From: a virus
Reading direction: 5' to 3' (one strand)
Length of the DNA stretch: 64,000 nt
Virus record (IMG/VR): IMGVR_UViG_3300028800_000073
Location: 15,825 to 79,824 of that record
Shown here: positions 1-64,000 of the stretch, piece by piece
Layout of the letters: every line of letters starts with the position of its first letter
How positions within the stretch are numbered: the stretch's first letter is position 1
Made by a program: the position numbers and the translations under genes
Notes under the pieces: generated by a model
Told to the model about the DNA's origin: nothing
The model's input: only the letters and a program-made list of their open reading frames with translations
Database searches by the model: none

Positions 1-186
1 CGACTTAAGGTCTGGCACCCCTGCTGGTAACCCGTTGTACCCCAAATAGATAGCCCCACTTACTGGATCATAGATCCCAGCACCTACTTTGGTTCTGGGA
101 TCCTTTGATCGCATCTGTGCCCACAACGTAGTGATCAGTAAGCAGCTAACGTCTATTGGGGCTGCTGACGTGTAGACGTCATCCAT
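1..186 (-). CDS. dCMP deaminase (ComEB/T4 cd-like), N-terminal part, truncated by window edge
   Basis: Own translation from ATG at 186: MDDVYTSAAP...RSKDPRTKVGAGIYD...LGYNGLPAG matches the RSKDPxTxVGA / GYNGxPxG motifs; not in ORF track. Confidence 0.8.
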   Translation of the reverse strand, partial: MDDVYTSAAPIDVSCLLITTLWAQMRSKDPRTKVGAGIYDPVSGAIYLGYNGLPAGVPDLKS

Positions 187-716
187 TAGAGTCGCTTCAA
201 CAATTCAACAGTTGCGTCAATTGGATCTTTAGGGAGATCCCAGAGCTTGGCGGCTACACGCCAGTCACTGGTACCTGTCAGGAACTTCCAGACATCGAGT
301 ACTTCCGTGTCGGGCTTACACCAGAACGGTAGCTTCATGTACTTGCCATTCTTGGCTAAGTAACTGGCTACAAGGGCGCGGTCTACCCAGGGGTTGACGC
401 CGGTGAGGACATAATCCTCCGGGTGCTCGGGTTCTACGCTAAGCGCCTCATCTCTGAATAATGTCTTATCAGTATACCCCTGCCGCGTTCCAATCGAACT
501 CGGTGGTGTGAAGTAACTTACCAACACCTCAGTGGGGTACGCAAACAGCGGATCGCTGACTAGCTCCATCTCAATCTTCTGGCGCTTCTCCTGAAGCTTC
601 TCCTCGTATCCCTTAGTCGTCGGCAACATGTTGCCCATGGCCGGCTGTGGGATATAAGGATCGATACCTGGGTACAGCCTAGTGCTATTAACTACAACGA
701 TTACGTAAGTTGTCAT
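186..716 (-). CDS. hypothetical protein
   Basis: 176-aa ORF in the packed minus-strand run; stop overlaps next start. Confidence 0.6.
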   Translation of the reverse strand: MTTYVIVVVNSTRLYPGIDPYIPQPAMGNMLPTTKGYEEKLQEKRQKIEMELVSDPLFAYPTEVLVSYFTPPSSIGTRQGYTDKTLFRDEALSVEPEHPEDYVLTGVNPWVDRALVASYLAKNGKYMKLPFWCKPDTEVLDVWKFLTGTSDWRVAAKLWDLPKDPIDATVELLKRL

Positions 717-731
717 TTTGTCTCCATTAAG

Positions 732-1307
732 TTAAACGGCATCAATAGCGGAATTCACACGATTCTTTTCCCACAAATCATAAGCAATCTTCAGCACCGG
801 TGGGTACTTATTCCAATCCTTGACGATAGCTAGACTACAACGTACGGCGTAGGCATCGTCGTCATTTTCATCTAAAATCTCTTCGGCACGCAGCTTCTTG
901 GCGTAGTCAATGAACCAATCTAGGAAAGGTGGCCATTGTTCGGGATACAGGACGTGTGGGTGTACATCATCGTTGACCCACTCGAAGCCAAAGGCTGATA
1001 AGTGAATAAACTCGCTCTCCGGATACGGCTTATAGACGATACCGAAGTAAGAGTCATCTACTAAGTTACCGAGAATCGATTCAAGGTTCTCCCAGCCCTC
1101 TAGACTCATCTCGACATGCAATCTGTTCATCAAAGACCAGAATATCGCGTTGTCGATCTGATAGAGTTCCCATAGCTTAGCTGCAATTGCGGGTTTTTGA
1201 TCATTGGGGTAACCCGGGCTATCTAATGTATCGATGCAAGAGATACGCTCTTCAACGTTATCACGAATCATAGCCATAACGTTCTCTTTAGTGAACGGTA
1301 TAGTCAT
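732..1307 (-). CDS. hypothetical protein
   Basis: 191-aa ORF in operon frame. Confidence 0.6.
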   Translation of the reverse strand: MTIPFTKENVMAMIRDNVEERISCIDTLDSPGYPNDQKPAIAAKLWELYQIDNAIFWSLMNRLHVEMSLEGWENLESILGNLVDDSYFGIVYKPYPESEFIHLSAFGFEWVNDDVHPHVLYPEQWPPFLDWFIDYAKKLRAEEILDENDDDAYAVRCSLAIVKDWNKYPPVLKIAYDLWEKNRVNSAIDAV

Positions 1308-1474
1308 CCGATATCCACTTCTTCTTGAACCACTGTTATACCGAGATCCTTGATCAGCTTGATCCAGAACTCCCTAGTCGTCTCGTGATCCCCGACATGA
1401 GCGTAGTGCTTCTTATCGATCCTAAATACTGATCTACCGTGAAAATCATCGTTACGTATTGTGAGTGTTTTCAT
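1304..1474 (-). CDS. small hypothetical protein (56 aa)
   Basis: Own translation MKTLTIRNDDFHG...EVDIG; overlaps both neighbours (TAATG/ATGA coupling). Confidence 0.55.
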   Translation of the reverse strand: MKTLTIRNDDFHGRSVFRIDKKHYAHVGDHETTREFWIKLIKDLGITVVQEEVDIG

Positions 1475-1890
1475 TAGTTAAAGTTTATTTTACTGGCTCG
1501 GTATTCCTTGAGCGCAGCGTTGAAGCTTTGTTCGATAAGTGCGAATGCCTTCTTTGGGAATGGATCATCTGAACCACGGACAATAAGATTCAGAACCGTG
1601 TTCTCGGCTCCGTGATCCCCCTTCTCCGTAGCTGTAATGGATACCATCCCGTTCTCATTAACGCTTTGCCGGAGTACTGAAGCAATGAGCTTCAGTACGA
1701 CAGCGAAGTGCATGGGATCTCTATTTAGGCTGACCAGTAATGTACTGATCGTCATTTGGTCATCATTGGCGACGTAGGTATCAATAAGCCCATTCATCGC
1801 CATTTTCAAACCATCTGTTACTGCTTTAAATTCATCGGGGGAGAGTTTATCGTCCTCTCCCCCTTCGTCTGCTTCTTCTGGTGGTAGCAT
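1474..1890 (-). CDS. hypothetical protein
   Basis: 138-aa ORF with AAGGA RBS. Confidence 0.6.
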   Translation of the reverse strand: MLPPEEADEGGEDDKLSPDEFKAVTDGLKMAMNGLIDTYVANDDQMTISTLLVSLNRDPMHFAVVLKLIASVLRQSVNENGMVSITATEKGDHGAENTVLNLIVRGSDDPFPKKAFALIEQSFNAALKEYRASKINFN

Positions 1891-1896
1891 GTTTCC

Positions 1897-3036
1897 TTAT
1901 TCGAGGACTTCCTTGGCGCTCACATAGATGCGCTTCCGTAGTCCATGTTTGGCGTGCCACAGGAACCCCGTGAGCCTACGCTGCGAACCGATATAACCCA
2001 TCTCAGCGGACCACGCATCTGGACTAACCAATGACTCCATATGCTCCATAACGACTCCGTGCATGGACTCCACGACGTTGCGGTGGATATGACCCATGAA
2101 CCAATGTCTGACAGTTGTCTCGCCCCATGCCTTGGGCTGCTCTACCGCCATCAGGCTCGGTAGATCCTTCGGCTTGACTAAGTGCCCATGATGGAAGCCC
2201 AAGAGGACTGTACCATGCTGGACGTACTGCCGTGTTGCTGGGGTGTTAATGACTTCGACACGCTTCTCGTTACGGTAATACGCTTCGAGTAAGCGGGATA
2301 GGTGGAATGAGGATTCCCAGTCATGGTTGCCGGGGATCACAATGAGTTGGATTGAGTTACACCGTGATGCAATGAGGTCTACGCAGGTATGTAGGATCCG
2401 TGTGGCTACTTCCCAAATCTTGAACTGACGGGAATCAACATCTAAGTGATTGCCGCCACGCTCAGTGATCGCCTTCCGGGTATCACTGTGGAACAAGTCA
2501 CCGCCGCACACCAGTACGGCTTTACCGAAATCGCCAGCCTCAGCTACTAGCTTGCTGATGGCACCAATTACAAGTTTCTCACAGATCTTGAGATCGTAGT
2601 CTTCTCCGGTCTCAGACGCGTGTGCCAACATGCCGATATGCTGGTCCCAGAGTCCGACGTGGAACATCACGTCATTCGGTAGGTCCTTTGTAGGCTTCGG
2701 TAGCTTAGGGCACTTGCCCTCTACCTTAGCGCATAGCTCATCGGACACCTTCTGGAGAAGCTGTGCTTCAGGGGCTAGCTTACGCCATTCCGTAATGATC
2801 TTACCTTCACCATCGTATTGTACTGTAGTCCGTGTAGTCCTGAGACCCTCGGGTACCGGCACGTTCACCATCGCTCCGGGGTTGATCCCTAGCAAGCGTT
2901 GAGCCGCTGCTAAGCGGTCTCTAAAGGTGGAACGTGGGATCCCGAGTTCTCGTGCTGCTGCTCTACCACTACGATCTGCGTCTTCCCATGCTTCCATGGT
3001 CTCTTCGGCTAGCTCGCGTGTCATGATTTCAGGCAT
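1897..3036 (-). CDS. calcineurin-like metallophosphoesterase with N-terminal HTH
   Basis: DQHIG, GGDLFH, PGNHD, HHGH, GHIH motifs; N-terminal AAARELGIPRSTFRDRL HTH. Confidence 0.85.
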   Translation of the reverse strand: MPEIMTRELAEETMEAWEDADRSGRAAARELGIPRSTFRDRLAAAQRLLGINPGAMVNVPVPEGLRTTRTTVQYDGEGKIITEWRKLAPEAQLLQKVSDELCAKVEGKCPKLPKPTKDLPNDVMFHVGLWDQHIGMLAHASETGEDYDLKICEKLVIGAISKLVAEAGDFGKAVLVCGGDLFHSDTRKAITERGGNHLDVDSRQFKIWEVATRILHTCVDLIASRCNSIQLIVIPGNHDWESSFHLSRLLEAYYRNEKRVEVINTPATRQYVQHGTVLLGFHHGHLVKPKDLPSLMAVEQPKAWGETTVRHWFMGHIHRNVVESMHGVVMEHMESLVSPDAWSAEMGYIGSQRRLTGFLWHAKHGLRKRIYVSAKEVLE

Positions 3037-3088
3037 AGTAATCCTTCTTTGGAATGATCCCCGAGTTGTATGAACCGGGGCTAAGTAA

Positions 3089-3655
3089 TCAAGAGGCCGC
3101 GACTGCGACCTTTTCTTCTCCGACCTTCCAGGCCCAGTGTACTGCGATGAACTCCCCTAGCATTGCCTCATCGCTGAGGTCGGCTGGTTCCCGGTAGCCC
3201 TCTTCATCTGAAATGCGCTTAACGGCTTCCCTAGTGAAGTCGATGGCTTGCCTACGAGTCACGGTAACAACGGAGTCACCGCCGGTGCAATGGGGCTCAT
3301 TGAATCGGTACAGCTCCTTGTCATCGGGGAGCAGGACTTTGGGGGGAGTCTGGTCTAACTCCGGCTCAATTTGATGCTTTTCCAGCCAGTCATCGAAATC
3401 CTCTTCGGGATCCTCTTTTGTGTCGGCTAAGCGCTGGTGAAGCTCCTGAATAAACAATACGGCTCTCTGGAGGTTAGTGAATGGATTAGCGTTCGACACG
3501 TTGTGCAACGACATGCCATTACTCATCCAAACTATGTAACCACAAGCATCTACATGAATATAATGACCCAAACATAATGTCTCTATGACGGCGTTGCTTT
3601 TGAATATTTGATCAATCGGTGGTAGTTCTGGAGTAAAAGTAATGCCTTCGAACAT
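3089..3655 (-). CDS. hypothetical protein
   Basis: 188-aa ORF, GAGGAG RBS. Confidence 0.6.
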   Translation of the reverse strand: MFEGITFTPELPPIDQIFKSNAVIETLCLGHYIHVDACGYIVWMSNGMSLHNVSNANPFTNLQRAVLFIQELHQRLADTKEDPEEDFDDWLEKHQIEPELDQTPPKVLLPDDKELYRFNEPHCTGGDSVVTVTRRQAIDFTREAVKRISDEEGYREPADLSDEAMLGEFIAVHWAWKVGEEKVAVAAS

Positions 3656-3760
3656 AGTCTCTCCTCGGGGCGCTTGGGACCAGCAATTATAGGTGTACTG
3701 CGGTTACATAGCAAATCTACGCTGCACCAGTTGTAAGTCATTATCGACGCGTTAATTAGA

Positions 3761-4186
3761 CTATACCGTAGTGACTAGATCGATGAAATTATACTGAGGA
3801 GATAACGGGTCGGCAAGATCACGCTGAATCAGGAGATGCTCAGTGGGGGTCATGAACATGGAATTGCCACCGAAGGTTACCTCTAGGTTCTTCCGTGTTT
3901 TGCTGTAGATCCACTTGACCTTTGTCAGTGAAGCCAGGATGCGCAGCATAGTCGCGCTGTTATAACCTGCGCAAGTCGCCTTTACATTATGATCCGGTAA
4001 CGCCCAAGCGATGGGATGGCTCTTATACTCTGCCCTAAATTGTGTCGTCTGGTCACTGACGTATTCACCATCCAGCCAGATCCATAGATTTGAGCGGCCT
4101 ACGCGTTTAACGGATCGCATCCCCATCCAGGCTCTAACGGAAATTAAATCATAGAAATCAAATGGCAAATCGTTGGTGAGCTGCAT
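3761..4186 (-). CDS. hypothetical protein
   Basis: 141-aa ORF. Confidence 0.5.
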   Translation of the reverse strand: MQLTNDLPFDFYDLISVRAWMGMRSVKRVGRSNLWIWLDGEYVSDQTTQFRAEYKSHPIAWALPDHNVKATCAGYNSATMLRILASLTKVKWIYSKTRKNLEVTFGGNSMFMTPTEHLLIQRDLADPLSPQYNFIDLVTTV

Positions 4187-4907
4187 TTAGTTTCCAGTTC
4201 TCTGCGTTGTGGAAGTCATCTAGTTTTCCTATTTTATTGTGGAATTCCTCGTTACCCCGCCACCCCTCTGGGAACGCCTTCTGGCGATCTTCAGAGTCGA
4301 AAGCAGTCACTGAGGCTGCTCTCTTGGCGTTGTAGAGGTCAGCTAATACCCTGAGCCTACTAATGGAATTACTGCAACTCTCAATAGCCCCTTCAAGCGT
4401 TGGTACCCCACAGACCAGCGTATGCGTCCTGGGGACGCCATAGCGGGTACTAACGAAGTTGGTATCATGGTTAGCACCGACATACAGCACTTGGTTAGTA
4501 CTATGACCGAGAAAGTGTGTAGTCCTCCGCTCACAGGACACGGCACCACTATCATCATTGGGGCTGAGCCGCAGTGCTACGATGACATTGCGCTCATCGT
4601 AGTTAATCTCTTGGTACACACTTTGAAATGCGTCACAGAGCCTAGTGGTATGGGAATCACTGATGAACAATGAAGGTACCACACGGCGCTGTACGTCTAA
4701 CCAACCACTACGGTACCCGGCACCATAGAGTCGGTACTTGAAGGTACCTGAGGGGTTCTCTAACTGCTTACTAATGAGGGACTGTATACTCTTGGCTACT
4801 AAGGGCTCTAGCCCCCGTATCGCCTTTGAAGTATCAACAATAAAAGTAACTGAACAGTCCCCGAATTTCAACGGTTGTCCGGGTATACTACTTCGATGAA
4901 CATCCAC
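4158..4907 (-). CDS. degenerate von Willebrand factor A (vWA)-like protein
   Basis: VTFIVDTSKA (DxSxS-like), TRLCDA and VLYVGANHD resemble phage vWA proteins; MIDAS incomplete. Confidence 0.45.
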   Translation of the reverse strand: MDVHRSSIPGQPLKFGDCSVTFIVDTSKAIRGLEPLVAKSIQSLISKQLENPSGTFKYRLYGAGYRSGWLDVQRRVVPSLFISDSHTTRLCDAFQSVYQEINYDERNVIVALRLSPNDDSGAVSCERRTTHFLGHSTNQVLYVGANHDTNFVSTRYGVPRTHTLVCGVPTLEGAIESCSNSISRLRVLADLYNAKRAASVTAFDSEDRQKAFPEGWRGNEEFHNKIGKLDDFHNAENWKLNAAHQRFAI

Positions 4908-5377
4908 TTAGCACCCCATTCTTGAGCTGAGTGAAAAGTTCTGAACTTAACGTCAATCTGTGTAATTCCCTGCCGGTAGCTTCGTCGTATGACACTTCCA
5001 CCGGGTGAGTCAACTTCCCAATATTTTTCCCCTTTGCTAGACATATAGCCTGGTACGTATATCTGCGTACCTCGGGGAAATTGCTGGTAAAACGCTGCAA
5101 TGTTGTAGGTTGCTCCACGGTATCCATGTTGTTTATAGTATTCTCTGTCTTGGGGGTCCTCTGGAGAACAAGCCGTTACCTTAGCCCATATACGGTGTAC
5201 ATTAACTACCGGCTCGGCTGGGGGTGGTGGCTCTTCAACCTTAATCGGCTGTTCAACGGGGTCCGGGTATGGGACGGTGTAGGATGTTGGTCTGCCGGTT
5301 TCCCTCTCTACCATTGGGGCAAAGAGTGAGGAGGCCGACATGACCATGAGTGTTATGGCTTTAAGTAGTACTGTCAT
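4868..5377 (-). CDS. secreted 3D-domain (MltA-like) cell-wall protein
   Basis: Hydrophobic N-terminus, Pro-rich linker, VTACS...IAA..FPRGTQIYVPGY...VDSPGG...IDVKF...AQEWG. Confidence 0.7.
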   Translation of the reverse strand: MTVLLKAITLMVMSASSLFAPMVERETGRPTSYTVPYPDPVEQPIKVEEPPPPAEPVVNVHRIWAKVTACSPEDPQDREYYKQHGYRGATYNIAAFYQQFPRGTQIYVPGYMSSKGEKYWEVDSPGGSVIRRSYRQGITQIDVKFRTFHSAQEWGAKWMFIEVVYPDNR

Positions 5378-6491
5378 TGATGGTTTCCACGAGGATGCGG
5401 GCTGCTTCTACTATGTGAATATCTTTGCCTTTAAACTCATCTAGCTTCAATCGTAGCGGAGGATGAGAGTTACAGGCTCCTGTGATCAGGCTTCCCAGGT
5501 AATCGCCGTCTGGATTGTCTTTAGCTAGCTCTTTCTTCATCTGGAGCTTAATGGTAGCCAGCATAGGCAGGCTCTTCTCATCGGCCTTGGGGATGACTAA
5601 GGTGGTCTCGTCGATCTTACCCCTTACAGTGGCTGAATCTATAACCATTGCGAGATACTCAAGACAAGCGTGTGCTACTTCACCGATATTGGAGTTTTCC
5701 AGGTTCTTGCCCAATTCCGGGCGATCCTGGTAGACCATATCCATCTTGTCATCGAGTTCCTTGAACCGGATACGACAGAGCTTGATGGTCTCTCTCAGGC
5801 GATAATCGGCTTCCTTCTTCTCTTCATCGGTACCGCTGCGGGCCTTCATGTACCCGTCAAGTTCTTCAGCGATATCGGTATGACAGACCTTAATGACTTC
5901 CAGTAGAAGCGGGTTCATCGCCCCTTCTGTAGCTGGCGCCTTAGACGGGGCAGCTGCCTCGACTCTGAATGCGGGTGGGATCGGAACAATGAATGCCAGT
6001 GCCCAATCTCTGGCCCACAGTAGCTTGCTGACTTCGATTGGGAGGTATCTCTGGCCGTCATCGAATCCGATGGGCTGATAGACATCCTTACCGACCTTCG
6101 CGAATACTGCTCCGGCGTCTTTGGGGTCACTGAAGAACCCGGTCTGCTCCCATGGCCGATCACCGTTCTGCCGAGACAGTGTAGCCCCGGTCTTGAAGGT
6201 GGCGGCGAAGAGCTTCTCTAGGGCTCTACGTACTTTCCCAGGTAGATCCTCTACGGGGTCCTTGTTGAACTCGTTTACAACTAGCTCAACCATACCGTCA
6301 GTTACGAAGGACTCTGGCTTCATGGAGTTAGCGTGAATATTGGTTAGCCAGCTAAATAGGCGATCATGCGACGCCTTGGCTTCGTCACTCATAGCCGGAT
6401 TAGCGTCAGCCATCTCGAAAGCCTTGTCGGAGTGGCTCTTGATCTGCTTATCGTAATCGGCGTGCTTGGCGTGTGGCGCGGTCTTGGTCAT
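5361..6491 (-). CDS. hypothetical protein
   Basis: 376-aa ORF, no recognised motif. Confidence 0.65.
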   Translation of the reverse strand: MTKTAPHAKHADYDKQIKSHSDKAFEMADANPAMSDEAKASHDRLFSWLTNIHANSMKPESFVTDGMVELVVNEFNKDPVEDLPGKVRRALEKLFAATFKTGATLSRQNGDRPWEQTGFFSDPKDAGAVFAKVGKDVYQPIGFDDGQRYLPIEVSKLLWARDWALAFIVPIPPAFRVEAAAPSKAPATEGAMNPLLLEVIKVCHTDIAEELDGYMKARSGTDEEKKEADYRLRETIKLCRIRFKELDDKMDMVYQDRPELGKNLENSNIGEVAHACLEYLAMVIDSATVRGKIDETTLVIPKADEKSLPMLATIKLQMKKELAKDNPDGDYLGSLITGACNSHPPLRLKLDEFKGKDIHIVEAARILVETINDSTT

Positions 6492-6493
6492 TT

Positions 6494-6868
6494 TTATCCT
6501 ATATAGGTCTTGTTATCGTTTCCGTACCGTTTACCGGATGGCTTAACGGCGTCACATTGTTGTACCATCAACTCGAACTCTACGGCGTCTGATTGGGCGA
6601 TTCTGACATTGGCACTTCTGAACTGTAGCAACCTTGGGCTTGCTGCATCAGAAAATGTCAATCTCGAAATAACTCCGTCAGTGTGATCGATGCAGTACCA
6701 CCTGAAAAGGTGCTTACCGAATATGGTGTAGAGATAGAGTCTAAATGCTGATGGTGGCTCTTCTTCTGTCGTGAAGATGCCACCGATTTCATGCAGTAAA
6801 TTATCTGTTAATGCACCTTTAGCAATCGCTACTTCGTCCAGCGATTTCGACGTTATCGATACAAGCAT
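6494..6868 (-). CDS. hypothetical protein
   Basis: 124-aa ORF in operon. Confidence 0.55.
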   Translation of the reverse strand: MLVSITSKSLDEVAIAKGALTDNLLHEIGGIFTTEEEPPSAFRLYLYTIFGKHLFRWYCIDHTDGVISRLTFSDAASPRLLQFRSANVRIAQSDAVEFELMVQQCDAVKPSGKRYGNDNKTYIG

Positions 6869-6874
6869 CGGTTC

Positions 6875-7402
6875 TCATGGGAGGGTTTCAACGAGATAAC
6901 CGTAATACGCAATAATCAATGCTTCAGCCATGCCATCTGAAGGGACACGGCACCCCTTGGGGATCAGATTCACCGTGGGGAACTTCTTCTGTGCCCACTC
7001 GATAGCGGCCTTCTTCTGAATCACTTTACGCTTTGCCTTATCCTCAACGTCTTTACCCATATAGACATTGTCAGCAATAAGCGTTTTCTTCTTCCATGCC
7101 TGCGGGCTGACGTAGACGCTACGGATACTTGAAGAACCAACGACACCTTCAAGCTTCCCTAGGTTGCGTCCAAATTGAAAGCTAGAGGCTACACCTTGGC
7201 CAGGCATGCTATGCACGGATTCAATGTAAATTACATCGCTCTCCATCGCAGCCCAGGAACGATGGTCACCGAGCCAATCATGTAGCGCCTTGATGTCAAT
7301 TTGGTTATTACCATCCAGGGGCGTTGGTATGGCTTCGACGCGTTCTCCGTCGATCATAGCTATACCACCACTAGCCCCTGGATCAGCGCCGAATATCTTC
7401 AT
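6875..7402 (-). CDS. RuvC-like Holliday junction resolvase
   Basis: IFGADPGASGGIA, IYIESV, GVASSFQFG, PQAWKK, DGMAEALII. Confidence 0.85.
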   Translation of the reverse strand: MKIFGADPGASGGIAMIDGERVEAIPTPLDGNNQIDIKALHDWLGDHRSWAAMESDVIYIESVHSMPGQGVASSFQFGRNLGKLEGVVGSSSIRSVYVSPQAWKKKTLIADNVYMGKDVEDKAKRKVIQKKAAIEWAQKKFPTVNLIPKGCRVPSDGMAEALIIAYYGYLVETLP

Positions 7403-7599
7403 CTAAAGTCCTGGGGTACATCCAATATCTCACTCCACACCCTGGAGGACTCCTCGCCTTGTCTACCGCAGAGGTACTCGTCACCGAGCCATAGGGTGCC
7501 GTCATTGCAAAGAGCTACAATAAACGAATGACACTGGGTACTAGGATTGTTATTTACCCCAGTGACAGCAATCTGGATTATCTTACGGACTTCGCCCAT
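7399..7599 (-). CDS. small hypothetical phage protein
   Basis: 66 aa, RKIIQIA...ALCNDGTLW; coupled to neighbours. Confidence 0.55.
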   Translation of the reverse strand: MGEVRKIIQIAVTGVNNNPSTQCHSFIVALCNDGTLWLGDEYLCGRQGEESSRVWSEILDVPQDFR

Positions 7600-8066
7600 T
7601 ACTTCTTCGCTGGCACGAGTACTGAGACGGCTTGCTTCCAGACGTCTCTAACGGAGTACACCGTTGATACGAACTGGAACTCGGCTGGCTCCGGGATCTT
7701 CTTCATGGTCCCGAGATCGTAGACCGCAATCCCTTGCTCTGAGTTGCTTGGCATCAACAGGTCGGAGCCGTTGACGAATGCCACGGCGTCCTGTTGGAGA
7801 TCGGCTTCACTACGGGTCTTTAAGACATTGATGATCTTAAGGATGTAGGTCCACTTGACTCCGCCGACTAGCATCAGCAGAGCGATCATGGAGATAACGT
7901 AGACCCTGAGCATGGGACCGTCGTACTCTTCACCGGCCACCATATCGAGACACGTCCTAAATTCAGCCTCGTGCTCAGCCATGTTCATAGACGTCAGGTA
8001 CTTGATAACCAAGTCCGGAGCTATGGGCTCGCCTTGAGGCTGTATGATGTCATCGAAGTTCACCAT
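7599..8066 (-). CDS. hypothetical protein
   Basis: 155-aa ORF. Confidence 0.6.
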   Translation of the reverse strand: MVNFDDIIQPQGEPIAPDLVIKYLTSMNMAEHEAEFRTCLDMVAGEEYDGPMLRVYVISMIALLMLVGGVKWTYILKIINVLKTRSEADLQQDAVAFVNGSDLLMPSNSEQGIAVYDLGTMKKIPEPAEFQFVSTVYSVRDVWKQAVSVLVPAKK

Positions 8067-8069
8067 GAC

Positions 8070-8357
8070 TTAGATTCTCGGGCAAAGCCGGAAATCCTGC
8101 TCGTAAGCAATGATCGGGCTCGTACGATCCTCTGCCGTAGCTAGTACGGGGCGCGGGCCACCACGGACTTCCATACCATGGCTTGGGGCGTTCTTCTTGA
8201 CCCAGGTATCATTGAGGTCGTGCTTGACCGCTAGTGATCTGATGTAGTTGATAACGTCGGAGGGATTAGCCTTCTCTGGGATAGGCATCTTGACGGTAAT
8301 AACGAAGGCGCCGGACGGCTTTTCTGGGGCGATGACTTCGTAGTTAAAAGTAAGCAT
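8070..8357 (-). CDS. hypothetical protein (start revised to ATG 8357)
   Basis: AAAGGA RBS before MLTFNYEV; upstream sigma70-like promoter overlaps the longer TTG start. Confidence 0.55.
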   Translation of the reverse strand: MLTFNYEVIAPEKPSGAFVITVKMPIPEKANPSDVINYIRSLAVKHDLNDTWVKKNAPSHGMEVRGGPRPVLATAEDRTSPIIAYEQDFRLCPRI

Positions 8358-8384
8358 GTGGAATCCTTTAATGGGTTCGCGGTG

Positions 8385-8412
8385 ACTGTACAACTGGAAT
8401 AGGTCTTGTCAA
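8385..8412 (-). promoter_or_regulatory. sigma70-like promoter
   Basis: Minus strand TTGACA (8412-8407) - 16 nt - TACAGT (8390-8385). Confidence 0.5.
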
Positions 8413-8417
8413 TAGAG

Positions 8418-9113
8418 TCATTTTGCCTCTGGTTCTACTTCGTCGAGGAATTCTAGCCCCTCGGGAAGTCTCCATTTCTGGGTGTCCAAACATGCAAGTC
8501 CTGACACAGGCTGCACTTCGACACCTTTATCAGAGGCGACAGACAGTTGTCGTGTCGTGAACTCTGATCTAATGACCTTACTGATCTCACATAGGCTAGC
8601 GATCTGTGCTTCGTGGCGTTCGGTTTGTGTTACGATGAACTTCTCGATATGTGTGGTAACTGATTCGCTGAACAGCCATTCGAACTCCGCAAAGGTCTTC
8701 CAGCCTCTGGGGGTCAGTACGAAGCGCATGTTCCTGTTGCTGATAGCGATTCGCTCTATCTTCGGGGCAGCAACCTCGGCTTCATAGATCATTGAGAATC
8801 TATCTATTGCCCACTTTCCCGTCTCACTAGTCAGCGATACCCATTGAAGCGCGTTCTTGCGATACAGGTTCCAGAACACGCCGCCAAGGGATCTACAGGT
8901 CTTCATCAAGTGTTCCCTCGCCTTAGCGGTGAAGTCACTGGACAAGGTACCGATAAACCTGATATCCTCTGGCGGATAGATAAACAACTTAGTGATTAAG
9001 GCTGGACTAATAGTGCCTACAAAATCATATGGGGCTGCGCCATTGAGATATACTTCATCGTCCCGTAATTCAATCGTGCCGTTAGTCATCGTCTCGACGT
9101 TCTTCGTCTTCAT
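8418..9113 (-). CDS. hypothetical protein
   Basis: 231-aa ORF. Confidence 0.6.
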   Translation of the reverse strand: MKTKNVETMTNGTIELRDDEVYLNGAAPYDFVGTISPALITKLFIYPPEDIRFIGTLSSDFTAKAREHLMKTCRSLGGVFWNLYRKNALQWVSLTSETGKWAIDRFSMIYEAEVAAPKIERIAISNRNMRFVLTPRGWKTFAEFEWLFSESVTTHIEKFIVTQTERHEAQIASLCEISKVIRSEFTTRQLSVASDKGVEVQPVSGLACLDTQKWRLPEGLEFLDEVEPEAK

Positions 9114-9564
9114 CGTGGTACTTTCTCTTTGTGCTTCTCTTAGAGCACATTAGGTCATCGCGATCCCGCTTCTTCGGAGTTTGACCGTACTCCAACTGGA
9201 ACCTCGCCAGCGTAAGGGAATCTACTTTGCAATTTGACATTTTGGCAAGTATTTTCTTGAGTACTTCATCCATGCTATAGCTCATATAGGCTATGGACTT
9301 CGCGTACATTTCCGGGGTTGTACCGGTTGGTAGTTCTTGGATGCAGTTGTTGAGTTGGAACAGCGACGTTCGGATCGCTGGGTTCTGCGACCGAGCTAAC
9401 GTCTTAAGGTGTCGTATAGCTGTTCTGATGGCTTGGATGATTCTGCTGTGCTCCGTAGGCAGCTCGCTGTTTAACCGAGCAACGTACTGGACTTTGATGT
9501 CACCGTCACGGTACTTGATGTCTTGTTTGATAACCGTCTTTTTACGGGCCATACTAGACTCCAT
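9082..9564 (-). CDS. hypothetical protein
   Basis: 160-aa basic ORF. Confidence 0.55.
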   Translation of the reverse strand: MESSMARKKTVIKQDIKYRDGDIKVQYVARLNSELPTEHSRIIQAIRTAIRHLKTLARSQNPAIRTSLFQLNNCIQELPTGTTPEMYAKSIAYMSYSMDEVLKKILAKMSNCKVDSLTLARFQLEYGQTPKKRDRDDLMCSKRSTKRKYHDEDEERRDDD

Positions 9565-9862
9565 CTAATGTAAGGGGTAGCCTATCATCGATACGGGCAA
9601 TATCGAGATCAGCACTGACAACGGACTCTACGGTAAAGTTGATCTTACGCCCTTTGATGATAGCCAATATGTGCTCGGATCGCATGAGGTTAGCCAGTGA
9701 AGCTAAACCGTCATCATTGATGTCATAATCGAAGACATGTGGTTTAGACCCGTCAGTGAGAGCAAACGCGAATACGCGCTCCGGTGACTCCTTGGCGATG
9801 GATAAACCGCCATAGGTCATCGTAACTGGGACCTCCCCTAATTTGGTACGGGTCAAGTGCAT
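9554..9862 (-). CDS. hypothetical protein
   Basis: 102-aa ORF. Confidence 0.55.
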   Translation of the reverse strand: MHLTRTKLGEVPVTMTYGGLSIAKESPERVFAFALTDGSKPHVFDYDINDDGLASLANLMRSEHILAIIKGRKINFTVESVVSADLDIARIDDRLPLTLDGV

Positions 9863-10416
9863 TGTGTATTAACAACTAGGGGCTCACCGGGGACGTTGCG
9901 CTCTACAACAAACAAGTCACCTCCGAGTCGTTTAGGGAGAACCATGAGCACAGTCACTGGGGATATCCCATTGAATGGGTCCAGTATCGGTACCGGTTCA
10001 AACCGTAGGACCCACCGCTCGGTCATATCTCGGCGGAACTCAAAGGACTCCAAGTACGATAGACAGAACAATGAATCAGCTTTGGAGATACCTTGAATCG
10101 ACTGAAACCATGGGCCGTACTGCTCCCATGGGGTGACAAACAACTGCTTCGGTGCTAGGTGCGACACCACTGGTACAGGCAAGTTGCGAGCCCAAGAACA
10201 GAGATCAAATAGAGATTTATCCATTCTAAGCTGCATATAAGCAAGACCGGGGATGACCCAACACATTCCTGGGTCCAAGCGGTCAGGCGCCTTGTGATAT
10301 TGCTCGCTGTGCTTTGGGACATTTGTTAATACCCTATCCCCTTGATGTGGCTTCGGCAGTGGATCTTTCTGGAGCAGCTTTGGCGGCTCCTCCATCCACT
10401 TGAGATCTTCTACCAT
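9853..10416 (-). CDS. hypothetical protein
   Basis: 187-aa ORF, AAGGA RBS. Confidence 0.55.
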   Translation of the reverse strand: MVEDLKWMEEPPKLLQKDPLPKPHQGDRVLTNVPKHSEQYHKAPDRLDPGMCWVIPGLAYMQLRMDKSLFDLCSWARNLPVPVVSHLAPKQLFVTPWEQYGPWFQSIQGISKADSLFCLSYLESFEFRRDMTERWVLRFEPVPILDPFNGISPVTVLMVLPKRLGGDLFVVERNVPGEPLVVNTQCT

Positions 10417-11161
10417 GCTGGATCCTTATATATGATGCGTCGCATTGTGTAGAAGTCTTCATACATTCACTACAATCATTGTCAAGTCCCTGTGGGCACT
10501 CAGGTCCTTCTCTGTGAAGCTTATCGTATCGGGTCCTTAACTTGAGGATGCCGACGTTACGCTTCTTCATGTGTTTAGAGATCTGCCACTCCGATATATC
10601 TGTTTGGCCCTCATCACGTTGTGATGGTACAAGTAGCCCCGATATCCTCAGCCCCAGGAAGATCTTGGGCTCATAGGGGTAGTTCATTCTTTTGTTGAAC
10701 CCTATTTGATACGCCAGAAAGCTGAGCCATCCCATAGGGAACTTCCTCGTAATAACGTGCCCAGCCGCTGTCCCAGACAGACACAGGAACGAGAACTGTT
10801 GACCTTTCTCGCTATCCTTCCATATAGCATCTTGAATCGCTACAATCTCCATAGGAACCCATTCCGGGGTTACTATGTTACGGAACACCGGTACTACCCT
10901 AGCCTCTAGCTCCTGTACCCTAGCAGCTATTTGCCGTGACAGCAAATCTGCTGTCTTAATCGTCAGTACCTGGGACTCGTACTGAAGGATCATGGGGTAG
11001 ACGTTTTCGTAGATCTCGAACTTCTCAAATATGTAGTCAGCTCGCCTAGCCAACTGCCGGGCTAGGTCCTTGGAGATAATAGCATTCTCAAAAGGTAGAA
11101 AAGCGCTGAACAAGTCAGCCGACTTCTTTTCTACCTTCTTGAGTTCACGGGCCTCAGACAT
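10334..11161 (-). CDS. hypothetical protein with C-terminal Cys cluster
   Basis: 275 aa; ECP...DCSEC...QC possible Zn site. Confidence 0.6.
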   Translation of the reverse strand: MSEARELKKVEKKSADLFSAFLPFENAIISKDLARQLARRADYIFEKFEIYENVYPMILQYESQVLTIKTADLLSRQIAARVQELEARVVPVFRNIVTPEWVPMEIVAIQDAIWKDSEKGQQFSFLCLSGTAAGHVITRKFPMGWLSFLAYQIGFNKRMNYPYEPKIFLGLRISGLLVPSQRDEGQTDISEWQISKHMKKRNVGILKLRTRYDKLHREGPECPQGLDNDCSECMKTSTQCDASYIRIQHGRRSQVDGGAAKAAPERSTAEATSRG

Positions 11162-11367
11162 TAGGTCTTAACCGCTCTGTTAGGATTCGGCTCTGGCCAA
11201 TCCGCTACAGTGGAGTCGTGGGGTGTAAATGGCTTATCTAGCTTAAGATTATCGACATACACAATTTCACCCATCTGAGTTTGACACTCAGAAACTAGAG
11301 GCCCTTTAGTCAGCATCCGTACTATAAATGGTGCTGGACGATAAAACGCGAATTCGCCTTCTTCCAT
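11161..11367 (-). CDS. small hypothetical protein
   Basis: 68 aa, coupled to neighbours. Confidence 0.5.
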   Translation of the reverse strand: MEEGEFAFYRPAPFIVRMLTKGPLVSECQTQMGEIVYVDNLKLDKPFTPHDSTVADWPEPNPNRAVKT

Positions 11368-12245
11368 TACTCCTCCGACTTAGTTTCGTCTAGTAAGATC
11401 TGGAGCGGCTCAATGACGGCCTGGAGAGCTGACTTGAGATTGGCTACGTGTTCCTTGAAATTCTTCTGTGCCCTATCGCTGTCGAAGCCACGCTTTGTCA
11501 TCTCCTTCAATACGATTAGGACATCAGGCACTTCAGTAATGGCTCGGCTAATCAGCTTCTCCATTGACGCCAGGGTCTTCAGGGGATGCGGTATAGCTAT
11601 GGGCTCAGCACGCTCGACATTGGCTGGCTTAGCCTTCTCCTCGGGCTTCTTAGCCTCTGGGGCTTTAGCCTCTTCTGGGGTACCAGCTACTGGCCCCTCC
11701 CCTCCCTCAACCGGTGGGAACCCTGAGGTAGTCTCAGCCTTGGGGCTAGAGACCTCAGCAATCTTTGTAATAGCCTTATCCCGGGCCTCTTCCTTGATAA
11801 TGCTGTCTAGCTCCCGGGTACTAACAATAGTCCCGTCTTCATGGGCTAGCTTAGCCATAACCTTGGCTCTTAGGCCATCGCTGAGGACGAACAGGGACTT
11901 AGCATGGGTAACGGTGAAACCGTGCTCCGCTAAGGCCATTAGGTCGTCAACATCGCTGTAATCATCATAAATGCTCTTGGCCCAGTAGAGGAACCGCTTG
12001 CCGTCCTTGATATCAACTAGTAAGCCCCTATCAGATAGGTCCTCGGCTAGCTGATCAACGGTGCGCTCTCCATAGGCGTTCCGTGGCACTCCTTCTGTGA
12101 ACTCGTTGAAGAGTTCCCCGATCCCATGGTATCGCTTAAGATTGTCAGCTTCACCACCACGTGCTGTGGCAGCGAACTTGTCTAGAAGGGCCTTATAGGT
12201 TTTGTCGGCTACGCTTAGTGCGGTCATATTCATCCTTATTGGCAA
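11367..12245 (-). CDS. putative DNA-binding protein (DUF1016-N/ParB-helical-like segments)
   Basis: YHGIGE...YGERTVDQLAEDL and GFTVTHAKSL...STREL resemble those families; weak. Confidence 0.4.
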   Translation of the reverse strand: MPIRMNMTALSVADKTYKALLDKFAATARGGEADNLKRYHGIGELFNEFTEGVPRNAYGERTVDQLAEDLSDRGLLVDIKDGKRFLYWAKSIYDDYSDVDDLMALAEHGFTVTHAKSLFVLSDGLRAKVMAKLAHEDGTIVSTRELDSIIKEEARDKAITKIAEVSSPKAETTSGFPPVEGGEGPVAGTPEEAKAPEAKKPEEKAKPANVERAEPIAIPHPLKTLASMEKLISRAITEVPDVLIVLKEMTKRGFDSDRAQKNFKEHVANLKSALQAVIEPLQILLDETKSEE

Positions 12246-12507
12246 ATCCCACTACCCCCTCTGAACCGTTAGCCACAGCGGCATTCAGACAGGCGTCCAG
12301 AAGTAGGGTTAGTGGGGTATCTCCGTTATTCTCTTCACGATTCAGCTCATATACAAGATCTTCTGCTAATCGCTTGGCATCAACTACTTTAAAGAACGGC
12401 TCACCGAAATCGTCTCGACACTCCTGCGGCCAGATCTCTCTGCGCTCCAATGCTTCGCGGCGGATCTCGATAACAATCTTGTTGCCTACTATTTTAGCTA
12501 GACTCAC
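12193..12507 (-). CDS. hypothetical protein
   Basis: 104-aa ORF. Confidence 0.55.
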   Translation of the reverse strand: MSLAKIVGNKIVIEIRREALERREIWPQECRDDFGEPFFKVVDAKRLAEDLVYELNREENNGDTPLTLLLDACLNAAVANGSEGVVGFANKDEYDRTKRSRQNL

Positions 12508-13028
12508 AAGAGCTTGCTTTCGTAGTTGTCACCGAACATATTCTTGAAGTAGTCCTTAAACGGGACTATATGCAGTGTATCGCCTTCAAGGTTCCACTCT
12601 GGGATCCGAATCGATGGGCCGTAGCTATACGGATAACTCGTCATGACAAACCGCCCCATGGCATGATGCTTGAACACCATGATATGGTTTACGGTATCTA
12701 GAGTTTCACCACTGGCTGCTGGGCCGGCGATAAATGCGTCGAGCAAGTCCGATTTGTTGGGGTTCAGCAACAGGTCTTCGAAGTTGTACTTGAAGCACCG
12801 CGTAGTCCAGAGGTAGACGTCGTCGCTACTCAGGATATGCGTGGTGATCCAGTCGGTGCCGAAGGCTGGCCCTAACTCGTCTTCTAAAGCGTTGATCTTC
12901 CCAGTTGGGATCCCTAATTGTTTCAGAATCATCTTCGACGTTGATACATCGAAGTTCTCTAGCTTCTCGGCTTCGGATAGAGATCCGAAAGCCGATGCTA
13001 CTGGGTCGTCCATGTTAGTCCCTATCAT
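12504..13028 (-). CDS. hypothetical protein
   Basis: 174-aa ORF. Confidence 0.55.
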   Translation of the reverse strand: MIGTNMDDPVASAFGSLSEAEKLENFDVSTSKMILKQLGIPTGKINALEDELGPAFGTDWITTHILSSDDVYLWTTRCFKYNFEDLLLNPNKSDLLDAFIAGPAASGETLDTVNHIMVFKHHAMGRFVMTSYPYSYGPSIRIPEWNLEGDTLHIVPFKDYFKNMFGDNYESKLL

Positions 13029-13126
13029 CCTCGGGTTGGGCTTCTAAGCCGTTATCGTAAATGTCGTCTTCGTAATCATCGGGATACACTACTGGAGGCT
13101 TCGGGATTTCGGGAATATCAACGTGA

Positions 13127-14386
13127 TCACTTGGCTTCATCTTCCTCTCCCCCGCCGAGTTCTACGTCGGCTTCTTGGATATCGGGATACTTGAAAATGC
13201 GAAGGAATTTCGTGACCTTCTCCAGAACTTCTGGATTGCTACGAACTGCCTTACCGAACTCCGTCAAGGACACACCCTCAAGGTTCAACTCAGGGCACTT
13301 GACCTCGTTGGTCTTTGGCTGAGTGAATGCTAGAGTGGCTTTCAGACGGTCTCTATCAAATGCGTGGAGCATCTTATCGTTGATCAACATCTCAACGAGT
13401 AGTCTGCCTAGAGCACCATCCCAGTCGTACCACATGAGCTGCTGCATCGTACCGTCTTCCTTCTCGGTGTACTGCCAGAGTACATCGACACCTAATTGAC
13501 GGTGATCCGGACCAAGGCATGATCTCTCGGTCTGGAGCCACAGGGTGTAACCCTCAACTGGTGGACCTTCAACGCGTGCCGCTGGGTGAGTAGCCTTATC
13601 ATAGGCTGAACCCTTACGGACTCTCAAGTGGACGCTACCTTGATACGATGAAATAGCTGCCCCAGACTCCTTATACGCTGGACCACCGTAGCCCGGAGGG
13701 GCGCCTAGGTCTTGTACGAGGTGTTGGACATAACCGATATTGGCAGTTGTGCCAATCAGCCCGGTCCCCTTGAAGAACCGTGTAATCTGAGCTGCTTCAA
13801 CGGGGAATGCTCTGGCGTCAGCAGATCCTTCTTTCTTGATCTTCTCTGCGGTGGCGTCTGAGGATTTACCGTTAAGCGAATCGATAGTAATCAAGATAGG
13901 GATACGCTGGCCCTTGGGGCGATCAGCAACCTTCTTGGCTCTCTTAATAGCAGCGGTAACCATGCTCTGCCATTCCTCGACAGAGTTCGTCTCCTTGAAG
14001 ATACGCCGGGTACCAGCTAGCTTAGCGATTTCTGGATCATAAGCGGTCATGGCATCAAGCATTGACGCTGATGTCTTACCTTCGTTATCCAATGCAATGT
14101 GCATACCACCGGCTCTGAGGTACCAGTTGCCGATGTCCATCAGCAGTGTCGATTTAAACGACTTCGGTAACCCTGAGATGCCGATATGCCGTTGTGATGG
14201 CAATACGTTGATACCACCGACTAGCCATTGAAATGCCAAGTGAGGGATCAATGGACCCCAGGTATGCTCGGCGTGCTCACCTTGGAGATAAGCTTTAGAA
14301 CCGGTTCCTTCTTTGTTTAAGTCACCGATGAGGGACTGCGTGATATCGTCGATATCACTGACTGGAGTAGACTTAGGTCTCGCCAT
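13127..14386 (-). CDS. RecA/UvsX-like recombinase
   Basis: Walker A GISGLPKSFKST, LDNEG, Walker B ITIDSL, ESGA..SY..SVHLRV. Confidence 0.85.
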   Translation of the reverse strand: MARPKSTPVSDIDDITQSLIGDLNKEGTGSKAYLQGEHAEHTWGPLIPHLAFQWLVGGINVLPSQRHIGISGLPKSFKSTLLMDIGNWYLRAGGMHIALDNEGKTSASMLDAMTAYDPEIAKLAGTRRIFKETNSVEEWQSMVTAAIKRAKKVADRPKGQRIPILITIDSLNGKSSDATAEKIKKEGSADARAFPVEAAQITRFFKGTGLIGTTANIGYVQHLVQDLGAPPGYGGPAYKESGAAISSYQGSVHLRVRKGSAYDKATHPAARVEGPPVEGYTLWLQTERSCLGPDHRQLGVDVLWQYTEKEDGTMQQLMWYDWDGALGRLLVEMLINDKMLHAFDRDRLKATLAFTQPKTNEVKCPELNLEGVSLTEFGKAVRSNPEVLEKVTKFLRIFKYPDIQEADVELGGGEEDEAK

Positions 14387-14540
14387 GTTGTTCCTTAGTG
14401 TTTTTGATAAGCAGAAATGTAACTAAAAAGATTGCTGGCCAAATAACTACCCAGGCCATCGCTTGGCCGAATAGAGTTGAATCAGAAACCAGATGCCGTG
14501 TGAATCCTGTAGCCTCGTTAAACGCTTCTTTAGGCGTCAT
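14373..14540 (-). CDS. small membrane protein (55 aa)
   Basis: Own translation MTPKEAF...AMAWVVIWPAIFLVTFLLIK; one TM helix. Confidence 0.45.
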   Translation of the reverse strand: MTPKEAFNEATGFTRHLVSDSTLFGQAMAWVVIWPAIFLVTFLLIKNTKEQHGET

Positions 14541-14569
14541 ATAACCTTTATTAAAAGTGTTTGCGCAAA

Positions 14570-14615
14570 CACAAACACCCCCTCAGGCAATGCGCCTGAG
14601 AGGGCTTGGTGTTTT
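14570..14615 (-). terminator. intrinsic terminator
   Basis: Minus RNA CCCUCUCAGGC-GCAUU-GCCUGAGGGGG (one G-U) followed by UGUUUGUGUUU, just after stop at 14619. Confidence 0.7.
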
Positions 14616-14618
14616 AGC

Positions 14619-15767
14619 TTACAGGTCGCCTAGCAGCTTCTTGTACTGCTCGGTCAGTTCCTCAGCCGTCATGTTCTTCGTATCCTTAGCCGAGGATCCC
14701 GCTGCGGCACTAGCTGCGGCTGCGGCGGCTGCCGGAGCTGGAGCGGGTGCTGGGGCATTCGCCTCAACGTCTTCTGGCTCACCCTCAATCACTGGGGCGC
14801 CAGTATCCTCTAGAGCCAGCTCCTTGCCGCTGACAACCTTTGTCTCAGCTGGCTTCGACGCTGCTGGTGCTGGAGTACTAATTGCACTAGCTACCGCCGC
14901 TGACACTACGGTCGTTGAGCGGATATGCATCGCTACTTCGTCGGGGAACGCGAATTCAACGATATCCCGACCAAACAGCTTAATCGCGATCTGTAGGTTC
15001 TCCGCAGTGGTGTACCGCTTGAACGCAGTCTCCCATGGGGTCCACAGCTTCTTGGCAGTATCCTCAGAAATCGGTAGCTGCTTCCCTAGTTCGACTACAT
15101 ACATCGGAACGTGGCGACCCTGTGACGGATCCTTAGGAAGGCCCTTGATGATAATGCTATAACCTTCCTTAGCTGAGAAGATATCCTTACCTTCTTTAGC
15201 CCACTTCTCAGCTAGTGCAAACAATTGGCCAACTGCCGGCTTGGTCAAGCACAGTGCCTGACGGCTACGGGGCTTGTCAAAGGGCTTGCTATTCAGCGAT
15301 AGCCCGATGCCTTGGATGAAACCATTCTCCGCAGCGCGAGGCAGGTAACTGAAGCTACCGTCACCCTTCGGATTTGGACGCGACAGCAGAAGGTCGTTGA
15401 CCTTAGTCTGAAGCTCCATCGGCACCTTGTTGTTCTTCACCTTGTTCTTGATCCGGATATACATACCGCTCATGATATGCCCAACGGCGTTCATATCAGG
15501 GGTAGCATCGGATGCCTTGCACAAGCCGGAGAACTTCGAGGTATTACCGGCGTTGATGCAGACATCTTCCATGACCAGATTCGATAGGTCAGGACCGCCT
15601 GGGGTCATAGCCTTAACCATTGGTAGGGCTACACCGTCTACGTACTCTGCAATCGGCCGGAATTCAGTAATTGCCGAGGTAGTCGGCTTGAGCACCCCTA
15701 GTGTGCCATCTTTGAAACACTGTTGGTAAAAACCCTTTTTCTCAGTGCTGTTGTTAAAAGTAGTCAT
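14619..15767 (-). CDS. probable single-stranded DNA-binding/recombination accessory protein
   Basis: Position between DNA polymerase and recA, Ala/Pro/acidic flexible tail, own terminator; no direct motif match. Confidence 0.4.
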   Translation of the reverse strand: MTTFNNSTEKKGFYQQCFKDGTLGVLKPTTSAITEFRPIAEYVDGVALPMVKAMTPGGPDLSNLVMEDVCINAGNTSKFSGLCKASDATPDMNAVGHIMSGMYIRIKNKVKNNKVPMELQTKVNDLLLSRPNPKGDGSFSYLPRAAENGFIQGIGLSLNSKPFDKPRSRQALCLTKPAVGQLFALAEKWAKEGKDIFSAKEGYSIIIKGLPKDPSQGRHVPMYVVELGKQLPISEDTAKKLWTPWETAFKRYTTAENLQIAIKLFGRDIVEFAFPDEVAMHIRSTTVVSAAVASAISTPAPAASKPAETKVVSGKELALEDTGAPVIEGEPEDVEANAPAPAPAPAAAAAAASAAAGSSAKDTKNMTAEELTEQYKKLLGDL

Positions 15768-15860
15768 TTTGTTTTCCTTAGTTTAAGGTGGTTAACGTGT
15801 GTCACTACTCACATGAGCAGCGGCACCGGCCACGATACACCATTTCGTACGAAGTCAATA

Positions 15861-18800
15861 CTAAGCTGCCTTCTTTTCCTTCTCACTCCAACGTGTTGCC
15901 ACTTCTATATCTACGTCGAGGTAGTGGTCAGTACCGGGGATCTTGTTCATCAGTGACATGCAGGTACGGATGACTGCCTTGCACTGCTCAACCTGATCTT
16001 CGCGGCACTCAATAAGAAACGCGTCATGAATCGGTAGAATTACCTTGAAATCAAGTGTCTTACCGACTTCAGTCATGTACTTGAATCTGTAGAAGTTCTT
16101 ACCGGCTTGCGCCAGAAGATAGGCCACAAGACCTTGGAGATTCGAGTTCATGGCTTCGCGACGAACCGCTGCCTGATGCTTCTGTGACAGCTTACGGATG
16201 CCTGGGAAATACCTTCTGGCACCGAAGGCATTTTCGAGGTATTCGTGTTCAATAGCGAAAGCCGCATTACCCTGGAGCCAGTCCCAAGCTGTTGGGAACA
16301 TCTTGGAAATCTGGTTGATAAGGGCTATACATTCATCCTTAGTCGTCGGAACACCTTGAGCACCAATCTCGCGGGCAAGCGCTGACGGGCCTCTACCATA
16401 AATCAAACCGAATAGAACAGACTTGGCAACCACACGGAGGTTGTCATGGTTCTTCTTAAAATCAGCGACCCACCTGTCGTACTCATCGCGTTTGCCTTCG
16501 TCGAGTTGCTTCAATAGCCTTGGTAGTACTTCCGCCTCGGGTAGCTTGAAATTGACAGCAGCTACTTCGGAGTGGATATCGCGGTTCTGCGAGATGACCT
16601 TAATAAGGTTAGTATCACCGCTACAGAATGCCCACGATCTGATCTCGGCGTTCTTGAAGTCGACTTCTATGAGTACATAGCCCTTGGGGGCCATAACACA
16701 GGACTTGAACTTCGTCTGATGAATCTGGTCAGCCTTCTCGATACGGTCTGGCCCAGCGTAGGCTGGCTTACCCTTATCGTTTCCATTAAAGGCTCTGCGT
16801 TCATACTCCTTAGCGGTTATACCGAATTTATGGTACACCAGCGCTTCGAATACCGCAGCTTCTTGCTTCTTGACCCATGTCTGAAGATTGGTCTTCTTCG
16901 ACGTATAGCGGCCAGTGGCAGTCAGCTGGGAGAAGTGCGACGTGACTCTACCGTCATTCCTGATGTTCTCAGCGAACCCGTTGCCATCCTTGGGAACACC
17001 GAACTCATTCAAGGTAATAGGCTTAAGACACGACGACAGCATCTTGCCGAGTACACTGATATGACGCAACAGCACTAGAGACTTATTCTCAGGGTCCTCT
17101 TGAGCCAGTGCGACGATGACATCAACTTCAGTCGATGGGGTAGTATAAGCCTGTTGCCCATCAGCTTCTACGAGTTCCCAGGACTTCGGATACTTATCGG
17201 TGTTGTACAATGGCTTACAATTGAATAGCACAGCCTCTGGTGGGCATGACCCCTTGGCTTTATCACGTCCTTTGTAGACATGCCGGTTGAACAGCAAATA
17301 GGCTACATCGTCTTTGGAGGTTGGCTCAAAGCTTGACCAGCTAATTGCTGCCCTGAGCTTGTCCAGAAGTTCCTCGTAGATCGGATGGTACTCCTCACGG
17401 AGTTCCATGCGACGTTCGTCATCAATCAATAGACCGTGTCTCTCAACGTCCAAGAGGTGGAGGCTCGCCCATGTCGTGGTATTGTAATAGAGATGCTTCA
17501 ACTTAGGGAACCGGTCAAGTTCCTTTTCAAGTATCTCAGCGACTTGCCAACTATAATCGGCGTCTCGGAGGCCATAGAGAGTAAGAATTGGCAGTGGTAC
17601 GTCGCGGTAACCGAACTGTAATCGCTTCTTCCGCTGATTAGCGGATAACCACTCCTCTAGTTCTCTCCAATACGCCCCGACCTCTGGAAGGTACTCCCTA
17701 ACAAGGTGGTCTAAGCCATGGCTATCATCACCGTGCATCAGGTAATGCACCAACATGGTGTCGAAGCCATCAGCTATTCTCAAGTCAATGTAGGCACCGT
17801 TTCTGGCGAACTCCTCGGTATCAACACGCATGTGTTGACCACTAATCTGTATCTCTTTAGTGAGAAACAGCTTAGTAAGGGCTATCCAGATGCGCTTCTC
17901 ATCGGCGTCGCTAAGGAACTTGACCCCGCACTTTGGCTCGGGATAGATCGTCTTAGTCTTAGTCTTTCGGACCCCTTCTTTATTGGGTTTCCCATAGGGA
18001 ACCTCAACATCATAGGGCTTCTGCTCTACTTGGTCCCTAAGCTTAATAAACGCAGCCTTGCCCTTACCCCAGGCTAGCTGGACTGAAAGGGTGTAACGAT
18101 ATTCCTCACGGGCTACGTCATTGCCGAACTCCGTATCAAATACAAGCCTCTTAGGCTTCTCAGCGATCAAGCGATCACATAGAGCTTCAACACCATCTGC
18201 GGTGTCTAGTACGAGATACTCTTCCGGCACCGGCTTAGCGACAACGACATCATTAAGCACCCCAACGGCACGCTTCAACTCACTGCGGAAGACCTCGATA
18301 TCGGAGTAACCACTCAAGAAGCCAGCTGGGCTAACTGTAGCGATTACCTTGCACCGGTGGCCATTCTCGAAGTGTGGACTCAAATCTAGGTCCAATACAT
18401 CACCTCTGACACTATCCAATTTGGCTTTAGATCCAAAGAGGTATGGCAGCATCTTGGCGCCACATACAATAACCACTTTGGGCTTACATGCCTGGATGTC
18501 GGCTAGCATATAACCGGAGCTAGCCTTGAGGTGCTGGGACTTCAACGACTTCAGATGCGCCGGTAAAGCGAACCTAGCCCCGTGGGTGACCATGACATCA
18601 TTCAGGTCTACCCCAGCCTTCTCTAGCTCATTCCGCATGAAGGAACCCACCTCAGAGGCTGGGCTCAGGCCGATACCACTTTCGACGTCTTCATAACTGG
18701 GGTTCTGTACAATCACCATAACTGGCATGCCGGTCTTCCAGCCTTGGCGCTGCTCTAGGAAGTCAGCGTATTCATCATCATCAAGTGGTAGCCGTGAACC

Positions 18801-18959
18801 GGACCCCATCCACGTTACTGGTAAGTGAATAGGGTTTCCGGGGCACTCTACCTCGGGTAACGGCAGCGCTTCACGACAGACCTTAGCCAGAAATGCCTCT
18901 GGGGAGAGTTCCGGGAATGCGCTGAGCCGATATTCATTATGTAGCTCAGGCAATTCCAT
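15861..18959 (-). CDS. polA: family A DNA polymerase with N-terminal uracil-DNA-glycosylase-like domain and 3'-5' exonuclease
   Basis: Exo VFDTE / FDTML / YGLRDAD; TATGRYTS..NLQ; motif A EVDFKNAEIR; motif B RVVAKSVLFGLIYG; motif C IHDAF; N-terminal family-4-UDG-like QNPSYED...KPKVVIVCG. Confidence 0.93.
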   Translation of the reverse strand: MELPELHNEYRLSAFPELSPEAFLAKVCREALPLPEVECPGNPIHLPVTWMGSGSRLPLDDDEYADFLEQRQGWKTGMPVMVIVQNPSYEDVESGIGLSPASEVGSFMRNELEKAGVDLNDVMVTHGARFALPAHLKSLKSQHLKASSGYMLADIQACKPKVVIVCGAKMLPYLFGSKAKLDSVRGDVLDLDLSPHFENGHRCKVIATVSPAGFLSGYSDIEVFRSELKRAVGVLNDVVVAKPVPEEYLVLDTADGVEALCDRLIAEKPKRLVFDTEFGNDVAREEYRYTLSVQLAWGKGKAAFIKLRDQVEQKPYDVEVPYGKPNKEGVRKTKTKTIYPEPKCGVKFLSDADEKRIWIALTKLFLTKEIQISGQHMRVDTEEFARNGAYIDLRIADGFDTMLVHYLMHGDDSHGLDHLVREYLPEVGAYWRELEEWLSANQRKKRLQFGYRDVPLPILTLYGLRDADYSWQVAEILEKELDRFPKLKHLYYNTTTWASLHLLDVERHGLLIDDERRMELREEYHPIYEELLDKLRAAISWSSFEPTSKDDVAYLLFNRHVYKGRDKAKGSCPPEAVLFNCKPLYNTDKYPKSWELVEADGQQAYTTPSTEVDVIVALAQEDPENKSLVLLRHISVLGKMLSSCLKPITLNEFGVPKDGNGFAENIRNDGRVTSHFSQLTATGRYTSKKTNLQTWVKKQEAAVFEALVYHKFGITAKEYERRAFNGNDKGKPAYAGPDRIEKADQIHQTKFKSCVMAPKGYVLIEVDFKNAEIRSWAFCSGDTNLIKVISQNRDIHSEVAAVNFKLPEAEVLPRLLKQLDEGKRDEYDRWVADFKKNHDNLRVVAKSVLFGLIYGRGPSALAREIGAQGVPTTKDECIALINQISKMFPTAWDWLQGNAAFAIEHEYLENAFGARRYFPGIRKLSQKHQAAVRREAMNSNLQGLVAYLLAQAGKNFYRFKYMTEVGKTLDFKVILPIHDAFLIECREDQVEQCKAVIRTCMSLMNKIPGTDHYLDVDIEVATRWSEKEKKAA

Positions 18960-20025
18960 GGGAAGCCTCCTGTATCAATTTGTTCATTACGGACATACCG
19001 ACATCGGCGGGGTCCGGCACTTTAATGTCTTCACCGTTATTGTTGCGCCGACCAAGCTCTAGTAGCTCCATTGGCCACCGGATCATACGAGCCGGTATCT
19101 TGAGTCTACTATCAAGCTTTGCTTTGAGCTTCTGCGCAAATACCGTTTGACCACCGCGCTCCCTGGGATCAGGAACAAAGGTCTCGGGATCAGTGGCAAT
19201 AATAGCGCAGGACCACCTGGACGCTATATAGTCCAATTGGAAGTTCGTTATGGTCTTACCGAACAACGCACCGGCATTAGGGCCACAAGCAATAGCTGAT
19301 GGAATACCCTCGGCTATAATAGGTATGCCCATGGGGTCTATTTTGTCACCGTTATAAAACGGCTTAGAATACCCAAGTGGAATGTACCACCGTGGATCGA
19401 TATCCTCTATAGTTCTACCTTGCCACAGAATCAGCTCTCCGCCTTGCGTGACTGGGAATATGACCCTATTCCTGGACCTCGGATGGAGTGGGTCGGATTC
19501 GGCGGTGAAGCCTACGCCGTAGTTCTGAGCTAAGTACTTGGGATCAAAGTTATTGCTGTACTGCTTCTTAATGAACGCCAGAGCCGGGTGATCCGCTGGC
19601 AACGTATCCAGGAGCTGGAAGCCCTTAGGCAGCTCTATGGTACGCGCTTCTGGGATCTCTTTGATCTCAGTAATACGCTCATCAGGTCCTGATATCAGGA
19701 GGCCGACTTTAGCCATCTCTATTTCAGCAATAAGGGGCTGCCAGAACTTCTCTTCTCGAACAGGGCACTCCTCGTTGTAGCAATGCGCCAAATCGGTTCT
19801 GCGCTTTTGCTCCAAAGGGGGCTTCTCTAGCCAGAGATAGGAGATCGATAATCTACCCTTGGTATCGCCACAGAGGGGGCAATCGACGCCGTAGTTCTCA
19901 CCGGCTGAGATGACTTCGTGTCGACCGTCTCTGTGGCGTCTCTCGATACGCTTAGAGTTTTCATTGGTAATGCGCACCTTGCCAAAGCGCGCATGTAGGA
20001 CCTCATAAAGAGGTTTATTCAACAT
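18946..20025 (-). CDS. DNA primase (Zn finger + TOPRIM)
   Basis: CPLCGD...HCYNEEC; NRVIFPV...WQGR; IAEGIPSA; ATDPE. Confidence 0.85.
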   Translation of the reverse strand: MLNKPLYEVLHARFGKVRITNENSKRIERRHRDGRHEVISAGENYGVDCPLCGDTKGRLSISYLWLEKPPLEQKRRTDLAHCYNEECPVREEKFWQPLIAEIEMAKVGLLISGPDERITEIKEIPEARTIELPKGFQLLDTLPADHPALAFIKKQYSNNFDPKYLAQNYGVGFTAESDPLHPRSRNRVIFPVTQGGELILWQGRTIEDIDPRWYIPLGYSKPFYNGDKIDPMGIPIIAEGIPSAIACGPNAGALFGKTITNFQLDYIASRWSCAIIATDPETFVPDPRERGGQTVFAQKLKAKLDSRLKIPARMIRWPMELLELGRRNNNGEDIKVPDPADVGMSVMNKLIQEASHGIA

Positions 20026-20038
20026 ACGCTTTCCTTGG

Positions 20039-20320
20039 TTAGTTGACGACGTCTGAATCTATGGCTATAACAACAATGTCTTCACCGCAATTGTACTGGT
20101 AACAGCCATTGGCTAGGGCTATCTCAATCTCAAATTCTACTCGATCCACATCCTCACTGACTTCCTCCGAAAGCGACCTTTTAACACGTTTAACAAACTC
20201 GTCTTTAGCATCTTGTTCTCTACCATAAATAGTAGTCCCTGTACGACCCGTAGAAGTGTACCGATTGGTGTATATATTAGTGACCAACCAGACTACCTGC
20301 TTCTCAACCATAGTAATCAA
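20039..20320 (-). CDS. small hypothetical protein (paralog of 20317-20592)
   Basis: Shared W.VT...E.DA...F...V...L..EV...Y.YN pattern. Confidence 0.55.
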   Translation of the reverse strand: MITMVEKQVVWLVTNIYTNRYTSTGRTGTTIYGREQDAKDEFVKRVKRSLSEEVSEDVDRVEFEIEIALANGCYQYNCGEDIVVIAIDSDVVN

Positions 20321-20592
20321 TAGAGGAACTCAGTGCGGAGGGTGATTTCACCGTCATACTGATCCTCGTTATACCAGTACTCGTCGTACTCATGTGCCTG
20401 TTTGATAGCATCCGCTACTTCACCGTCCGTTACCTCGGAGCCCAAAACACCAGCTACGGCGTAGTCGAAGTTCTCTACGGCGTCCTTCTCTTTCCTGAAT
20501 AAAGCAGCATCGATCTCGTCACCACGGCGGTGTGTTACCACCCATATCCGTATTGGTATCTTTACTGACTTAGTTTTCTTAGCTTTAGCCAT
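20317..20592 (-). CDS. small hypothetical protein (paralog of 20039-20320)
   Basis: Same shared pattern as 20039-20320. Confidence 0.55.
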   Translation of the reverse strand: MAKAKKTKSVKIPIRIWVVTHRRGDEIDAALFRKEKDAVENFDYAVAGVLGSEVTDGEVADAIKQAHEYDEYWYNEDQYDGEITLRTEFLY

Positions 20593-20593
20593 G

Positions 20594-22048
20594 TTATTCC
20601 TTTGGTAGATGACTGGATTTGTCTTCTTTGTCCAACTTGCTGTTCAGCCTATTGGACTTCGCGGCAATCTCGAATTGGTGACTACAATCAACGAACTGAC
20701 TCAACTCACCTTTGAGCTTGATCGGTATTTTGACATCGGGGATGTCGTCACGGGCCTTAGCGATCTTAAAGATCGATATACCTGTTGTACTGTCCCTGGG
20801 ATTGATGACGAAGGCGTACTTCATCATTTCGGTAAATGAGTTACAATCCATACCGCAGTAGTGATCGTTCTCGGCACGAGCACCCATCTTGAAGTTCTTA
20901 GCAGCCATCTGGTGGCTAATCGAAATGATGATGTTGTTCCTAGCGGCGCACTGAGCTATTTCACTTTGTAATAGCTTCAGGGCATCGTACTTCGACTTCA
21001 GGGCCTTGTTGCCACGTTGCAGCATCCGATCAGCGATGGGGCCTGCCCAGTCTACGTAGACATAGGCTAAGTCACTGTTACTGAGCTTCTTAGCACTGAT
21101 CTCACCGGTAATAGCATCTAAGTCACCACTGTTCTTTACTAAGTCAAGGACGTGGACGTACTTATCAACCGCAGCGAAGCGCTTAGCAATCGCCACTGGG
21201 TTCTCTGACGCCTTGGCTATGACATCCAAATCGTCCTTAGCTGCCTCTAGAGCTACCGTTGATACCCCAATGGCACAGGAGATGATTCTCCGCTTGATGG
21301 CCTGTGATAGGCCTTCCTCGGCTAACACCAATAGGGTGTGCCTTTCCTGAAGCGCTTGAGCAATAGCCATTTGAATACCCATAGCAGTCTTGCCGACGCC
21401 TTGTCCAGCAATGATGGCTATACCACAACCATTTACCGGTCCCCTACCATTACCGAGACGAGCGTCTAGCCAGGGTATCCCAGAACTAACGCGTTCACCA
21501 GCCGCTGGGGATGGGGTAGAGATGATATTGTTAAACGATAGACCACCGGAGATCGCAGCTTGTTTAGCTTCGATATCCTGGATCTGCTTTCCGAGTCCTT
21601 CAAGGTTCTTATGACTCAGAGCACTGCTAAGGAGTTCTTCCATGGCTGGGCCGTGGATGCACTTCTCAGCGATGGACTTAATCATGCCCCGAACATGGGG
21701 TTCACTACGGGCATCAACGTTTGGCCGGTAGCGTTTGAACTGAGCGAACTCCTCTTGAATGTCCTCTAGGACCTCGGGGCGTCCACTAGCAGATAGAGCA
21801 CAGAACCGTGCTAGCTCAGCTAAGAAGATGCCGTCATCGGGGCATATCTTGTGGGCGTCATAGTAGTCCTTAATGATTCGATAGATTAGTGCCTGCCCTC
21901 GGGTTGCTCCGGCAGACTTAAGATGTTCAGGCATAATCAACTGGCATGCTAGTTCAGCTATGCTAGGAGACCGTAGTACCTGAGCTAAAAAGATCCGGAA
22001 GTGCTCAGGTAAGAGAACTTCCCAGATCCTTAATTCTTGCGTCACCAA
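20594..22048 (-). CDS. DnaB-like replicative helicase
   Basis: SGIPWLD, Walker A AGQGVGKT, LAEE, VYVDW, ISHQ, KAR. Confidence 0.85.
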   Translation of the reverse strand: MVTQELRIWEVLLPEHFRIFLAQVLRSPSIAELACQLIMPEHLKSAGATRGQALIYRIIKDYYDAHKICPDDGIFLAELARFCALSASGRPEVLEDIQEEFAQFKRYRPNVDARSEPHVRGMIKSIAEKCIHGPAMEELLSSALSHKNLEGLGKQIQDIEAKQAAISGGLSFNNIISTPSPAAGERVSSGIPWLDARLGNGRGPVNGCGIAIIAGQGVGKTAMGIQMAIAQALQERHTLLVLAEEGLSQAIKRRIISCAIGVSTVALEAAKDDLDVIAKASENPVAIAKRFAAVDKYVHVLDLVKNSGDLDAITGEISAKKLSNSDLAYVYVDWAGPIADRMLQRGNKALKSKYDALKLLQSEIAQCAARNNIIISISHQMAAKNFKMGARAENDHYCGMDCNSFTEMMKYAFVINPRDSTTGISIFKIAKARDDIPDVKIPIKLKGELSQFVDCSHQFEIAAKSNRLNSKLDKEDKSSHLPKE

Positions 22049-22604
22049 AGACCTCTCGGGCTGAGGGTGTATTGAGTAGTTCCTGGAGTGCCGCCGCTGC
22101 GAAGGTATGGGCCAATGCCTTCATACCGTACTCCTGGGCTACGACGTACTTGAATAACGGAGAAAAATCATTCGCTTGATCCGTGAGAGCATTGAGTGGA
22201 CCGTAGAGCTTGCACCGCGAATCGAAGAGTGCAAGTTGAGCCTTATAATGCCTTATAACGTCTAATTTTATGTCACCACCATCGTCACCGGCATCCGCTG
22301 TCACTTCAGAGTAGATCAACTTCGGATAGAACTTACCGGTGACAGCCATACCTCTTAGCTGCTTAGTCACGAATACTTTAGGATCCTCTTTACGACTATG
22401 ACAGATGACTGCTGCTCTATAGAACGCTGTTGCGTGCTTCTTAGAGAGCGGTGGGGTTCCACCGACATACTGGGGATACAGTGTCACGAAGGTGTCGTGC
22501 AGCTCTTGGGCTAAGTCGACTAGCGTTGGACGTGGTGCAATGTGACGCCCTTTGTCGTCCTTAAGTTCAAGAGTCTCAAGCGCGGCTTTAATGTTGATGC
22601 GCAT
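22005..22604 (-). CDS. hypothetical protein (replication-associated by position)
   Basis: 199 aa between SF2 helicase and DnaB. Confidence 0.55.
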   Translation of the reverse strand: MRINIKAALETLELKDDKGRHIAPRPTLVDLAQELHDTFVTLYPQYVGGTPPLSKKHATAFYRAAVICHSRKEDPKVFVTKQLRGMAVTGKFYPKLIYSEVTADAGDDGGDIKLDVIRHYKAQLALFDSRCKLYGPLNALTDQANDFSPLFKYVVAQEYGMKALAHTFAAAALQELLNTPSAREVFGDARIKDLGSSLT

Positions 22605-22606
22605 GT

Positions 22607-24058
22607 TTAATCTCTAAAGGTGATGTTCCAACCATTATTCTTGTACGCCTTAATACGAGCTTTAGACCGGGACAACAGATTTCCACTGAAACTATCGTAG
22701 AAGTCCACTAGGATGCCTACGCTTTTATCTGTTGTTTTACCTAAACGACTCAACCGACCGGGGATCTGATTAGCCGCAATAGAAGACGCTAAGCCATCAG
22801 CGCGGACGAGACCCGCTAGTTCGCGGAAGTCTACGCCCTTATCCCAGACACGGGTAGAAATGACTCGTTTCAACTCGTTCCTTTCGAATGCCTTTCTATG
22901 GGCATCACGATCTTTGGTACTACACAGGATTTGCTCCTTAGTCATAGCGCCATTAGCCAACAATTCTTCTGTGCGTTCCTTTGGTAGGACCCCGGTCACA
23001 ATGGTGTAACCCGGTAAGGACTGCCCCAGAAGATAGGCATGCTCGATCTTGTCGACCATGACTAAGATCTGTGCTTCAGGGCCTAGCTCTTCTTCGAGTT
23101 CTTTAACAGCTCGAATAACAAGCTTATTCCTATCATTGTTCCGAATAATGCCCAGGCGATCAGCGGTTGCTTTGTTGCTAATGCCACTGACATCAGGGCC
23201 AACTGGAGAGCGATATATACGGGCATCGATTTGTACAATGTTTCCATGAGCTACGCCTTCTTGGTAACTAACATCAGATATAATGGGGCCAAACATACAC
23301 TCCATAAAGCCATCGGCACCATCACTACGTCCTTCCGGGGTGGCAGTCAGGCCGAACATCTTGGCTTTCGTAAAGCGGTTCAACAGCTTGATGTACGATG
23401 TTGTACACAACGTATGAGCTTCGTCACAGAGTACCAAATTGGCATCTCTGGGGCAATGCTCCAAACTCTTTGCTACTGCTATAGTTACGCGACCAGGATG
23501 CTGTCCACCGGTACCACAGAATCCCAGGTCGGGGATGTCGAACTTCAAATCGTCAAAGATTCCCTTAGCAATGTCTAAGGACGTGACTGTTACGACGATC
23601 TTCGACGTAGGATACACCCGAGCCAATTGCTTCGCCAAGAAGGATTTGCCATAGCCCATTGGGCATTTGATGATCCCACTCCTGTGGGCCAGCAGACTAG
23701 CAAAGACCTCGTTCTGGCGGTGACGCCATTCAATACCTTTTAAGACACTCAAATTTGGGTCAGGTAGTCCGCAGGGTCTCCGGTCGTCATAGACTATCTC
23801 CATGCCCAACTTCTGGAGACCCCCGACTATCCTTGGGACGTACCCGATGTAGGTGACGAAGACCTCTTCATTGCTGACGGGGTCCTTGTCGTACCAATAC
23901 ATCGGGTGCGGTACCGCTACTCTGGTACGCTTCCAATGGTTCTCCGGTGACGGGTTTTCACTCTTCATTACCGTCACCGTACAGTCGCTCTCGAAAGCCT
24001 TACCTAGAGCGGCAGGCCTTAGTAGCATCAACCTGCCGTTGTAGGTTATATTGATCAC
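22607..24058 (-). CDS. superfamily 2 DNA helicase (UvsW-like)
   Basis: PMGYGKS, DEAH, TATP, GVD, QIPGRLSR. Confidence 0.9.
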   Translation of the reverse strand: MINITYNGRLMLLRPAALGKAFESDCTVTVMKSENPSPENHWKRTRVAVPHPMYWYDKDPVSNEEVFVTYIGYVPRIVGGLQKLGMEIVYDDRRPCGLPDPNLSVLKGIEWRHRQNEVFASLLAHRSGIIKCPMGYGKSFLAKQLARVYPTSKIVVTVTSLDIAKGIFDDLKFDIPDLGFCGTGGQHPGRVTIAVAKSLEHCPRDANLVLCDEAHTLCTTSYIKLLNRFTKAKMFGLTATPEGRSDGADGFMECMFGPIISDVSYQEGVAHGNIVQIDARIYRSPVGPDVSGISNKATADRLGIIRNNDRNKLVIRAVKELEEELGPEAQILVMVDKIEHAYLLGQSLPGYTIVTGVLPKERTEELLANGAMTKEQILCSTKDRDAHRKAFERNELKRVISTRVWDKGVDFRELAGLVRADGLASSIAANQIPGRLSRLGKTTDKSVGILVDFYDSFSGNLLSRSKARIKAYKNNGWNITFRD

Positions 24059-24064
24059 AGTCCC

Positions 24065-24250
24065 TTACCTTCCGTATTCATGCAGTACCCGTGTTTTAAC
24101 TAGTCGATATTCTATGACCGCCTCTGGATCTTCAATGACTACTCTACGACAGGTGGGGCAGAAGTACAAAGAAGCTACCTCATGAACCATATGCTCTTGC
24201 ATCATATCCCCACAACTACACCCCACACTGTCTTGTCCACACCGGCTCAT
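24065..24250 (-). CDS. small Zn-ribbon protein
   Basis: CSCG...FCPTC. Confidence 0.5.
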   Translation of the reverse strand: MSRCGQDSVGCSCGDMMQEHMVHEVASLYFCPTCRRVVIEDPEAVIEYRLVKTRVLHEYGR

Positions 24251-24933
24251 CGCGCCGCCGCTGCTACCGCTACTGTCTTAGGGGTGTTGAACAGTTCTAG
24301 GGACAATAGATTCAAATTAAAGTCCTTTTCTAATGACATACCCCGTAGGTACTTAGAGAACTGACTAACCATCAGACCAGCCGCGATATTGGCTGTGAAG
24401 ATGGTGGACTTAGCGGTACAACTCCCTTGGAAGGCATCCTCTGCTGCAAATAGGCTATCACCATACGAGGGGGTAACGAAGTTGTCTTCGGTCACCACGC
24501 GAATGGTCTCAGCCGACATGCGGGCGTCAATGAACACCTCAGTCTCGGGAAGCTTAGCAACCGTAGCGAAGATCTTACCTCTTGTGGTAATATCGTCGAC
24601 ACAGCAGAAATAGATATCACCCTTAACTGCGTCACAGAACCGCATGTCATGAGCCGTAGTAGCTCCGGGGTTGAGCCCCTCACAATCAACAAGAAGAGCA
24701 TCGACCTTCTTCTTACCGACGTCCCCGGGCCTAAAGCCCTGGGGACCGACATTGACGATGTCAACGGTGTCGAAATCAACGATGTTCAATTTACCGATGC
24801 CACAGGCAGATAGCTGGAGAGCTACCTGCCTGCCAATGGCGCCGACTCCAATAACAACAGCCGCAGTCGCCTTGAGATCTGCGGTTGGCAGCAAAGTAGA
24901 CTGCCTATCGAACCGTGTTGGTTCAGTAGCCAT
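24247..24933 (-). CDS. ThiF/E1-like ubiquitin-like activating enzyme (cassette 1)
   Basis: RFDRQ, VIGVGAIG, DFDTVDIVN...Q, KKKVDA, CCVD, IDARM; candidate thioester Cys in GSCTAK; no Zn CxxC pairs. Confidence 0.9.
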   Translation of the reverse strand: MATEPTRFDRQSTLLPTADLKATAAVVIGVGAIGRQVALQLSACGIGKLNIVDFDTVDIVNVGPQGFRPGDVGKKKVDALLVDCEGLNPGATTAHDMRFCDAVKGDIYFCCVDDITTRGKIFATVAKLPETEVFIDARMSAETIRVVTEDNFVTPSYGDSLFAAEDAFQGSCTAKSTIFTANIAAGLMVSQFSKYLRGMSLEKDFNLNLLSLELFNTPKTVAVAAAAR

Positions 24934-26378
24934 TAGGATTCCCCTAGCATGATTTGAGTTTCTTCTTCGCTCGCCGGCTTAGCCGGTGGAGTGCCGCAAT
25001 ACTCAATGAATGAACCACCATTCTCGATAACATCACTTTCGTCGTACATATCCTGGATCTGGAACAGAGCCGCATCAGCAGTCAGCTCGCCAGATACGAC
25101 TTTCTCAGCCAATAGCATCTCATCGTGGGTCAGGATGAGGGCATCACAGGCGTCTACGGAGCCACGTAGCTGCCATAGACAGTTAGCCCGAACCTTCTTG
25201 TACACATTCGTGACGATGTCGCCGGTAATGACGGTATCACCGTACTTCCGGGTATGCGTCAGATTGTTCATTGCTCTCTCGAAATCATCACGCTCAGCGT
25301 TGATGTTCTCTTCGAAGTCAACAAATGCCCACGCCTGACTAAACGGCAAATCGTAGAACGTCTCACCACGAGACAGCGTAAACCGCTGAGTCCCGTTTGT
25401 TACATTTATGACTTCCTTGAAACCATACTCCTTGAGATACTCTACTCTTTCTGGCGTGGAAGGCGGAACCCACTTAAGCTGCTCCATAGACCAGAGAGCG
25501 TCAACGTACGTACCCTCTGCAAGAGTGGGGGGCGTGACGCCACCTTGTTGTCTGGGAAACGGAATCGTGGACAGTGCCTCCTCCCCATGGGACTTGGCGC
25601 CAATTATGATTTCCTGAGTAATCTCCGCGACTGCGTCAGTAATCGCCTGCTGCGTCGGAGTCGTCTCCTGACGAAGAGCGAGATTCTCCCGTGCAGCAGC
25701 TCTAGCGGCCCGCTTCTGCTGCTTCTTGCTAAGAGGCATCTGCTGCTGTACCTGCTTGCCCCAGTACCCACTTGGGAGCTGTGAGCGCCCCTTGTAGCCA
25801 CCACGGGTATCTGCGTCTTCACCGTAACCACCATAGGCATAGCCCTGGACAGTAATCTTGGGGGTGATCTCTGCCTTCCACTCAGCGTGATTAGCGCCCT
25901 TGAAGTCAGTGGTAAGAGTCAGCTCCTCCTTGAGCATCATCTGGAGGTTAACATCATTGCCAAGGGATACTCGAATACGGGCATAGAGCGGGCCACCCTT
26001 AGGAAGGATAACCATCATTGCCCATGGCATGGAGCCAAAGGATTCAGCGAAAATATTCTCATCGTGCTGCGACGGATTCAGGCATCCAGACGGGTGGGTG
26101 TGGATGTAGATACGTCCAACCTGATGGGGCTTCAACTTATGCGGCCCCTCGGGGTCACAGTACTTCATGAACATGTTGTCAGCGATATCCGCTGCGTCCA
26201 TGTCAACGAATACCGTGGAACACTTCTGCTTCGGAATATACAGATCGGTAACCAAGAATGGGTCAGCCGTTTCAGCTAGACCCATGGCTCCGACTTCATG
26301 GTTATAATGATCGCAGATGAATTGGAGCTTAGCCCGAGCATACGGGGTAAACTTGAGCGTGATGCCGGTGATGTTCAT
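24933..26378 (-). CDS. JAB/MPN metallopeptidase (deubiquitinase-like) with long C-terminal extension (cassette 1)
   Basis: EVGAMG...IHTHPSGCLNPSQHD = E...HxH...SxxD JAMM motif. Confidence 0.85.
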   Translation of the reverse strand: MNITGITLKFTPYARAKLQFICDHYNHEVGAMGLAETADPFLVTDLYIPKQKCSTVFVDMDAADIADNMFMKYCDPEGPHKLKPHQVGRIYIHTHPSGCLNPSQHDENIFAESFGSMPWAMMVILPKGGPLYARIRVSLGNDVNLQMMLKEELTLTTDFKGANHAEWKAEITPKITVQGYAYGGYGEDADTRGGYKGRSQLPSGYWGKQVQQQMPLSKKQQKRAARAAARENLALRQETTPTQQAITDAVAEITQEIIIGAKSHGEEALSTIPFPRQQGGVTPPTLAEGTYVDALWSMEQLKWVPPSTPERVEYLKEYGFKEVINVTNGTQRFTLSRGETFYDLPFSQAWAFVDFEENINAERDDFERAMNNLTHTRKYGDTVITGDIVTNVYKKVRANCLWQLRGSVDACDALILTHDEMLLAEKVVSGELTADAALFQIQDMYDESDVIENGGSFIEYCGTPPAKPASEEETQIMLGES

Positions 26379-26383
26379 TGTGT

Positions 26384-28780
26384 TTATCTTGATGGGGTTT
26401 CGGATATAGCGGGTGCTGCCGTAATGAAGTCTACGTGTGCTAGCCTACAGAGCGTATCAGCAACAACCTCAATTGTAAGACCAGAACGGAAGGTACCATG
26501 GTCATTAAGAGCGCTCCTGAGCCGATGAATGGTTTCATACCAGTCAACGGATTCCCAGTCTTCGAGTTCTGAGCTATCCTCTTCAAAATCTTCATCCTTA
26601 ACAAGTACTAGATCCATGATATACGCCTGAGGCACGAAATGCTGCAACAGAGTCATCAAATAAGCTTCCCGCATACCGGGTTGGCATACCGCGTCTGATA
26701 GGCCCACTGAAGATGGGTCACAGGTCTTACAGGTCTCGGTATTCATGATCTCATCGAAGGCAACAATGGTATTGTTGAAAACAGCATCGGACAAATTTAT
26801 TTCGCCTAGTGTGGCACCACAGCTTGGGCAATTGCACCCCGGCGTTGGAGCTACTACTGGGAACGCTACAGTGGAATCCGCTTCAATAGCCGCACGTTGA
26901 GCCTCTATAACTGCACGCTGAGCCTCGCGGGCTACTCGTGCTGCCTCACGCTGAGCAGCTTCTAATGCTAGTCTAGCCTCTATCTCTTTGTTAACACAGT
27001 TCGCGCAGATACAAGTGCTGCCTTGATTACGACCGTGGTAGCGCCTGGAATCATATCTGGTATTACACGTTGCACACGGCTTGATATAGCGCTTATCAAT
27101 CGACTGTTTACTGATACCACAGACCTCAGTGCAATTCGGGCACATATGGATATCGGCATGCGGATCACGCTTCCTGGTCTCAGCGACAAGGGGCGTAGTA
27201 CAGATATCACAGCGATCCATATCGGACCAATTATCAAGACTGATATATGGCGAACGGCCATACGTCATCAAGATGCGCTCGATATATTGGAATAGATCCG
27301 CGATTAGTCCATTACGCATCAGGTTGCCAGCGGTAGCTAGACCCTCACCGAAACATAGGTGCGTACCCTCAACGTGGGGGTGCGACCAGCTTGTCCCGCG
27401 TTCACGCCTGGGGAAATGCGGGGTAAGCGCCTTAATCCTACAGACTCTATCGACATTACGCTGTGTATCTCCACAGGCATAACCGAAGTCATACGCTGCG
27501 ATGATAATAGCGAACTTATTGAACTTAATCGGGATCTTTCTATCGTCCATCAGTTCGACATCTTCGGTTACGAACTTGATACCAATGGGTGCTACTCCAT
27601 TGTCTATCATGGAACCCTCTTCATGGAACTGAAGAGCCTTGGCACGCATCAAGGTGGCGCACTCAACGATGAACCGATCAATGACGTCTTGCGACGGACG
27701 AGGCGGTTCCACGTTGTAGGGGTTCTCACCATTTTTAATGGCCAGCAATTCGTCTAGCACCTTCTTCTTCATGTCATTAGAGAAAGCTTCACGAAGAATA
27801 GTGGGCAGCTTCTGGGCACTCTCGCCGCAGCAGAACAGGCCGTGCCAATGGGCTAACACATTAGTGACGCGTTGGAAATTCCCAGCGTTACCATTTGCTG
27901 CGCCCTTCTTGAGCCCCTCTTCGTAACCGAAATAGAAGTTCTGCACTACTTTAATGAGTTTGTCTAAATCCTCGATGGCATCAGGAACTAGCCTGCGCAC
28001 CGTCGAGTCTACAGCAGTTCCCTGCTCTGTGTTCAGTGTTCTCACTTGTCTTTCCTGTGGTGTTACTACTGCAATAGCGCTTCTGTCTGATCCCGTACTA
28101 GCGAAGTCGGTACTTACGCTGAAAATTCTGGGAGCGTCGCTACTCACCATAAACATATGCGGTGGTATGCCCATAGCCCGGGTGTAGTCACTTAATGTAG
28201 CCCGCAATGGACCTTCTTCTACTACCATGTGAGCCGGAATCGGCTGGATCGGAGGCGCCATTGGTTCTAACGCCTCCTGAATAGCACGGAGACTAGCAGC
28301 CGCAGATGCAGGGCTGGGGAAGGCGCCAGTTAAGTCGCCACCGACAGTACCAACTGTATTGTTCGCCCCAGCTGCTCGCTGGCTTTCAATGGCGTGCATA
28401 ATCTCACGACCATCAGCGTTAATCTCGTCCATCACAGTATGATTAGCCGGTCTACCACGTATCGTAAAAACATCCCCGGGGCGGATCTGAGTCATTACGG
28501 GAGCGCGGCTATTATCCAGTAGAACGCGGTTGACTTCGTCTCTAAACTGTACTTCGCTTAACGGCACTGGTACTGGGCGGTTAAGTGCCCTATCTACAAT
28601 ATTTGTCGAAGCGTTATCACCGAACTGTTCTCTCCAGGCGCTCTGGCGTACCAAAAGCTCATCTAAGACATCTCGTGACATATTCGGGAATCGCTCCCGT
28701 AAATTAGGGGGATGCCTGAAATAGTCCAGAGCGTCCTGGAGCATGTCATCCGGTGAGGAAAAAGGGTTGAACTCACTCAC
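26384..28780 (-). CDS. prokaryotic E2-like conjugating enzyme fused to Cys-rich Zn-finger region (cassette 1)
   Basis: HPHVEGTHLCFGEG (HPH/N-x-C UBC-type signature), ..ILMTY..SPY..LDNW; followed by several CxxC pairs and a coiled coil. Confidence 0.75.
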   Translation of the reverse strand: MSEFNPFSSPDDMLQDALDYFRHPPNLRERFPNMSRDVLDELLVRQSAWREQFGDNASTNIVDRALNRPVPVPLSEVQFRDEVNRVLLDNSRAPVMTQIRPGDVFTIRGRPANHTVMDEINADGREIMHAIESQRAAGANNTVGTVGGDLTGAFPSPASAAASLRAIQEALEPMAPPIQPIPAHMVVEEGPLRATLSDYTRAMGIPPHMFMVSSDAPRIFSVSTDFASTGSDRSAIAVVTPQERQVRTLNTEQGTAVDSTVRRLVPDAIEDLDKLIKVVQNFYFGYEEGLKKGAANGNAGNFQRVTNVLAHWHGLFCCGESAQKLPTILREAFSNDMKKKVLDELLAIKNGENPYNVEPPRPSQDVIDRFIVECATLMRAKALQFHEEGSMIDNGVAPIGIKFVTEDVELMDDRKIPIKFNKFAIIIAAYDFGYACGDTQRNVDRVCRIKALTPHFPRRERGTSWSHPHVEGTHLCFGEGLATAGNLMRNGLIADLFQYIERILMTYGRSPYISLDNWSDMDRCDICTTPLVAETRKRDPHADIHMCPNCTEVCGISKQSIDKRYIKPCATCNTRYDSRRYHGRNQGSTCICANCVNKEIEARLALEAAQREAARVAREAQRAVIEAQRAAIEADSTVAFPVVAPTPGCNCPSCGATLGEINLSDAVFNNTIVAFDEIMNTETCKTCDPSSVGLSDAVCQPGMREAYLMTLLQHFVPQAYIMDLVLVKDEDFEEDSSELEDWESVDWYETIHRLRSALNDHGTFRSGLTIEVVADTLCRLAHVDFITAAPAISETPSR

Positions 28781-29070
28781 GTCTTCCTCGACAACTTCTC
28801 AAGCGCAGCATCTAGCCCTTTGACTCTGAACTCGCTGACATCTCCTTCATGGTTACAAAGACCACAAACGCATAGGCTATGCTCGTGAAAGTCGAATTCG
28901 GCCATGTCGACCATTATTCCTTTACTGTCAAAAATACCTACACATACGCCGCCTATCTCAAAACGAGATCTACCTCCGCATCCCGGGCAGATCAGGTCTT
29001 GGGATGTGCCCCGGTTTATGTCGTTTTTCGTTAATCTGAACTTCGTTATTACTTCATTGGGGTCATTCAT
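28777..29070 (-). CDS. Zn-ribbon protein
   Basis: CPGCG...CGLCNHEG. Confidence 0.6.
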   Translation of the reverse strand: MNDPNEVITKFRLTKNDINRGTSQDLICPGCGGRSRFEIGGVCVGIFDSKGIMVDMAEFDFHEHSLCVCGLCNHEGDVSEFRVKGLDAALEKLSRKT

Positions 29071-29864
29071 TACTTACCTACGATAGTGAACTTCTTTGCT
29101 AATTTAAGACGCTTCTGCAATGTCTCACGATCCCAACCCTGGCCCTTGGGCTTCGGCTTAGGGCTAAGCTGGAAAACCATAACCAATACACCTTCGCCAC
29201 CTACGCCTATACTAAGAGTTTCGAGATGCTTACCTACGTGTCCATTCTTATAGCAGCTGGACAACGTAAACTGAATGAAATCCTCCTCGCTCGGATTCGG
29301 AGTACCATAGTCCAGCACTGCGTTTTCTACTAACCCGGCTCTGTAGGAACTATACTTACAAGGCTTATTGAACGTTAGGAAGAGTAGCCCACCACGCTTC
29401 TTCATCATTGAAGTGAGACCTCTCTCTAATTGCCGAGCACAATCACCGTAGTCGTCGCAGGCTATAACATCGAATTTCCAGCTATCGCGATCAGCTATCT
29501 CGGCAAACTGGGCTGCCATAACTGTAAGCGCGTCGCCGTCTTCCTTGCGTCGGTTAACCATTTCAGAACAGAAGGGTCGGAAAGCCTTAGTCATCTCACC
29601 TTCCTGCCCATCATCCTTAAAAGCATGGGACTGATACAGAACTAGCCCGGATTTACCCTCCAGCCATTTTTGTATGAGTCCCTGTTTTTCGGTATGGTGC
29701 ATCGAAGGATGCCCAGTAGCCTTTTTCCATTGACGCCTGTAAATGTTAACCTTAGACAATTCCAAATTCAACTTCTCGCCAATCTCTTTGTTCGGTGCGC
29801 CGCTATGCATCATTGCAAATATTGCGTCACGAAGTTTAGTACCATCAGCTAGGCGTATAGTCAT
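29070..29864 (-). CDS. HTH protein with possible degenerate SAM-dependent methyltransferase domain
   Basis: N-terminal NKEIGEKLNLELSKVNIY HTH; KFDVIACDDYG and GGLLFLTF resemble class I MTase strands 4/5. Confidence 0.4.
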   Translation of the reverse strand: MTIRLADGTKLRDAIFAMMHSGAPNKEIGEKLNLELSKVNIYRRQWKKATGHPSMHHTEKQGLIQKWLEGKSGLVLYQSHAFKDDGQEGEMTKAFRPFCSEMVNRRKEDGDALTVMAAQFAEIADRDSWKFDVIACDDYGDCARQLERGLTSMMKKRGGLLFLTFNKPCKYSSYRAGLVENAVLDYGTPNPSEEDFIQFTLSSCYKNGHVGKHLETLSIGVGGEGVLVMVFQLSPKPKPKGQGWDRETLQKRLKLAKKFTIVGK

Positions 29865-29877
29865 GTTTTTTCCTATA

Positions 29878-29910
29878 GAAAAAGATGCCCCCGTGGGGTT
29901 ACCACGGGGG
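29878..29910 (-). terminator. intrinsic terminator after tri-Ubl gene
   Basis: Minus RNA CCCCCGUGG-UAACC-CCACGGGGG followed by CAUCUUUUU. Confidence 0.75.
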
Positions 29911-29938
29911 ACTTTGTGTTTACAGCGTACGAACTAAA

Positions 29939-30604
29939 TTAGGCGCCCTGGACCTTGAGCGGGGTGACGGAGATCTTGTCCCCGTTACGCAGCACAGTCG
30001 CAGCCGTGGAGATCTCGTTGTTCACACGAACGAGCTTGCCACGGATGTCATTCAGGCCCTGCTGAGCAAGGAACTGAGTCAGGGTGATGCCGTCAATGGT
30101 CTGAACGGAGCTGGCGAAGCCGGCACCATCGTTGTTGATGTACAGAACCTTAATGGTCTCCACGGCACCCTGGACCTTGAGCGGGGTAACCGAGACCTTA
30201 TCGCCGTTCTGGAGAACGTAACCCGCATCAGCCAGGTTGTTATTCACGCGAACCATCTTGTTGGCGATGCTGACACCACGACCCGAAATGAACGCCGCGA
30301 GCGTGGTGCCCGGGGTGAACGCAACGGAGTCAGCGAAGCCGCCGCCATCGTTGTTGATGAACAGGACCTTGCTAGCAGCAGCGGGAGCCGCGTAAGCAGG
30401 GGCCGCAGCGAACTCGATCTCAATGTAGTCACCGTGCTTAATCGTAGCGTGACCGCTTGAGGGGGTCTCGGAACGGTTAATGTAGACGGAGGAACCAGCG
30501 GGGAGGCCTAGCGCGTTGATGAGTGCATAGACCGTGATATCACCGGCGAAATCCTTGAATGCCGGGGTGCCGCCGTTGATTTCAACGTTTACTGAGATAG
30601 TCAT
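29939..30604 (-). CDS. triple beta-grasp ubiquitin-like protein (ThiS/MoaD-like x3; cassette 1 Ubl)
   Basis: Three ~70-aa repeats; repeats 2 and 3 follow VL(F/Y)INNDG.GFA...VRVNN...L.NGDK.SVTPLKVQGA; identical 20-mer at 29946-29965 and 30168-30187. Confidence 0.85.
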   Translation of the reverse strand: MTISVNVEINGGTPAFKDFAGDITVYALINALGLPAGSSVYINRSETPSSGHATIKHGDYIEIEFAAAPAYAAPAAASKVLFINNDGGGFADSVAFTPGTTLAAFISGRGVSIANKMVRVNNNLADAGYVLQNGDKVSVTPLKVQGAVETIKVLYINNDGAGFASSVQTIDGITLTQFLAQQGLNDIRGKLVRVNNEISTAATVLRNGDKISVTPLKVQGA

Positions 30605-30608
30605 TTTG

Positions 30609-32930
30609 TTATTCCTTCTTAGCTAATTTGATGGTTTGATCAAAGAAGCTGGTTAGTGATTCGGCGTGTGTAACTATTAATATCTGTCTCCCGGTACTCC
30701 CGGAAAACTGCTTTAATTTCAAGAGTAACTGTTGTAGATGAACAACGTTGCTCTCGTCTAAATGGTTCGTCGGTTCGTCGAGTATGAGTAACCCAACGGA
30801 ACGCGCAAATGTGTCAGACATCGCGAGGCGGAAGCTTGTACTTGCTACAATCTTCTGACCACCGCTTAACCGGTGAGCCGGTAGCTCAAAGCCACTACTG
30901 AACTTGGCTCTAAACGACAGGTCTGCATCCAAGTAAAATTGAAACGGGGCTTCCCAAATCGCCATATAGTGCGCCATGCGCCTATTGATCTTATTGGCGT
31001 ACTCCCGCATCATTAGAGCTGGTAATCCATTGACATGGACTACTTCTCTAGCTCGGGAACACAGTGAAGACCACTTAGCGGCATTACGCTCGTGGTCATA
31101 CTGCTTCCTAAGCTGATCAACCGTACTACGGAGCTGGATAAGCTTGGCCTCAGTAACGCCGAGCTTAGTAACTAGTTCGCTTCGAGTTTGTGTCCGCGCA
31201 GACAATATCTCAATCTTTTCTTGAGCTTCTTGTAACTCTGCTGGGGACATCTCGAACTCACTGGTACCCAGTTTAAGCACCATATCCTTGAGCCGTGCTA
31301 CCTCTGACGCACACGACGCTTGGGCTGCTTGCTTAATCTGTACCCCTGACTCCGCTTTAACTACCTGATCCTGTAGCTCCCTAAAGGCATCTACGGCCTT
31401 CTGGAGTGACTCAATTTTACCGCTATCAATGCTGGGCAACCTACTGAGTTGAGTACTGATATCGAGTAAACGATTAGTACCCTGTTTATAGGCTCCCCAT
31501 TGTGTCTCCAAAGCGGCCTTACTAGCGAGCATTTGGTCGTATTGCGGTTTCGTGGCTTCAAGCATATTTGCCACAGCCACGCAAGCCGCTTTACGACGCT
31601 CTTCTAGTTGCTCCGATATAGTACCCAAATCCCTCTGGGCAGCAGCGACTCTCATCGATTGGTCGCTCTTAATCTTAGCTATCTCAGCATGCATAGTAGC
31701 GGCACGCTGCTTGAGATCGGCATCATTGAAGTCGACAATAGGCCGGTGGCACGTTGGACAGCTACCATCGGCAAATGTCTGTAATTCGTACTGAATCCTG
31801 CGGATGTCAGCCTCGATGACCACTAGCTTGGGGTCGTCACGTTTCAGTTCTGACAACTGTTTCGTTAACCCTTCGACACGATTCGCTAGATCCCTATCCT
31901 CTTCTGTTTGGGGTAAGGGTATCTCTTTGCGAATAATGGCTTTTAACTTTGAGCGGGTCTCGGTGAGCTTATTAATGGTCTCATCGTATATAGTGATCTC
32001 AGCACCGGGCTTAACCAGTTTGGCGTCAATAGTTTGACGCTCGCTGCTCAATACATTACGTTGTGTCCAAGCTGACTTAGCTTGATCCAATTCTTTAGCC
32101 TGTTCAGCAGCTCCGGTCCGTAGAGCGGAGAAACGCTGAGCAATGATATCGTATTCCTGCTTGGCTAAACTCAGAACCTTGTCGGCCTCTATGTAGCGCT
32201 CCTGCGCCAGGGAAAGAGCCTCTTCGGTTTGCCGTTTAGCTGACGCACTCTGTTGAGCGATCCTGTAATGCCTCAGGCGCTCTTCGTACTTCGACAATCC
32301 AAGTAGTTCTTCTTCAATAACCCTGAGTTGCTCCCGGAACTCCTGTAGTTCCGTTGTAACCGTTTGTGCGGCCCCTGAAGTAACTCCGAGCTGCTCTTCT
32401 AGCCCTGGAGTGACAGTCAGAGAAGAAATCTCAGTGGACAGTAACCTGTAGACATCAGCGGCCTTGGATAAGCCGAAGGTGTCTTGGAACTCTTTGAGTC
32501 TCTCGGTATTCGTCTTAAATAGGATGTCGTCAATGGCGTGCTGAGCAATGAAGACGTTGTTGAGCAACGCATCCATTCTGGTATTGAGTAGAAGAGTCAT
32601 CTTCTCTTCTATCTCAGCCTGCCGACTAACGATGCCTCCAGGGAACTTTAATTGTTGCCGAGATGGCTCTAGTACGCGCTTGATCTCGTAACTGCTATCC
32701 CCGTGGGTGAACGCCAACGTAACTGATCCAGTACGTTCACCCACAGTGATATTTTCAGCACGAGGCCCCGACGCGACTGACTCACCGGTAACAGCAAATC
32801 GGATCGCATCGAGTAGCGACGATTTACCGCAACCATTAGGCCCCAAGATACCGGTCAAGCCTTCACTGAACCGGATATCCAAGGACTTCAGTGGCCCCCA
32901 GTTTGTCGTTTGTAGCCGCGTCAGAATCAC
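30609..32930 (-). CDS. sbcC: Rad50/SbcC-like SMC ATPase (gp46-like)
   Basis: Walker A GPNGCGKS, Q-loop FIAQ, coiled coil with CPTC zinc hook, LSGGQ signature, LILDEP, VTH. Confidence 0.93.
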   Translation of the reverse strand: MILTRLQTTNWGPLKSLDIRFSEGLTGILGPNGCGKSSLLDAIRFAVTGESVASGPRAENITVGERTGSVTLAFTHGDSSYEIKRVLEPSRQQLKFPGGIVSRQAEIEEKMTLLLNTRMDALLNNVFIAQHAIDDILFKTNTERLKEFQDTFGLSKAADVYRLLSTEISSLTVTPGLEEQLGVTSGAAQTVTTELQEFREQLRVIEEELLGLSKYEERLRHYRIAQQSASAKRQTEEALSLAQERYIEADKVLSLAKQEYDIIAQRFSALRTGAAEQAKELDQAKSAWTQRNVLSSERQTIDAKLVKPGAEITIYDETINKLTETRSKLKAIIRKEIPLPQTEEDRDLANRVEGLTKQLSELKRDDPKLVVIEADIRRIQYELQTFADGSCPTCHRPIVDFNDADLKQRAATMHAEIAKIKSDQSMRVAAAQRDLGTISEQLEERRKAACVAVANMLEATKPQYDQMLASKAALETQWGAYKQGTNRLLDISTQLSRLPSIDSGKIESLQKAVDAFRELQDQVVKAESGVQIKQAAQASCASEVARLKDMVLKLGTSEFEMSPAELQEAQEKIEILSARTQTRSELVTKLGVTEAKLIQLRSTVDQLRKQYDHERNAAKWSSLCSRAREVVHVNGLPALMMREYANKINRRMAHYMAIWEAPFQFYLDADLSFRAKFSSGFELPAHRLSGGQKIVASTSFRLAMSDTFARSVGLLILDEPTNHLDESNVVHLQQLLLKLKQFSGSTGRQILIVTHAESLTSFFDQTIKLAKKE

Positions 32931-32932
32931 GC

Positions 32933-33139
32933 TTAGTTACTCTTGATCTTCTGGGTCAAGAGAACAGCGTTACCCTCCATGAGGACGGTGCCAAGGGCGC
33001 CGACGCTGCCATTGATGCGGATGTCGAAGCCTGAGGCGTCGATACCAGCTGCTGCTAGGGCATCAGCTACCGTCTTGCCTTCCGGGAGGTTGAGGGGGCG
33101 GATGGATGAGCCAGGGAACTTGCCGATGGTGATATTCAT
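32933..33139 (-). CDS. single ubiquitin-like (beta-grasp) protein (cassette 2)
   Basis: 68 aa ITIGKFPG...LPEGKTVADALAAAGI...DIRING...L.EG..VLLTQKIKSN; adjacent to E1. Confidence 0.8.
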   Translation of the reverse strand: MNITIGKFPGSSIRPLNLPEGKTVADALAAAGIDASGFDIRINGSVGALGTVLMEGNAVLLTQKIKSN

Positions 33140-33150
33140 GTGATTCTTTC

Positions 33151-33849
33151 TTATGACCGGGTTAGGATACAGGGAGGTGTGACGCCGAAAATTGTTTCTC
33201 TTGGCATCCGTTCGACCTTAGAGGCCTTGTCGGTGTACCAATTGAACCAGTTAATGAAACTCCATACCGCTAGACCGCTAACGATCTCAGCAGTGGGGCC
33301 AACGGTAATTTGCGAACCACAAGCACTGACAACAACGACTTCTTCGTCGCCGCAGAGAGTGCCCTCCCAGAATTTGACGTCATCAGGACTCGTCGGACGC
33401 ACCGTATAGGTACGACCTAAGTCGACACCCATACGGGTCTCGAACATGACGTCGATAAATGGCTTATACCGCACGGCCCCTTCCCAGATTTCCTTTCTGG
33501 AGGACATTGTGTCGGTAAGCAAGAATACTACGGACCCCAGCGTTGTGCGGCCATTAACGGCCTCACAATGTTTGGTCACGTCTAAATTCGTCTGTGTCTT
33601 AATAAGGTCAGCTAAGGCGTCTACCTTGAACTTACCGATGTCGTTGTTGCCGTAAATCTGATTTGCGATATTGTGGGACTCGACCTTGTCGAAATCCCAG
33701 ACATGCAAATTGATAACACCGAGCTTAGCCAGACCCATGGCGATACGACTACCAGTGGCTCCGACTCCGATAACGTCAATACGGGTATTGTCGAACTTAA
33801 CCGGCGAGAATACCTTTTGGTGCCGCATGGCATCGACTAAGTTACTCAC
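33151..33849 (-). CDS. ThiF/E1-like activating enzyme (cassette 2); start revised to GTG 33849
   Basis: MRHQ, VIGVGATGS, WDFDKVESHNIANQ, KFKVDA, LLTD, FETRMG; candidate Cys in SACG. Confidence 0.9.
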   Translation of the reverse strand: MSNLVDAMRHQKVFSPVKFDNTRIDVIGVGATGSRIAMGLAKLGVINLHVWDFDKVESHNIANQIYGNNDIGKFKVDALADLIKTQTNLDVTKHCEAVNGRTTLGSVVFLLTDTMSSRKEIWEGAVRYKPFIDVMFETRMGVDLGRTYTVRPTSPDDVKFWEGTLCGDEEVVVVSACGSQITVGPTAEIVSGLAVWSFINWFNWYTDKASKVERMPRETIFGVTPPCILTRS

Positions 33850-34609
33850 CCCAGAACGTTTCTTCGCTGAATTGTCCAAAGCGACCCGACGCAGGACCAG
33901 CCTGCTGTCCGGATGCCGAGAACTCCGCATGCGTCTTCATAGGTGCCGCGTGGGGATCTACAAAGTTACTTCTCGGTGTCGGCGTTGGAGTCTGATATGG
34001 ATACGAGATCAGAGACTTATTGGCCGAATAAAACGATTCAACCAACGAGTTGACCTCTTTACCCCAGTGGCTTTTTCGGTCGCCCCCGGCAGCGTAATCG
34101 ATCTCCCAATCAATATCCTCGACTACGATGTCCATCTCGAACCAGAAGAAGTCCAACTTCATCTTGTGACGCTTGTTCACGATGCCACGGAGCACCCAGG
34201 GGTACTCGTAGTTATCGCGGAACGCCATCGTCTGGTCGTTGTCCTGACCACTGGGCAAAACGTCCATATTGACGTGGCTATGGAAATAGCCGCGCAAGTT
34301 ATTGGCACGCCACAACGCTGGATCGATACCAGCGGCCATGTCCTCAGCGATAAGCTGAGTACCTAGTGTGGATAGCCCCTCGGAAGTCAGCTCAGTGGTT
34401 GTCGAGTGAACCTGCTGCTTGAACAAATAGACGTCATCAACATAAATGACGCGCTCGCCGTTCTCTTTGACTAAACGAGCCGTGGTCAGCCAGCCGACTT
34501 CGGTACTAACAATATCAGTCAAAATCCACATATCCGTAGCCGCCCTGAGTGAGACTTTCACTCGGGGGCAGCCTAGGACGGTGGTCTGGAATGCATGTGG
34601 ATTAAACAT
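33842..34609 (-). CDS. JAB/MPN metallopeptidase (cassette 2)
   Basis: TEVGWL...YFHSHVNMDVLPSGQD JAMM motif. Confidence 0.85.
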   Translation of the reverse strand: MFNPHAFQTTVLGCPRVKVSLRAATDMWILTDIVSTEVGWLTTARLVKENGERVIYVDDVYLFKQQVHSTTTELTSEGLSTLGTQLIAEDMAAGIDPALWRANNLRGYFHSHVNMDVLPSGQDNDQTMAFRDNYEYPWVLRGIVNKRHKMKLDFFWFEMDIVVEDIDWEIDYAAGGDRKSHWGKEVNSLVESFYSANKSLISYPYQTPTPTPRSNFVDPHAAPMKTHAEFSASGQQAGPASGRFGQFSEETFWGE

Positions 34610-36351
34610 TAGAACGGCCCTTCTCCTGGAGTTCTTTCTACTTCGTCAGCATCTTCTGGTGCCCCAACTGCTACAAGCTCTTCTAAAGCAGCGGCAATAA
34701 CTTCAACAATCTCTGCACCGTCAACAGCAGTAGCCGTGCCAGTAGCGCCGGCTCCGGCATCAACAATCGTTACAGTATCAACAGCAACAGGTGGTACCGC
34801 AACAGGTGGTACCGCAACAGGTGGTACCGCAACAGGTGGTGCTTCAGCCACTGCTGGGGTTTCTTCTTCACCCTCTAGAATGCCTTCAACAACAGTCTCA
34901 ACGGTATCGACTTCAACGGGCTGCCCAGCTGCCGCTCGTGCTGCACGACGCAACTCCCGAGCTGCTTCCTTATCGATCTCCTGTTGCTTAACCGATAGCG
35001 GCCAAGCATGAACCATCTTGCCGGCGGCGTCGTCAACATTGCAGGTCTGGAGAATCGCAATCACTAGCTCGATGGCATCAGCAATCTGATATCCAGCGAC
35101 TAGCTTCGGTAGCACCTCTTCCATATTGCCGAGACACATACGCCCCGTTGGGAACACATGGGGACCATGCATATTGGGCTGCATACCAGTCACTTGGCGA
35201 TCAAGGTTGGTAACGACGATGTTGTACCGCTTGATATCGATATGAATCGACATGCGACCAACTTCGTGCTCCTTCTTCGACCGTGGATCAACTACTGTCA
35301 AAGTATTGGTGCGCACCGTAATATTACCGTTACGCATCCTGATCTGCTGGATCAACGGATTAGCCGCCAGACGATCATACTCTGCTGTGAATCGCGGAGT
35401 ACTGAAATCGGCATCATTGTCTAGTACTGCTATTTCCTTGAGGCACTGGCGTTCTTCGCGGATCCCGTCAAATACCTTCTTATTCAAGTTCGTAAGCTCG
35501 GTCTGGACCGTGTTCAGTCTATTGGTGATCTCACGGACCTGGATCTGCTTACGCTTCTCAACCATTCTGACGTAGTCCGCTCGTAGCGCTGCTGGATCAG
35601 TCTCGACGAGCTTAGCACGGGCATAGTTCTCGGCAACGTATTGAATGATCTTCTTGAAGATCTCAACTTCTCTAGGGCTATTGTTGTGACACAAGTCCGA
35701 ATAGATATAGAGGTTATTCTCATCGAAGCCTGCAATCGGTCGCTCGGGATACTCCGGGGAGCAAACGTCTATGCCCTCAGTCCATGGGACGCCATCCATT
35801 GCGTCACGGGTCTGTAACTCCATGCCCCACAGAATCCGAGGTGGATCATACGAGGGCTCGCCTCCATCTCGTGCTTCTGGAGTAGCCCACACATGAATCT
35901 TGAACATCGATTCAAGGGTATTGGGAACAATGGAACGACTATTATGTGGTACGTCGATAGTGACATCGCGCTTAATGACGGGGACCAAGATCTCACGGCA
36001 GATCTTTAGCCAGCCATCGGCTACTGGGTTACTGACAACACCACCACGGATATGACCCCAGTTAACTATACGGATCGTTGAAGGATCCCTACCGGCAACG
36101 GACGGGGTACCATCACGATAAACAATTTGAGCAACCTTTATGATAACCCCGGCAGCTTCAGCTGTTGGCGGTGTAGCAACGGTAGCGGTGATATTGTAGA
36201 GCTTACGACCAGAGCTTTCAATCTTAGCGATTAATGCTTCTCTAGCTACGAAGTGACCACCATGCTGGGGTTCACCGTAGATACGCAAGCCGATCCCACG
36301 AAGTTCTTCGCGGGACATCTCGGTTGCTTTGACAAGGACTAGTTCAGGCAT
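34609..36351 (-). CDS. prokaryotic E2-like conjugating enzyme with coiled coil and acidic low-complexity tail (cassette 2)
   Basis: HGPHVFPTGRMCLGN signature, preceded by VGRMSIHID strands and followed by helix ..IAILQTCN.DD..G....W. Confidence 0.75.
   Translation of the reverse strand: MPELVLVKATEMSREELRGIGLRIYGEPQHGGHFVAREALIAKIESSGRKLYNITATVATPPTAEAAGVIIKVAQIVYRDGTPSVAGRDPSTIRIVNWGHIRGGVVSNPVADGWLKICREILVPVIKRDVTIDVPHNSRSIVPNTLESMFKIHVWATPEARDGGEPSYDPPRILWGMELQTRDAMDGVPWTEGIDVCSPEYPERPIAGFDENNLYIYSDLCHNNSPREVEIFKKIIQYVAENYARAKLVETDPAALRADYVRMVEKRKQIQVREITNRLNTVQTELTNLNKKVFDGIREERQCLKEIAVLDNDADFSTPRFTAEYDRLAANPLIQQIRMRNGNITVRTNTLTVVDPRSKKEHEVGRMSIHIDIKRYNIVVTNLDRQVTGMQPNMHGPHVFPTGRMCLGNMEEVLPKLVAGYQIADAIELVIAILQTCNVDDAAGKMVHAWPLSVKQQEIDKEAARELRRAARAAAGQPVEVDTVETVVEGILEGEEETPAVAEAPPVAVPPVAVPPVAVPPVAVDTVTIVDAGAGATGTATAVDGAEIVEVIAAALEELVAVGAPEDADEVERTPGEGPF
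34784..34840. repeat. 15-bp tandem repeat (GCAACAGGTGGTACC x3.8) encoding PPVAV repeats
   Basis: Exact units at 34784, 34799, 34814; partial at 34829. Confidence 0.9.
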
Positions 36352-37444
36352 TGATATTTTCTCGTTTCTTAATGAGTATTTCTACTGGGTCTGAGTTTGG
36401 TTCTAAGAGATTGAGTAAGAAGCCGTGTAATTCGGACTGTTTATTGGGGTCGACTAATGTACTAAGTAATGCTGCGACAGAGATGTCATCGGTCTCTTGT
36501 GACGACTGAAGCTCCTCAGCGTCTTCGGTGTCTAGGACGGGGTCGCGGTGGATGATGGCCTTTCGTGTTTCTACGAAGCGTTTGTAGATCTCCGAAAATG
36601 AGGTATTCATTTCCGGTGAATGATGGATCCAAGCAAATGGGGGAAGTGGTCCAGCTTCCATGTCACCGCAGGCTTCGCAGAGCCAGTTGTGGACATGAGA
36701 CAGACCGATATCGTCTAAGACCGTAAAGCGTTTGATATGACGGTACGACAAGGGATGCCGGTCATAGGACAGGTCGTCGTTAATGACGACACAGCTCTTG
36801 GGTCCGATCTGCGTGATATCCCTGGCGTGACCGGGACCGGTATAACAGGCTCGGCGGTTACCGGGTAGTGTGAAGTCCATCGGTACGTGGATATCACCGA
36901 TAACAGTCAATTTACAGTTACCCGGAATCCACTCTAAATCACAGTTCCAAGCATTCTCGAAGCCCAGGGCTTGCTTGACGGCTTGGTGGAGGAACAAAAC
37001 CCTTTCTGTGCCTTCAGGATCGACTTTGTTGGCTAACCCCTCCAAGGAGGCCTTGATGTCATCTTTCGAGCTGTAATCGAACCCCAGGGCAGAGCAACCA
37101 CCTAAATCAAACGGTTCCCCGTTGCCAACGTACTTCGGCCAGTCATGGAGCGCACTGGGCCACGGAGTCTTTTGGAGGTCATGATTGCCTTGGATAAAGA
37201 ATACTGGGATCCCAGCTTCTTTGGCGCGATCCATTTGTCTTCGGTGAATCGTTACGAGATCAGAAGACGGTTTCGTAGTGTCAAAGAGATCCCCAACGAT
37301 CACTGCTGGTACCTTCAGCCCAATGGCTGCGCCAATGAAACTGCTGTAACCCAGTTCAGAGTCTCCTCTTACGGTATCTATACTACTCCAGATCTTAGGG
37401 TCTAAGTGGATGTCTCCAAGTGCTACTGCAATCGGTTTTGTCAT
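36344..37444 (-). CDS. sbcD: Mre11/SbcD-like nuclease (gp47-like)
   Basis: GDIHL, VGDLFD, QGNHD, FLHQ, GDIH, YTG. Confidence 0.9.
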   Translation of the reverse strand: MTKPIAVALGDIHLDPKIWSSIDTVRGDSELGYSSFIGAAIGLKVPAVIVGDLFDTTKPSSDLVTIHRRQMDRAKEAGIPVFFIQGNHDLQKTPWPSALHDWPKYVGNGEPFDLGGCSALGFDYSSKDDIKASLEGLANKVDPEGTERVLFLHQAVKQALGFENAWNCDLEWIPGNCKLTVIGDIHVPMDFTLPGNRRACYTGPGHARDITQIGPKSCVVINDDLSYDRHPLSYRHIKRFTVLDDIGLSHVHNWLCEACGDMEAGPLPPFAWIHHSPEMNTSFSEIYKRFVETRKAIIHRDPVLDTEDAEELQSSQETDDISVAALLSTLVDPNKQSELHGFLLNLLEPNSDPVEILIKKRENINA

Positions 37445-37473
37445 AAAGTATTGTCCAAGTTAGTGTTATACAA

Positions 37474-37653
37474 ACGTGTTCTTAATTCGAGTAAGTACTC
37501 TCTATTTTCTTTGTCTATTAGGTCATACAAAGTCTATTATATAGAGAGATATAATATACTTTCCCGCAATAAGAACACGTTTTGGGACCTACTGAAAAAT
37601 CATGTTCTTATTAATGGAAAGTATTATAATACTTTCTCGAATTAAGAACATGT
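37474..37653. repeat. AT-rich region with four 24-bp repeats in two inverted pairs (candidate origin/operator)
   Basis: Unit ~TACTTTCNCGAAWTAAGAACAYGT at 37474-97(-), 37557-80(+), 37600-23(-), 37630-53(+); perfect 20-bp palindrome 37617-37636. Confidence 0.8.
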
Positions 37654-38358
37654 CTGTTTCCGACCGACTCTGGCCCACCTATGGATGTCTCTGAACTTCT
37701 CAACAACTAGTTCGTAGTCGCCATTGACTTCATTGACATCGAGTCCAAGGAACGGTGGAACACAGTCCTGGGTCCAAGCACTGAGGGCACCTTCCTTAGA
37801 AGTGAAAAGATTATCAGTAACTCCTAATGCCTTATAACTATCTATGGCTTTACCGGTATCCCGGAATTGCTTGAGATCACTGATCCCTGACAGGCTACAG
37901 ATACCGTGGTTGGTACCACCGATGTAGGTGACATATCTGGTATAGAAACCAATATTCCATCGTCTCGGCTTAGTAATCCGTTTATAGGCTACACCGTTAA
38001 TCTCTTGATCCAGCGGAATCGTATCGAGATACCGCCAGACATAGTAGGGATAATCCATTTCTACAAAACGAGTTAAGAGTCTTGACTGGATCCTGTACCA
38101 ACAACTTGGGCATGCCAAGCTGTTACAGTAGTGTCCCGACCTATTGAACCCCCGCAGCCCCCTACACTCGGCTCCGCTTAACTCGTCGTAGCGTTCCTGT
38201 CTATTCCTGAAGAAACGCCACCAATTACTATAGTTCTCGCTATGAGCCAGCATAGACTGCGTCAAATAGTAGTTCATCATGTCTTGGACGCTGTCGCCAA
38301 GAAACTCTGGTTCCATATATTCCTTTAAAGAGACCGGGTAGTCTCGGCTACCGGTCAA
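37642..38358 (-). CDS. hypothetical Zn-finger protein, possibly replication-initiator-like
   Basis: EC...YCNSLACPSCWYR resembles the Zn finger of Rep_1/IS91-type proteins; no clear HUH. Confidence 0.4.
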   Translation of the reverse strand: MTGSRDYPVSLKEYMEPEFLGDSVQDMMNYYLTQSMLAHSENYSNWWRFFRNRQERYDELSGAECRGLRGFNRSGHYCNSLACPSCWYRIQSRLLTRFVEMDYPYYVWRYLDTIPLDQEINGVAYKRITKPRRWNIGFYTRYVTYIGGTNHGICSLSGISDLKQFRDTGKAIDSYKALGVTDNLFTSKEGALSAWTQDCVPPFLGLDVNEVNGDYELVVEKFRDIHRWARVGRKQTCS

Positions 38359-38567
38359 CAGCCTGTTTTGACGAATCTTCTGTATCGCTCGTCGAAACAG
38401 TACTTACTACAGAATATCGCGGCATCAAACAGCCAGATGGCTGCGAGAATAGCGATACCCCCAACAAAGGCGTGCCACAGCATATCGAGGATTCCCGACA
38501 ACTGAAGGGCAGCGATGATAACTAAGATACCTGATATCACCGAGATGATTTTCTTGAATTGGTTCAT
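38355..38567 (-). CDS. small two-TM membrane protein
   Basis: 70 aa, two hydrophobic segments, GAGG RBS. Confidence 0.6.
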   Translation of the reverse strand: MNQFKKIISVISGILVIIAALQLSGILDMLWHAFVGGIAILAAIWLFDAAIFCSKYCFDERYRRFVKTGC

Positions 38568-38576
38568 AAATACCTC

Positions 38577-38643
38577 AGCCGTTAATGTAAGTGATCTCAG
38601 CTACACGGCTTAGCTGAATCACATAGTGTCCGCGCAGACACTA
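38577..38643. promoter_or_regulatory. structured divergent intergenic element (two hairpins, possible pseudoknot)
   Basis: GTGAT-C-TCAGCTA/TAGCTGA-ATCAC (38591-38622); TAGTGTC/GACACTA (38624-38643); loop 38605-10 complementary to 38577-82. Confidence 0.45.
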
Positions 38644-38668
38644 ATACTCTTGCTTTTTAAGGTATTGT

Positions 38669-40390
38669 GTGTATGACGCAGTAGTGAATACCAAAGAGTT
38701 CCTGCAACACCTCAACTCTGTGCTCCAGCGGGATCCCAATGGTAGTATCGTTCCGTTGCTACCGCTGATCTTCAGGTTGAAGAACAAGCCGTATAGCTTG
38801 GACTACAGCCACTTCATGTTTGAGCCGTTGTACCACCTGAAGAACATTCCACGACGCATGGTCTGGAAGACGGCACGTCAGTGTAGTAAGAGTACCTCGC
38901 TAGCAGCCTCACAGATCTCTATGGCTGCCTTAATTCCGCACTTTAACCAGTTGACGGTCACTCCGCTCTATGAACAGGTAAGACGCTTCAGTCAGAACTA
39001 TGTCCGACCGTTTATCTCGTCGTCCCCTTTCAGGGACTCCCTATTTAGAGGGGAGGCGAATATCGACAACGTCTTGCAGCGCACTCTAGCGAATATGTCG
39101 AGTCTGTTCTACGGTTATTCACAAGGCGATCCAGATCGGCTTCGTGGTCTCAACCTTGACGCCATTCTCGCTGACGAAGTCGCTGACCTCGATATATCTG
39201 ACCTACCAGTCATTGAAGCTGGTATGTCGGCATCACCGTACAAGTTAGTCAAGTATGCCGGTACACCTAAAACACTGGATAACACTCTAAGCCTTCTATG
39301 GGAGGATAGCTCCCAGGGAATCTGGCACATTCCGTGTCACAACTCCGCTAAACCATGTAATCACCTGAACCGTTGTAGTGTACCCGGTGATCTCCTGGAG
39401 ATGGTTGGGGACAGCACATTGGTCTGTGCGGTTTGCAAGCATCCCATCGATAGTCGTCTTGGGAGGTTCATCCATGACTTCCCCAGTAGAGTTGATTCAT
39501 TTGCGGGCTACCACGTTAGTCAGCCCATTTTGCCGATGCACTATGATTTGACAAAGAACTGGAAAATCATCACTGACTTCCGCAAAGAAAAGCCACTCTA
39601 TTCCTTTTATAACGAGATCCTTGGTCTAGCTTTTGATACAGGATCGAAGTTAGTAACAGCGGATCAACTTAGGGTAGCGGCTGTAGCACCGGCTGTTGAG
39701 CCTGAGATGACACATATGATCCCGTCTATTATGACTACTGTTGGTATAGACTTTGGCGGTCGAGGCAGGGAGAAGTCTACCGATAATGATGACTTCATCA
39801 GTAACACTGCAATGGCGATTGCTAACTTAACTCCAAACGGGGTTATTGATATCTCGTACTTGTATAAAGTACCATACAGCGTTGATCCAACGTCAGAAAC
39901 CGAAATAGCTGTACATATTGCACAGGCTAGCAGAGCCGCCTATATTGCCCTGGATTACGGGGGTCAAGGAAATGTTCAGGAGTCGCTGATCCGCAGCCGA
40001 GGTTGGCCAGAGGAGAAAATCGTACCATTTACGTACGCCGTTATGGCACCGTCAAAACCTATTGTCTTTTTTAACCCGCCACAAGTACGCGGAGTACGTT
40101 CTAGTTATACCCTTGATAAACCACGCAGCCTCTTGCTACTCTGTGAATTGGTTAAGCGAGGGATGGTGAGACTTCCTAATGACCCGAAATACCTCGATGA
40201 TCACCTGAAGGACTTCCTGAACTTAATCGAAGAGTCCATGGACAATCCTAGAGGCTCTCCTAGGCGCTTAGTTAAGAGAGCCTCTCGCAGGACGGATGAC
40301 GTTGTAATGGCTATAAATTACGCTGTAATGGCGATTTATCATGCTGTAGGCTGGCCGGAACTCGCATCCGCTTTCGTTGAAGCGGAATGA
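38669..40390 (+). CDS. terminase large subunit (GpA-like)
   Basis: TARQCSKST Walker A, ILADE Walker B, GTPKT, Zn ribbon, nuclease GIDFG / LDYG / DDVVMA. Confidence 0.85.
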   Translation: MYDAVVNTKEFLQHLNSVLQRDPNGSIVPLLPLIFRLKNKPYSLDYSHFMFEPLYHLKNIPRRMVWKTARQCSKSTSLAASQISMAALIPHFNQLTVTPLYEQVRRFSQNYVRPFISSSPFRDSLFRGEANIDNVLQRTLANMSSLFYGYSQGDPDRLRGLNLDAILADEVADLDISDLPVIEAGMSASPYKLVKYAGTPKTLDNTLSLLWEDSSQGIWHIPCHNSAKPCNHLNRCSVPGDLLEMVGDSTLVCAVCKHPIDSRLGRFIHDFPSRVDSFAGYHVSQPILPMHYDLTKNWKIITDFRKEKPLYSFYNEILGLAFDTGSKLVTADQLRVAAVAPAVEPEMTHMIPSIMTTVGIDFGGRGREKSTDNDDFISNTAMAIANLTPNGVIDISYLYKVPYSVDPTSETEIAVHIAQASRAAYIALDYGGQGNVQESLIRSRGWPEEKIVPFTYAVMAPSKPIVFFNPPQVRGVRSSYTLDKPRSLLLLCELVKRGMVRLPNDPKYLDDHLKDFLNLIEESMDNPRGSPRRLVKRASRRTDDVVMAINYAVMAIYHAVGWPELASAFVEAE

Positions 40391-41034
40391 TGAAGTGGCT
40401 TCACAAGCGCGTCTTTTAAGGACATGCCGTACTTCTTTATGCGCCTCCATACAGTTGGATAAGCTAACTTACTATACTTCTTGACTATATCCTGAAGTAT
40501 TAGCCTTTCCCCGTTAAACTCGTAATGAACATTAGTTCGCCTATTTCGGGACTGCTCTTTATCGGTACTCCACTTGCAGTTATCTTTTGTGTAGTCCCCA
40601 TCATTGTCAATTCTATCTAGAGTTCGGTCATTTTTATAGGACGCTATCATATCATTATAGAAGTTAATAAAGGTATGCCAGTCTTTGCATACCTTTATTC
40701 CACGACCACCATAATTATGGTAAGCATCATGGTTTTCCATATAGCAGCGACGATGCATCCCATTCCATATCCTATGAAGCCTAGTATTACTTAAACCGTG
40801 AACTCGGCTCATGGTATTACCAAGCATATCTTCTTTGTGCTTACAACCGCAGGACTGCCTATTTCTACGTCTCAAGCATGTACCGGCGATGGACACCTCT
40901 TTACCACAGGAGCACTTACACAGCCAATAATACATTCGGTTCTTAGTACCGTCTTTGTTAAACCGGTCTGGCGCCCTCCCAGTAACCGTTAGTCTTCCGA
41001 AAACAGCGCTAGTTAAATCGAACTCTTTACTCAA
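40339..41034 (-). CDS. HNH homing endonuclease (start revised to TTG 41034)
   Basis: FGRLTV...WLCKCSCG...SCGC; HGLSNTRLHRIWNGM; YGGRGIKVC; TLDRIDNDGDYTKDNCKW. Confidence 0.85.
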   Translation of the reverse strand: MSKEFDLTSAVFGRLTVTGRAPDRFNKDGTKNRMYYWLCKCSCGKEVSIAGTCLRRRNRQSCGCKHKEDMLGNTMSRVHGLSNTRLHRIWNGMHRRCYMENHDAYHNYGGRGIKVCKDWHTFINFYNDMIASYKNDRTLDRIDNDGDYTKDNCKWSTDKEQSRNRRTNVHYEFNGERLILQDIVKKYSKLAYPTVWRRIKKYGMSLKDALVKPLHHSASTKADASSGQPTA

Positions 41035-41320
41035 GTTTCCCCTCCATGACTTCTCCACAGGTGATGTCCAGGCACTCCTGGTTCTTACTGTGGAAGTGTC
41101 GACTAACATGTGAACCATAGGCTAAGCATTTCTCGTCCCAACCGTCACCTAGCCCAGGCTGCGCCACGAATGCTTGAGCCTCCCAGTCGTCTGATATCAA
41201 GTCTTCTTCCCATTCGCTAACGTTTTGCTCGGCCCACTTCTCAGCAATCTCTGGAGAGGCAGCTGCAACATAAATAACGGCTCGACGCTCACATACTACT
41301 TTGAATAGCTTTTTACTCAT
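41027..41320 (-). CDS. hypothetical protein
   Basis: 97-aa coupled ORF. Confidence 0.55.
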   Translation of the reverse strand: MSKKLFKVVCERRAVIYVAAASPEIAEKWAEQNVSEWEEDLISDDWEAQAFVAQPGLGDGWDEKCLAYGSHVSRHFHSKNQECLDITCGEVMEGKLE

Positions 41321-41523
41321 CAGATCTCCTTGATAGCATCTGCGATATCATTTCCGAGTTGTCTTACACGTTCTAGGTGCCGCTCGACTTCTTCCTCGGT
41401 GTAACAGGAAGCACAATGGGAGTCGCGGCATTTATAGCCGTGACACTCAGTCCTTTCCGTGGGGATCATGTAATATGCCCTTTTCAATAATTCCCCTAGA
41501 CGTGCTGGTAGAGGATCACTCAT
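41320..41523 (-). CDS. small Cys/His-rich protein
   Basis: CHGYKCRDSHCASC. Confidence 0.5.
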   Translation of the reverse strand: MSDPLPARLGELLKRAYYMIPTERTECHGYKCRDSHCASCYTEEEVERHLERVRQLGNDIADAIKEI

Positions 41524-41749
41524 CGGACTTCACTAGGTTAAGGAGATCATCGCAGTACCCACGGGCAGCATTCGCCTTGACGATTGCTGTACGGGCATCT
41601 GGGAAGTCACCTGATGGCCTGTTCTCTGAAATACTCGCTAGAAGCCCTATAGCTTCGTCCAGATGCTGCCTGGCTTGACTAACTAGATCAAGTTCATCCT
41701 CGCTCGGGATAGTTACGTCCCGAGGAGGTCTTTTTACTTCATTGGCCAT
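41516..41749 (-). CDS. hypothetical protein
   Basis: 77-aa coupled ORF. Confidence 0.5.
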   Translation of the reverse strand: MANEVKRPPRDVTIPSEDELDLVSQARQHLDEAIGLLASISENRPSGDFPDARTAIVKANAARGYCDDLLNLVKSDE

Positions 41750-42285
41750 TAGTCTTTATCCACAAACAGTGGTTTAGCGTAGCGCTGAGCCTGGAGATAT
41801 CCTTCTAGATCCGCCTGTAACTTGGAGACGACCTCATCGAGACGCTCGGTGTTAATAACGAGTTTGTTATCAATAATGAACTTAGCCATAGTCTCGCCGT
41901 CATGGAAATTGAGATCGACATTGCTATCGTGGATCCGCAGGCTGGCTTTATCGTCACAGAACGACGCTTCTAGACCGTGATACTCATCATACATCAATTT
42001 CTTGAATTCAATGAGCTTACTATCACGGACATCCTCTAAACGGGTACCTAACCAGAACTTTGTAGTTGAGGCGTACCAGTTGTAGTTAGCTAGGGCTCCA
42101 GTAGCTAGGATGACTTTACCGAGCCCCTTATCAAGCTTACGCTGTAGGTTAATCCGCTTAGAGTACAAGCGCTTCTCTTGTTCCTCCGTTTTCCTGATGT
42201 CCTTCAATAAAGCCATGCTCCTAGAAAGAAGCTTAGAACGAGGATTCGTAGACTTCATCTTCAACCTCGACTGGTTCCGGTTCAT
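41749..42285 (-). CDS. hypothetical protein
   Basis: 178-aa ORF. Confidence 0.55.
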   Translation of the reverse strand: MNRNQSRLKMKSTNPRSKLLSRSMALLKDIRKTEEQEKRLYSKRINLQRKLDKGLGKVILATGALANYNWYASTTKFWLGTRLEDVRDSKLIEFKKLMYDEYHGLEASFCDDKASLRIHDSNVDLNFHDGETMAKFIIDNKLVINTERLDEVVSKLQADLEGYLQAQRYAKPLFVDKD

Positions 42286-42514
42286 CCTCAGTCAGAATGG
42301 CTTGAGCGGCCTTATGGGCGCGGATCATGTGATCTCTGGATGGGCTACACCGAATAGCCTCGAATACCTCATCGGGGACATACAGCGATTCTGGATCGAA
42401 ATTGTCGACGTAGTACTTCACTAGGAAGGGATGCGTCACCGGTAATAGCTTCGGGATGTCTATTGTACGGACATCAACGATGTCGATTGCAGAGTCGAAG
42501 ATCTTGGTGCTCAT
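42233..42514 (-). CDS. hypothetical protein
   Basis: 93-aa ORF. Confidence 0.5.
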   Translation of the reverse strand: MSTKIFDSAIDIVDVRTIDIPKLLPVTHPFLVKYYVDNFDPESLYVPDEVFEAIRCSPSRDHMIRAHKAAQAILTEDEPEPVEVEDEVYESSF

Positions 42515-42753
42515 GAGAGTTTCTTTTGAACGTAGTTAACGGACTTCTCTTCACCGAAAATCGACAGGACCGGTACTAACTTGTAAATGATGAATGGAGC
42601 ATTGTGGTCTTCTATATTAAGCTCCTCATCAATACATGCCTTGGCTAGCTCAATGGCTGAATCTAGGTCGGGGTGTACCGTAACGCCGTCTGTAATAGAC
42701 CGCTCTTGGGATCCACCACAAACGACGAATTGTTCGTCTTTCTTAGTGGCCAT
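42511..42753 (-). CDS. small protein, YKLVPV paralog 1
   Basis: A...AK...L......IYKLVPVL shared with next two ORFs. Confidence 0.6.
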   Translation of the reverse strand: MATKKDEQFVVCGGSQERSITDGVTVHPDLDSAIELAKACIDEELNIEDHNAPFIIYKLVPVLSIFGEEKSVNYVQKKLS

Positions 42754-43019
42754 TAGAGTTTCTTCTCGATGAACCTGACGCCGTCGTTTACAGCCGAAAT
42801 CTCTAGAACTGGTACCAGCTTGTAGATGACGTAGGGCGTCGAATTTATACCGGGGTCAATGATGTCGGCCTCAAGTTTATCCTTGGCACTCCCAACGGCG
42901 TCGCTGAACCTGTCGTGTAGCGATGCGGTATCTAAATCGTTATTACTATCGGTACCAGTCAAATGGTGTTGTGATACCAGAAATACACCGAAATCATCCG
43001 CAACGGTCTTCTTGGCCAT
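42753..43019 (-). CDS. small protein, YKLVPV paralog 2
   Basis: YVIYKLVPVL. Confidence 0.6.
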   Translation of the reverse strand: MAKKTVADDFGVFLVSQHHLTGTDSNNDLDTASLHDRFSDAVGSAKDKLEADIIDPGINSTPYVIYKLVPVLEISAVNDGVRFIEKKL

Positions 43020-43020
43020 G

Positions 43021-43263
43021 TTACTCGAACTTCCGTTCAGTGATCTCTAGATCAGGCAACTCGCCGTGCATAATAGTAACGGGTACCAACTTATAGATGT
43101 AGACATCCATGTCAGTTTCCCCTTGCTCACTGAATTGATATTCCAATTCCTCTTTAGCGTCTTGTTTAGCCTTTTTAAGGTTTGCAAAAACCGCATCGAC
43201 GTCAATACCACCATCTACGTCTAATGGGTTCCTAGTAACGATAAACATCTCTTTAGCAGTCAC
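43021..43263 (-). CDS. small protein, YKLVPV paralog 3
   Basis: VYIYKLVPVT. Confidence 0.6.
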   Translation of the reverse strand: MTAKEMFIVTRNPLDVDGGIDVDAVFANLKKAKQDAKEELEYQFSEQGETDMDVYIYKLVPVTIMHGELPDLEITERKFE

Positions 43264-43271
43264 GGTGTTCC

Positions 43272-43712
43272 TTAGTATTTGAGGAAGTTATTAGCTTCCT
43301 CTTCGGTGATATACTTGATACGGGGATTCGTGTACGTACACTCAGCATCCGTCTCCGGGCCGTCCATTGTCTCGTAGTGGTCCCATACGATTGAGACGTC
43401 AATAACGACTTCAGCAAAGAATTCACCGCCACGTGGTTCCTGAAATACGTCTTCGAGGATGTCATCGATGTCGTTCTCGAATTCCTCATCGATCCAGTCA
43501 TACGTTAGATCCGAGAGGAATCCCCCGGTGAAGTGTTCCTGGAAGTACACCTCATAGTCTCTGTTACCCTCACTATCAATATAACTATGAATGATCCAGC
43601 GCAGTACAGCGCTGTGCTCAGGCTTTGGCGCAGGCATTTTTCTCGTCGCTCCATCCATATGAGAGGTCCCACCACATGAATTCTTGGTCACACTTGCTCT
43701 TAGACCATCCAA
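43272..43712 (-). CDS. acidic hypothetical protein (true start probably downstream at MPAPK)
   Basis: Acidic ORF in operon. Confidence 0.5.
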   Translation of the reverse strand: MDGLRASVTKNSCGGTSHMDGATRKMPAPKPEHSAVLRWIIHSYIDSEGNRDYEVYFQEHFTGGFLSDLTYDWIDEEFENDIDDILEDVFQEPRGGEFFAEVVIDVSIVWDHYETMDGPETDAECTYTNPRIKYITEEEANNFLKY

Positions 43713-43884
43713 GACGCTTCTTCAGATGAGCAGTAAACCACTTCTTAAACGATGTCCGCTGCTTATCGGTCCAGGTATGCTGGGTGTACCACTTCTCGGT
43801 CTTACAGTACTCCGGGGAGTAGGTAAGCCCAACGATCTTGAATTGCTTAGTCATTAATTCATCTATGATAGCTCGATCAACCAT
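43618..43884 (-). CDS. hypothetical protein
   Basis: 88 aa, Trp-rich, AAGGA RBS. Confidence 0.55.
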   Translation of the reverse strand: MVDRAIIDELMTKQFKIVGLTYSPEYCKTEKWYTQHTWTDKQRTSFKKWFTAHLKKRLGWSKSKCDQEFMWWDLSYGWSDEKNACAKA

Positions 43885-43946
43885 GCTTGGTCCTTGTGGG
43901 GTATATACCTTATATGAAAGACAATACTCAGTGATAGCATCCCAGC

Positions 43947-45785
43947 ATGTTTAAACATCTTACTGGTCTATCCAACTACGTCGTATCCACCATTGTCTCG
44001 GCTAAGCGATTGATGCTTTTTGCACTCATCGCCTTAACAATGCTCGCCCCAGCTAAAGCGGATGCTGCTGTGTCTACGTGGGTAGCGGCCGGTAGTACAA
44101 GTAACTTCAGCGATAACCTCAATTGGGATGCGCCGCCAACACCGGATTGCGACTTAGTCTTCGCAGCTAACGCTTTCGCTTCTAAGGGAGCACCAGTTAA
44201 CGATCTCGTTGGGCTAGACGTTAACGCTATCAACATCTATGAGGCCTATAACATCACTGGTAACGCTATTACCTGCAAGGTCATCAACGATAACAACGCA
44301 ACCATTGCTACAGTCAACCTACCGATTAGCACCTTTGGATCGGCAGTACTGACTGTTACGGTAACCACTGCTGGAGCAACTCTTAACCTCCCCGGCATCC
44401 TGTCCGGTGCTGGCCCGGCTACCTACGGTGGTCCCGGTACTACGCGTCTCTGCGGTACAGTTAATAACACTTTGTCCGGTCTGACAAGTGTAGCCATGGG
44501 CAACCTACTCATCGATAGCGCTGCTCCAGAGGCTATCGCGGGGCCAATGATCATCGATAGCGGTGCTATAGCGACTATCAAAACTGCCCCAGGTATCAAG
44601 AACTCAGTAGCAGTCATCGTCAATGGAACCCTCGATCTATCGCCTGCCGTAGGCAATGAGGGTACCGATACTGAGACCATAGGGGGCTTATCAGGAAACG
44701 GGGTAGTCAATCTTGGTGCAGCCACCTTAGGTTGTACCGCTCAAGCCAGCCCGACTAACTACCTAGGTAGTTTCATCGGAACCGGTAGTTTTCGCCAATC
44801 CATCAGTGGCACACAGATCCTTAGTGGAAACGCCTCGTCGAGTACGGGACCAACTGTCGTGGCTGGTGGTGAACTCCATATATGGGGCGTACAAACTGCC
44901 TCTCCAGTGGTTGTCACTTCAGGAACACTCCTACTGGCTAACGATAGTTCTGTCGGTGATGTCACTCTTAGCGGTGGTAGTGTACTAACGTTTGATGAGA
45001 CCATCACTGCGATGAACCTGCATAGTACTACGCCTAATCTTGTTGTAGGTAACGGGTCTACCTTTCATGTCACGACTCGGGGTGCTCCTCCAACGTTGTA
45101 CTCATACGTTACAACGGGATCCGCTGATGTTAGCGGTGCTCTGCTTACTATTGATACTACAACGTACGCCCCGGCGCCGAACGCTGTTATGATTATCATC
45201 GAGAATACCGGTGCTCCAGTTGTCGGTACGTTCTTGGGATTACCTGAAAACTCACAAGTAGCATCCTCAACGGATCCCACTGTGATCTTTACCATAAGCT
45301 ATATCGGTGGTACCGGTAATAGCGTCACCTTAACCAGGGGGCTCCCGATTGCTGATGTAACGCCACCGGTTATATCAGCTATTACCACAAACACCCTTAC
45401 CGTTAGTTCTACCAAGGTTTCTTGGTTAACCAATGAGGCCAGCGATACCCAGGTCCAATACGGCCTGACCAATGCCTATGGAACAGCAACAACCCTCAGC
45501 GCTGCTGCGGTTCTAACGCACAGTGCTACAATCGTCGGACTAGTTCCAGATACGATCTACCATTTCCGAGTGCTTAGCCGCGACTCCTCGGGAAACCTAG
45601 CAACCAGCGTTGATGGTACCTTTAAGTCAGCCGCCCCCGCACCTGTAGTACAGAATGACCCCAATACTGGTCGCAAGGACCAGTTCCAAGACGCCGTAGG
45701 TGGCTGTGGGGCCGGTGCTGCCGGCGTCTTGCTACTGGGGATGCTGTTCTCGCTACAAATGCGTGGGCGCAAGTCTAGACGCTAA
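43947..45785 (+). CDS. secreted surface protein: autotransporter-associated beta-strand repeats, FN3-like domain, C-terminal GGCG-TM-basic sorting signal
   Basis: Signal peptide ending AKADA; G.GT..LSG.N..SG.T.V..G.L repeats; YIGGTGNSVTL; DVTPPVIS...W.T.E..D.QV.YG...GL.PDT.YHFRV; ends GGCGAGAAGVLLLGMLFSLQMRGRKSRR. Confidence 0.8.
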   Translation: MFKHLTGLSNYVVSTIVSAKRLMLFALIALTMLAPAKADAAVSTWVAAGSTSNFSDNLNWDAPPTPDCDLVFAANAFASKGAPVNDLVGLDVNAINIYEAYNITGNAITCKVINDNNATIATVNLPISTFGSAVLTVTVTTAGATLNLPGILSGAGPATYGGPGTTRLCGTVNNTLSGLTSVAMGNLLIDSAAPEAIAGPMIIDSGAIATIKTAPGIKNSVAVIVNGTLDLSPAVGNEGTDTETIGGLSGNGVVNLGAATLGCTAQASPTNYLGSFIGTGSFRQSISGTQILSGNASSSTGPTVVAGGELHIWGVQTASPVVVTSGTLLLANDSSVGDVTLSGGSVLTFDETITAMNLHSTTPNLVVGNGSTFHVTTRGAPPTLYSYVTTGSADVSGALLTIDTTTYAPAPNAVMIIIENTGAPVVGTFLGLPENSQVASSTDPTVIFTISYIGGTGNSVTLTRGLPIADVTPPVISAITTNTLTVSSTKVSWLTNEASDTQVQYGLTNAYGTATTLSAAAVLTHSATIVGLVPDTIYHFRVLSRDSSGNLATSVDGTFKSAAPAPVVQNDPNTGRKDQFQDAVGGCGAGAAGVLLLGMLFSLQMRGRKSRR

Positions 45786-46043
45786 CTATACTACGCAGCC
45801 GAACCTATCGAATACAGCACGCTTACGCTTTATTCGATAGGTTTCATTACTATTGTTGCCGCTTATAGAAAGGATGGTCCAGCTTTTGTCCCTGGGTGTC
45901 TGCACATGCTGAACCCCCTCTGTGCCATCCAAGAAGTCTAGGGCACAGATAAAGCCTTCTCTGAACTCCCGGTTACAGTTATCCAATTCCACCATCGTTA
46001 ATCCGCTCATTAATGCCGCATGCGGATCTTTACTCATCATCAC
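45786..46043 (-). CDS. hypothetical protein
   Basis: 85-aa ORF. Confidence 0.5.
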   Translation of the reverse strand: MMMSKDPHAALMSGLTMVELDNCNREFREGFICALDFLDGTEGVQHVQTPRDKSWTILSISGNNSNETYRIKRKRAVFDRFGCVV

Positions 46044-47229
46044 CCTTAGCCGCCAAATAGGCCTTCGAGCGGTACTTCAGAATCAGACGACCGCCGAGTT
46101 CTTCGGAGCGCTGTTCCACCATGGGGTGGATAACGATACCCTCTTCGAGACAGTTCCCCTTCTTGTTGAGGATGCTCTTCTGTTCAGCAGCCTTCTCGAC
46201 TGATGGCAGACTCAGGTACTTCAGCCACTCCGATAGCTTGATGTTCTGGGCCAGTATCGGTACCAAGTACTGCGTGTAACCGAATCCAGTTAGTACATGA
46301 TTGATCTCATCGATATTAAGGAACTTGTCCCCGACTCTGATATCGAAGATGTAGCCCTTGTACTCGTCGAACCCATAAATGTTGCCGCTGATACCACTAG
46401 TACCCTTATTCGAACCACAGGCCTCAAAATAGACAAGGGCGTCTTCACCGGATCCCAAATGAAGCTTCTTAGCTAGATCAATGAATCCATGGGATTCAGC
46501 GATCTGCCATAGCGGATTGTTCTTGTCTTTCTCAATGGTGAACCGCCGCTGGTTCACGTAGATCTTACCTTTACGGCATAGCACCGCTGCGTTCTGGCCT
46601 TCAACCTTTAGTGAGATCCAGACTTCCTTGTCCATAAGGGACTCAGTGAGTTCCTTATAGCGGTTGCAGCCCTCGATGTCGTAAACAGGCAACCCAAGTG
46701 TATTTAGGGGAATCAATACGCCGGGGGGCTTGCCGTAGAGCCACTTCGTGAAGCTGTAGCCAAACAGGGAGCGCAAAATCTTCTTATGCCAGGGCCAACG
46801 CTTGGTACGGCGATCCTGCTGCTCCGGTGTGTCCTTGATCTCGTTCTTACTCTCGGGATCGTGCTTCGTAATGCCCAGGAACTCCGTGATTTGTTCTGGA
46901 GTGGGGTTCTTCTTCTTAGCCAGGAGATCCTTGATCAAAGATAGATCAGTAGCGATGCCCTGGGAATAGGTACCTTTCAACTTGATGGTCTTCACACGAT
47001 TTTTGGCGTGACCACCGAGCTTGCCCTGAAGACCCATCTTCTCTAGAACTGCGTCGGGGACAATGGCGTCTAAGGGAATGTAGACACATTCATCACCGAC
47101 TTGGAATTGATCTTTAAGTACAACGAACGACAGGTCCATGCCCTTGAGCGTGGCCTTGACGATCTTGTCGGCACCCTTGATGGGTTCAATGGCACCGATG
47201 GTTTCTTTAGTTACTGCGAAGAACGACAT
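46030..47229 (-). CDS. RNA ligase, DRB0094/Rnl2-like with N-terminal OB fold
   Basis: IEPIKGADKI...CVYIP.DA...RVKTIKLKG.YSQG; motif I LKVEGQN; YFEACG; IFDI; EEGIV; LKYRS. Confidence 0.85.
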   Translation of the reverse strand: MSFFAVTKETIGAIEPIKGADKIVKATLKGMDLSFVVLKDQFQVGDECVYIPLDAIVPDAVLEKMGLQGKLGGHAKNRVKTIKLKGTYSQGIATDLSLIKDLLAKKKNPTPEQITEFLGITKHDPESKNEIKDTPEQQDRRTKRWPWHKKILRSLFGYSFTKWLYGKPPGVLIPLNTLGLPVYDIEGCNRYKELTESLMDKEVWISLKVEGQNAAVLCRKGKIYVNQRRFTIEKDKNNPLWQIAESHGFIDLAKKLHLGSGEDALVYFEACGSNKGTSGISGNIYGFDEYKGYIFDIRVGDKFLNIDEINHVLTGFGYTQYLVPILAQNIKLSEWLKYLSLPSVEKAAEQKSILNKKGNCLEEGIVIHPMVEQRSEELGGRLILKYRSKAYLAAKGDDE

Positions 47230-47230
47230 A

Positions 47231-47509
47231 TTATGCGTCTCTCTTTTGGATTTTCTTATTGAACGAGGCTATTTGCCTCTTGGTTTTGGGGTACAAGTCA
47301 TTGTCACGACACAAATGTTGATGTTGATATGCCAAATTGCATACCCGGCAGCCATGATCCTTGTTGCCTTCCCATGGTGGTGTTCCATCGGAGTTTCCAA
47401 AGGATCCGTTACAGCAATTGTTCCCGCATTCCGGACATGTGATATGGGCACCGCACTGACTGCACCACGACCATAGGAATAGGTTGTAAACCGCTTTACT
47501 CTCCGCCAT
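47231..47509 (-). CDS. Cys-rich small protein
   Basis: CSQC..CPECGNNCCNG..CRVC. Confidence 0.55.
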   Translation of the reverse strand: MAESKAVYNLFLWSWCSQCGAHITCPECGNNCCNGSFGNSDGTPPWEGNKDHGCRVCNLAYQHQHLCRDNDLYPKTKRQIASFNKKIQKRDA

Positions 47510-48005
47510 TAGTTACTTTCTTGAGCCCTTCGCGAGCTATAGCGAGTTTTTCGAGTGCTTGATCCATTTCCAATAAAGCACGTTTAGCATAACTAACATG
47601 TTTCTCGGTATACGGTTTACCACCGTCAATTTTTGGTATACTTCTCATCAAGTTAGCCTGGCGTTCCTCTAATTCATTCTTCCAGACTTTAACAGCAAAG
47701 GCTTTAGCAGTATGCTCGGAGTGGGTCCCCAATGCTGCTTGAGCGGCGATTTCAGCAACACGGAGTTCTTCCGTAGCCGCCTCTACGAATGCTATGTTAT
47801 TAAGCACCGTTCCGCGTATCACTTCAGCGTAGGCCTCAGGATTTTTATAGCCATCCCGGAAATATTCGCTTCCCGGTTGGATATCCCAGGAACCGGTTAT
47901 TTTCTTTAACACTTCTCGCTCAGCGTCATGTACGGCCCTGCGCCAAGCACTATCAGCTACTTGTTGTTTAGGGGTCATGAAAACAGTCCTTGTTGTTGTG
48001 ACCAC
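47496..48005 (-). CDS. hypothetical helical protein
   Basis: 169-aa ORF. Confidence 0.55.
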   Translation of the reverse strand: MVTTTRTVFMTPKQQVADSAWRRAVHDAEREVLKKITGSWDIQPGSEYFRDGYKNPEAYAEVIRGTVLNNIAFVEAATEELRVAEIAAQAALGTHSEHTAKAFAVKVWKNELEERQANLMRSIPKIDGGKPYTEKHVSYAKRALLEMDQALEKLAIAREGLKKVTNGGE

Positions 48006-48424
48006 TCAGGTTTGACATAACCCAGTAGCTCCTTAGCGACTTCATACCAATCTACGAATGGGCGTCGGAAAGCAGCCCTCTCAACGAGGGGGCACCCAAA
48101 TGCGGCATCATCGATATAAATATGGGCGTAAACCTTGGGGCTCTTGGTCCATGAATCCTGATCGGGATTATGGTTTGCCCCGTATAGCGGTATGCCCTTG
48201 GACTCGAACCACCGCATAGCGTCCATTAGCTCGTCACCGCTACGCATGGTATTCAAGATAAGCTTATCGCCTCTCTCAGCGAGAAGCTTAAGGACTTCAA
48301 CGCAATATGGGACGTCTTGCCCAACGTCGGGGTAGCGATGGTCAACACAGGTACCATCGAAGTCGACACCGATGTATCGGCCATCGTAGGACATTAGCGG
48401 CGCCCCTCGTTCTGGTAGATCCAC
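47975..48424 (-). CDS. HAD-superfamily phosphatase (BT0820-like)
   Basis: IGVDFDGT, LNTMRS, K.YA..YIDD. Confidence 0.85.
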   Translation of the reverse strand: MDLPERGAPLMSYDGRYIGVDFDGTCVDHRYPDVGQDVPYCVEVLKLLAERGDKLILNTMRSGDELMDAMRWFESKGIPLYGANHNPDQDSWTKSPKVYAHIYIDDAAFGCPLVERAAFRRPFVDWYEVAKELLGYVKPEWSQQQGLFS

Positions 48425-48609
48425 TTGGAGACATCGGCAATGATGCTGCGCGCTCTAGCATCGGCATTCTTTAATTCGGCTGTAGTCGGCATATCCCGGG
48501 TTACTCGGCCGTGTTGGCAAATGACTGTTGCGATTTTACCCACAAGAACCTGGTACTGGGCTGCGGCATCTTCAAAATCTACATTGTCGGACTTCATGAT
48601 TTGATCCAA
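48394..48609 (-). CDS. hypothetical protein
   Basis: 71-aa coupled ORF. Confidence 0.5.
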   Translation of the reverse strand: MDQIMKSDNVDFEDAAAQYQVLVGKIATVICQHGRVTRDMPTTAELKNADARARSIIADVSKWIYQNEGRR

Positions 48610-48902
48610 GGTGGAACGGTGATGGTTTTACGGGACTTCAGGATACGCTTGATACGAAGCTCATCTTTAAGGATGATACCACTATAGAGGATGGCTTCTT
48701 TAATGGCTTCTTGCGCTTCTTTTAGGCTACTAAATGGATAAGCACTATCTTTTGAACTATTCCAACGATATGTACGTTTACAGCCCATCTTTACGCAATA
48801 CACAAGCACACTGCCTACGTATTTCGGGAACCACCAACTATTGCGTCTTACAATGTAGTAGTCCTTAACTGGTATAATAGAAAACTGTCCAGATTTAATC
48901 AT
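48594..48902 (-). CDS. hypothetical protein
   Basis: 102-aa ORF. Confidence 0.5.
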   Translation of the reverse strand: MIKSGQFSIIPVKDYYIVRRNSWWFPKYVGSVLVYCVKMGCKRTYRWNSSKDSAYPFSSLKEAQEAIKEAILYSGIILKDELRIKRILKSRKTITVPPWIKS

Positions 48903-48911
48903 TGTGCCCCT

Positions 48912-49124
48912 TCAGGCATGTAAGTAAGCCGGTTCGATGTCTGACGTCTCATCTACACTGATCTCATGACAATAGTCTTCCTCGTCCTTCAGTTGCTTTC
49001 TCAGCTCCAGGAGGGCGTAGCTTAAGCCGGTACGGCTTGGGTGGTTATACGGTAAAGCATCAATCTCGTCTTCCCATTTGGCAATCAAGTCCTGGATGAA
49101 GACATTATCGGATAGGGTGTTCAT
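48912..49124 (-). CDS. hypothetical protein
   Basis: 70-aa ORF. Confidence 0.5.
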   Translation of the reverse strand: MNTLSDNVFIQDLIAKWEDEIDALPYNHPSRTGLSYALLELRKQLKDEEDYCHEISVDETSDIEPAYLHA

Positions 49125-49417
49125 TTTTCTACAACGTCTTTGGCTAAGGTGGCACCGCCTATAATAAGGTAAGAGTTAAAACGCCACTTATCGTTTACAT
49201 GGGCAGCATCAAATGTGCCTATCTTCAATAAGTGCCTATACTTAGTTGGTATAGGGAGGAACAGCTTATTGTTCCTCGCTGAAACTGCTAGTGTGCCTAG
49301 GAAGGGTATTAGGTAGACATTTCTGTGCTCTCTAACGAATCCCAGGTACCCCGGCGAACCCATCTTCCTATGTATATCAGGGTCTAAATAGATTCCGTCT
49401 TTGATGATTTTGGTCAT
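49121..49417 (-). CDS. hypothetical protein
   Basis: 98-aa ORF. Confidence 0.5.
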   Translation of the reverse strand: MTKIIKDGIYLDPDIHRKMGSPGYLGFVREHRNVYLIPFLGTLAVSARNNKLFLPIPTKYRHLLKIGTFDAAHVNDKWRFNSYLIIGGATLAKDVVEK

Positions 49418-49449
49418 AGCTAAAAAATAAAGCGCATCAGTTGGTTCCT

Positions 49450-49531
49450 AAGAAAAAGGAGCCGACCAACTACACTATACACGGTACCATGGCCGAAGCC
49501 ACAATACCGCGCATAATGCAATTGGTCGGCT
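49450..49531 (-). ncRNA. 34-bp RNA hairpin with C(UUCG)G tetraloop and U-tract (oversized terminator or structured RNA)
   Basis: Arms 49460-49493 and 49498-49531 pair fully on the minus RNA with 8 G-U pairs and no mismatches; followed by CCUUUUUCUU. Confidence 0.75.
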
Positions 49532-49539
49532 TTCGCATG

Positions 49540-50328
49540 TTACTTCTCGCCCTCGGTTGCATCCGTGAAGGATGCAGTACCGGAAGCGTTTTCAAGCGCA
49601 GTCAGCAACTCATCAGCACTCTTCTCGTCGTCAACGACAACGGGAGTCTCAGCAGTGACAGTCTCGATTCTCTTGACCTGAATATCCTCAGCCACAGTGA
49701 CTGGGGTCTCAACCTTCGTCAGAGCCTTGAACTCATTGAAGAGTTTCTCATGGCTGTCTGCATACTTCTTGATGTTGAAACAGCGACCGATGACACGGTG
49801 CATGGATCCGGAGTTAGTCCCGGGGATGTCGATCCCGTGGCAGTGCATGAGCTTTACGATAGCCTTGTTACGCTCTTCGGTGTCGGTAATCTTCTCGATA
49901 CGGTCAACCTCAGTCGCCCAGCGGCCATAGCGGGTCAGGAGGTTCATCTCCTTGATCATGGCGCGACCAGCGTCGCCCCACCACTTCATCTTCTGGATCG
50001 GATCCTGGGGCATCTTCTCGGGGCCATCACCGGTAGTGATAACGTGACCACCGATTCCTAGAACCACCCGTACTTGACCGGCAGTGCGAAGGAGGAACCC
50101 GTACTTTGAGTCCGGTTCCATAATGGCCTTCTTGACTAAGCCGCCGACGATCTCGGCACGCTTAGCGGTAAACGATGGGTCGGATTCCTTGCTGACCTGG
50201 GTGAGTTCAAAGGTGAGTACGTTGTTGCTGTGCATTTGGTTTGTATATCTTCCGCTTGGGGCGGTGGCTAACGTGATTTCGGAAATCGCTAAGGAGTTCC
50301 GAAGTGTGAGATCGCTGTAAAGAAGCAT
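49540..50328 (-). CDS. hypothetical protein (start may be ATG 50235)
   Basis: Long ORF ending just before the hairpin. Confidence 0.6.
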   Translation of the reverse strand: MLLYSDLTLRNSLAISEITLATAPSGRYTNQMHSNNVLTFELTQVSKESDPSFTAKRAEIVGGLVKKAIMEPDSKYGFLLRTAGQVRVVLGIGGHVITTGDGPEKMPQDPIQKMKWWGDAGRAMIKEMNLLTRYGRWATEVDRIEKITDTEERNKAIVKLMHCHGIDIPGTNSGSMHRVIGRCFNIKKYADSHEKLFNEFKALTKVETPVTVAEDIQVKRIETVTAETPVVVDDEKSADELLTALENASGTASFTDATEGEK

Positions 50329-50770
50329 CTGGACAATACGTGTTCAGGCCTTTTACAGCGGCACAGAGCCTCTCGATGGTCATTTGGCTGAGCCAATTCC
50401 ATCTTCTATCAATGCTGAGTACAAGACGTGCAATCTTGAACTCTTTGTAGAACCAGCGATTATCGTAGAGGCCTCTTTGACCGCTACTGGCATACCTGAT
50501 GATCCGGTTGAGTTGATCAACGAGGTCTACCGCTAATACGCTGAACACAGTACGTGCCGCTTTAAAAGCTGGCGTTCGACCGTTATTTAGTTCCACAAAT
50601 CCGTTAATGCTCACACCAATAGTCGCCAACTTCTCTAGTTGGTGAAGGATATCACAGTCCACTTTACTGATACCCCCGAAAAGATGCAGTCTCTTATCGG
50701 GGATACGTTTTTCGTAAAGTGCAGAGGCAATTAGACGTCGAATTACTCGATTCTCTTGCTCTGGTAACAA
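50207..50770 (-). CDS. hypothetical protein
   Basis: 187-aa ORF. Confidence 0.5.
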   Translation of the reverse strand: MLPEQENRVIRRLIASALYEKRIPDKRLHLFGGISKVDCDILHQLEKLATIGVSINGFVELNNGRTPAFKAARTVFSVLAVDLVDQLNRIIRYASSGQRGLYDNRWFYKEFKIARLVLSIDRRWNWLSQMTIERLCAAVKGLNTYCPDASLQRSHTSELLSDFRNHVSHRPKRKIYKPNAQQQRTHL

Positions 50771-50817
50771 CTACTACTCCACGACAGCGCTCCGGTACAA
50801 CGAACAATTCAACCGGA

Positions 50818-51147
50818 CTACGCCGTCGCAGACTCTTCGTGAGCCTCTTTCAGCTTTTCCTTGACCGTCTGGTGGATGAACCAGTCCTTGCCCCGAAGCC
50901 GCTTCTTGAGGCTCTTGGGGACGAGGTGTGGTGGGAACGTGCGGTACTTCAAATAGTTCTTCTCATCCAGCTGCCTCCGGCGATGCTGGTCCTCCAGCTC
51001 GACATTTCGCTCAAAGGTTTCAGTGGGATGCTCGCTCTTTGCCTTGCGGCCCTTAGCGATGTTCTGCTTCTCACGTTCCTTGTTACGGGCCTTGTTACGT
51101 TCGGTTGCGGCACTATCGTGCCCCTTCCGGGTCTTGATCTCAGCCAT
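50818..51147 (-). CDS. basic hypothetical protein
   Basis: 109 aa, Lys/Arg-rich. Confidence 0.55.
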   Translation of the reverse strand: MAEIKTRKGHDSAATERNKARNKEREKQNIAKGRKAKSEHPTETFERNVELEDQHRRRQLDEKNYLKYRTFPPHLVPKSLKKRLRGKDWFIHQTVKEKLKEAHEESATA

Positions 51148-51148
51148 G

Positions 51149-51652
51149 CTATTCCTTCACGGTCCGCATCCAGGCGCGGATATTGTTGGCGACGTCACGG
51201 GGATAACCTTCGTACATCCACTGGTAACCAGCGGTGATCAGCGCAGCAGAAATCGGCATAGCGGCCAGGAGCAGAACGCGACCTGGGACGCTCTTGTTTG
51301 CCTTCATCTGATTCTCGGCAGCCATGTGGTGGTACACACCGGCGGGTTCGCCGGGGAGACGCACTCTGGCGTGTAAAGCGCCAATGAGAGCGGCACTGAT
51401 ATCACAGACATCGAGCTTACCGGAAACCGGCAGATCGATCTCAGCGTCCTTCCCGTAGGGGAACAGGAAGCGGATATCAGTCAGTTCTTTGGCGTATTCC
51501 CGCATCTCTTCCCACTCAGCATCGGTCCAGGTGAATCCCGGGAGGTCGAGCTTCTTGCTGTTCACGTCGAACAGAAAGCTGAATTCGGCACGGAAGGCCT
51601 TATTCAGGTGGTCAGTGAGGTTGATAGTCTTGACAGGAGTCTGGAGTTCCAT
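51149..51652 (-). CDS. hypothetical protein
   Basis: 167 aa, AAGGA RBS. Confidence 0.6.
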   Translation of the reverse strand: MELQTPVKTINLTDHLNKAFRAEFSFLFDVNSKKLDLPGFTWTDAEWEEMREYAKELTDIRFLFPYGKDAEIDLPVSGKLDVCDISAALIGALHARVRLPGEPAGVYHHMAAENQMKANKSVPGRVLLLAAMPISAALITAGYQWMYEGYPRDVANNIRAWMRTVKE

Positions 51653-51667
51653 GGTGTTCCTTTGAGG

Positions 51668-51868
51668 TTACTTAGTCGGAAATCTCTTCTCAAATGCCTC
51701 CTTAATCGCCTTCGCAGGCTTAAGTATGTCGGCCTTCAACAGAGATACATTGAGCCCCAAATACTTGGCTTCTTTGGGGTGCTTAGCAAGAATCTTTTGA
51801 GCTTTCTTTAATAAATCGTAGACGTCCCCGATTGGTTCGAGCCTGTCTAGGATTTTGAAGTCACACAT
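51668..51868 (-). CDS. hypothetical protein
   Basis: 66-aa ORF. Confidence 0.45.
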   Translation of the reverse strand: MCDFKILDRLEPIGDVYDLLKKAQKILAKHPKEAKYLGLNVSLLKADILKPAKAIKEAFEKRFPTK

Positions 51869-52106
51869 TCATGTCGCGGCGATCACGACGGATCGCTCTG
51901 ACCTGTTCCAAAGAAAGCTTGCCGGAGAGCTTGAGAGCATTCCGCCGGGCCTTCTTCATTTCACGGTACGACGGTGGCATCGACGTTACGACGACGCCTG
52001 GGTTGAACTTACTGGTTGGGAGTGTGGCCATGCCGAGGTGCTGCCTTATTAGTTCTTGGTCTGAGTGAGGGGAGGCGTCACTCCCGGTTCGTTCGGATCT
52101 AGACAT
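51861..52106 (-). CDS. hypothetical protein
   Basis: 81 aa, AAGGA RBS. Confidence 0.5.
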   Translation of the reverse strand: MSRSERTGSDASPHSDQELIRQHLGMATLPTSKFNPGVVVTSMPPSYREMKKARRNALKLSGKLSLEQVRAIRRDRRDMNV

Positions 52107-52114
52107 AGTATTCC

Positions 52115-52366
52115 TTAATCTTTGAAGAAGCCTTGTAGGGCTTTACGGGTGGTATATGCAGCTTTTCTAGCAGCGATGAGTGGATTCATCTTGATCAGTA
52201 CCGGGAAGGAATTCTTACAGCCGCACCGCTCGTATTCTGAACCACCATCAACCATTGCGTGGTTAGGGCAGTGGCACGTTACGTAGTCGTGGCGGAACAT
52301 CGAAATAATCTTCTCTTTACATTCCGGGCACTGATAAAGGTGTCCGGAGTCTTTGGTGAATTTCAT
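52115..52366 (-). CDS. small Zn-binding phage protein
   Basis: CPEC...RHDYVTCHC...VDGG. Confidence 0.6.
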   Translation of the reverse strand: MKFTKDSGHLYQCPECKEKIISMFRHDYVTCHCPNHAMVDGGSEYERCGCKNSFPVLIKMNPLIAARKAAYTTRKALQGFFKD

Positions 52367-52776
52367 TTAGTTATGTCGATTCTGGTATCAAGGCGTTCGA
52401 ACCAACCGGCGTCAGTGGTGTACCAAAAATCAAAGCCGCCGAGGGAATGGAAATAGTGCTGACACAACGAACACGGGCAGGATTCCCTCGGTTCCTTTTT
52501 AGACCCAAGTCGGACATTGACGCAGACCCATTCCCTACGCCTATCCAGGAGCCCCCGTGCTTTACGGTAGGCCATGGCTTCGGCATGAATGGAATGTCTT
52601 TCGTTGCGGTACCCGAACTTGTTAAGTCCAGTCGGATCACCGAGTCTGTTCTGACCCCATTCCAAGAGCTTACCCTTTTGGAAGATAAAGCTCCAATGCT
52701 TGAACGTGTCGGCTCTGTGCCGATCAAATTCCCGCACTGCTATGTCTAAACAACGGCCCAAGTCTGCGTTATTCAT
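52363..52776 (-). CDS. cytidine/deoxycytidylate deaminase-family protein
   Basis: HWS...GQN, SIHAEAMA, SCPCSLC (HxE...PCxxC). Confidence 0.8.
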   Translation of the reverse strand: MNNADLGRCLDIAVREFDRHRADTFKHWSFIFQKGKLLEWGQNRLGDPTGLNKFGYRNERHSIHAEAMAYRKARGLLDRRREWVCVNVRLGSKKEPRESCPCSLCQHYFHSLGGFDFWYTTDAGWFERLDTRIDITK

Positions 52777-53141
52777 GATTCGTGAATTATTAGCCCGTGG
52801 TCAAGAAAGCTATGCAATCTCTGGGCATAGTCAGAGAAGAGACTCAGATACAAGTGATGTCCGTGTCTGAGATCCACGACATAGCCCTGTAGTTTCTGTT
52901 CAGTTACCGAGCGTTCACTAAGTATGATACATAAGACATACCCGAGACTAACTTCTTCGGAACTACCCCGAATGGTAATAACGGGTTGCGGGCCGCTCAA
53001 GCTGACACGGCACTGTATAGCCCTAGCCGGTTCTGCGTTTTTAGTGCCGTGTTCCTCCTGGAGTAAATCCGCTAGTTCGCGGATCTTATCCGGGTGGTGC
53101 CTATGCTTCAGAAACTCCTTGGCGTAATCATCTATCTTCAT
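52773..53141 (-). CDS. hypothetical protein
   Basis: 122-aa ORF. Confidence 0.5.
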   Translation of the reverse strand: MKIDDYAKEFLKHRHHPDKIRELADLLQEEHGTKNAEPARAIQCRVSLSGPQPVITIRGSSEEVSLGYVLCIILSERSVTEQKLQGYVVDLRHGHHLYLSLFSDYAQRLHSFLDHGLIIHES

Positions 53142-53153
53142 GCTTCCTCATGG

Positions 53154-53576
53154 TTACTTCCGCTCCGGCGTAGTAGCCGGTTGTGGTCTGTGCCCCGCTT
53201 CAAGGATGGGTAAACCAGCCTCAGTGGGGACGTAGATAACCTCTGATTTCGTCTCAGCAAGGTTATGGATCCACAGATAATGGAGATACTCGGAATTACC
53301 CTTAAGGCTCTCACCGATGATCCGATTGGCCTCAGCTACACCTTTGGCACGAGCGATCTCAGCGTCAGCCAGCATTTTGGCACCATCAAGCGTAGCCTGT
53401 GCTTCGAGTACCTTGATCTTCCGTGAAGACTCAGCCTTAGCGTATTCCGCTTGGCCTTCCTTCTCCTGTTGCCAGACATTGTACTGTGGCTGAACATAGC
53501 AGCCGCCGACGATACAGCATAGGGTGATGACAACCACTGCGCCGATACCGAAAAACCATTTGATAGCATCTTCCAT
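53154..53576 (-). CDS. membrane-anchored SPFH/band-7-like coiled-coil protein
   Basis: N-terminal TM, AEIARAKGVAEANRIIGESL, YVPTEAGLPILEA. Confidence 0.7.
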   Translation of the reverse strand: MEDAIKWFFGIGAVVVITLCCIVGGCYVQPQYNVWQQEKEGQAEYAKAESSRKIKVLEAQATLDGAKMLADAEIARAKGVAEANRIIGESLKGNSEYLHYLWIHNLAETKSEVIYVPTEAGLPILEAGHRPQPATTPERK

Positions 53577-53593
53577 GGTACGTCCTTCTGTGG

Positions 53594-53764
53594 CTATGCC
53601 ACTTGTGTTGTGATTAAGCGTTCTCTACAGGTCAGGGAGCATGCGATTACATCCATGAGACTCCCAGATCCAGCACGGGGGTTAAACGGTCTGTTACACG
53701 CTTTGCAGCGCATAACAGGCGCCTTATCGGTGCTGTTCTTTGACTTCTTGGCGTGGGAGGCCAT
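53594..53764 (-). CDS. small Zn-finger protein (56 aa)
   Basis: Own translation ...RCKACNRPF...ACSLTCR. Confidence 0.5.
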   Translation of the reverse strand: MASHAKKSKNSTDKAPVMRCKACNRPFNPRAGSGSLMDVIACSLTCRERLITTQVA

Positions 53765-53994
53765 TAGCTGCGACTTTCATGGATATCACCATCGGTCCAT
53801 ATCCAGCCATTTTTACGGGCCTTGATCCAGACTTTGAACCAGTTCACCTTGCAGCTAGATGGGGTACCATACGTACCATGTGTATGGAGGATAGCGTTAG
53901 TGAATGTTCCGTCGTCGTGCTCCTCACTGCGTATCATAATGATCTTGTTCGAGTCTATCCCGAGATTCTTCTCTAACTGTAATATGCATCCCAT
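53764..53994 (-). CDS. hypothetical protein
   Basis: 76-aa coupled ORF. Confidence 0.45.
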   Translation of the reverse strand: MGCILQLEKNLGIDSNKIIMIRSEEHDDGTFTNAILHTHGTYGTPSSCKVNWFKVWIKARKNGWIWTDGDIHESRS

Positions 53995-53996
53995 GG

Positions 53997-54233
53997 CTAC
54001 ACCGGGATCTGCTTGAGTTCCTTGGCGGTCAGCGGAGCGATCTTAGCCATGGCAGCCACGGCTTCTTTGCTCCCATCCTTCGCCTTCTGGAACAGCTTGT
54101 TACGGGTACCGAACTCCTTGGGGGTCAGCTCGCGGCGAGCCGTGACTCCAGAGGCGTTGAGTTTGATGTTTTCTTGAGCACGGGAACGACGGTTCATGTG
54201 GGCTTGCCCTGTGGGGGTTGAATGGACGGTCAT
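53997..54233 (-). CDS. small basic protein
   Basis: 78 aa, AAGGA RBS. Confidence 0.5.
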   Translation of the reverse strand: MTVHSTPTGQAHMNRRSRAQENIKLNASGVTARRELTPKEFGTRNKLFQKAKDGSKEAVAAMAKIAPLTAKELKQIPV

Positions 54234-54375
54234 ATGGTTCCTTGGTTAGTGGTATTGACGCCAGATCTGCCATGGTGCGCAACCGAGGCATTGCATCACC
54301 ATTAAGGCGATGATAGCTGCGGTAAAGAACGCTATGGCAGGGTGAGGTGTTGGTGGGGGTAGGCGCATGGGGTCC

Positions 54376-54684
54376 TTAATAAGATTCGTCGGTCTTTATT
54401 TCAACGAGTTTACCGTCTGTGAACTTAGCTCGGTACTGGTGCCATTCATTCTGGCTGACATACGTATAAAACGTTACGTAACCATGATGCTCAATGATCT
54501 CAGCTACCGGTGAAGCATCCTCTTGCGCTGATCCGTAGTCCCGATAGCGAACCAATTTGCCGTCATCGGTAATACCGTAATTAGCTAAGTCGCAACTGAA
54601 ATCCTTAGTCTGAAATGAATGTATATTGCCGTCGAAGCCGTCAGGCATTATTCTACGGCACGAGAGGCAGTCAAACATCCCCAT
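54376..54684 (-). CDS. conserved phage hypothetical protein
   Basis: MGMFD...FQTKD...AKFTDGKL pattern. Confidence 0.6.
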   Translation of the reverse strand: MGMFDCLSCRRIMPDGFDGNIHSFQTKDFSCDLANYGITDDGKLVRYRDYGSAQEDASPVAEIIEHHGYVTFYTYVSQNEWHQYRAKFTDGKLVEIKTDESY

Positions 54685-54917
54685 TATTTGCCTTTCTTAG
54701 CGTATCTCTTTCTCGGTATAATTTCTTCTAACTTGAACAGGTACAACTGCTTATCTTCGGGACGAAGGGCGAACGAAGTCAGTAGAGTCCTTGCCGCCTC
54801 TTCCTTAGTCAGTAGGACACGGTGCCCCATTATCGTGTAGGGATGCACTGCACCGTGCATTCCGGGGATCATATCGGTAATGAAGTAGACCTGATCGTTG
54901 GTGGGCTTCTTTGCCAT
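54684..54917 (-). CDS. hypothetical protein
   Basis: 77-aa coupled ORF. Confidence 0.5.
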   Translation of the reverse strand: MAKKPTNDQVYFITDMIPGMHGAVHPYTIMGHRVLLTKEEAARTLLTSFALRPEDKQLYLFKLEEIIPRKRYAKKGK

Positions 54918-54918
54918 G

Positions 54919-55134
54919 TCAGTTGGCCTTTATTTCGATGCCATGACTCTGTAGCATGGCTAGTTGTCCGTTTTCGGCTTCTTCTTGAGCAGCCCTACAT
55001 TCTTTGTCATGGGCATTCTGAAGTATCAACGTACCGATGGCCGCTCTGGCTCGCTTTAAGTCCTTTTCGATGGCGTCAAAGCGTCTATCGAATTCTTCGA
55101 AATCTTTTTCGAGTTGCTCGATTTCGTCGTCCAT
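54919..55134 (-). CDS. small coiled-coil protein
   Basis: 71 aa. Confidence 0.5.
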   Translation of the reverse strand: MDDEIEQLEKDFEEFDRRFDAIEKDLKRARAAIGTLILQNAHDKECRAAQEEAENGQLAMLQSHGIEIKAN

Positions 55135-55553
55135 TACTCTAGTATACCCAGTGGTGATCCATCGAGCTTGACCCAGTACATGAGGAGTTCATTCTCGTCA
55201 ACCTGCTTATTCGCCCCTATAGACATGATGAGTTCTCTCTTGTTATATGCACCATAACTTGGATTGACTTTAACTCCGGTGATCAACCCACGGTGTCCAT
55301 CGCTCTTCTTAGAACGAATGACGATGCCGACTGGGACTTCCGCAAACTTATAGGGGCGTAGCTTCTTGGCTGGCTTCGCCACTCTGTAAGTGTACTTACT
55401 GGTGTCAAACATAGGATCCACCACCGGGAACCATATTTTATCATCGTCACATTTGCAATGGCATTCGATCTCTTCGCCATTTGCATAGGCAGTAACCAGA
55501 GCTGCGAATAGCTGTGCATCTTTTCGGTTCATGTGTTTCTTTCTAGTCCACAA
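55134..55553 (-). CDS. hypothetical protein
   Basis: 139-aa ORF. Confidence 0.55.
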   Translation of the reverse strand: MWTRKKHMNRKDAQLFAALVTAYANGEEIECHCKCDDDKIWFPVVDPMFDTSKYTYRVAKPAKKLRPYKFAEVPVGIVIRSKKSDGHRGLITGVKVNPSYGAYNKRELIMSIGANKQVDENELLMYWVKLDGSPLGILE

Positions 55554-55788
55554 CTGGACTGAGGTGGTATTCGCGGTCTTCTTGCACTGTGGCTTTGATC
55601 TTCTTGATTCCAGGCACCTTGGGGCGTGCCATAGCGAACTTGATGACGTATATGATCCCCAAGAGGAGATGCATATAAATCACTAGTTTAACACAGGTTA
55701 CAACTTCGCTCGGCAGCTGGATATCCATGAAATGGACCCAGCAGAAAGCGAAGATGAAGAGGGTGAAGGATGAGACGATGTCTTTCAT
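55543..55788 (-). CDS. small two-TM membrane protein
   Basis: Two hydrophobic segments, basic tail. Confidence 0.5.
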   Translation of the reverse strand: MKDIVSSFTLFIFAFCWVHFMDIQLPSEVVTCVKLVIYMHLLLGIIYVIKFAMARPKVPGIKKIKATVQEDREYHLSPVVD

Positions 55789-55800
55789 TGTGTTTCCTGG

Positions 55801-56124
55801 TTAGTTATCTTCGAAGTATTCCGGTACCGGCAACATGTCGGCATGGAAGTCATAGAACCCGCAAGCAGCGCCATTACCCATATTACCGTTCGTACCATCT
55901 GTACCGCCCGACTCTGGATACATCGGTGTGGGCGGTTCACCAACTATCTTAAGCGTATCTTGATACGACATGCCCGCCTTGCGCACCGCGTTAAACTTAC
56001 TTATCCATTCGTTTATTTTGGAGACCATCTGTTCTGCGGCTTTTGGGGTTGCCGCTACGCAAAGATTCCACATTTCGAAATCGCTGTATTGCCCGTCGTT
56101 AGTTATGAAGATGATGTATTTCAT
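55801..56124 (-). CDS. hypothetical protein
   Basis: 107-aa ORF. Confidence 0.5.
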   Translation of the reverse strand: MKYIIFITNDGQYSDFEMWNLCVAATPKAAEQMVSKINEWISKFNAVRKAGMSYQDTLKIVGEPPTPMYPESGGTDGTNGNMGNGAACGFYDFHADMLPVPEYFEDN

Positions 56125-56135
56125 GATTAAAGGCG

Positions 56136-56501
56136 TTAGCTCCAGAGGTCTGTAAAGTACTCCGCAAACAACTGAAGAGTTTCTTCAACCATCTTCTTTT
56201 CGTCGGCATTATAACCGTAGTACTCCGGCGAGGCTATGAACTCAAAGCCCTTGATCATCTTGTCGAGAATATCGTTCCATTCCTTCTCCGACTTCTGGGT
56301 AGCACTACTCATAGTCGTTTTCTGGTATCTCTTGAGTCTCGGCAGTATCAACCGAGCCAGAGTAGCATCCAGGGACCACGTATCGGCATCGCACCAGCCT
56401 TGGCGCTTATACTGATTTAGCAGCTTAGCAGTGCGCTTCTTAGTGCCACCGATACGCTTGATTTCAGCAATGTCTTGTTTTACCCATTTGAACTGTGTCA
56501 T
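56136..56501 (-). CDS. conserved phage hypothetical protein (start revised to ATG 56501)
   Basis: DTWSLD.TLA..ILPRL...W..ILDKMI..F...LF.EYF.DLW; AAGGA RBS. Confidence 0.6.
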   Translation of the reverse strand: MTQFKWVKQDIAEIKRIGGTKKRTAKLLNQYKRQGWCDADTWSLDATLARLILPRLKRYQKTTMSSATQKSEKEWNDILDKMIKGFEFIASPEYYGYNADEKKMVEETLQLFAEYFTDLWS

Positions 56502-56509
56502 ATTGTTCC

Positions 56510-56746
56510 TTAGGAGCAATACGGCAGATGCTGTATTGTGTTGTAGGTGAAGCGGCATACCCACCAAATACCATAAACCAGCCACGGAACATAGGCCCAT
56601 GGTAGTAAGGTGATGACAGCAGCTAAGGTGTTTTCTTTCCAATTCATGTAAGATACAGAACAGGTGAGCCACCCTATCGCCAACCATAGTGTGGCTATTA
56701 CACCGATAAGTTCACCAATTATAAATACAATTTGTCCTGCATTCAT
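56510..56746 (-). CDS. small membrane protein
   Basis: Two TM segments. Confidence 0.5.
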   Translation of the reverse strand: MNAGQIVFIIGELIGVIATLWLAIGWLTCSVSYMNWKENTLAAVITLLPWAYVPWLVYGIWWVCRFTYNTIQHLPYCS

Positions 56747-57063
56747 TTAGTATCCTTTGCTCGTTGTTCTACTTCAGTGATGACCAACATAGTCATGGCA
56801 TGGAGATCGTAGACTTCCCCATAGGTCAGGGGCTTATCGGTCCATGGATCCGTCATGCAGTGTGATCCGGCACAGCGCAGGATACAGCGGATACCACTAG
56901 TCGTTCCGGGCTTATAATGCCAGTTGATAGGCTGCTTCGTCCGGTGATCCCGCAGCGCTTGGTTCATGTTTCTGACGATATCATGCTGAATCAAGATGCT
57001 CTCATCGGTCCCCGGAGGGAACGCGACGGGGGCACCATCTTCTACGTCCTCTCGGATAACCAT
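56743..57063 (-). CDS. hypothetical protein
   Basis: 106-aa ORF. Confidence 0.5.
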   Translation of the reverse strand: MVIREDVEDGAPVAFPPGTDESILIQHDIVRNMNQALRDHRTKQPINWHYKPGTTSGIRCILRCAGSHCMTDPWTDKPLTYGEVYDLHAMTMLVITEVEQRAKDTK

Positions 57064-57065
57064 GA

Positions 57066-57413
57066 TTACTCCTTGGGTTTATGGAGATCGAGCATTTGAA
57101 CGATGGCGAAACAAATAGCCTCTGGGAGAGTGTCCCTGTGGACCATGGCTACGTCGTCGATGTCATCATGAATGATGTCCACTGACCATTCACCGGTCTG
57201 TCCCATACATCCCTTACAACTGGCTATAACAATGTGGTACCCACGTTTACGCATGATCTCGATGAGCTGCATGGCATCGCCAATTAGCTGTAATGGCGAC
57301 CAAGGCGCACTGTGGGAAATATCGTCATCCTCGCCCCAGAGGTATCCGTGATATTCAACTAGGTTACCTCCAAGTAATTCTTTATTCAGCCTACGTTCTA
57401 TTTCTGTTATCAC
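57066..57413 (-). CDS. phage ABA-sandwich-like protein
   Basis: WSP...DAM.LIE...W.V...TLPEAIC.A. Confidence 0.55.
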   Translation of the reverse strand: MITEIERRLNKELLGGNLVEYHGYLWGEDDDISHSAPWSPLQLIGDAMQLIEIMRKRGYHIVIASCKGCMGQTGEWSVDIIHDDIDDVAMVHRDTLPEAICFAIVQMLDLHKPKE

Positions 57414-57807
57414 GTTCTTTCCTGTCTTGTAGTATGAGAATGGCAGCTCGGCAGATCACCTCTGGTAATGACGCACCGTGGGCGCAAACAGGGTGCTTGT
57501 TGTCACCACGGGTATAGGCGACATCCCAGATATCTCCGAGGTCGCTGATAGTGGCGTATTCGCCTATTTCTCGGAGTTTATGAAGAACCAACATAGCATG
57601 GGTCATGCTGCTGGTAGGCCTGAACTCGTCTACGAAGAATCTACCGAGTTCACCGTCTTCGAGATATGTGTGAGTACACAAGCCCAATAGCTCTGGCTCA
57701 TGTTCGTAGAGATTGGCGATTTGCCAACCCATGACATGAACACCAATCGTCGAGTTATTGTCCAATGGAACTTCAATGGGGGTGAACTTTTCTATTTTAT
57801 CTTCCAC
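57391..57807 (-). CDS. phage ABA-sandwich-like protein (paralog)
   Basis: HVMGW...FRPTSSMTHAM.VL.KL...SLPEVICRAA. Confidence 0.55.
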   Translation of the reverse strand: MEDKIEKFTPIEVPLDNNSTIGVHVMGWQIANLYEHEPELLGLCTHTYLEDGELGRFFVDEFRPTSSMTHAMLVLHKLREIGEYATISDLGDIWDVAYTRGDNKHPVCAHGASLPEVICRAAILILQDRKERDNRNRT

Positions 57808-58231
57808 TTAACATCCTTGCTACGATTATGGCAGCCATGCGGTTGTACCGCTCGACCTGTTTTGGGGTTGGTGCGTCAGCTAGGTTAGACTCCATATCAT
57901 GGAGCTTAACCCGGGAAGCCAGTGGTGATGTTAGGATAGCTTCGATGTACTCATCTTCGGATAACCAGTCACTTGCCTTTGTAATAGCTGTAACTGCTTC
58001 TACGATATGCTCCGGGAATACTTGGAGTAGCGCGTCAGCCGATACGTCGGTATCTTCAATGATATCGTGGAGCCATGCGACGCAGCGTTCGTCATTGGTG
58101 CTGCAACGATTCGCTACGTCTTCTGGGTGCTTGATATATGGGGTAATACTGTCACGACGGAATTGCCCGAAATGGCCAATAATGGCTATGGCCCGAGCCC
58201 GCTCCACCATTATGTCGCTTACATCGTTCAT
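57797..58231 (-). CDS. HD-domain (p)ppGpp hydrolase-like protein (Mesh1/small alarmone hydrolase type)
   Basis: A...H.GQFR...PYI.HP..VA; AWLHDIIEDT; VTAITK; VKLHD..NL. Confidence 0.8.
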   Translation of the reverse strand: MNDVSDIMVERARAIAIIGHFGQFRRDSITPYIKHPEDVANRCSTNDERCVAWLHDIIEDTDVSADALLQVFPEHIVEAVTAITKASDWLSEDEYIEAILTSPLASRVKLHDMESNLADAPTPKQVERYNRMAAIIVARMLSGR

Positions 58232-58237
58232 GTGGTC

Positions 58238-58918
58238 CTAACAGAGGTTTTCAAAAGCACAGTCGACATAGGTTAGTATGGCGGCTAGCTGTTGCCTGGT
58301 GTAGAAGAGAACTGGTTCACCGGAACAGTTGGAGAAACGACGTAACGGAAAGTGTGTTACCTGGAATATGCCGTAGTCCCTGCGGTGTGCTATGGTACAA
58401 GCCAGCTCAATACGATCATGCTCAGCACGGTCTTCTGGGGTGGCATTCCACTGCTTATCCAGCATTTGCTCCTGCTTCTTCTGCCGGTCGTCAGCGTACT
58501 TACCGTTACCGTAGTAATTATCGATACGGTCCTTTTCCTTCTTCTCCATGGCCTCGATCTGCTTAACAGTCTTACCAACAATGGGTTCCTTGTTCCAACC
58601 GGCTACACCACCGTGGAATAACTGCCATAGACAGAAAGCCTCGATGCGCTGTCTATCAAAGCCTTCATCGGTACCCCAACAGGTCAGGTAGTTCATGGCT
58701 CTACCGGTCTCTTCGATGATCCTAAAAGTCATCTCTTCAGCAGATCTGTCTTTGTTGTGCGGAGCCAAGTGCTGTCTACGTAGATCGATATGGCCAGTTA
58801 GCCAGTAGTCCCAAGCCGTCTCTTTGCCGTAGGGGTAGTACTTCAGGATGTCTTGTTTTGCAAATGCTTCACCGATAATCTTTCGCATGTTGCCAAATTT
58901 ATGTTTCGTGGTGGTCAT
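58238..58918 (-). CDS. hypothetical protein
   Basis: 226-aa ORF. Confidence 0.6.
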   Translation of the reverse strand: MTTTKHKFGNMRKIIGEAFAKQDILKYYPYGKETAWDYWLTGHIDLRRQHLAPHNKDRSAEEMTFRIIEETGRAMNYLTCWGTDEGFDRQRIEAFCLWQLFHGGVAGWNKEPIVGKTVKQIEAMEKKEKDRIDNYYGNGKYADDRQKKQEQMLDKQWNATPEDRAEHDRIELACTIAHRRDYGIFQVTHFPLRRFSNCSGEPVLFYTRQQLAAILTYVDCAFENLC

Positions 58919-59121
58919 TTTTCCTCGTGTCGTTCTTCGGACATATGTACGTGTGCTGCTTCATAAATGGTGCGCCAATTCGTTTCTATGCCACCGTTTA
59001 GCATAGTAATCAAGGTGGCGCAGTGCTTCGCCAGATGCATCGCCACAGCCTGTTCTTGGCGATACATCTCTGCGGCTAAGTCACCTTTAGTCGTTATTCT
59101 GATGAAGTTCTGGTTTCTCAT
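58915..59121 (-). CDS. hypothetical protein
   Basis: 68-aa coupled ORF. Confidence 0.45.
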   Translation of the reverse strand: MRNQNFIRITTKGDLAAEMYRQEQAVAMHLAKHCATLITMLNGGIETNWRTIYEAAHVHMSEERHEEK

Positions 59122-59468
59122 TCAGGTAGCCCGAGGCATCTCACCCAATGTGTTGGTGGATGGAGATACGGGGCATTGGATTCACTATCAACCCACATAC
59201 CCTGGATAGCATCAAACGGGATCCACCACTGTGCAATATTCATACGTGGCCCAGTCCATTCCGGGGAATATATGACACACCAGTCAGACCAGCAGTTACC
59301 GTCAGATTCCTCAACTGTTTCCGGCATATGGTCTGAGCAGGGAGTCCAGATATAACGACTACGTACTTCTTCAATAAGGCCGAAGGCTTCAGCAGCTTTG
59401 GAGTGACCACATTTGGCCACCTCTGGCCAGATATCAAGTAGTAACTTAAACGCTTTGTCCAGGTTCAT
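59118..59468 (-). CDS. DUF551-like protein (start revised to ATG 59468)
   Basis: WTPCSDHMPE...PTHW. Confidence 0.6.
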   Translation of the reverse strand: MNLDKAFKLLLDIWPEVAKCGHSKAAEAFGLIEEVRSRYIWTPCSDHMPETVEESDGNCWSDWCVIYSPEWTGPRMNIAQWWIPFDAIQGMWVDSESNAPYLHPPTHWVRCLGLPE

Positions 59469-60304
59469 CTTCCGGACTCCAAGAGCATGATTTTGAGGGC
59501 ATCCCGCCATTGCCCGATACTCATCTCAGCGAGTTCTCTGGCTCGGCTGTCACTGATGCAGCCATCGAAGGCCAACATCATGAGAGTACCGACATAGCGG
59601 TCACGCCATTGCTTATCCTTGAGGATTAGCTTGTAAGCCAAATCCCTCATGGACTCCTCAGACTGTTCATTGAGATCACCGAGTTCATCACGGAGCTTAC
59701 CACCGCGATCAATGGCTTTACCGACCCAACTCCAGCTTTCGCTTAATGCCGGGCAGTCGTCTTCCCCGTATTTGCAGAACCCGGAATTCTCACCGAAGTT
59801 ACAATGTGAGAGATGAGTCCCGAAGTGCCTTAATTTCTCTTCATTGGGGCAAGGATGCTCCATAGCAACGGGACCATGGTTGTCGGACTGCGTATGCTCA
59901 GAGAACAGGGCGCCACAGTGACAGACGGCTTCGTTCTTCTTGGCTTCTATAAGCTTCTCGTGGGCTACAACAAGCTGTGCCTTGGCTTCTTCTAGCTCAA
60001 GCTTCATGTTCTGGATGCCGTTCATGACCCACTTCCACCGTACCTCACGCTCCTCCGGTGGTTCGCCTTCGTAGATACAATCGTAGGCTTCAACGGTTAA
60101 CCCATGAACCCGCTCGTGGATCTGCTTTTCGTATTCCGCCCACAGCTCGCGTTGTACTTTCTCGACATCGGACTTCTGGGGTGCAGTACCGTCAATCAGG
60201 GCGTAAGCCTCTTGCATGGCGTCACCAATTTTGGTGCCGTTACAACTTTCAATAGCGTTAACTAGTCTGTCCAAGACTTCTAATGGGGAACTCATAGTTG
60301 TCAT
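59465..60304 (-). CDS. hypothetical mosaic phage protein
   Basis: 279 aa with Cys/His clusters and coiled coil. Confidence 0.6.
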   Translation of the reverse strand: MTTMSSPLEVLDRLVNAIESCNGTKIGDAMQEAYALIDGTAPQKSDVEKVQRELWAEYEKQIHERVHGLTVEAYDCIYEGEPPEEREVRWKWVMNGIQNMKLELEEAKAQLVVAHEKLIEAKKNEAVCHCGALFSEHTQSDNHGPVAMEHPCPNEEKLRHFGTHLSHCNFGENSGFCKYGEDDCPALSESWSWVGKAIDRGGKLRDELGDLNEQSEESMRDLAYKLILKDKQWRDRYVGTLMMLAFDGCISDSRARELAEMSIGQWRDALKIMLLESGR

Positions 60305-60432
60305 ATTCCTTTACACCGTTACAGATCCAGAACGCCTTCTCCCCGCACGATGCCGGGACAAGGTGGGATCCTCGTTGGCCGCATCTCATGCATGTCGGTT
60401 CTGGACGCCACTCCACTCCGCCTCTACGACGT

Positions 60433-60750
60433 TTACCGCGCTTTGTCATTTGCTATCAACTTCACGATTTGGTCCCTGTTGCAGCAGGGGTTGGTCGGAC
60501 TATGTGGATATGACCCATCGGGGTTCTCACAGGTGCAGAACGTGGCCAGCTCCAGCGCTTCTTTGAGGCGCTCATTTTCCGCCTTTAGCTCACGAACCGC
60601 ATCATTAGCTGAAGCAACTCCCATGGCATGAACAATAGTCAAAGCCTCGGGGTCGTTCTCAGCTCGGAGACGCTGGTTCTCCTCTTCTAGGATGCGGATC
60701 CGCTCTCTGTAATTCTTGACGATATCAATGAGGTTATCGGGGTTAGCCAT
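60433..60750 (-). CDS. coiled-coil hypothetical protein
   Basis: 105 aa, AAGGA RBS. Confidence 0.55.
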   Translation of the reverse strand: MANPDNLIDIVKNYRERIRILEEENQRLRAENDPEALTIVHAMGVASANDAVRELKAENERLKEALELATFCTCENPDGSYPHSPTNPCCNRDQIVKLIANDKAR

Positions 60751-60757
60751 GGTGTCC

Positions 60758-61285
60758 TTAGGGTTGTTTAGGCTCCTCCTGTTCGGATGGGCCTAGTAGG
60801 TGTCCGTAGCCAATAGCACGGATATGGGAACGCATCCACTCCTCGGGGCCACCGTGCATACTACATAGTACGCAGGGTAGGCCATGCTCACATTTTGGGG
60901 TACTGGCGTCCTCTAATTTCTGCAATATTACATCACGTTCGTGCCAAGCGGCATCAGCATGTTCACGGCATGACGTCAGGGCGTGGTGTAGTTCTCGAAT
61001 TTCTTGCTCAGCAGCCAATAGCTTTATATCAGCATCGTCGCGCTCATCGCAGTCGACATTAATCTCCTCCTGTTGCTGCTTCAAAGTGAACTTCAGGGAA
61101 TTGATTTCCTGTTCAGCGATCTCTAGCTTTCTCCGAGCTTCGTCCCGTTGATCCCGGAGGATCTGGTTGACTCCGGCCCAGCCGGCAGCGTCTAGAAGAG
61201 CCCCGTGGAGCATACCGCTAAGCATCATTTCCCGAGCCGTTGCGCGACCAGGAGGTCCTACATCGGTGTCCATGCTATGCTCCAT
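60758..61285 (-). CDS. coiled-coil hypothetical protein
   Basis: 175 aa. Confidence 0.55.
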   Translation of the reverse strand: MEHSMDTDVGPPGRATAREMMLSGMLHGALLDAAGWAGVNQILRDQRDEARRKLEIAEQEINSLKFTLKQQQEEINVDCDERDDADIKLLAAEQEIRELHHALTSCREHADAAWHERDVILQKLEDASTPKCEHGLPCVLCSMHGGPEEWMRSHIRAIGYGHLLGPSEQEEPKQP

Positions 61286-61385
61286 CCAATGTGTAGAAGT
61301 CTACAGATAAGCCCTACAACAAGACCCACCCCTAGGACCCCGGAGAGTCCAAGTGAAATTACGCCAAGTGCTATAAAAGCATGCT

Positions 61386-61619
61386 TCATGAGATCGACAC
61401 TATCGATTCTTCGAGATCAGCTAGAGTCTCTTCATCGGAGATACCGCGCTGATTCAAGAATTCCAGTTGTGCCTTCAGGCCATCGTTGTTGATGGCAATA
61501 GCCATTTGAGTGGCTTGCTCATCAACGATACCGTCTAAGTGATCTATGGCACATTGGTCCTTGGCTAAAATTGCTCGGATCTTGTCGAGCGTTGTTTTGG
61601 TTTTAACGGTCTTCTTCAT
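61386..61619 (-). CDS. hypothetical protein
   Basis: 77 aa. Confidence 0.5.
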   Translation of the reverse strand: MKKTVKTKTTLDKIRAILAKDQCAIDHLDGIVDEQATQMAIAINNDGLKAQLEFLNQRGISDEETLADLEESIVSIS

Positions 61620-61777
61620 GGTGTCTCATTGGTCAATGGTGGCACGAAGTCGGTCGAACTCACATAGAATAAACAACGTAAATAAACCAGCTGCGTAACC
61701 GTAGTGTGCTTCTGTTACGCTTATACATATACCCAGTGCCATTATGACGTTACATAGGGTGCTGAAGAGGAAGCGTC

Positions 61778-62026
61778 TCATCCGTCACTCAGCACTTCAA
61801 CGACATCGACATCGGTCTTCTTGAACCACGCAAAATCGATTCGGAGATACTCACCACTGGGTGACCACTCCTTGATAATACCACCGGCTACGGGGCCAAG
61901 AATGCGCTTCATAGGGCGCTCAACCTGTAGTGTACCCCAGCTACCGTTGGCGCTCAGGTCGACTTCCTCACGGTACAGTCTATACAGAATACGTCCGGAA
62001 CCGTTTACTTCACGACTTGGATTCAT
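61778..62026 (-). CDS. hypothetical protein
   Basis: 82 aa. Confidence 0.5.
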   Translation of the reverse strand: MNPSREVNGSGRILYRLYREEVDLSANGSWGTLQVERPMKRILGPVAGGIIKEWSPSGEYLRIDFAWFKKTDVDVVEVLSDG

Positions 62027-62244
62027 TTTTCTACCTTTATATAGACGTTATGGGCCTCAGCATTGTGTTTATTTGCTAGGCTTTCGAGATACTCGCAACC
62101 ACCAATGGAAAGGATGACTAGGGCTATACCAACGGCGAACATGATACAGCCCCAGCCCTTGTCAACTTCTTGACTCATCTTTGTCCTTGGGATCATCGAG
62201 GTCTTTGACCTTTTGGAGATACAAATTGTATAGCTCCTTGGCAT
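62023..62244 (-). CDS. small membrane protein
   Basis: One TM segment. Confidence 0.45.
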   Translation of the reverse strand: MPRSYTICISKRSKTSMIPRTKMSQEVDKGWGCIMFAVGIALVILSIGGCEYLESLANKHNAEAHNVYIKVEK

Positions 62245-62500
62245 ACTTCAGGTGGAAGCTGATTTCCCACCACCCAAAGGTACCCCGTAGGAACCATCCT
62301 AGCATGATGCATAGGAGGCTCCAGATAACTAGGTCAGACATGCCCGTACCTATTTAAGTCATTGCAGACATCGATAGCAGTCGCTTCTGACCTATCCTCG
62401 TAAACCGTGACGTTGCCGTTAGGCATTTCACGGACAACGGTATATAGGTCAACGGCCTTAGGATCAGCCGTGTTTAGGGTTACTACCAAGAAATAAGATC

Positions 62501-63598
62501 TCATAGGACACCCGCCTGGCCCCGTGGCATACCCTGCCTAGCGAATCTATGAATACTCTCAGTGTGCTCCTCCATGAGCTTATGCATACCATCAATAAGA
62601 GCTTCCTCACGGGCAAAAGCAGCTTCTTTGATTTCCCGTAAGTTCTTGTCTTCTGTACCAACAACATTTCGGAGATGCGCCAGTTCTGGACGCATCTTAT
62701 CAGCTACGCGTACAGCCTCGTCGCGCTGTGTCTTCAGTTCACGGATATTCAGGGTTAACGAGTTCAGGAGCTTATCGCTGGTAACGAACCAGAGACCACC
62801 GAAACCCCCTTCAACGGCCCGTATAACTTTATTAGCGTATTCCGATAGTTCCACTTTAGCGGCATCACGTTCCTTCATGAGTTTCACGGCATCATCGTCT
62901 GAGATCTTCATGATATCGTCGCGCTGATTTTTCATGCACCGGTAATCATTATTCAGACTCTCTAGTTCCTTCTCAGCTACGGTGTAACGCCCCTCAGCAT
63001 GACGCAGCTCGGTGCGGAGCTGATTATTATCGATACGGGCATTCACAAGGAGTTGCGCTGTCTGGGCGTGAGCTTTTTCTTCATCGCCACGCTCACTGAT
63101 CCTGTTATTACGCTGCTTCAGAAGCGTACCAAGCGCTGTACGGAATCCATCGGCATAGCTCTCTTGGACATCAATACAGAACTCATCGCATACCGCGTTA
63201 AGGCCCACCAAGAGATTATCCTGGTCTTGATGCATAGCATCGATCTCCACCTGTAGCCCAGCAGCTTGTACTTCAGCGGAGTTAGCACGATCCAGGGCGT
63301 TCAGCAGCTCCGTGCGCTCATCGTGAACCGCTTCCATCCACATAATAGTGGCTTGGTTGAACTCTTCTTCTTGCTCAGCAAGTTGCTTCTTGAGCTTCTC
63401 GTTTTCCTTTTCGAGCCCCTTGATCTTGGCTACTGTTTCCAAGATGTCCTTGAGCGAGGGGCCAAATACCTCCTCGGGGAGGAACTTATGTGGGTCAGCT
63501 TGAATGGCTTCGAGAATTTTAGTACCGATAAATGCTTTACCGGAACCCTCATGCTCTATGAGGATGTCAGCAATTAAAAGTGATGGGCAGTCCTGCAT
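62501..63598 (-). CDS. long coiled-coil protein
   Basis: 365 aa, heptad-rich. Confidence 0.6.
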   Translation of the reverse strand: MQDCPSLLIADILIEHEGSGKAFIGTKILEAIQADPHKFLPEEVFGPSLKDILETVAKIKGLEKENEKLKKQLAEQEEEFNQATIMWMEAVHDERTELLNALDRANSAEVQAAGLQVEIDAMHQDQDNLLVGLNAVCDEFCIDVQESYADGFRTALGTLLKQRNNRISERGDEEKAHAQTAQLLVNARIDNNQLRTELRHAEGRYTVAEKELESLNNDYRCMKNQRDDIMKISDDDAVKLMKERDAAKVELSEYANKVIRAVEGGFGGLWFVTSDKLLNSLTLNIRELKTQRDEAVRVADKMRPELAHLRNVVGTEDKNLREIKEAAFAREEALIDGMHKLMEEHTESIHRFARQGMPRGQAGVL

Positions 63599-63599
63599 G

Positions 63600-63974
63600 T
63601 TATCCTTTGTATCGATTTCGTAGGGCGTCTCGGGCTATCTTCTGACAGGCTTCGGCGCGGTCGTAGTCACTACATACGTTGGACCGGTGGGCAATTTCAT
63701 TCAATGCACAGAATAGAGCACGCGAATCAGCGTTCTCTTCATTGATCAACTTATTGCGCTCTTCACGAGTTGCGGCGAGCTGCTTCTTGAGCGTGTCTCG
63801 CTCTCTCAGCAATACGTTGAAGTCCACGCGCAGCCCAGGCTGAGCCGCTGCTTTCTCGGCATCGATCAGCTTGTTGCGATCATTGCGAACCGTTTCGAGC
63901 GCACATTTAGTATTGTGCAGCTCATTTTCAAGCGCTTCATTTTCGGTACAAAGGGACTCGTTTTGGCTCGTCAA
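63600..63974 (-). CDS. coiled-coil protein (5' end may extend beyond the window)
   Basis: 124+ aa with an internal RN.RNKLI repeat. Confidence 0.5.
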   Translation of the reverse strand: MTSQNESLCTENEALENELHNTKCALETVRNDRNKLIDAEKAAAQPGLRVDFNVLLRERDTLKKQLAATREERNKLINEENADSRALFCALNEIAHRSNVCSDYDRAEACQKIARDALRNRYKG

Positions 63975-64000
63975 TTCGGTGTAGTACCGCTTGAACTTAT

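What the first reader, a model, noticed from the sequence alone, without database searches (positions are those of the whole stretch)
24247..36351. Phage carries two complete, divergent ubiquitin-like conjugation systems (Ubl-E1-E2-JAB) in one operon
Seen: cassette 1 is tri-Ubl (29939-30604), E2+Zn fingers (26384-28780), JAB (24933-26378) and E1 (24247-24933). Cassette 2 is E2 (34609-36351), JAB (33842-34609), E1 (33151-33849) and Ubl (32933-33139). All are co-oriented and mostly translationally coupled. Catalytic motifs look intact: GxGxxG plus a lone Cys in both E1s, HPH/PHV..C in both E2s, HxH..SxxD in both JABs. Known: bacterial Ubl-E1-E2-JAB operons exist, and some (Bil, CBASS Cap2/Cap3) are anti-phage. 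Inference: here the phage itself encodes two probably orthogonal protein-conjugation pathways inside its replication module. They could tag its own replisome or repair proteins, tag host defence proteins, or jam and deconjugate host Ubl defences. I do not know of a described dual viral system like this.
Basis: partly seen in the sequence, partly recalled or inferred. Interest (0 to 1): 0.93.

Follow-up and report, generated by a model that had tools for sequence, protein, structure and literature searches.

The report
Phage with two ubiquitin-like tagging kits
A large uncultured soil phage carries two separate, divergent gene sets for attaching a small ubiquitin-like tag to proteins (tag, activating enzyme, carrier enzyme, trimming protease), a machinery studied so far in bacteria mainly as anti-phage defence; what the phage tags is unknown.

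Summary
All eight ORFs exist as stated, on the minus strand of a viral contig, a 79.8-kb fragment of a roughly 180-190-kb phage.

Support for each component:
- **E1:** both are ThiF-family (Pfam E 2e-21 and 5e-16).
- **JAB:** both carry the exact JAMM motif E..HxHx7SxxD. Their profile hits only JAMM proteases in the PDB.
- **Ubl:** the profile hits SAMP2 and ThiS (E 1e-5).
- **E2-1:** its core folds with pLDDT 87. The best PDB matches are E2/UEV domains at modest scores (Z 5-7).
- **E2-2:** it shares that core with E2-1 (hhalign probability 97%).

The whole layout is conserved in at least four other phage records, including a complete 180-kb genome with terminal repeats. The order is Mre11, cassette 2, Rad50, Ubl, E2-1, JAB-1, E1-1, helicase.

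Cassette 1 belongs to a large family with no Pfam model, defined by an E2 fused to a zinc-finger array and a minimal E1. It occurs in phages and, by an ESM Atlas lead, in Planctomycetota.

- It is not one operon; a strong terminator follows the tri-Ubl gene.
- The E1s do not have a "lone" Cys.
- Ubl-2 has no C-terminal Gly in this phage.

Function and targets are unknown. This scan has already reported the same dual cassettes on related phage DNA. I found no paper describing them.

The parts
36344..37444 (-). Mre11/SbcD-like nuclease. It is the upstream neighbour of cassette 2 and overlaps E2-2 by 8 nt.
   Evidence: Pfam Metallophos E 4e-7. 72% identical to the orthologue in L001.
34609..36351 (-). 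E2-2 (580 aa). It has an N-terminal alpha/beta region, a long helix, a UBC-like core at about residues 318-445 with HGPHV..GRMC406, and an acidic, Pro-rich tail.
   Evidence: No Pfam, PADLOC or PHROG hit. hhalign against the E2-Zn family gives probability 97%, E 1e-10, over residues 335-442. The motif is invariant in five relatives. The AF2 model is poor (pLDDT 57), but the order of secondary-structure elements fits UBC.
33842..34609 (-). JAB-2 (255 aa), a JAMM/MPN+ metalloprotease candidate.
   Evidence: Carries EVG..HSHVNMDVLPSGQD. Pfam Prok-JAB is weak, E 0.044. hhalign against the JAB-1 family gives probability 88.6%, E 2.6e-6, over 165 columns.
33151..33849 (-). E1-2 (232 aa), a minimal single-domain ThiF-type adenylating enzyme.
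   Evidence: Pfam ThiF E 5e-16. 89% identical to the L001 orthologue. Carries the invariant Cys and the nucleotide-binding residues.
32933..33139 (-). Ubl-2 (68 aa), a beta-grasp protein ending ..KIKSN with no Gly.
   Evidence: Aligns with the other Ubl units, and the joint profile hits SAMP2 (E 1.3e-5) and ThiS. Orthologues end ..VKG|NEFEIRIKTR and ..KIKG|N+17 residues.
30609..32930 (-). Rad50/SbcC-like ATPase, lying between the two Ubl genes.
   Evidence: Pfam SMC_N E 5e-20 and AAA_23.
29939..30604 (-). Tri-Ubl (221 aa), the modifier of cassette 1. Units 2 and 3 both end TPLKVQG|A.
   Evidence: Single Ubls of the same type (..INNDGxGF....TPxKVxG|A) stand directly before the E2-Zn gene in L002 and L004.
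29888..29910 (-). Terminator-like hairpin (9 bp, 8 of them G-C, followed by a T-run) directly after the tri-Ubl gene.
29070..29864 (-). p264, with an HTH-like N-terminus and a class-I methyltransferase-like fold. It is probably a passenger gene, not a cassette component.
   Evidence: ESM Atlas structure neighbours are TRM/Trm5 and class I methyltransferases at TM about 0.5; this is a lead only. The gene is absent between the Ubl and E2-1 genes in G003 and L016.
28777..29070 (-). p97, a small protein with a CxxC..CxxC zinc-ribbon-like pattern. Its role is unknown.
   Evidence: The sequence is. 49% identical to the L001 orthologue. No family hit.
26384..28780 (-). E2-1 (798 aa). It has a UBC-like core (about residues 365-520, HPHVEGTHLC476), an array of CxxC zinc knuckles, a coiled coil, further CxxC pairs and a C-terminal domain.
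   Evidence: AF2 on residues 270-640 with a 145-sequence alignment gives pLDDT 87 and pTM 0.68. The six top-ranked rows of a search of 48,161 chains are E2 enzymes, e.g. UBE2S Z 6.8, rmsd 3.5 A, 124 residues aligned. 49 of 50 second-look rows are E2 or UEV. H-P and C..G are invariant in 145 sequences.
24933..26378 (-). JAB-1 (481 aa), with an N-terminal JAMM domain and a conserved C-terminal domain of unknown function.
   Evidence: Carries EVG..HTHPSGCLNPSQHD. E28, H93, H95, S103 and D106 are invariant in four members that are 32-39% identical. The profile hits only JAMM proteases in the PDB: Rpn11-like 6fjv at E 0.036, then AMSH and STAMBP.
24247..24933 (-). E1-1 (228 aa), a minimal ThiF-type E1.
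   Evidence: Pfam ThiF E 2e-21. The E1 profile hits ThiF at E 8e-18, then PaaA, UBA6, MoeB, MccB, UBA5, BubCD and Cap2.

Best explanation
The phage encodes two independent ubiquitin-like protein-conjugation pathways.

Proposed pathway, the same in each cassette:
1. A small ThiF-type E1, presumably a homodimer, adenylates the C-terminus of its own beta-grasp Ubl.
2. The Ubl passes as a thioester to the invariant Cys of a UBC-fold E2. It may first pass through the invariant E1 Cys.
3. The Ubl is then joined to a target amine.
4. A JAMM protease trims the Ubl precursor (..G|A in cassette 1, ..[G/S]|N in cassette 2) and can probably also remove conjugates.

How the cassettes differ:
- Cassette 1 (tri-Ubl, E2-1, JAB-1, E1-1) is a member of a widespread, uncatalogued four-gene family. 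Its E2 is fused to a zinc-finger array that may act as a built-in substrate-binding or E3-like module.
- Cassette 2 (E2-2, JAB-2, E1-2, Ubl-2) is a remote sister set without zinc fingers. It is fixed between the Mre11 and Rad50 genes in this phage clade.

Shown and inferred:
- Shown here: gene content, folds and motifs, homology, conservation, and viral carriage.
- Inferred: every chemical step, the pairing of each Ubl with its enzymes (based on adjacency and on the compact relatives), and any biological role.

My best guess for the role is modification of phage or host proteins during early and middle infection. This could be counter-defence, or control of DNA-end processing and replication. 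I think exclusion of competing phages is less likely.
For: Component identities:
- E1: Pfam ThiF for both and PDB E1-family hits.
- JAB: exact JAMM motifs, twice in frame against 0.38 expected. The catalytic residues are invariant. PDB hits are JAMM-only. JAB-1 versus JAB-2 by hhalign gives 88.6%.
- Ubl: the profile hits SAMP2, PF1061, ThiS and RnfH.
- E2-1: a confident model whose best PDB neighbours are E2/UEV domains, with HP.H..C.G invariant in 145 sequences.
- E2-2: homologous to the same core.

Conservation:
- The same eleven genes are syntenic in G001 at 36-89% identity.
- The same layout occurs in the complete 180,134-bp, terminal-repeat-bounded phage G003, in G004 and in L016. Catalytic motifs are intact at 22-53% identity to the window proteins in G003.
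- Compact Ubl-E2Zn-JAB-E1 operons occur in an unrelated viral contig (L004) and in a metagenome contig (L002). This fixes which Ubl type goes with the zinc-finger E2.
- 696 cluster representatives match the E2-1 profile.

Processing sites are conserved as G|A, G|AVC, G|AK, G|AGSRN, G|N and G|NEFEIRIKTR.
Against: - No biochemical or expression data exist. No RNA run was listed.
- The E2 fold matches are only middling (Z 5-7; Foldseek on the PDB gave nothing at E<=1e-3).
- The E2-2 model is poor.
- No sequence-level link to any catalogued E2 family was found (Pfam, PADLOC, PHROGs, PDB).
- Ubl-2 in this phage has no C-terminal Gly.
- The internal 'polyubiquitin' site is not conserved in G003, and L016 has a single Ubl.
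- Nothing identifies a target.
Confidence: 0.72

Rival explanations
1. The cassettes are anti-phage defence modules, Bil-like in logic, captured from bacteria and carried by the phage to exclude competing phages. They would do this by tagging the structural or replication proteins of the competitor.
For: Characterised bacterial Ubl-E1-E2-JAB systems (Bil, type II CBASS) are anti-phage defences (PMC11601596; 10.1101/2023.09.26.559546). The nearest ESM Atlas cluster to the E2-Zn family is mostly bacterial, with Planctomycetota commonest (a lead only). The same four-gene module occurs in an unrelated viral contig, L004.
Against: - The cassettes are embedded in the core replication block of an apparently lytic-type large phage and are kept in place across deep divergence. 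Defence cargo is usually found in variable accessory islands.
- A phage would also have to avoid tagging its own proteins.
- None of the eight cassette proteins except the two E1s matches a PADLOC model.
Confidence: 0.15
2. These are sulfur-carrier or cofactor-type systems like ThiS/MoaD with ThiF/MoeB, or peptide-adenylating systems like MccB and PaaA. On this reading the 'E2' proteins are scaffolds, not carriers.
For: The E1s are closest in sequence to ThiF, PaaA, MoeB and MccB. The Ubl profile hits ThiS and MoaD relatives. Ubl-2 ends in Asn, the residue MccB acts on (the latter from my own knowledge).
Against: - There is no rhodanese, cysteine desulfurase, ThiG, MoaE or exporter gene nearby.
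- Both cassettes keep a UBC-like protein with an invariant Cys and a JAMM protease. Neither is needed for sulfur transfer.
- Relatives of Ubl-2 carry Gly followed by a propeptide, as conjugated Ubls do.
Confidence: 0.07
3. One cassette, or both, is a decaying remnant or a non-catalytic decoy. It might, for example, bind and jam host Ubl defence enzymes without conjugating anything itself.
For: Ubl-2 lacks the terminal Gly in this phage. E2-2 has G in place of the first His of HPH. E2-1 has diverged quickly (36% identity to G001).
Against: All catalytic residues of E1, E2 and JAB are intact in five or more phages at 22-59% identity. There are no frameshifts or stop codons in the window genes.
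Confidence: 0.06

Closest known systems
Bil (BilABCD, Type I/II; class 6d of Iyer, Burroughs and Aravind 2006, PMC1779556; Chambers et al. 10.1101/2023.09.26.559546)
   Same: Four separate genes encode a Ubl, an E2, a JAB/JAMM peptidase and an E1. The JAB pre-processes the Ubl to expose a C-terminal Gly. Some Bil Ubls have three beta-grasp domains (PMC11601603).
   Different: - Bil E1 is multidomain (IAD-AAD-CYS), whereas the E1 here is a single ThiF domain of about 230 aa.
- Bil E2 lacks the classical His (PMC1779556), whereas the HP[H] motif is kept here.
- There is no CEHH helical protein here.
- E2-1 carries a zinc-finger array.
- No sequence-level match to PDB Bil chains appeared in the profile searches.
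- The system here is carried by a phage and is present twice.
Bub operons (Type I/II, formerly 6E/DUF6527; PMC11601596)
   Same: E1, E2 and a multi-beta-grasp Ubl, with cleavage by a peptidase at a conserved Gly. BubCD appears among the PDB hits of the E1 profile (E 2.5e-11).
   Different: Bub works through Tyr and Ser oxyesters and has no catalytic Cys. It has the BubE (DUF6527) serine protease and a JAB-E1 fusion. Here both E2s and all E1s keep an invariant Cys, the JAB is a separate gene, and there is no DUF6527.
Type II CBASS Cap2/Cap3
   Same: E1 and E2 chemistry together with a JAB that trims or deconjugates. PADLOC E1-E2 models hit both E1s.
   Different: Cap2 is an E2-E1 fusion that conjugates a CD-NTase, not a Ubl. 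There is no CD-NTase or effector here. The PADLOC hits cover only the E1 part.
Archaeal SAMP / UbaA / JAMM1 system
   Same: A small ThiS/MoaD-like beta-grasp modifier (best PDB hit SAMP2, E 1.3e-5), a single-domain E1, and a JAMM protease (best PDB hit an archaeal Rpn11-like protein).
   Different: The SAMP system has no E2. Both cassettes here have a UBC-like protein with an invariant Cys.
Lambdoid and T1 phage tail-assembly Ubl (TAPI) with a JAB-NlpC protein (TAPK) (PMC1779556)
   Same: A phage-encoded Ubl paired with a JAB.
   Different: That system has no E1 or E2 and sits in the tail module, not the replication module.

Membership tests
E1-like (ThiF/MoeB/UBA) adenylating enzymes | Rossmann-type ThiF domain with a GxGxxG loop, acidic and Lys ATP-binding residues, and an N-terminal Arg | tested here: met
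   Pfam ThiF above the cut-off for both. PDB profile hit to ThiF at E 8e-18. G34, D53/D55, K76, D113 and R138 are invariant.
E1-like (ThiF/MoeB/UBA) adenylating enzymes | A catalytic Cys that forms the E1~Ubl thioester | tested here: inconclusive
   One Cys (C172 of E1-1) is invariant in five E1s from both cassettes. Its position relative to the crossover loop was not checked on a structure.
UBC-fold E2 conjugating enzymes | UBC fold: an N-terminal helix, a four-stranded sheet, the active-site loop and the following helices | tested here: met
   E2-1 core model has pLDDT 87. The six top-ranked rows against 48,161 chains are E2s, at Z 6.0-6.8, rmsd 3.5-4.6 A and 118-124 residues aligned. 49 of 50 second-look rows are E2 or UEV. 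These Z values are middling, so support for the fold is moderate. E2-2 is assigned only by hhalign to the same core (97%).
UBC-fold E2 conjugating enzymes | An HPN-like motif followed 7-8 residues later by the catalytic Cys | tested here: met
   E2-1 has HPHVEGTHLC and E2-2 has (H)GPHVFPTGRMC. H-P, C and G are invariant in 145 sequences, and the motif is invariant in five E2-2 relatives. Equivalence of the Cys to the E2 catalytic Cys on the model was not checked residue by residue.
UBC-fold E2 conjugating enzymes | Sequence membership in a catalogued E2 family (Pfam UQ_con or Prok-E2_A to E) | tested here: not met
   No Pfam hit for E2-1, E2-2 or 30 family members, even at E up to 10 or 0.01. 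No E2 appears among the PDB sequence-profile hits.
JAB/JAMM (MPN+) metallopeptidases | The E ... HxHx7Sx2D zinc site | tested here: met
   The exact motif is present in both and is invariant across members. PDB profile hits are JAMM-only. Pfam Prok-JAB is below the cut-off (14-20 bits against 25).
Beta-grasp ubiquitin-like modifiers (ThiS/MoaD/SAMP type) | A beta-grasp domain that ends, after processing, in a flexible tail with a C-terminal Gly | tested here: inconclusive
   The profile hits SAMP2 at E 1.3e-5 and ThiS at E 6e-4. The tri-Ubl units end ..KVQG|A. Ubl-2 in this phage ends ..KIKSN and has Ser where relatives have Gly.
Bil (BilABCD) systems | Multidomain E1 (IAD-AAD-CYS), an E2 lacking the classical His, and often a CEHH protein | tested here: not met
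   The E1s are 228-232 aa with a single domain. The E2s keep the HP[H] motif. No extra conserved helical gene is present in the compact relatives L002 and L004. The Bil features are taken from PMC11601596, 10.1101/2023.09.26.559546 and PMC1779556.
Bub systems | A Cys-less E1 and E2 (Tyr/Ser oxyesters) and a DUF6527 protease | tested here: not met
   An invariant Cys is present in E1 and E2. No DUF6527 hit in Pfam scans of the region.

The most novel reading that the evidence does not exclude
A clade of large soil phages runs two mutually orthogonal ubiquitin-like conjugation pathways of its own during infection. One pathway is hard-wired to the Mre11-Rad50 genes. Its modifier in this lineage is activated at a non-glycine C-terminus (Ser after trimming, or untrimmed Asn). 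That pathway would tag phage or host DNA-end-processing or defence proteins, while the zinc-finger E2 of the other acts as a combined E2/E3. If so, this would be a virus-run, bacterial-world counterpart of eukaryotic ubiquitin and SUMO control of DNA repair, with new E1 substrate chemistry.
Probability: 0.12. Interest if true: 0.9.

Novelty: new variant of a known kind. Interest (0 to 1): 0.72.

Why it matters
Prokaryotic ubiquitin-like conjugation has been characterised as a bacterial weapon against phages (Bil, type II CBASS). Here the virus owns the machinery, in two diverged copies, kept for a long time inside its replication and repair genes.

- If active, it would show that phages use protein tagging offensively or for self-regulation.
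- It would add a large uncatalogued E2 family, a UBC core fused to a zinc-finger array and paired with a minimal E1, to the known range of Ubl systems.
- It would give a compact, tractable four-gene system for biochemistry.
- The non-Gly end of Ubl-2 and the fixed position between Mre11 and Rad50 are concrete, testable oddities.

Tried and rejected
**Searches that gave nothing**
- Megablast of 24 kb against GenBank phages: no match.
- tblastn of E2-1 relatives and an E2-Zn member against GenBank phages and PLSDB plasmids: no match.
- Rad50 against phages: only two remote hits.
- The search for homologous proteins for E2-1 found only itself, and for the JAB-1 domain found nothing. I attribute this to the word prefilter.
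- Two genome-contig scans found nothing, so I could not survey cellular genomes or test the Planctomycetota lead.
- Alignments A7 and A9 were too diverse for the search for related loci.
- No tRNA genes in the window.
- Sigma-70-like promoters are not enriched.

I could therefore not read the 190-kb Logan and NCBI contigs that hold P0004, P0007 and P0008.

**Weak or uninformative results**
- The whole-protein AF2 model of E2-2 was poor. Its fold search returned only coiled-coil matches and is uninformative.
- Foldseek against the PDB for the E2-1 core gave nothing at E<=1e-3.
- Two-sequence JAB profiles gave no JAMM hit in the PDB. The four-sequence profile did.
- No RNA holder was listed for the region. 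The DNA is found in rhizosphere metagenome runs at word shares of 0.07-0.40, and I did not lay the reads.

**Idea demoted**
- I considered that the C-terminal Asn of Ubl-2 is the activated residue, as in MccB chemistry. Relatives show Gly-Asn followed by a propeptide, so cleavage before the Asn is the simpler reading.

**Literature**
- Searches and readings of PMC1779556, PMC7824862, PMC11601596, PMC11601603 and 10.1101/2023.09.26.559546 found no description of phage-encoded complete Ubl-E1-E2-JAB sets.
- The preprint 10.1101/2021.07.29.454249 notes only ThiF-like genes in Asgard viruses.

Full report
**What is there**

The window is bases 15825-79824 of a single 79,824-bp virus record. It is densely packed with genes, almost all on the minus strand. 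PHROGs and Pfam identify the following:
- a family-A DNA polymerase with a UDG-like N-terminal domain;
- a primase, a DnaB-like helicase and an SF2 helicase;
- a UvsX-like recombinase and an RNA ligase;
- a large terminase subunit.

No cultured phage is close. Megablast finds nothing, and Rad50 finds only two remote hits. Relatives include a complete 180,134-bp IMG/VR genome with direct terminal repeats, and 57-66-kb fragments that CheckV rates 32-36% complete. The window therefore comes from a phage of about 180-190 kb. Its DNA occurs in rhizosphere metagenome runs.

**Gene order**

On the minus strand, in order of transcription:
1. Mre11 (36344-37444)
2. E2-2 (34609-36351)
3. JAB-2 (33842-34609)
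4. E1-2 (33151-33849)
5. Ubl-2 (32933-33139)
6. Rad50 (30609-32930)
7. tri-Ubl (29939-30604)
8. terminator-like hairpin (29910-29888)
9. p264 (29070-29864)
10. p97 (28777-29070)
11. E2-1 (26384-28780)
12. JAB-1 (24933-26378)
13. E1-1 (24247-24933)
14. a 61-aa ORF
15. helicase

Neighbouring genes overlap by 1-8 nt or lie 2-11 nt apart, except at the hairpin.

**E1**

- Both E1s are clear ThiF-family proteins (Pfam E 2e-21 and 5e-16) and are 28% identical to each other.
- A five-sequence E1 profile hits ThiF (E 8e-18), PaaA, UBA6, MoeB, MccB, UBA5, BubCD and Cap2.
- The nucleotide-binding residues and one Cys are invariant across both cassettes.

**JAB**

- Both candidates carry E-V-G upstream of an exact H-x-H-x7-S-x2-D motif.
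- That motif occurs three times in all six frames of the window, against 0.38 expected from shuffles. Two of the three lie in frame in these genes.
- Pfam Prok-JAB matches are sub-threshold.
- In a four-member alignment at 32-39% identity, all JAMM residues are invariant.
- The profile of that alignment hits only JAMM proteases in the PDB, although weakly: Rpn11-like 6fjv at E 0.036, then AMSH and STAMBP.
- JAB-2 is homologous to this family by hhalign (probability 88.6%, E 2.6e-6, 165 columns).

**Ubl**

- The three units of the 221-aa protein, Ubl-2 and the single Ubls of relatives all align.
- Their joint profile hits SAMP2 (E 1.3e-5), PF1061, ThiS (E 6e-4) and RnfH.

**E2, the crux**

Neither candidate matches any Pfam, PADLOC or PHROG model.
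- A full HMMER search with the E2-1 profile found 696 cluster representatives. Most are proteins of about 340 aa that share a core motif..THPHV....LC.G.G...TYN..SPYV.L..W.., followed by many CxxC pairs.
- Thirty of these also lack any Pfam family.
- With 145 sequences as the alignment, AlphaFold2 modelled E2-1 residues 270-640 at pLDDT 87 and pTM 0.68.
- Foldseek against the PDB gave nothing at E<=1e-3, although RWD, UEV and E2 domains crowd the weak list.
- An exhaustive VIA-align search of 48,161 chains put six E2 enzymes on top. UBE2S had Z 6.8, rmsd 3.5 A and 124 of 151 residues aligned, covering model residues about 91-252.
- A second look gave E2 or UEV domains in 49 of 50 rows, with Z 5.1-6.8.
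- These Z values are middling, so the fold alone is moderate evidence.
- The fold evidence is backed by the H-P-[H] motif and by a Cys 7 residues after its last His. H-P, C and G are invariant in all 145 sequences. Together these make the E2 reading well supported.
- E2-2 has (H)GPHVFPTGRMC and is invariant in five relatives. It aligns to the same core by hhalign (probability 97%, E 1e-10). Its own AF2 model was poor.
- BFVD holds several unnamed viral proteins with the same fold (E 4e-5 to 7e-4).

**Which Ubl goes with which enzymes**

- In two compact relatives, a single Ubl of the ..INNDGxGF...TPxKVxG|A type stands directly before E2-Zn, JAB and a minimal E1. These are metagenome contig L002 and the unrelated 56-kb viral contig L004.
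- The tri-Ubl therefore belongs to cassette 1, although Rad50-side transcription and a terminator separate it from E2-1 here.
- In the window and in G001 a methyltransferase-like gene (ESM Atlas lead) and a zinc-ribbon gene are wedged in between. In G003 and L016 the Ubl gene abuts E2-1, so these two genes are probably passengers.

**Conservation**

- G001 has all eleven genes in the same order at 36-89% identity, plus E1-1 at 77%.
- G003 (complete, 180 kb), G004 and L016 (179 kb) have the layout Mre11, E2-2, JAB-2, E1-2, Ubl-2, Rad50, Ubl(s), E2-1.
- In G003 the layout continues with JAB-1, E1-1 and the helicase.
- G003's proteins are 22-53% identical to the window's, and catalytic motifs are intact in G003 and L016.
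- P0004 (E2-2-like) and P0007 (E2-1-like) both come from a 190,063-bp contig.
- Remoter phages with recognisable Mre11 have it abutting Rad50 with no cassette between them (L022, L024, L025).
- Cassette 2 is therefore an old insertion that this clade has kept in place.

**Oddities**

- *Ubl-2 C-terminus.* It ends ..KIKSN in the window and G001..VKG-NEFEIRIKTR in G003, and ..KIKG-N plus 17 residues in L016. The simplest reading is JAB-2 cleavage before the Asn. In the window phage this would leave a C-terminal Ser instead of Gly.
- *Tri-Ubl internal junction.* It is ..KV[QE]G|A here but ..NIKA|A in G003, and L016 has one Ubl. Polyubiquitin-like internal cleavage is therefore uncertain.

**Comparison with known systems**

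- By gene content the nearest is Bil (class 6d of PMC1779556). However, Bil has a multidomain E1, an E2 without the classical His, and often a CEHH protein (PMC11601596; 10.1101/2023.09.26.559546). None of these apply here.
- Bub uses Cys-less oxyester chemistry and a DUF6527 protease (PMC11601596), which also does not apply.
- Cap2 is an E2-E1 fusion that acts on a CD-NTase.
- The SAMP system lacks an E2.
- The system here therefore works like a Ubl conjugation pathway but is not a member of any of these families.
- I found no paper on complete phage-encoded sets. The jumbo-phage survey PMC7824862 does not mention them.

**Earlier notes of this scan**

The same zinc-finger-E2 cassette has already been reported on several other phage genomes (e.g. 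e1-5934198, e1-5811464). The same dual arrangement around Rad50 has been reported on 180-kb and 191-kb relatives (e1-5771257, e1-5771272, e1-5802959, e1-5802967). My results were reached independently before I read these notes, and they agree.

One note says the sets are movable cargo in variable junctions. Within the clade I sampled, the position is fixed.

**Function**

No step of the chemistry, and no target, is shown here.

I rank the readings as follows:
1. Active conjugation pathways used by the phage on host or phage proteins, for counter-defence or for control of DNA-end processing and replication.
2. Captured defence modules used for exclusion of other phages.
3. Sulfur-carrier or peptide-adenylation chemistry.
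4. Decoys or remnants.

Noticed in passing
window 29888-29910 (minus strand): Strong hairpin (9 bp, 8 of them G-C) followed by a T-run, directly after the tri-Ubl stop codon. It would end or attenuate the Mre11-to-tri-Ubl transcript and could set a high ratio of Ubl to enzymes.
   Followed up: partly
window 34609-35000 (C-terminal tail of E2-2): The tail contains four tandem PPVAV repeats and an Ala/Gly/Thr/Glu-rich stretch of about 75 residues. This stretch is absent from all four relatives. It looks like a recent low-complexity expansion.
   Followed up: no
window 15861-18959 (minus strand): The family-A DNA polymerase (1032 aa) carries an N-terminal uracil-DNA-glycosylase-superfamily domain (Pfam UDG, E 2e-7) ahead of the 3'-5' exonuclease and polymerase domains.
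   Followed up: no
window 29070-29864 and 28777-29070 (minus strand): A 264-aa protein with an HTH-like N-terminus and a class-I methyltransferase-like fold (ESM Atlas lead, TM about 0.5), and a 97-aa protein with a CxxC..CxxC pattern. Both sit inside cassette 1 here and in G001, but not in G003 or L016.
   Followed up: partly
L002 3280-3330: The E1 gene of the compact metagenome cassette is split between two frames at a short duplicated GGCAGGT stretch. This is probably an assembly or sequencing error and not a pseudogene.
   Followed up: partly
L004 4770-5141: The unrelated viral contig that carries the compact Ubl-E2Zn-JAB-E1 cassette encodes a protein about 1.3 kb upstream whose sequence looks, by eye, like a response-regulator receiver domain (MKILVVEDND...).
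   Followed up: no
window 37472-38358: Earlier first-reader notes (e1-6091492, e1-6091503) report iteron-like repeats in the AT-rich gap upstream of Mre11. I did not examine them. The adjacent 238-aa ORF has a homologue in the same position in G003.
   Followed up: no
L016 15722-15991: The 179-kb relative has a single 89-aa Ubl ending ..NPEG|N in place of the tri-Ubl. The number of Ubl units in cassette 1 therefore varies within the clade.
   Followed up: partly

Follow-up and report, generated by a model that had tools for sequence, protein, structure and literature searches.

The window, the whole stretch of 64,000 nucleotides that was analysed, belongs to a 79.8-kb viral contig of IMG/VR (IMGVR_UViG_3300028800_000073, positions 15,825 to 79,824) with a CheckV completeness of 43%. 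It carries a gene for a three-domain ubiquitin-like protein (hereafter tri-Ubl), a cassette of E2-like, JAB, and E1 genes, and two further genes between them (Table 1). The tri-Ubl gene is read from the minus strand; the original prediction had not given the strand, and this is the sole correction to what it had observed. The gene is regarded as real, since a viral contig (L002) contains an orthologue with 58% identity in a region that is syntenic throughout, and since a protein database search with tri-Ubl returned 59 homologues. The INPHARED phage collection yielded no tri-Ubl match by tblastn, the PDB sequence search with tri-Ubl gave nothing usable, and the Pfam model Multi_ubiq (PF14452) was not among the tri-Ubl matches at E ≤ 0.1.

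Table 1. Features of the tri-Ubl gene and of the E2-like/JAB/E1 cassette, in positions of the window.
Feature	Position	Strand	Remarks and support
ThiF-type E1	24247..24933	-	228 aa
JAB/JAMM peptidase	24933..26378	-	481 aa; JAMM domain in the first ~170 aa
E2-like protein	26384..28780	-	798 aa; UBC/UEV-like core; HPH-x6-C (H467, P468, H469, C476), then multi-CxxC array
Two genes between tri-Ubl and the cassette	28777..29864	-	264 aa; 97 aa, Zn-ribbon-like; conserved in L002
Intrinsic-terminator-like hairpin and T-run	29888..29910	-	9 bp, 8 GC; directly 3' of the tri-Ubl stop
tri-Ubl gene	29939..30604	-	221 aa + stop; L002 orthologue; AF2 pLDDT 90.7
D3, complete unit with C-terminal KVQGA	29942..30163	-	aa 148–221; alignment, AF2, tree
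D2–D3 junction LKVQGA-VET, candidate internal JAB site	30155..30181	-	aa 142–150; pLDDT dip; family-wide motif
D2, complete unit, INNDGGGFA hairpin ... SVTPLKVQGA	30164..30373	-	aa 78–147; alignment, AF2, tree
Ala/Pro-rich linker	30374..30412	-	aa 65–77; sequence reading; pLDDT blocks 81 and 71
D1, degenerate β-grasp unit without TPxKxxGA tail	30413..30604	-	aa 1–64; AF2; alignment

The 74-aa duplication that had been predicted for the second and third domains (D2 and D3) was borne out: D2 (about aa 75–147) and D3 (aa 148–221) aligned end to end with 42 of 74 positions identical (57%), and the C-terminal SVTPLKVQGA, which is directly followed by the stop, recurred as an identical decapeptide at aa 138–147. 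The identical 20-nt DNA that had also been pointed out was recovered as the exact coding-strand repeat ACCCCGCTCAAGGTCCAGGG, present in both tail-coding stretches at a spacing of 222 nt, and the DNA repeat search returned stretches of 54 nt at 81% (spacing 222) and 84 nt at 71% (spacing 219). The agreement of the two tails in synonymous codons was weighed as a sign of gene conversion and set aside, because the codons in question are GC-rich ones that are preferred anyway. The spacer between D2 and D3 measured 3 residues in tri-Ubl and 0–4 residues in its relatives. The first domain (D1) shared only 14–18 identities with D2 and D3, lacked the TPxKxxGA tail, and was joined to D2 via the Ala/Pro linker AAAPAYAAPAAAS, which agrees with its earlier description as a divergent, linker-joined domain without a QG motif.

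The AF2 model of tri-Ubl, built from a 26-row alignment, consisted of the three anticipated β-grasp domains with a mean pLDDT of 90.7 and a pTM of 0.41. The elements modelled in D1 were E2-9, E15-20, H25-32, E39-42, and E60-64. The pLDDT dipped at the D1–D2 linker, at the D2–D3 junction (68 for aa 141–150), and at the last residues (42); at a pTM of 0.41, the model gave no sign of a fixed mutual orientation or of a packed D1–D2 or D2–D3 interface. In a Foldseek search of the PDB with this model, the best matches were linear tetra- and tri-ubiquitin, followed by ISG15 and FAT10 (E values from 3e-10 to 1e-6), and the three-domain Ubl_3 of E. coli (9cd2_A) took rank 30.

The units of tri-Ubl represent a protein family that has no Pfam model of its own. 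The recurring 72-aa unit reads M-x-I-L-F-I-N-N-D-G-G-G-F-A-D ... I-R-V-N ... G-D-R-x-S-x-T-P-x-K-[IV]-x-G-A, and a single-unit profile run against 1.84 billion proteins found 1110 cluster representatives at E ≤ 0.001 and 596 at E ≤ 1e-10, the clusters being defined at 50% identity. The usual family member is a single 72-aa unit that ends in TPxK[IV]xGA plus 0–6 variable residues. The β1–β2 hairpin I-N-N-D-G-G-G-F-A-D (unit residues 6–15) shows the highest conservation within the unit and is invariant in the single-unit members; its Asp/Asn/Gly-rich loop could bind a metal or be recognised by the E1 or E2, and the Ca2+ sites of Ubl_3 make this worth noting.

Among the GTDB genomes, the unit was detected at 111 places, 80 of which were kept. 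Nearly all of these loci were from Planctomycetota MAGs (Planctomycetaceae, Pirellulales, Phycisphaerae, Gemmataceae, and Kuenenia), and the Ubl was mostly single-domain. After the Ubl, homologues of the 798-aa, 481-aa, and 228-aa proteins of the window were encoded at 70, 66, and 61 of the 80 loci, respectively, and the operon order (Ubl, E2-like, JAB, E1) was constant. The same four-gene operon with a single-unit Ubl was present in eight of nine further viral contigs. Judged by homology, the window genes at 24247–28780 are the E2-like/JAB/E1 cassette of this conserved operon. The gene order in the genome and viral loci indicates that tri-Ubl belongs with this cassette and not with a second one, located at 33151–36351 in the window; quite probably, tri-Ubl is the conjugatable Ubl of the cassette at 24247–28780. 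The Ubl/E2-like/JAB/E1 system belongs to a large family common to Planctomycetota mobile elements and their phages, and a literature search found no paper on this operon in Planctomycetes or on a phage-encoded Ubl system. The two genes that separate tri-Ubl from the cassette were kept in L002 and were absent from the bacterial and other viral operons; the 264-aa protein had a weak LuxR-type HTH match, and the 97-aa protein is Cys-rich.

The catalytic features of the cassette enzymes were conserved across their families. An alignment of 69 E1 sequences retained the GxGxxG motif, D113, and C172. The window E1 matched Pfam ThiF (2e-21) as a single domain at residues 18–212, was 40–50% identical to the Planctomycetota operon E1s, which are ~220–230 aa long, and had as PDB matches eukaryotic E1s (UBA5, NAE), MoeB/ThiF, MccB, PaaA, and similar proteins. 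In the JAB family, E28, H93, H95, S103, and D106 (the JAMM pattern E...HxH...S..D) were conserved in 74 sequences, and the bacterial operon JAB was homologous to the first 170 residues of the 481-aa window protein. The E2-like family showed an invariant H-P-H-x6-C, then a Gly, and then up to nine CxxC pairs. Residues ~366–600 of the window E2-like protein were homologous to the product of the ~350-aa gene that follows the Ubl (74 loci), the phage version (798 aa) being over twice as long as the bacterial one. No Pfam model matched the E2-like protein, which fell into an Atlas cluster whose 2546 'hypothetical proteins' come mostly from Planctomycetota. Its residues 330–700 were modelled by AF2 with a pLDDT of 73.5, and in a wide structural search with VIA-align, the top 28 rows were nearly all E2/UEV/RWD folds (Z from 5.0 to 6.7, about 120 aligned residues at 3.5–4 Å); a Foldseek search with the same model gave no match at E ≤ 0.001 and agreed weakly with an E2-type fold. 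From the middling Z values of the modelled region, together with the motif, the 798-aa protein is probably a carrier of the E2 type that includes its own zinc-finger array. Searching the PDB by sequence for the E2-like protein and for the JAB returned nothing usable. PADLOC matched only the two E1s of the window, to CBASS E1-E2 models, and PHROGs gave matches only to families of unassigned function.

Several further genes accompany the operon in bacteria. In about 13 loci (L021, L026, L032, L036, L045, L048, L058, L061, L065, and L078–L081), the Ubl and the E2-like gene have a small gene between them, about 30–260 nt past the Ubl motif. It has an AAGGAG ribosome-binding site and the start ATG GGA GCC CGA CAA CG, its ~75-aa product is hydrophobic and Arg-rich at one end, and it overlaps the stretch by which the Ubl frame is extended 3'. 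Upstream of the Ubl and on the same strand, an AAA ATPase (PF00004) and several uncharacterised proteins were encoded at 27 of the 80 genome loci; no homologue of this AAA block was found in the phage window. At locus L030 (104–7229 and 11481–16091), the block opens with a large serine recombinase and a DUF1257 protein and adjoins Wadjet JetD and JetC, which is a mobile-element or defence-island setting.

The second cassette of the window (33151–36351, minus strand) is divergent and encodes an E2-like protein (580 aa, with a GPHV...C motif), a JAB (255 aa), and an E1 (259 aa). It is flanked by an sbcD-like (Mre11-like) gene at 36344–37444 and an sbcC-like gene at 30609–32930; of its three enzymes, the E1 alone shows a recognisable similarity to the Planctomycetota operon, and the arrangement is kept in L002. 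The Ubl of this cassette (68 aa, 32933–33139, minus strand) ends in LLTQKIKSN, without Gly, and this is not a read error, since the same ending recurred in L002 and in each of the three database homologues. One homologue (P0204) has a 30-residue extension beyond KIKSN, which suggests that Ser-Asn may take the role of Gly-Ala and that the 68-aa Ubl may likewise be trimmed. The original prediction had spoken of "each JAB" in connection with cleavage of tri-Ubl; this was too broad, only the 481-aa JAB (24933–26378) being homologous to the JAB that accompanies the Ubl family.

The tail TPxK[IV]xG[AG] was invariant in the family alignments and was followed, beyond the residue after the conserved Gly (Gly+1), by 0–11 non-conserved residues. 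Such variable overhangs behind an invariant tail are the usual sign of maturation by a peptidase, and the sequences of this family may be read in the same way. At some bacterial loci, the Ubl frame continued for 25–30 residues beyond the motif and overlapped the start of the small membrane-protein gene; a string in these long overhangs, KGxPWEPxN, was considered as a propeptide motif and rejected, as it corresponds to the ribosome-binding site and start of that overlapping gene. The C-terminus statistics were calculated for 126 family members with a short C-terminus. The conserved Gly was the last residue in none of them, whereas 27 ended at Gly+1 (Ala in 24 cases); Gly+1 was Ala or Gly in 118 of the 126, and the residues from Gly+2 onward were variable. 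The cut had been placed between Gly and Ala (G|A), the same site as in BilA, for which cleavage at G|A was shown with the E. aridi protein (10.1101/2023.09.26.559546). By the statistics, this placement is possibly off by one: they agree at least equally well with a functional end of Gly-Ala, comparable to the Gly-Gly of ubiquitin. A mature end of Gly-Ala rather than Gly is slightly favoured, given that Gly+1 is so often Ala or Gly and that family members end there and never at Gly. If so, the C-terminus of tri-Ubl would need no processing, and the only tasks of the JAB would be the cut at the junction (A147|V148) and deconjugation. E1-like enzymes can adenylate ends other than Gly, e.g., MccB acts on the C-terminal Asn of MccA. 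In the Cap2 preprint, no support was found for Ala as an activated C-terminus.

According to the unit tree, at least five independent tandem duplications have occurred in the family (P0015, P0027, P0040, P0031/P0035, and P0010/P0021). P0015 comprises two near-identical copies, each running from Met to Gly-Gly with zero spacer, and P0010 comprises three near-identical copies. In the phage clade (the window protein and P0002–P0005), the D2 units and the D3 units formed separate, well-supported sister clades, so the duplication is older than these phages, and both tails still read SVTPLKV[EQ]GA, with Q/Q in the window and E/E in the other four proteins. At the variable tail position, units of the same protein agreed in 46 of the 57 multi-unit members versus 47% of random pairs, these counts being phylogenetically non-independent. 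D1 aligned with the degenerate first unit of distant three-domain relatives, and this unit has lost the tail in every three-domain lineage; hence, the fold itself does not require the tail. The full internal tail at D2 was retained in at least 16 multi-domain lineages, and the internal Gly was lost in two, namely in the three-domain relatives P0066 (KIQAA) and P0093 (NIKAA), from which it follows that an uncleaved multi-domain tag is viable in the Ubl family. The polyubiquitin-like reading of the gene was upheld in part: a Ubl modifier accompanied by an E1, an E2-like protein, and a JAB, with a tail that is the conserved activation and processing motif of the family, is what was found, and the loss of the internal Gly in P0066 and P0093 counts against the remainder.

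Compared with known systems, tri-Ubl resembles eukaryotic polyubiquitin (UBB, UBC, and yeast UBI4) in its head-to-tail complete units with their own activation tails and little or no spacer, in the extra C-terminal residues of many family members, and in the repeated duplication and concerted change of units. It differs in that only two of its three domains are complete, its units are 57% rather than ~100% identical, its tail is Gly-Ala and not Gly-Gly, its presumed processing enzyme is a JAMM metallopeptidase, and its cleavage is one that we infer; beyond the fold, there is no detectable sequence relation to ubiquitin. The BilABCD systems of Types I and II (10.1101/2023.09.04.556158; 10.1101/2023.09.26.559546) share the four functions and, with the relatives of tri-Ubl, the order Ubl, E2, JAB, E1. 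Type II BilA also ends in Gly-Ala, and BilC cuts it at G|A, between Gly97 and Ala98, and cleaves linear fusions such as BilA-GFP at the conserved Gly (10.1101/2023.09.26.559546). In contrast, the E1 of BilABCD has ~500 aa with IAD, AAD, and a mobile CYS domain (10.1101/2023.09.26.559546), whereas the window E1 is a single ThiF domain of 228 aa; moreover, the window E2-like protein has a long CxxC array and no Pfam model, and the Ubl is displaced from its cassette by two genes. In BilA, conservation ends with the Gly, and the residues behind it vary, whereas in the tri-Ubl family Gly+1 is conserved as well. As in Ubl_3/Multi_ubiq (PMC1779556), the first domain or domains of tri-Ubl may act as an assembly or recognition module; tri-Ubl differs from this group in having neither a Multi_ubiq Pfam match nor a PDB sequence match. 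Ubl_3 is reported to be an intact homodimer or filament with Ca2+ sites, whereas tri-Ubl has a middle domain with a full activation tail and no packed interface in its model. Multi-domain bacterial Ubls are already known (Ubl_3 and the ISG15-like BilA). Three-domain Ubls make up 21–53% of Type II Bil and Bub Ubls, with Ca2+-dependent dimers and filaments, and the paper that describes Ubl_3 does not report cleavage between its domains (10.1101/2024.11.21.623966).

The reading that we prefer, tentatively and at somewhat less than even confidence, is that the tag of the phage cassette is built as a tandem-unit precursor, internal cleavage included. In this precursor, D1 would be a unit that has decayed and lost its capacity for activation, and D2 and D3 would be complete, each with its K-V-Q-G-A tail on a flexible stretch. 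The JAB of the cassette would cut the D2–D3 junction to give D1–D2 (about 147 aa) and D3 (about 74 aa); the E1 would adenylate the exposed tail, which would be transferred to Cys476 of the E2-like protein and attached to targets, and the JAB would also reverse the tagging. The mature C-terminus would be Gly (G|A, as in BilA) or Gly-Ala (as the family statistics have it). The main mechanistic argument is that a JAB indifferent to the residues behind the motif would see the downstream unit as one more overhang; as the JAB has to trim the variable tails of the single-unit relatives in any case, internal cleavage may reasonably be expected. For cleavage at the D2–D3 junction taken by itself, the balance is close to even. 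Against the precursor reading stand the following points: internal cleavage is something that we infer from sequence, the identical tails could reflect gene conversion and not selection, tri-Ubl is not adjacent to its cassette but separated from it by two genes and a terminator, it shares its transcript with sbcC and the second cassette, and the E2 assignment draws on middling Z values plus a motif. It is rather doubtful that one gene gives two conjugatable tags (D1–D2 and D3) through the phage JAMM peptidase, both ending in Gly-Ala and activated by the minimal E1.

Instead of being cut, tri-Ubl may act as a multi-domain tag in the manner of ISG15, FAT10, or Ubl_3, in which activation is confined to the D3 tail, D1 and D2 contribute to oligomerisation, target recognition, or shielding, and the internal KVQGA persists either as a linker or by gene conversion with the tail of D3. 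This is the chief competing explanation, and a considerable but minor share of the probability falls to it. The bacterial three-domain Ubls reported as intact homodimers and filaments are common, E. coli Ubl_3 is itself among the fold matches, distant relatives with 30–40% identity share the D1-linker-D2-D3 architecture, and the internal Gly is missing from the three-domain proteins P0066 and P0093. These two losses are, however, set against at least 16 multi-domain lineages with the full internal tail, while the tail of D1 is always lost; the low pTM and the low-pLDDT junction give no sign of a packed interface, Multi_ubiq is not matched, and a JAB that removes arbitrary overhangs behind the motif would be expected to cut the junction too.

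Two other explanations concern the purpose of the protein. As a decoy or sponge, a Ubl with several tails would saturate or misdirect the homologous E1 or JAB of the host (the Planctomycetota operon) as a form of counter-defence. The same operon family does occur on host mobile elements beside defence genes (in L030, Wadjet JetC/JetD and a serine recombinase), the related Bil systems are anti-phage, and tri-Ubl has its own terminator and stands apart from the phage cassette. This is nevertheless improbable, as the phage cassette is complete, with all catalytic residues conserved, and is kept in the syntenic L002, and the ordinary four-gene operon in eight of nine further viral contigs argues for use and not for mere blocking. 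A sulfur carrier of the ThiS/MoaD type, whose E1 would supply a thiocarboxylate to the synthesis of cofactors or thionucleosides and which would tag no protein, is brought to mind by the name 'sulfur carrier protein ThiS' that the sources give to several homologues, by precomputed ThiS Pfam matches for many of them, and by a single-unit relative that scored 23.9 bits against the ThiS cut-off of 22.5. This reading is highly improbable and was rejected: the ten neighbouring window proteins gave no Pfam match to ThiG, ThiH, MoaE, or a sulfurtransferase, the Ubl is always accompanied by a JAB and an E2-like protein with an invariant Cys, the tail is Gly-Ala with variable overhangs and not Gly-Gly, and tandem units would be senseless for such a protein.

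Ubiquitin-type tagging in bacteria has so far been associated with host anti-phage defence (Bil, CBASS Cap2/Cap3) or with Bub systems, and its multi-domain tags have been described as intact. Here, the machinery is phage-borne and the tag has a polyubiquitin layout. With a family as large as this (about 1100 clusters at 50% identity), whose E2-like protein no Pfam model covers, a whole conjugation system is yet to be characterised. If the D2–D3 junction is cut, precursor-style production of Ubls would have evolved outside eukaryotes, and two distinct tags would come from one gene; one JAB, one small E1, and one E2-like protein would then make a simple in vitro system for studying how a JAMM peptidase reads a linear Ubl–Ubl junction, and the same system would bear on the activation of a C-terminal Ala by an E1. 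Should the reading of two conjugatable tags be true, the gene layout of polyubiquitin would have evolved independently in viruses of bacteria.
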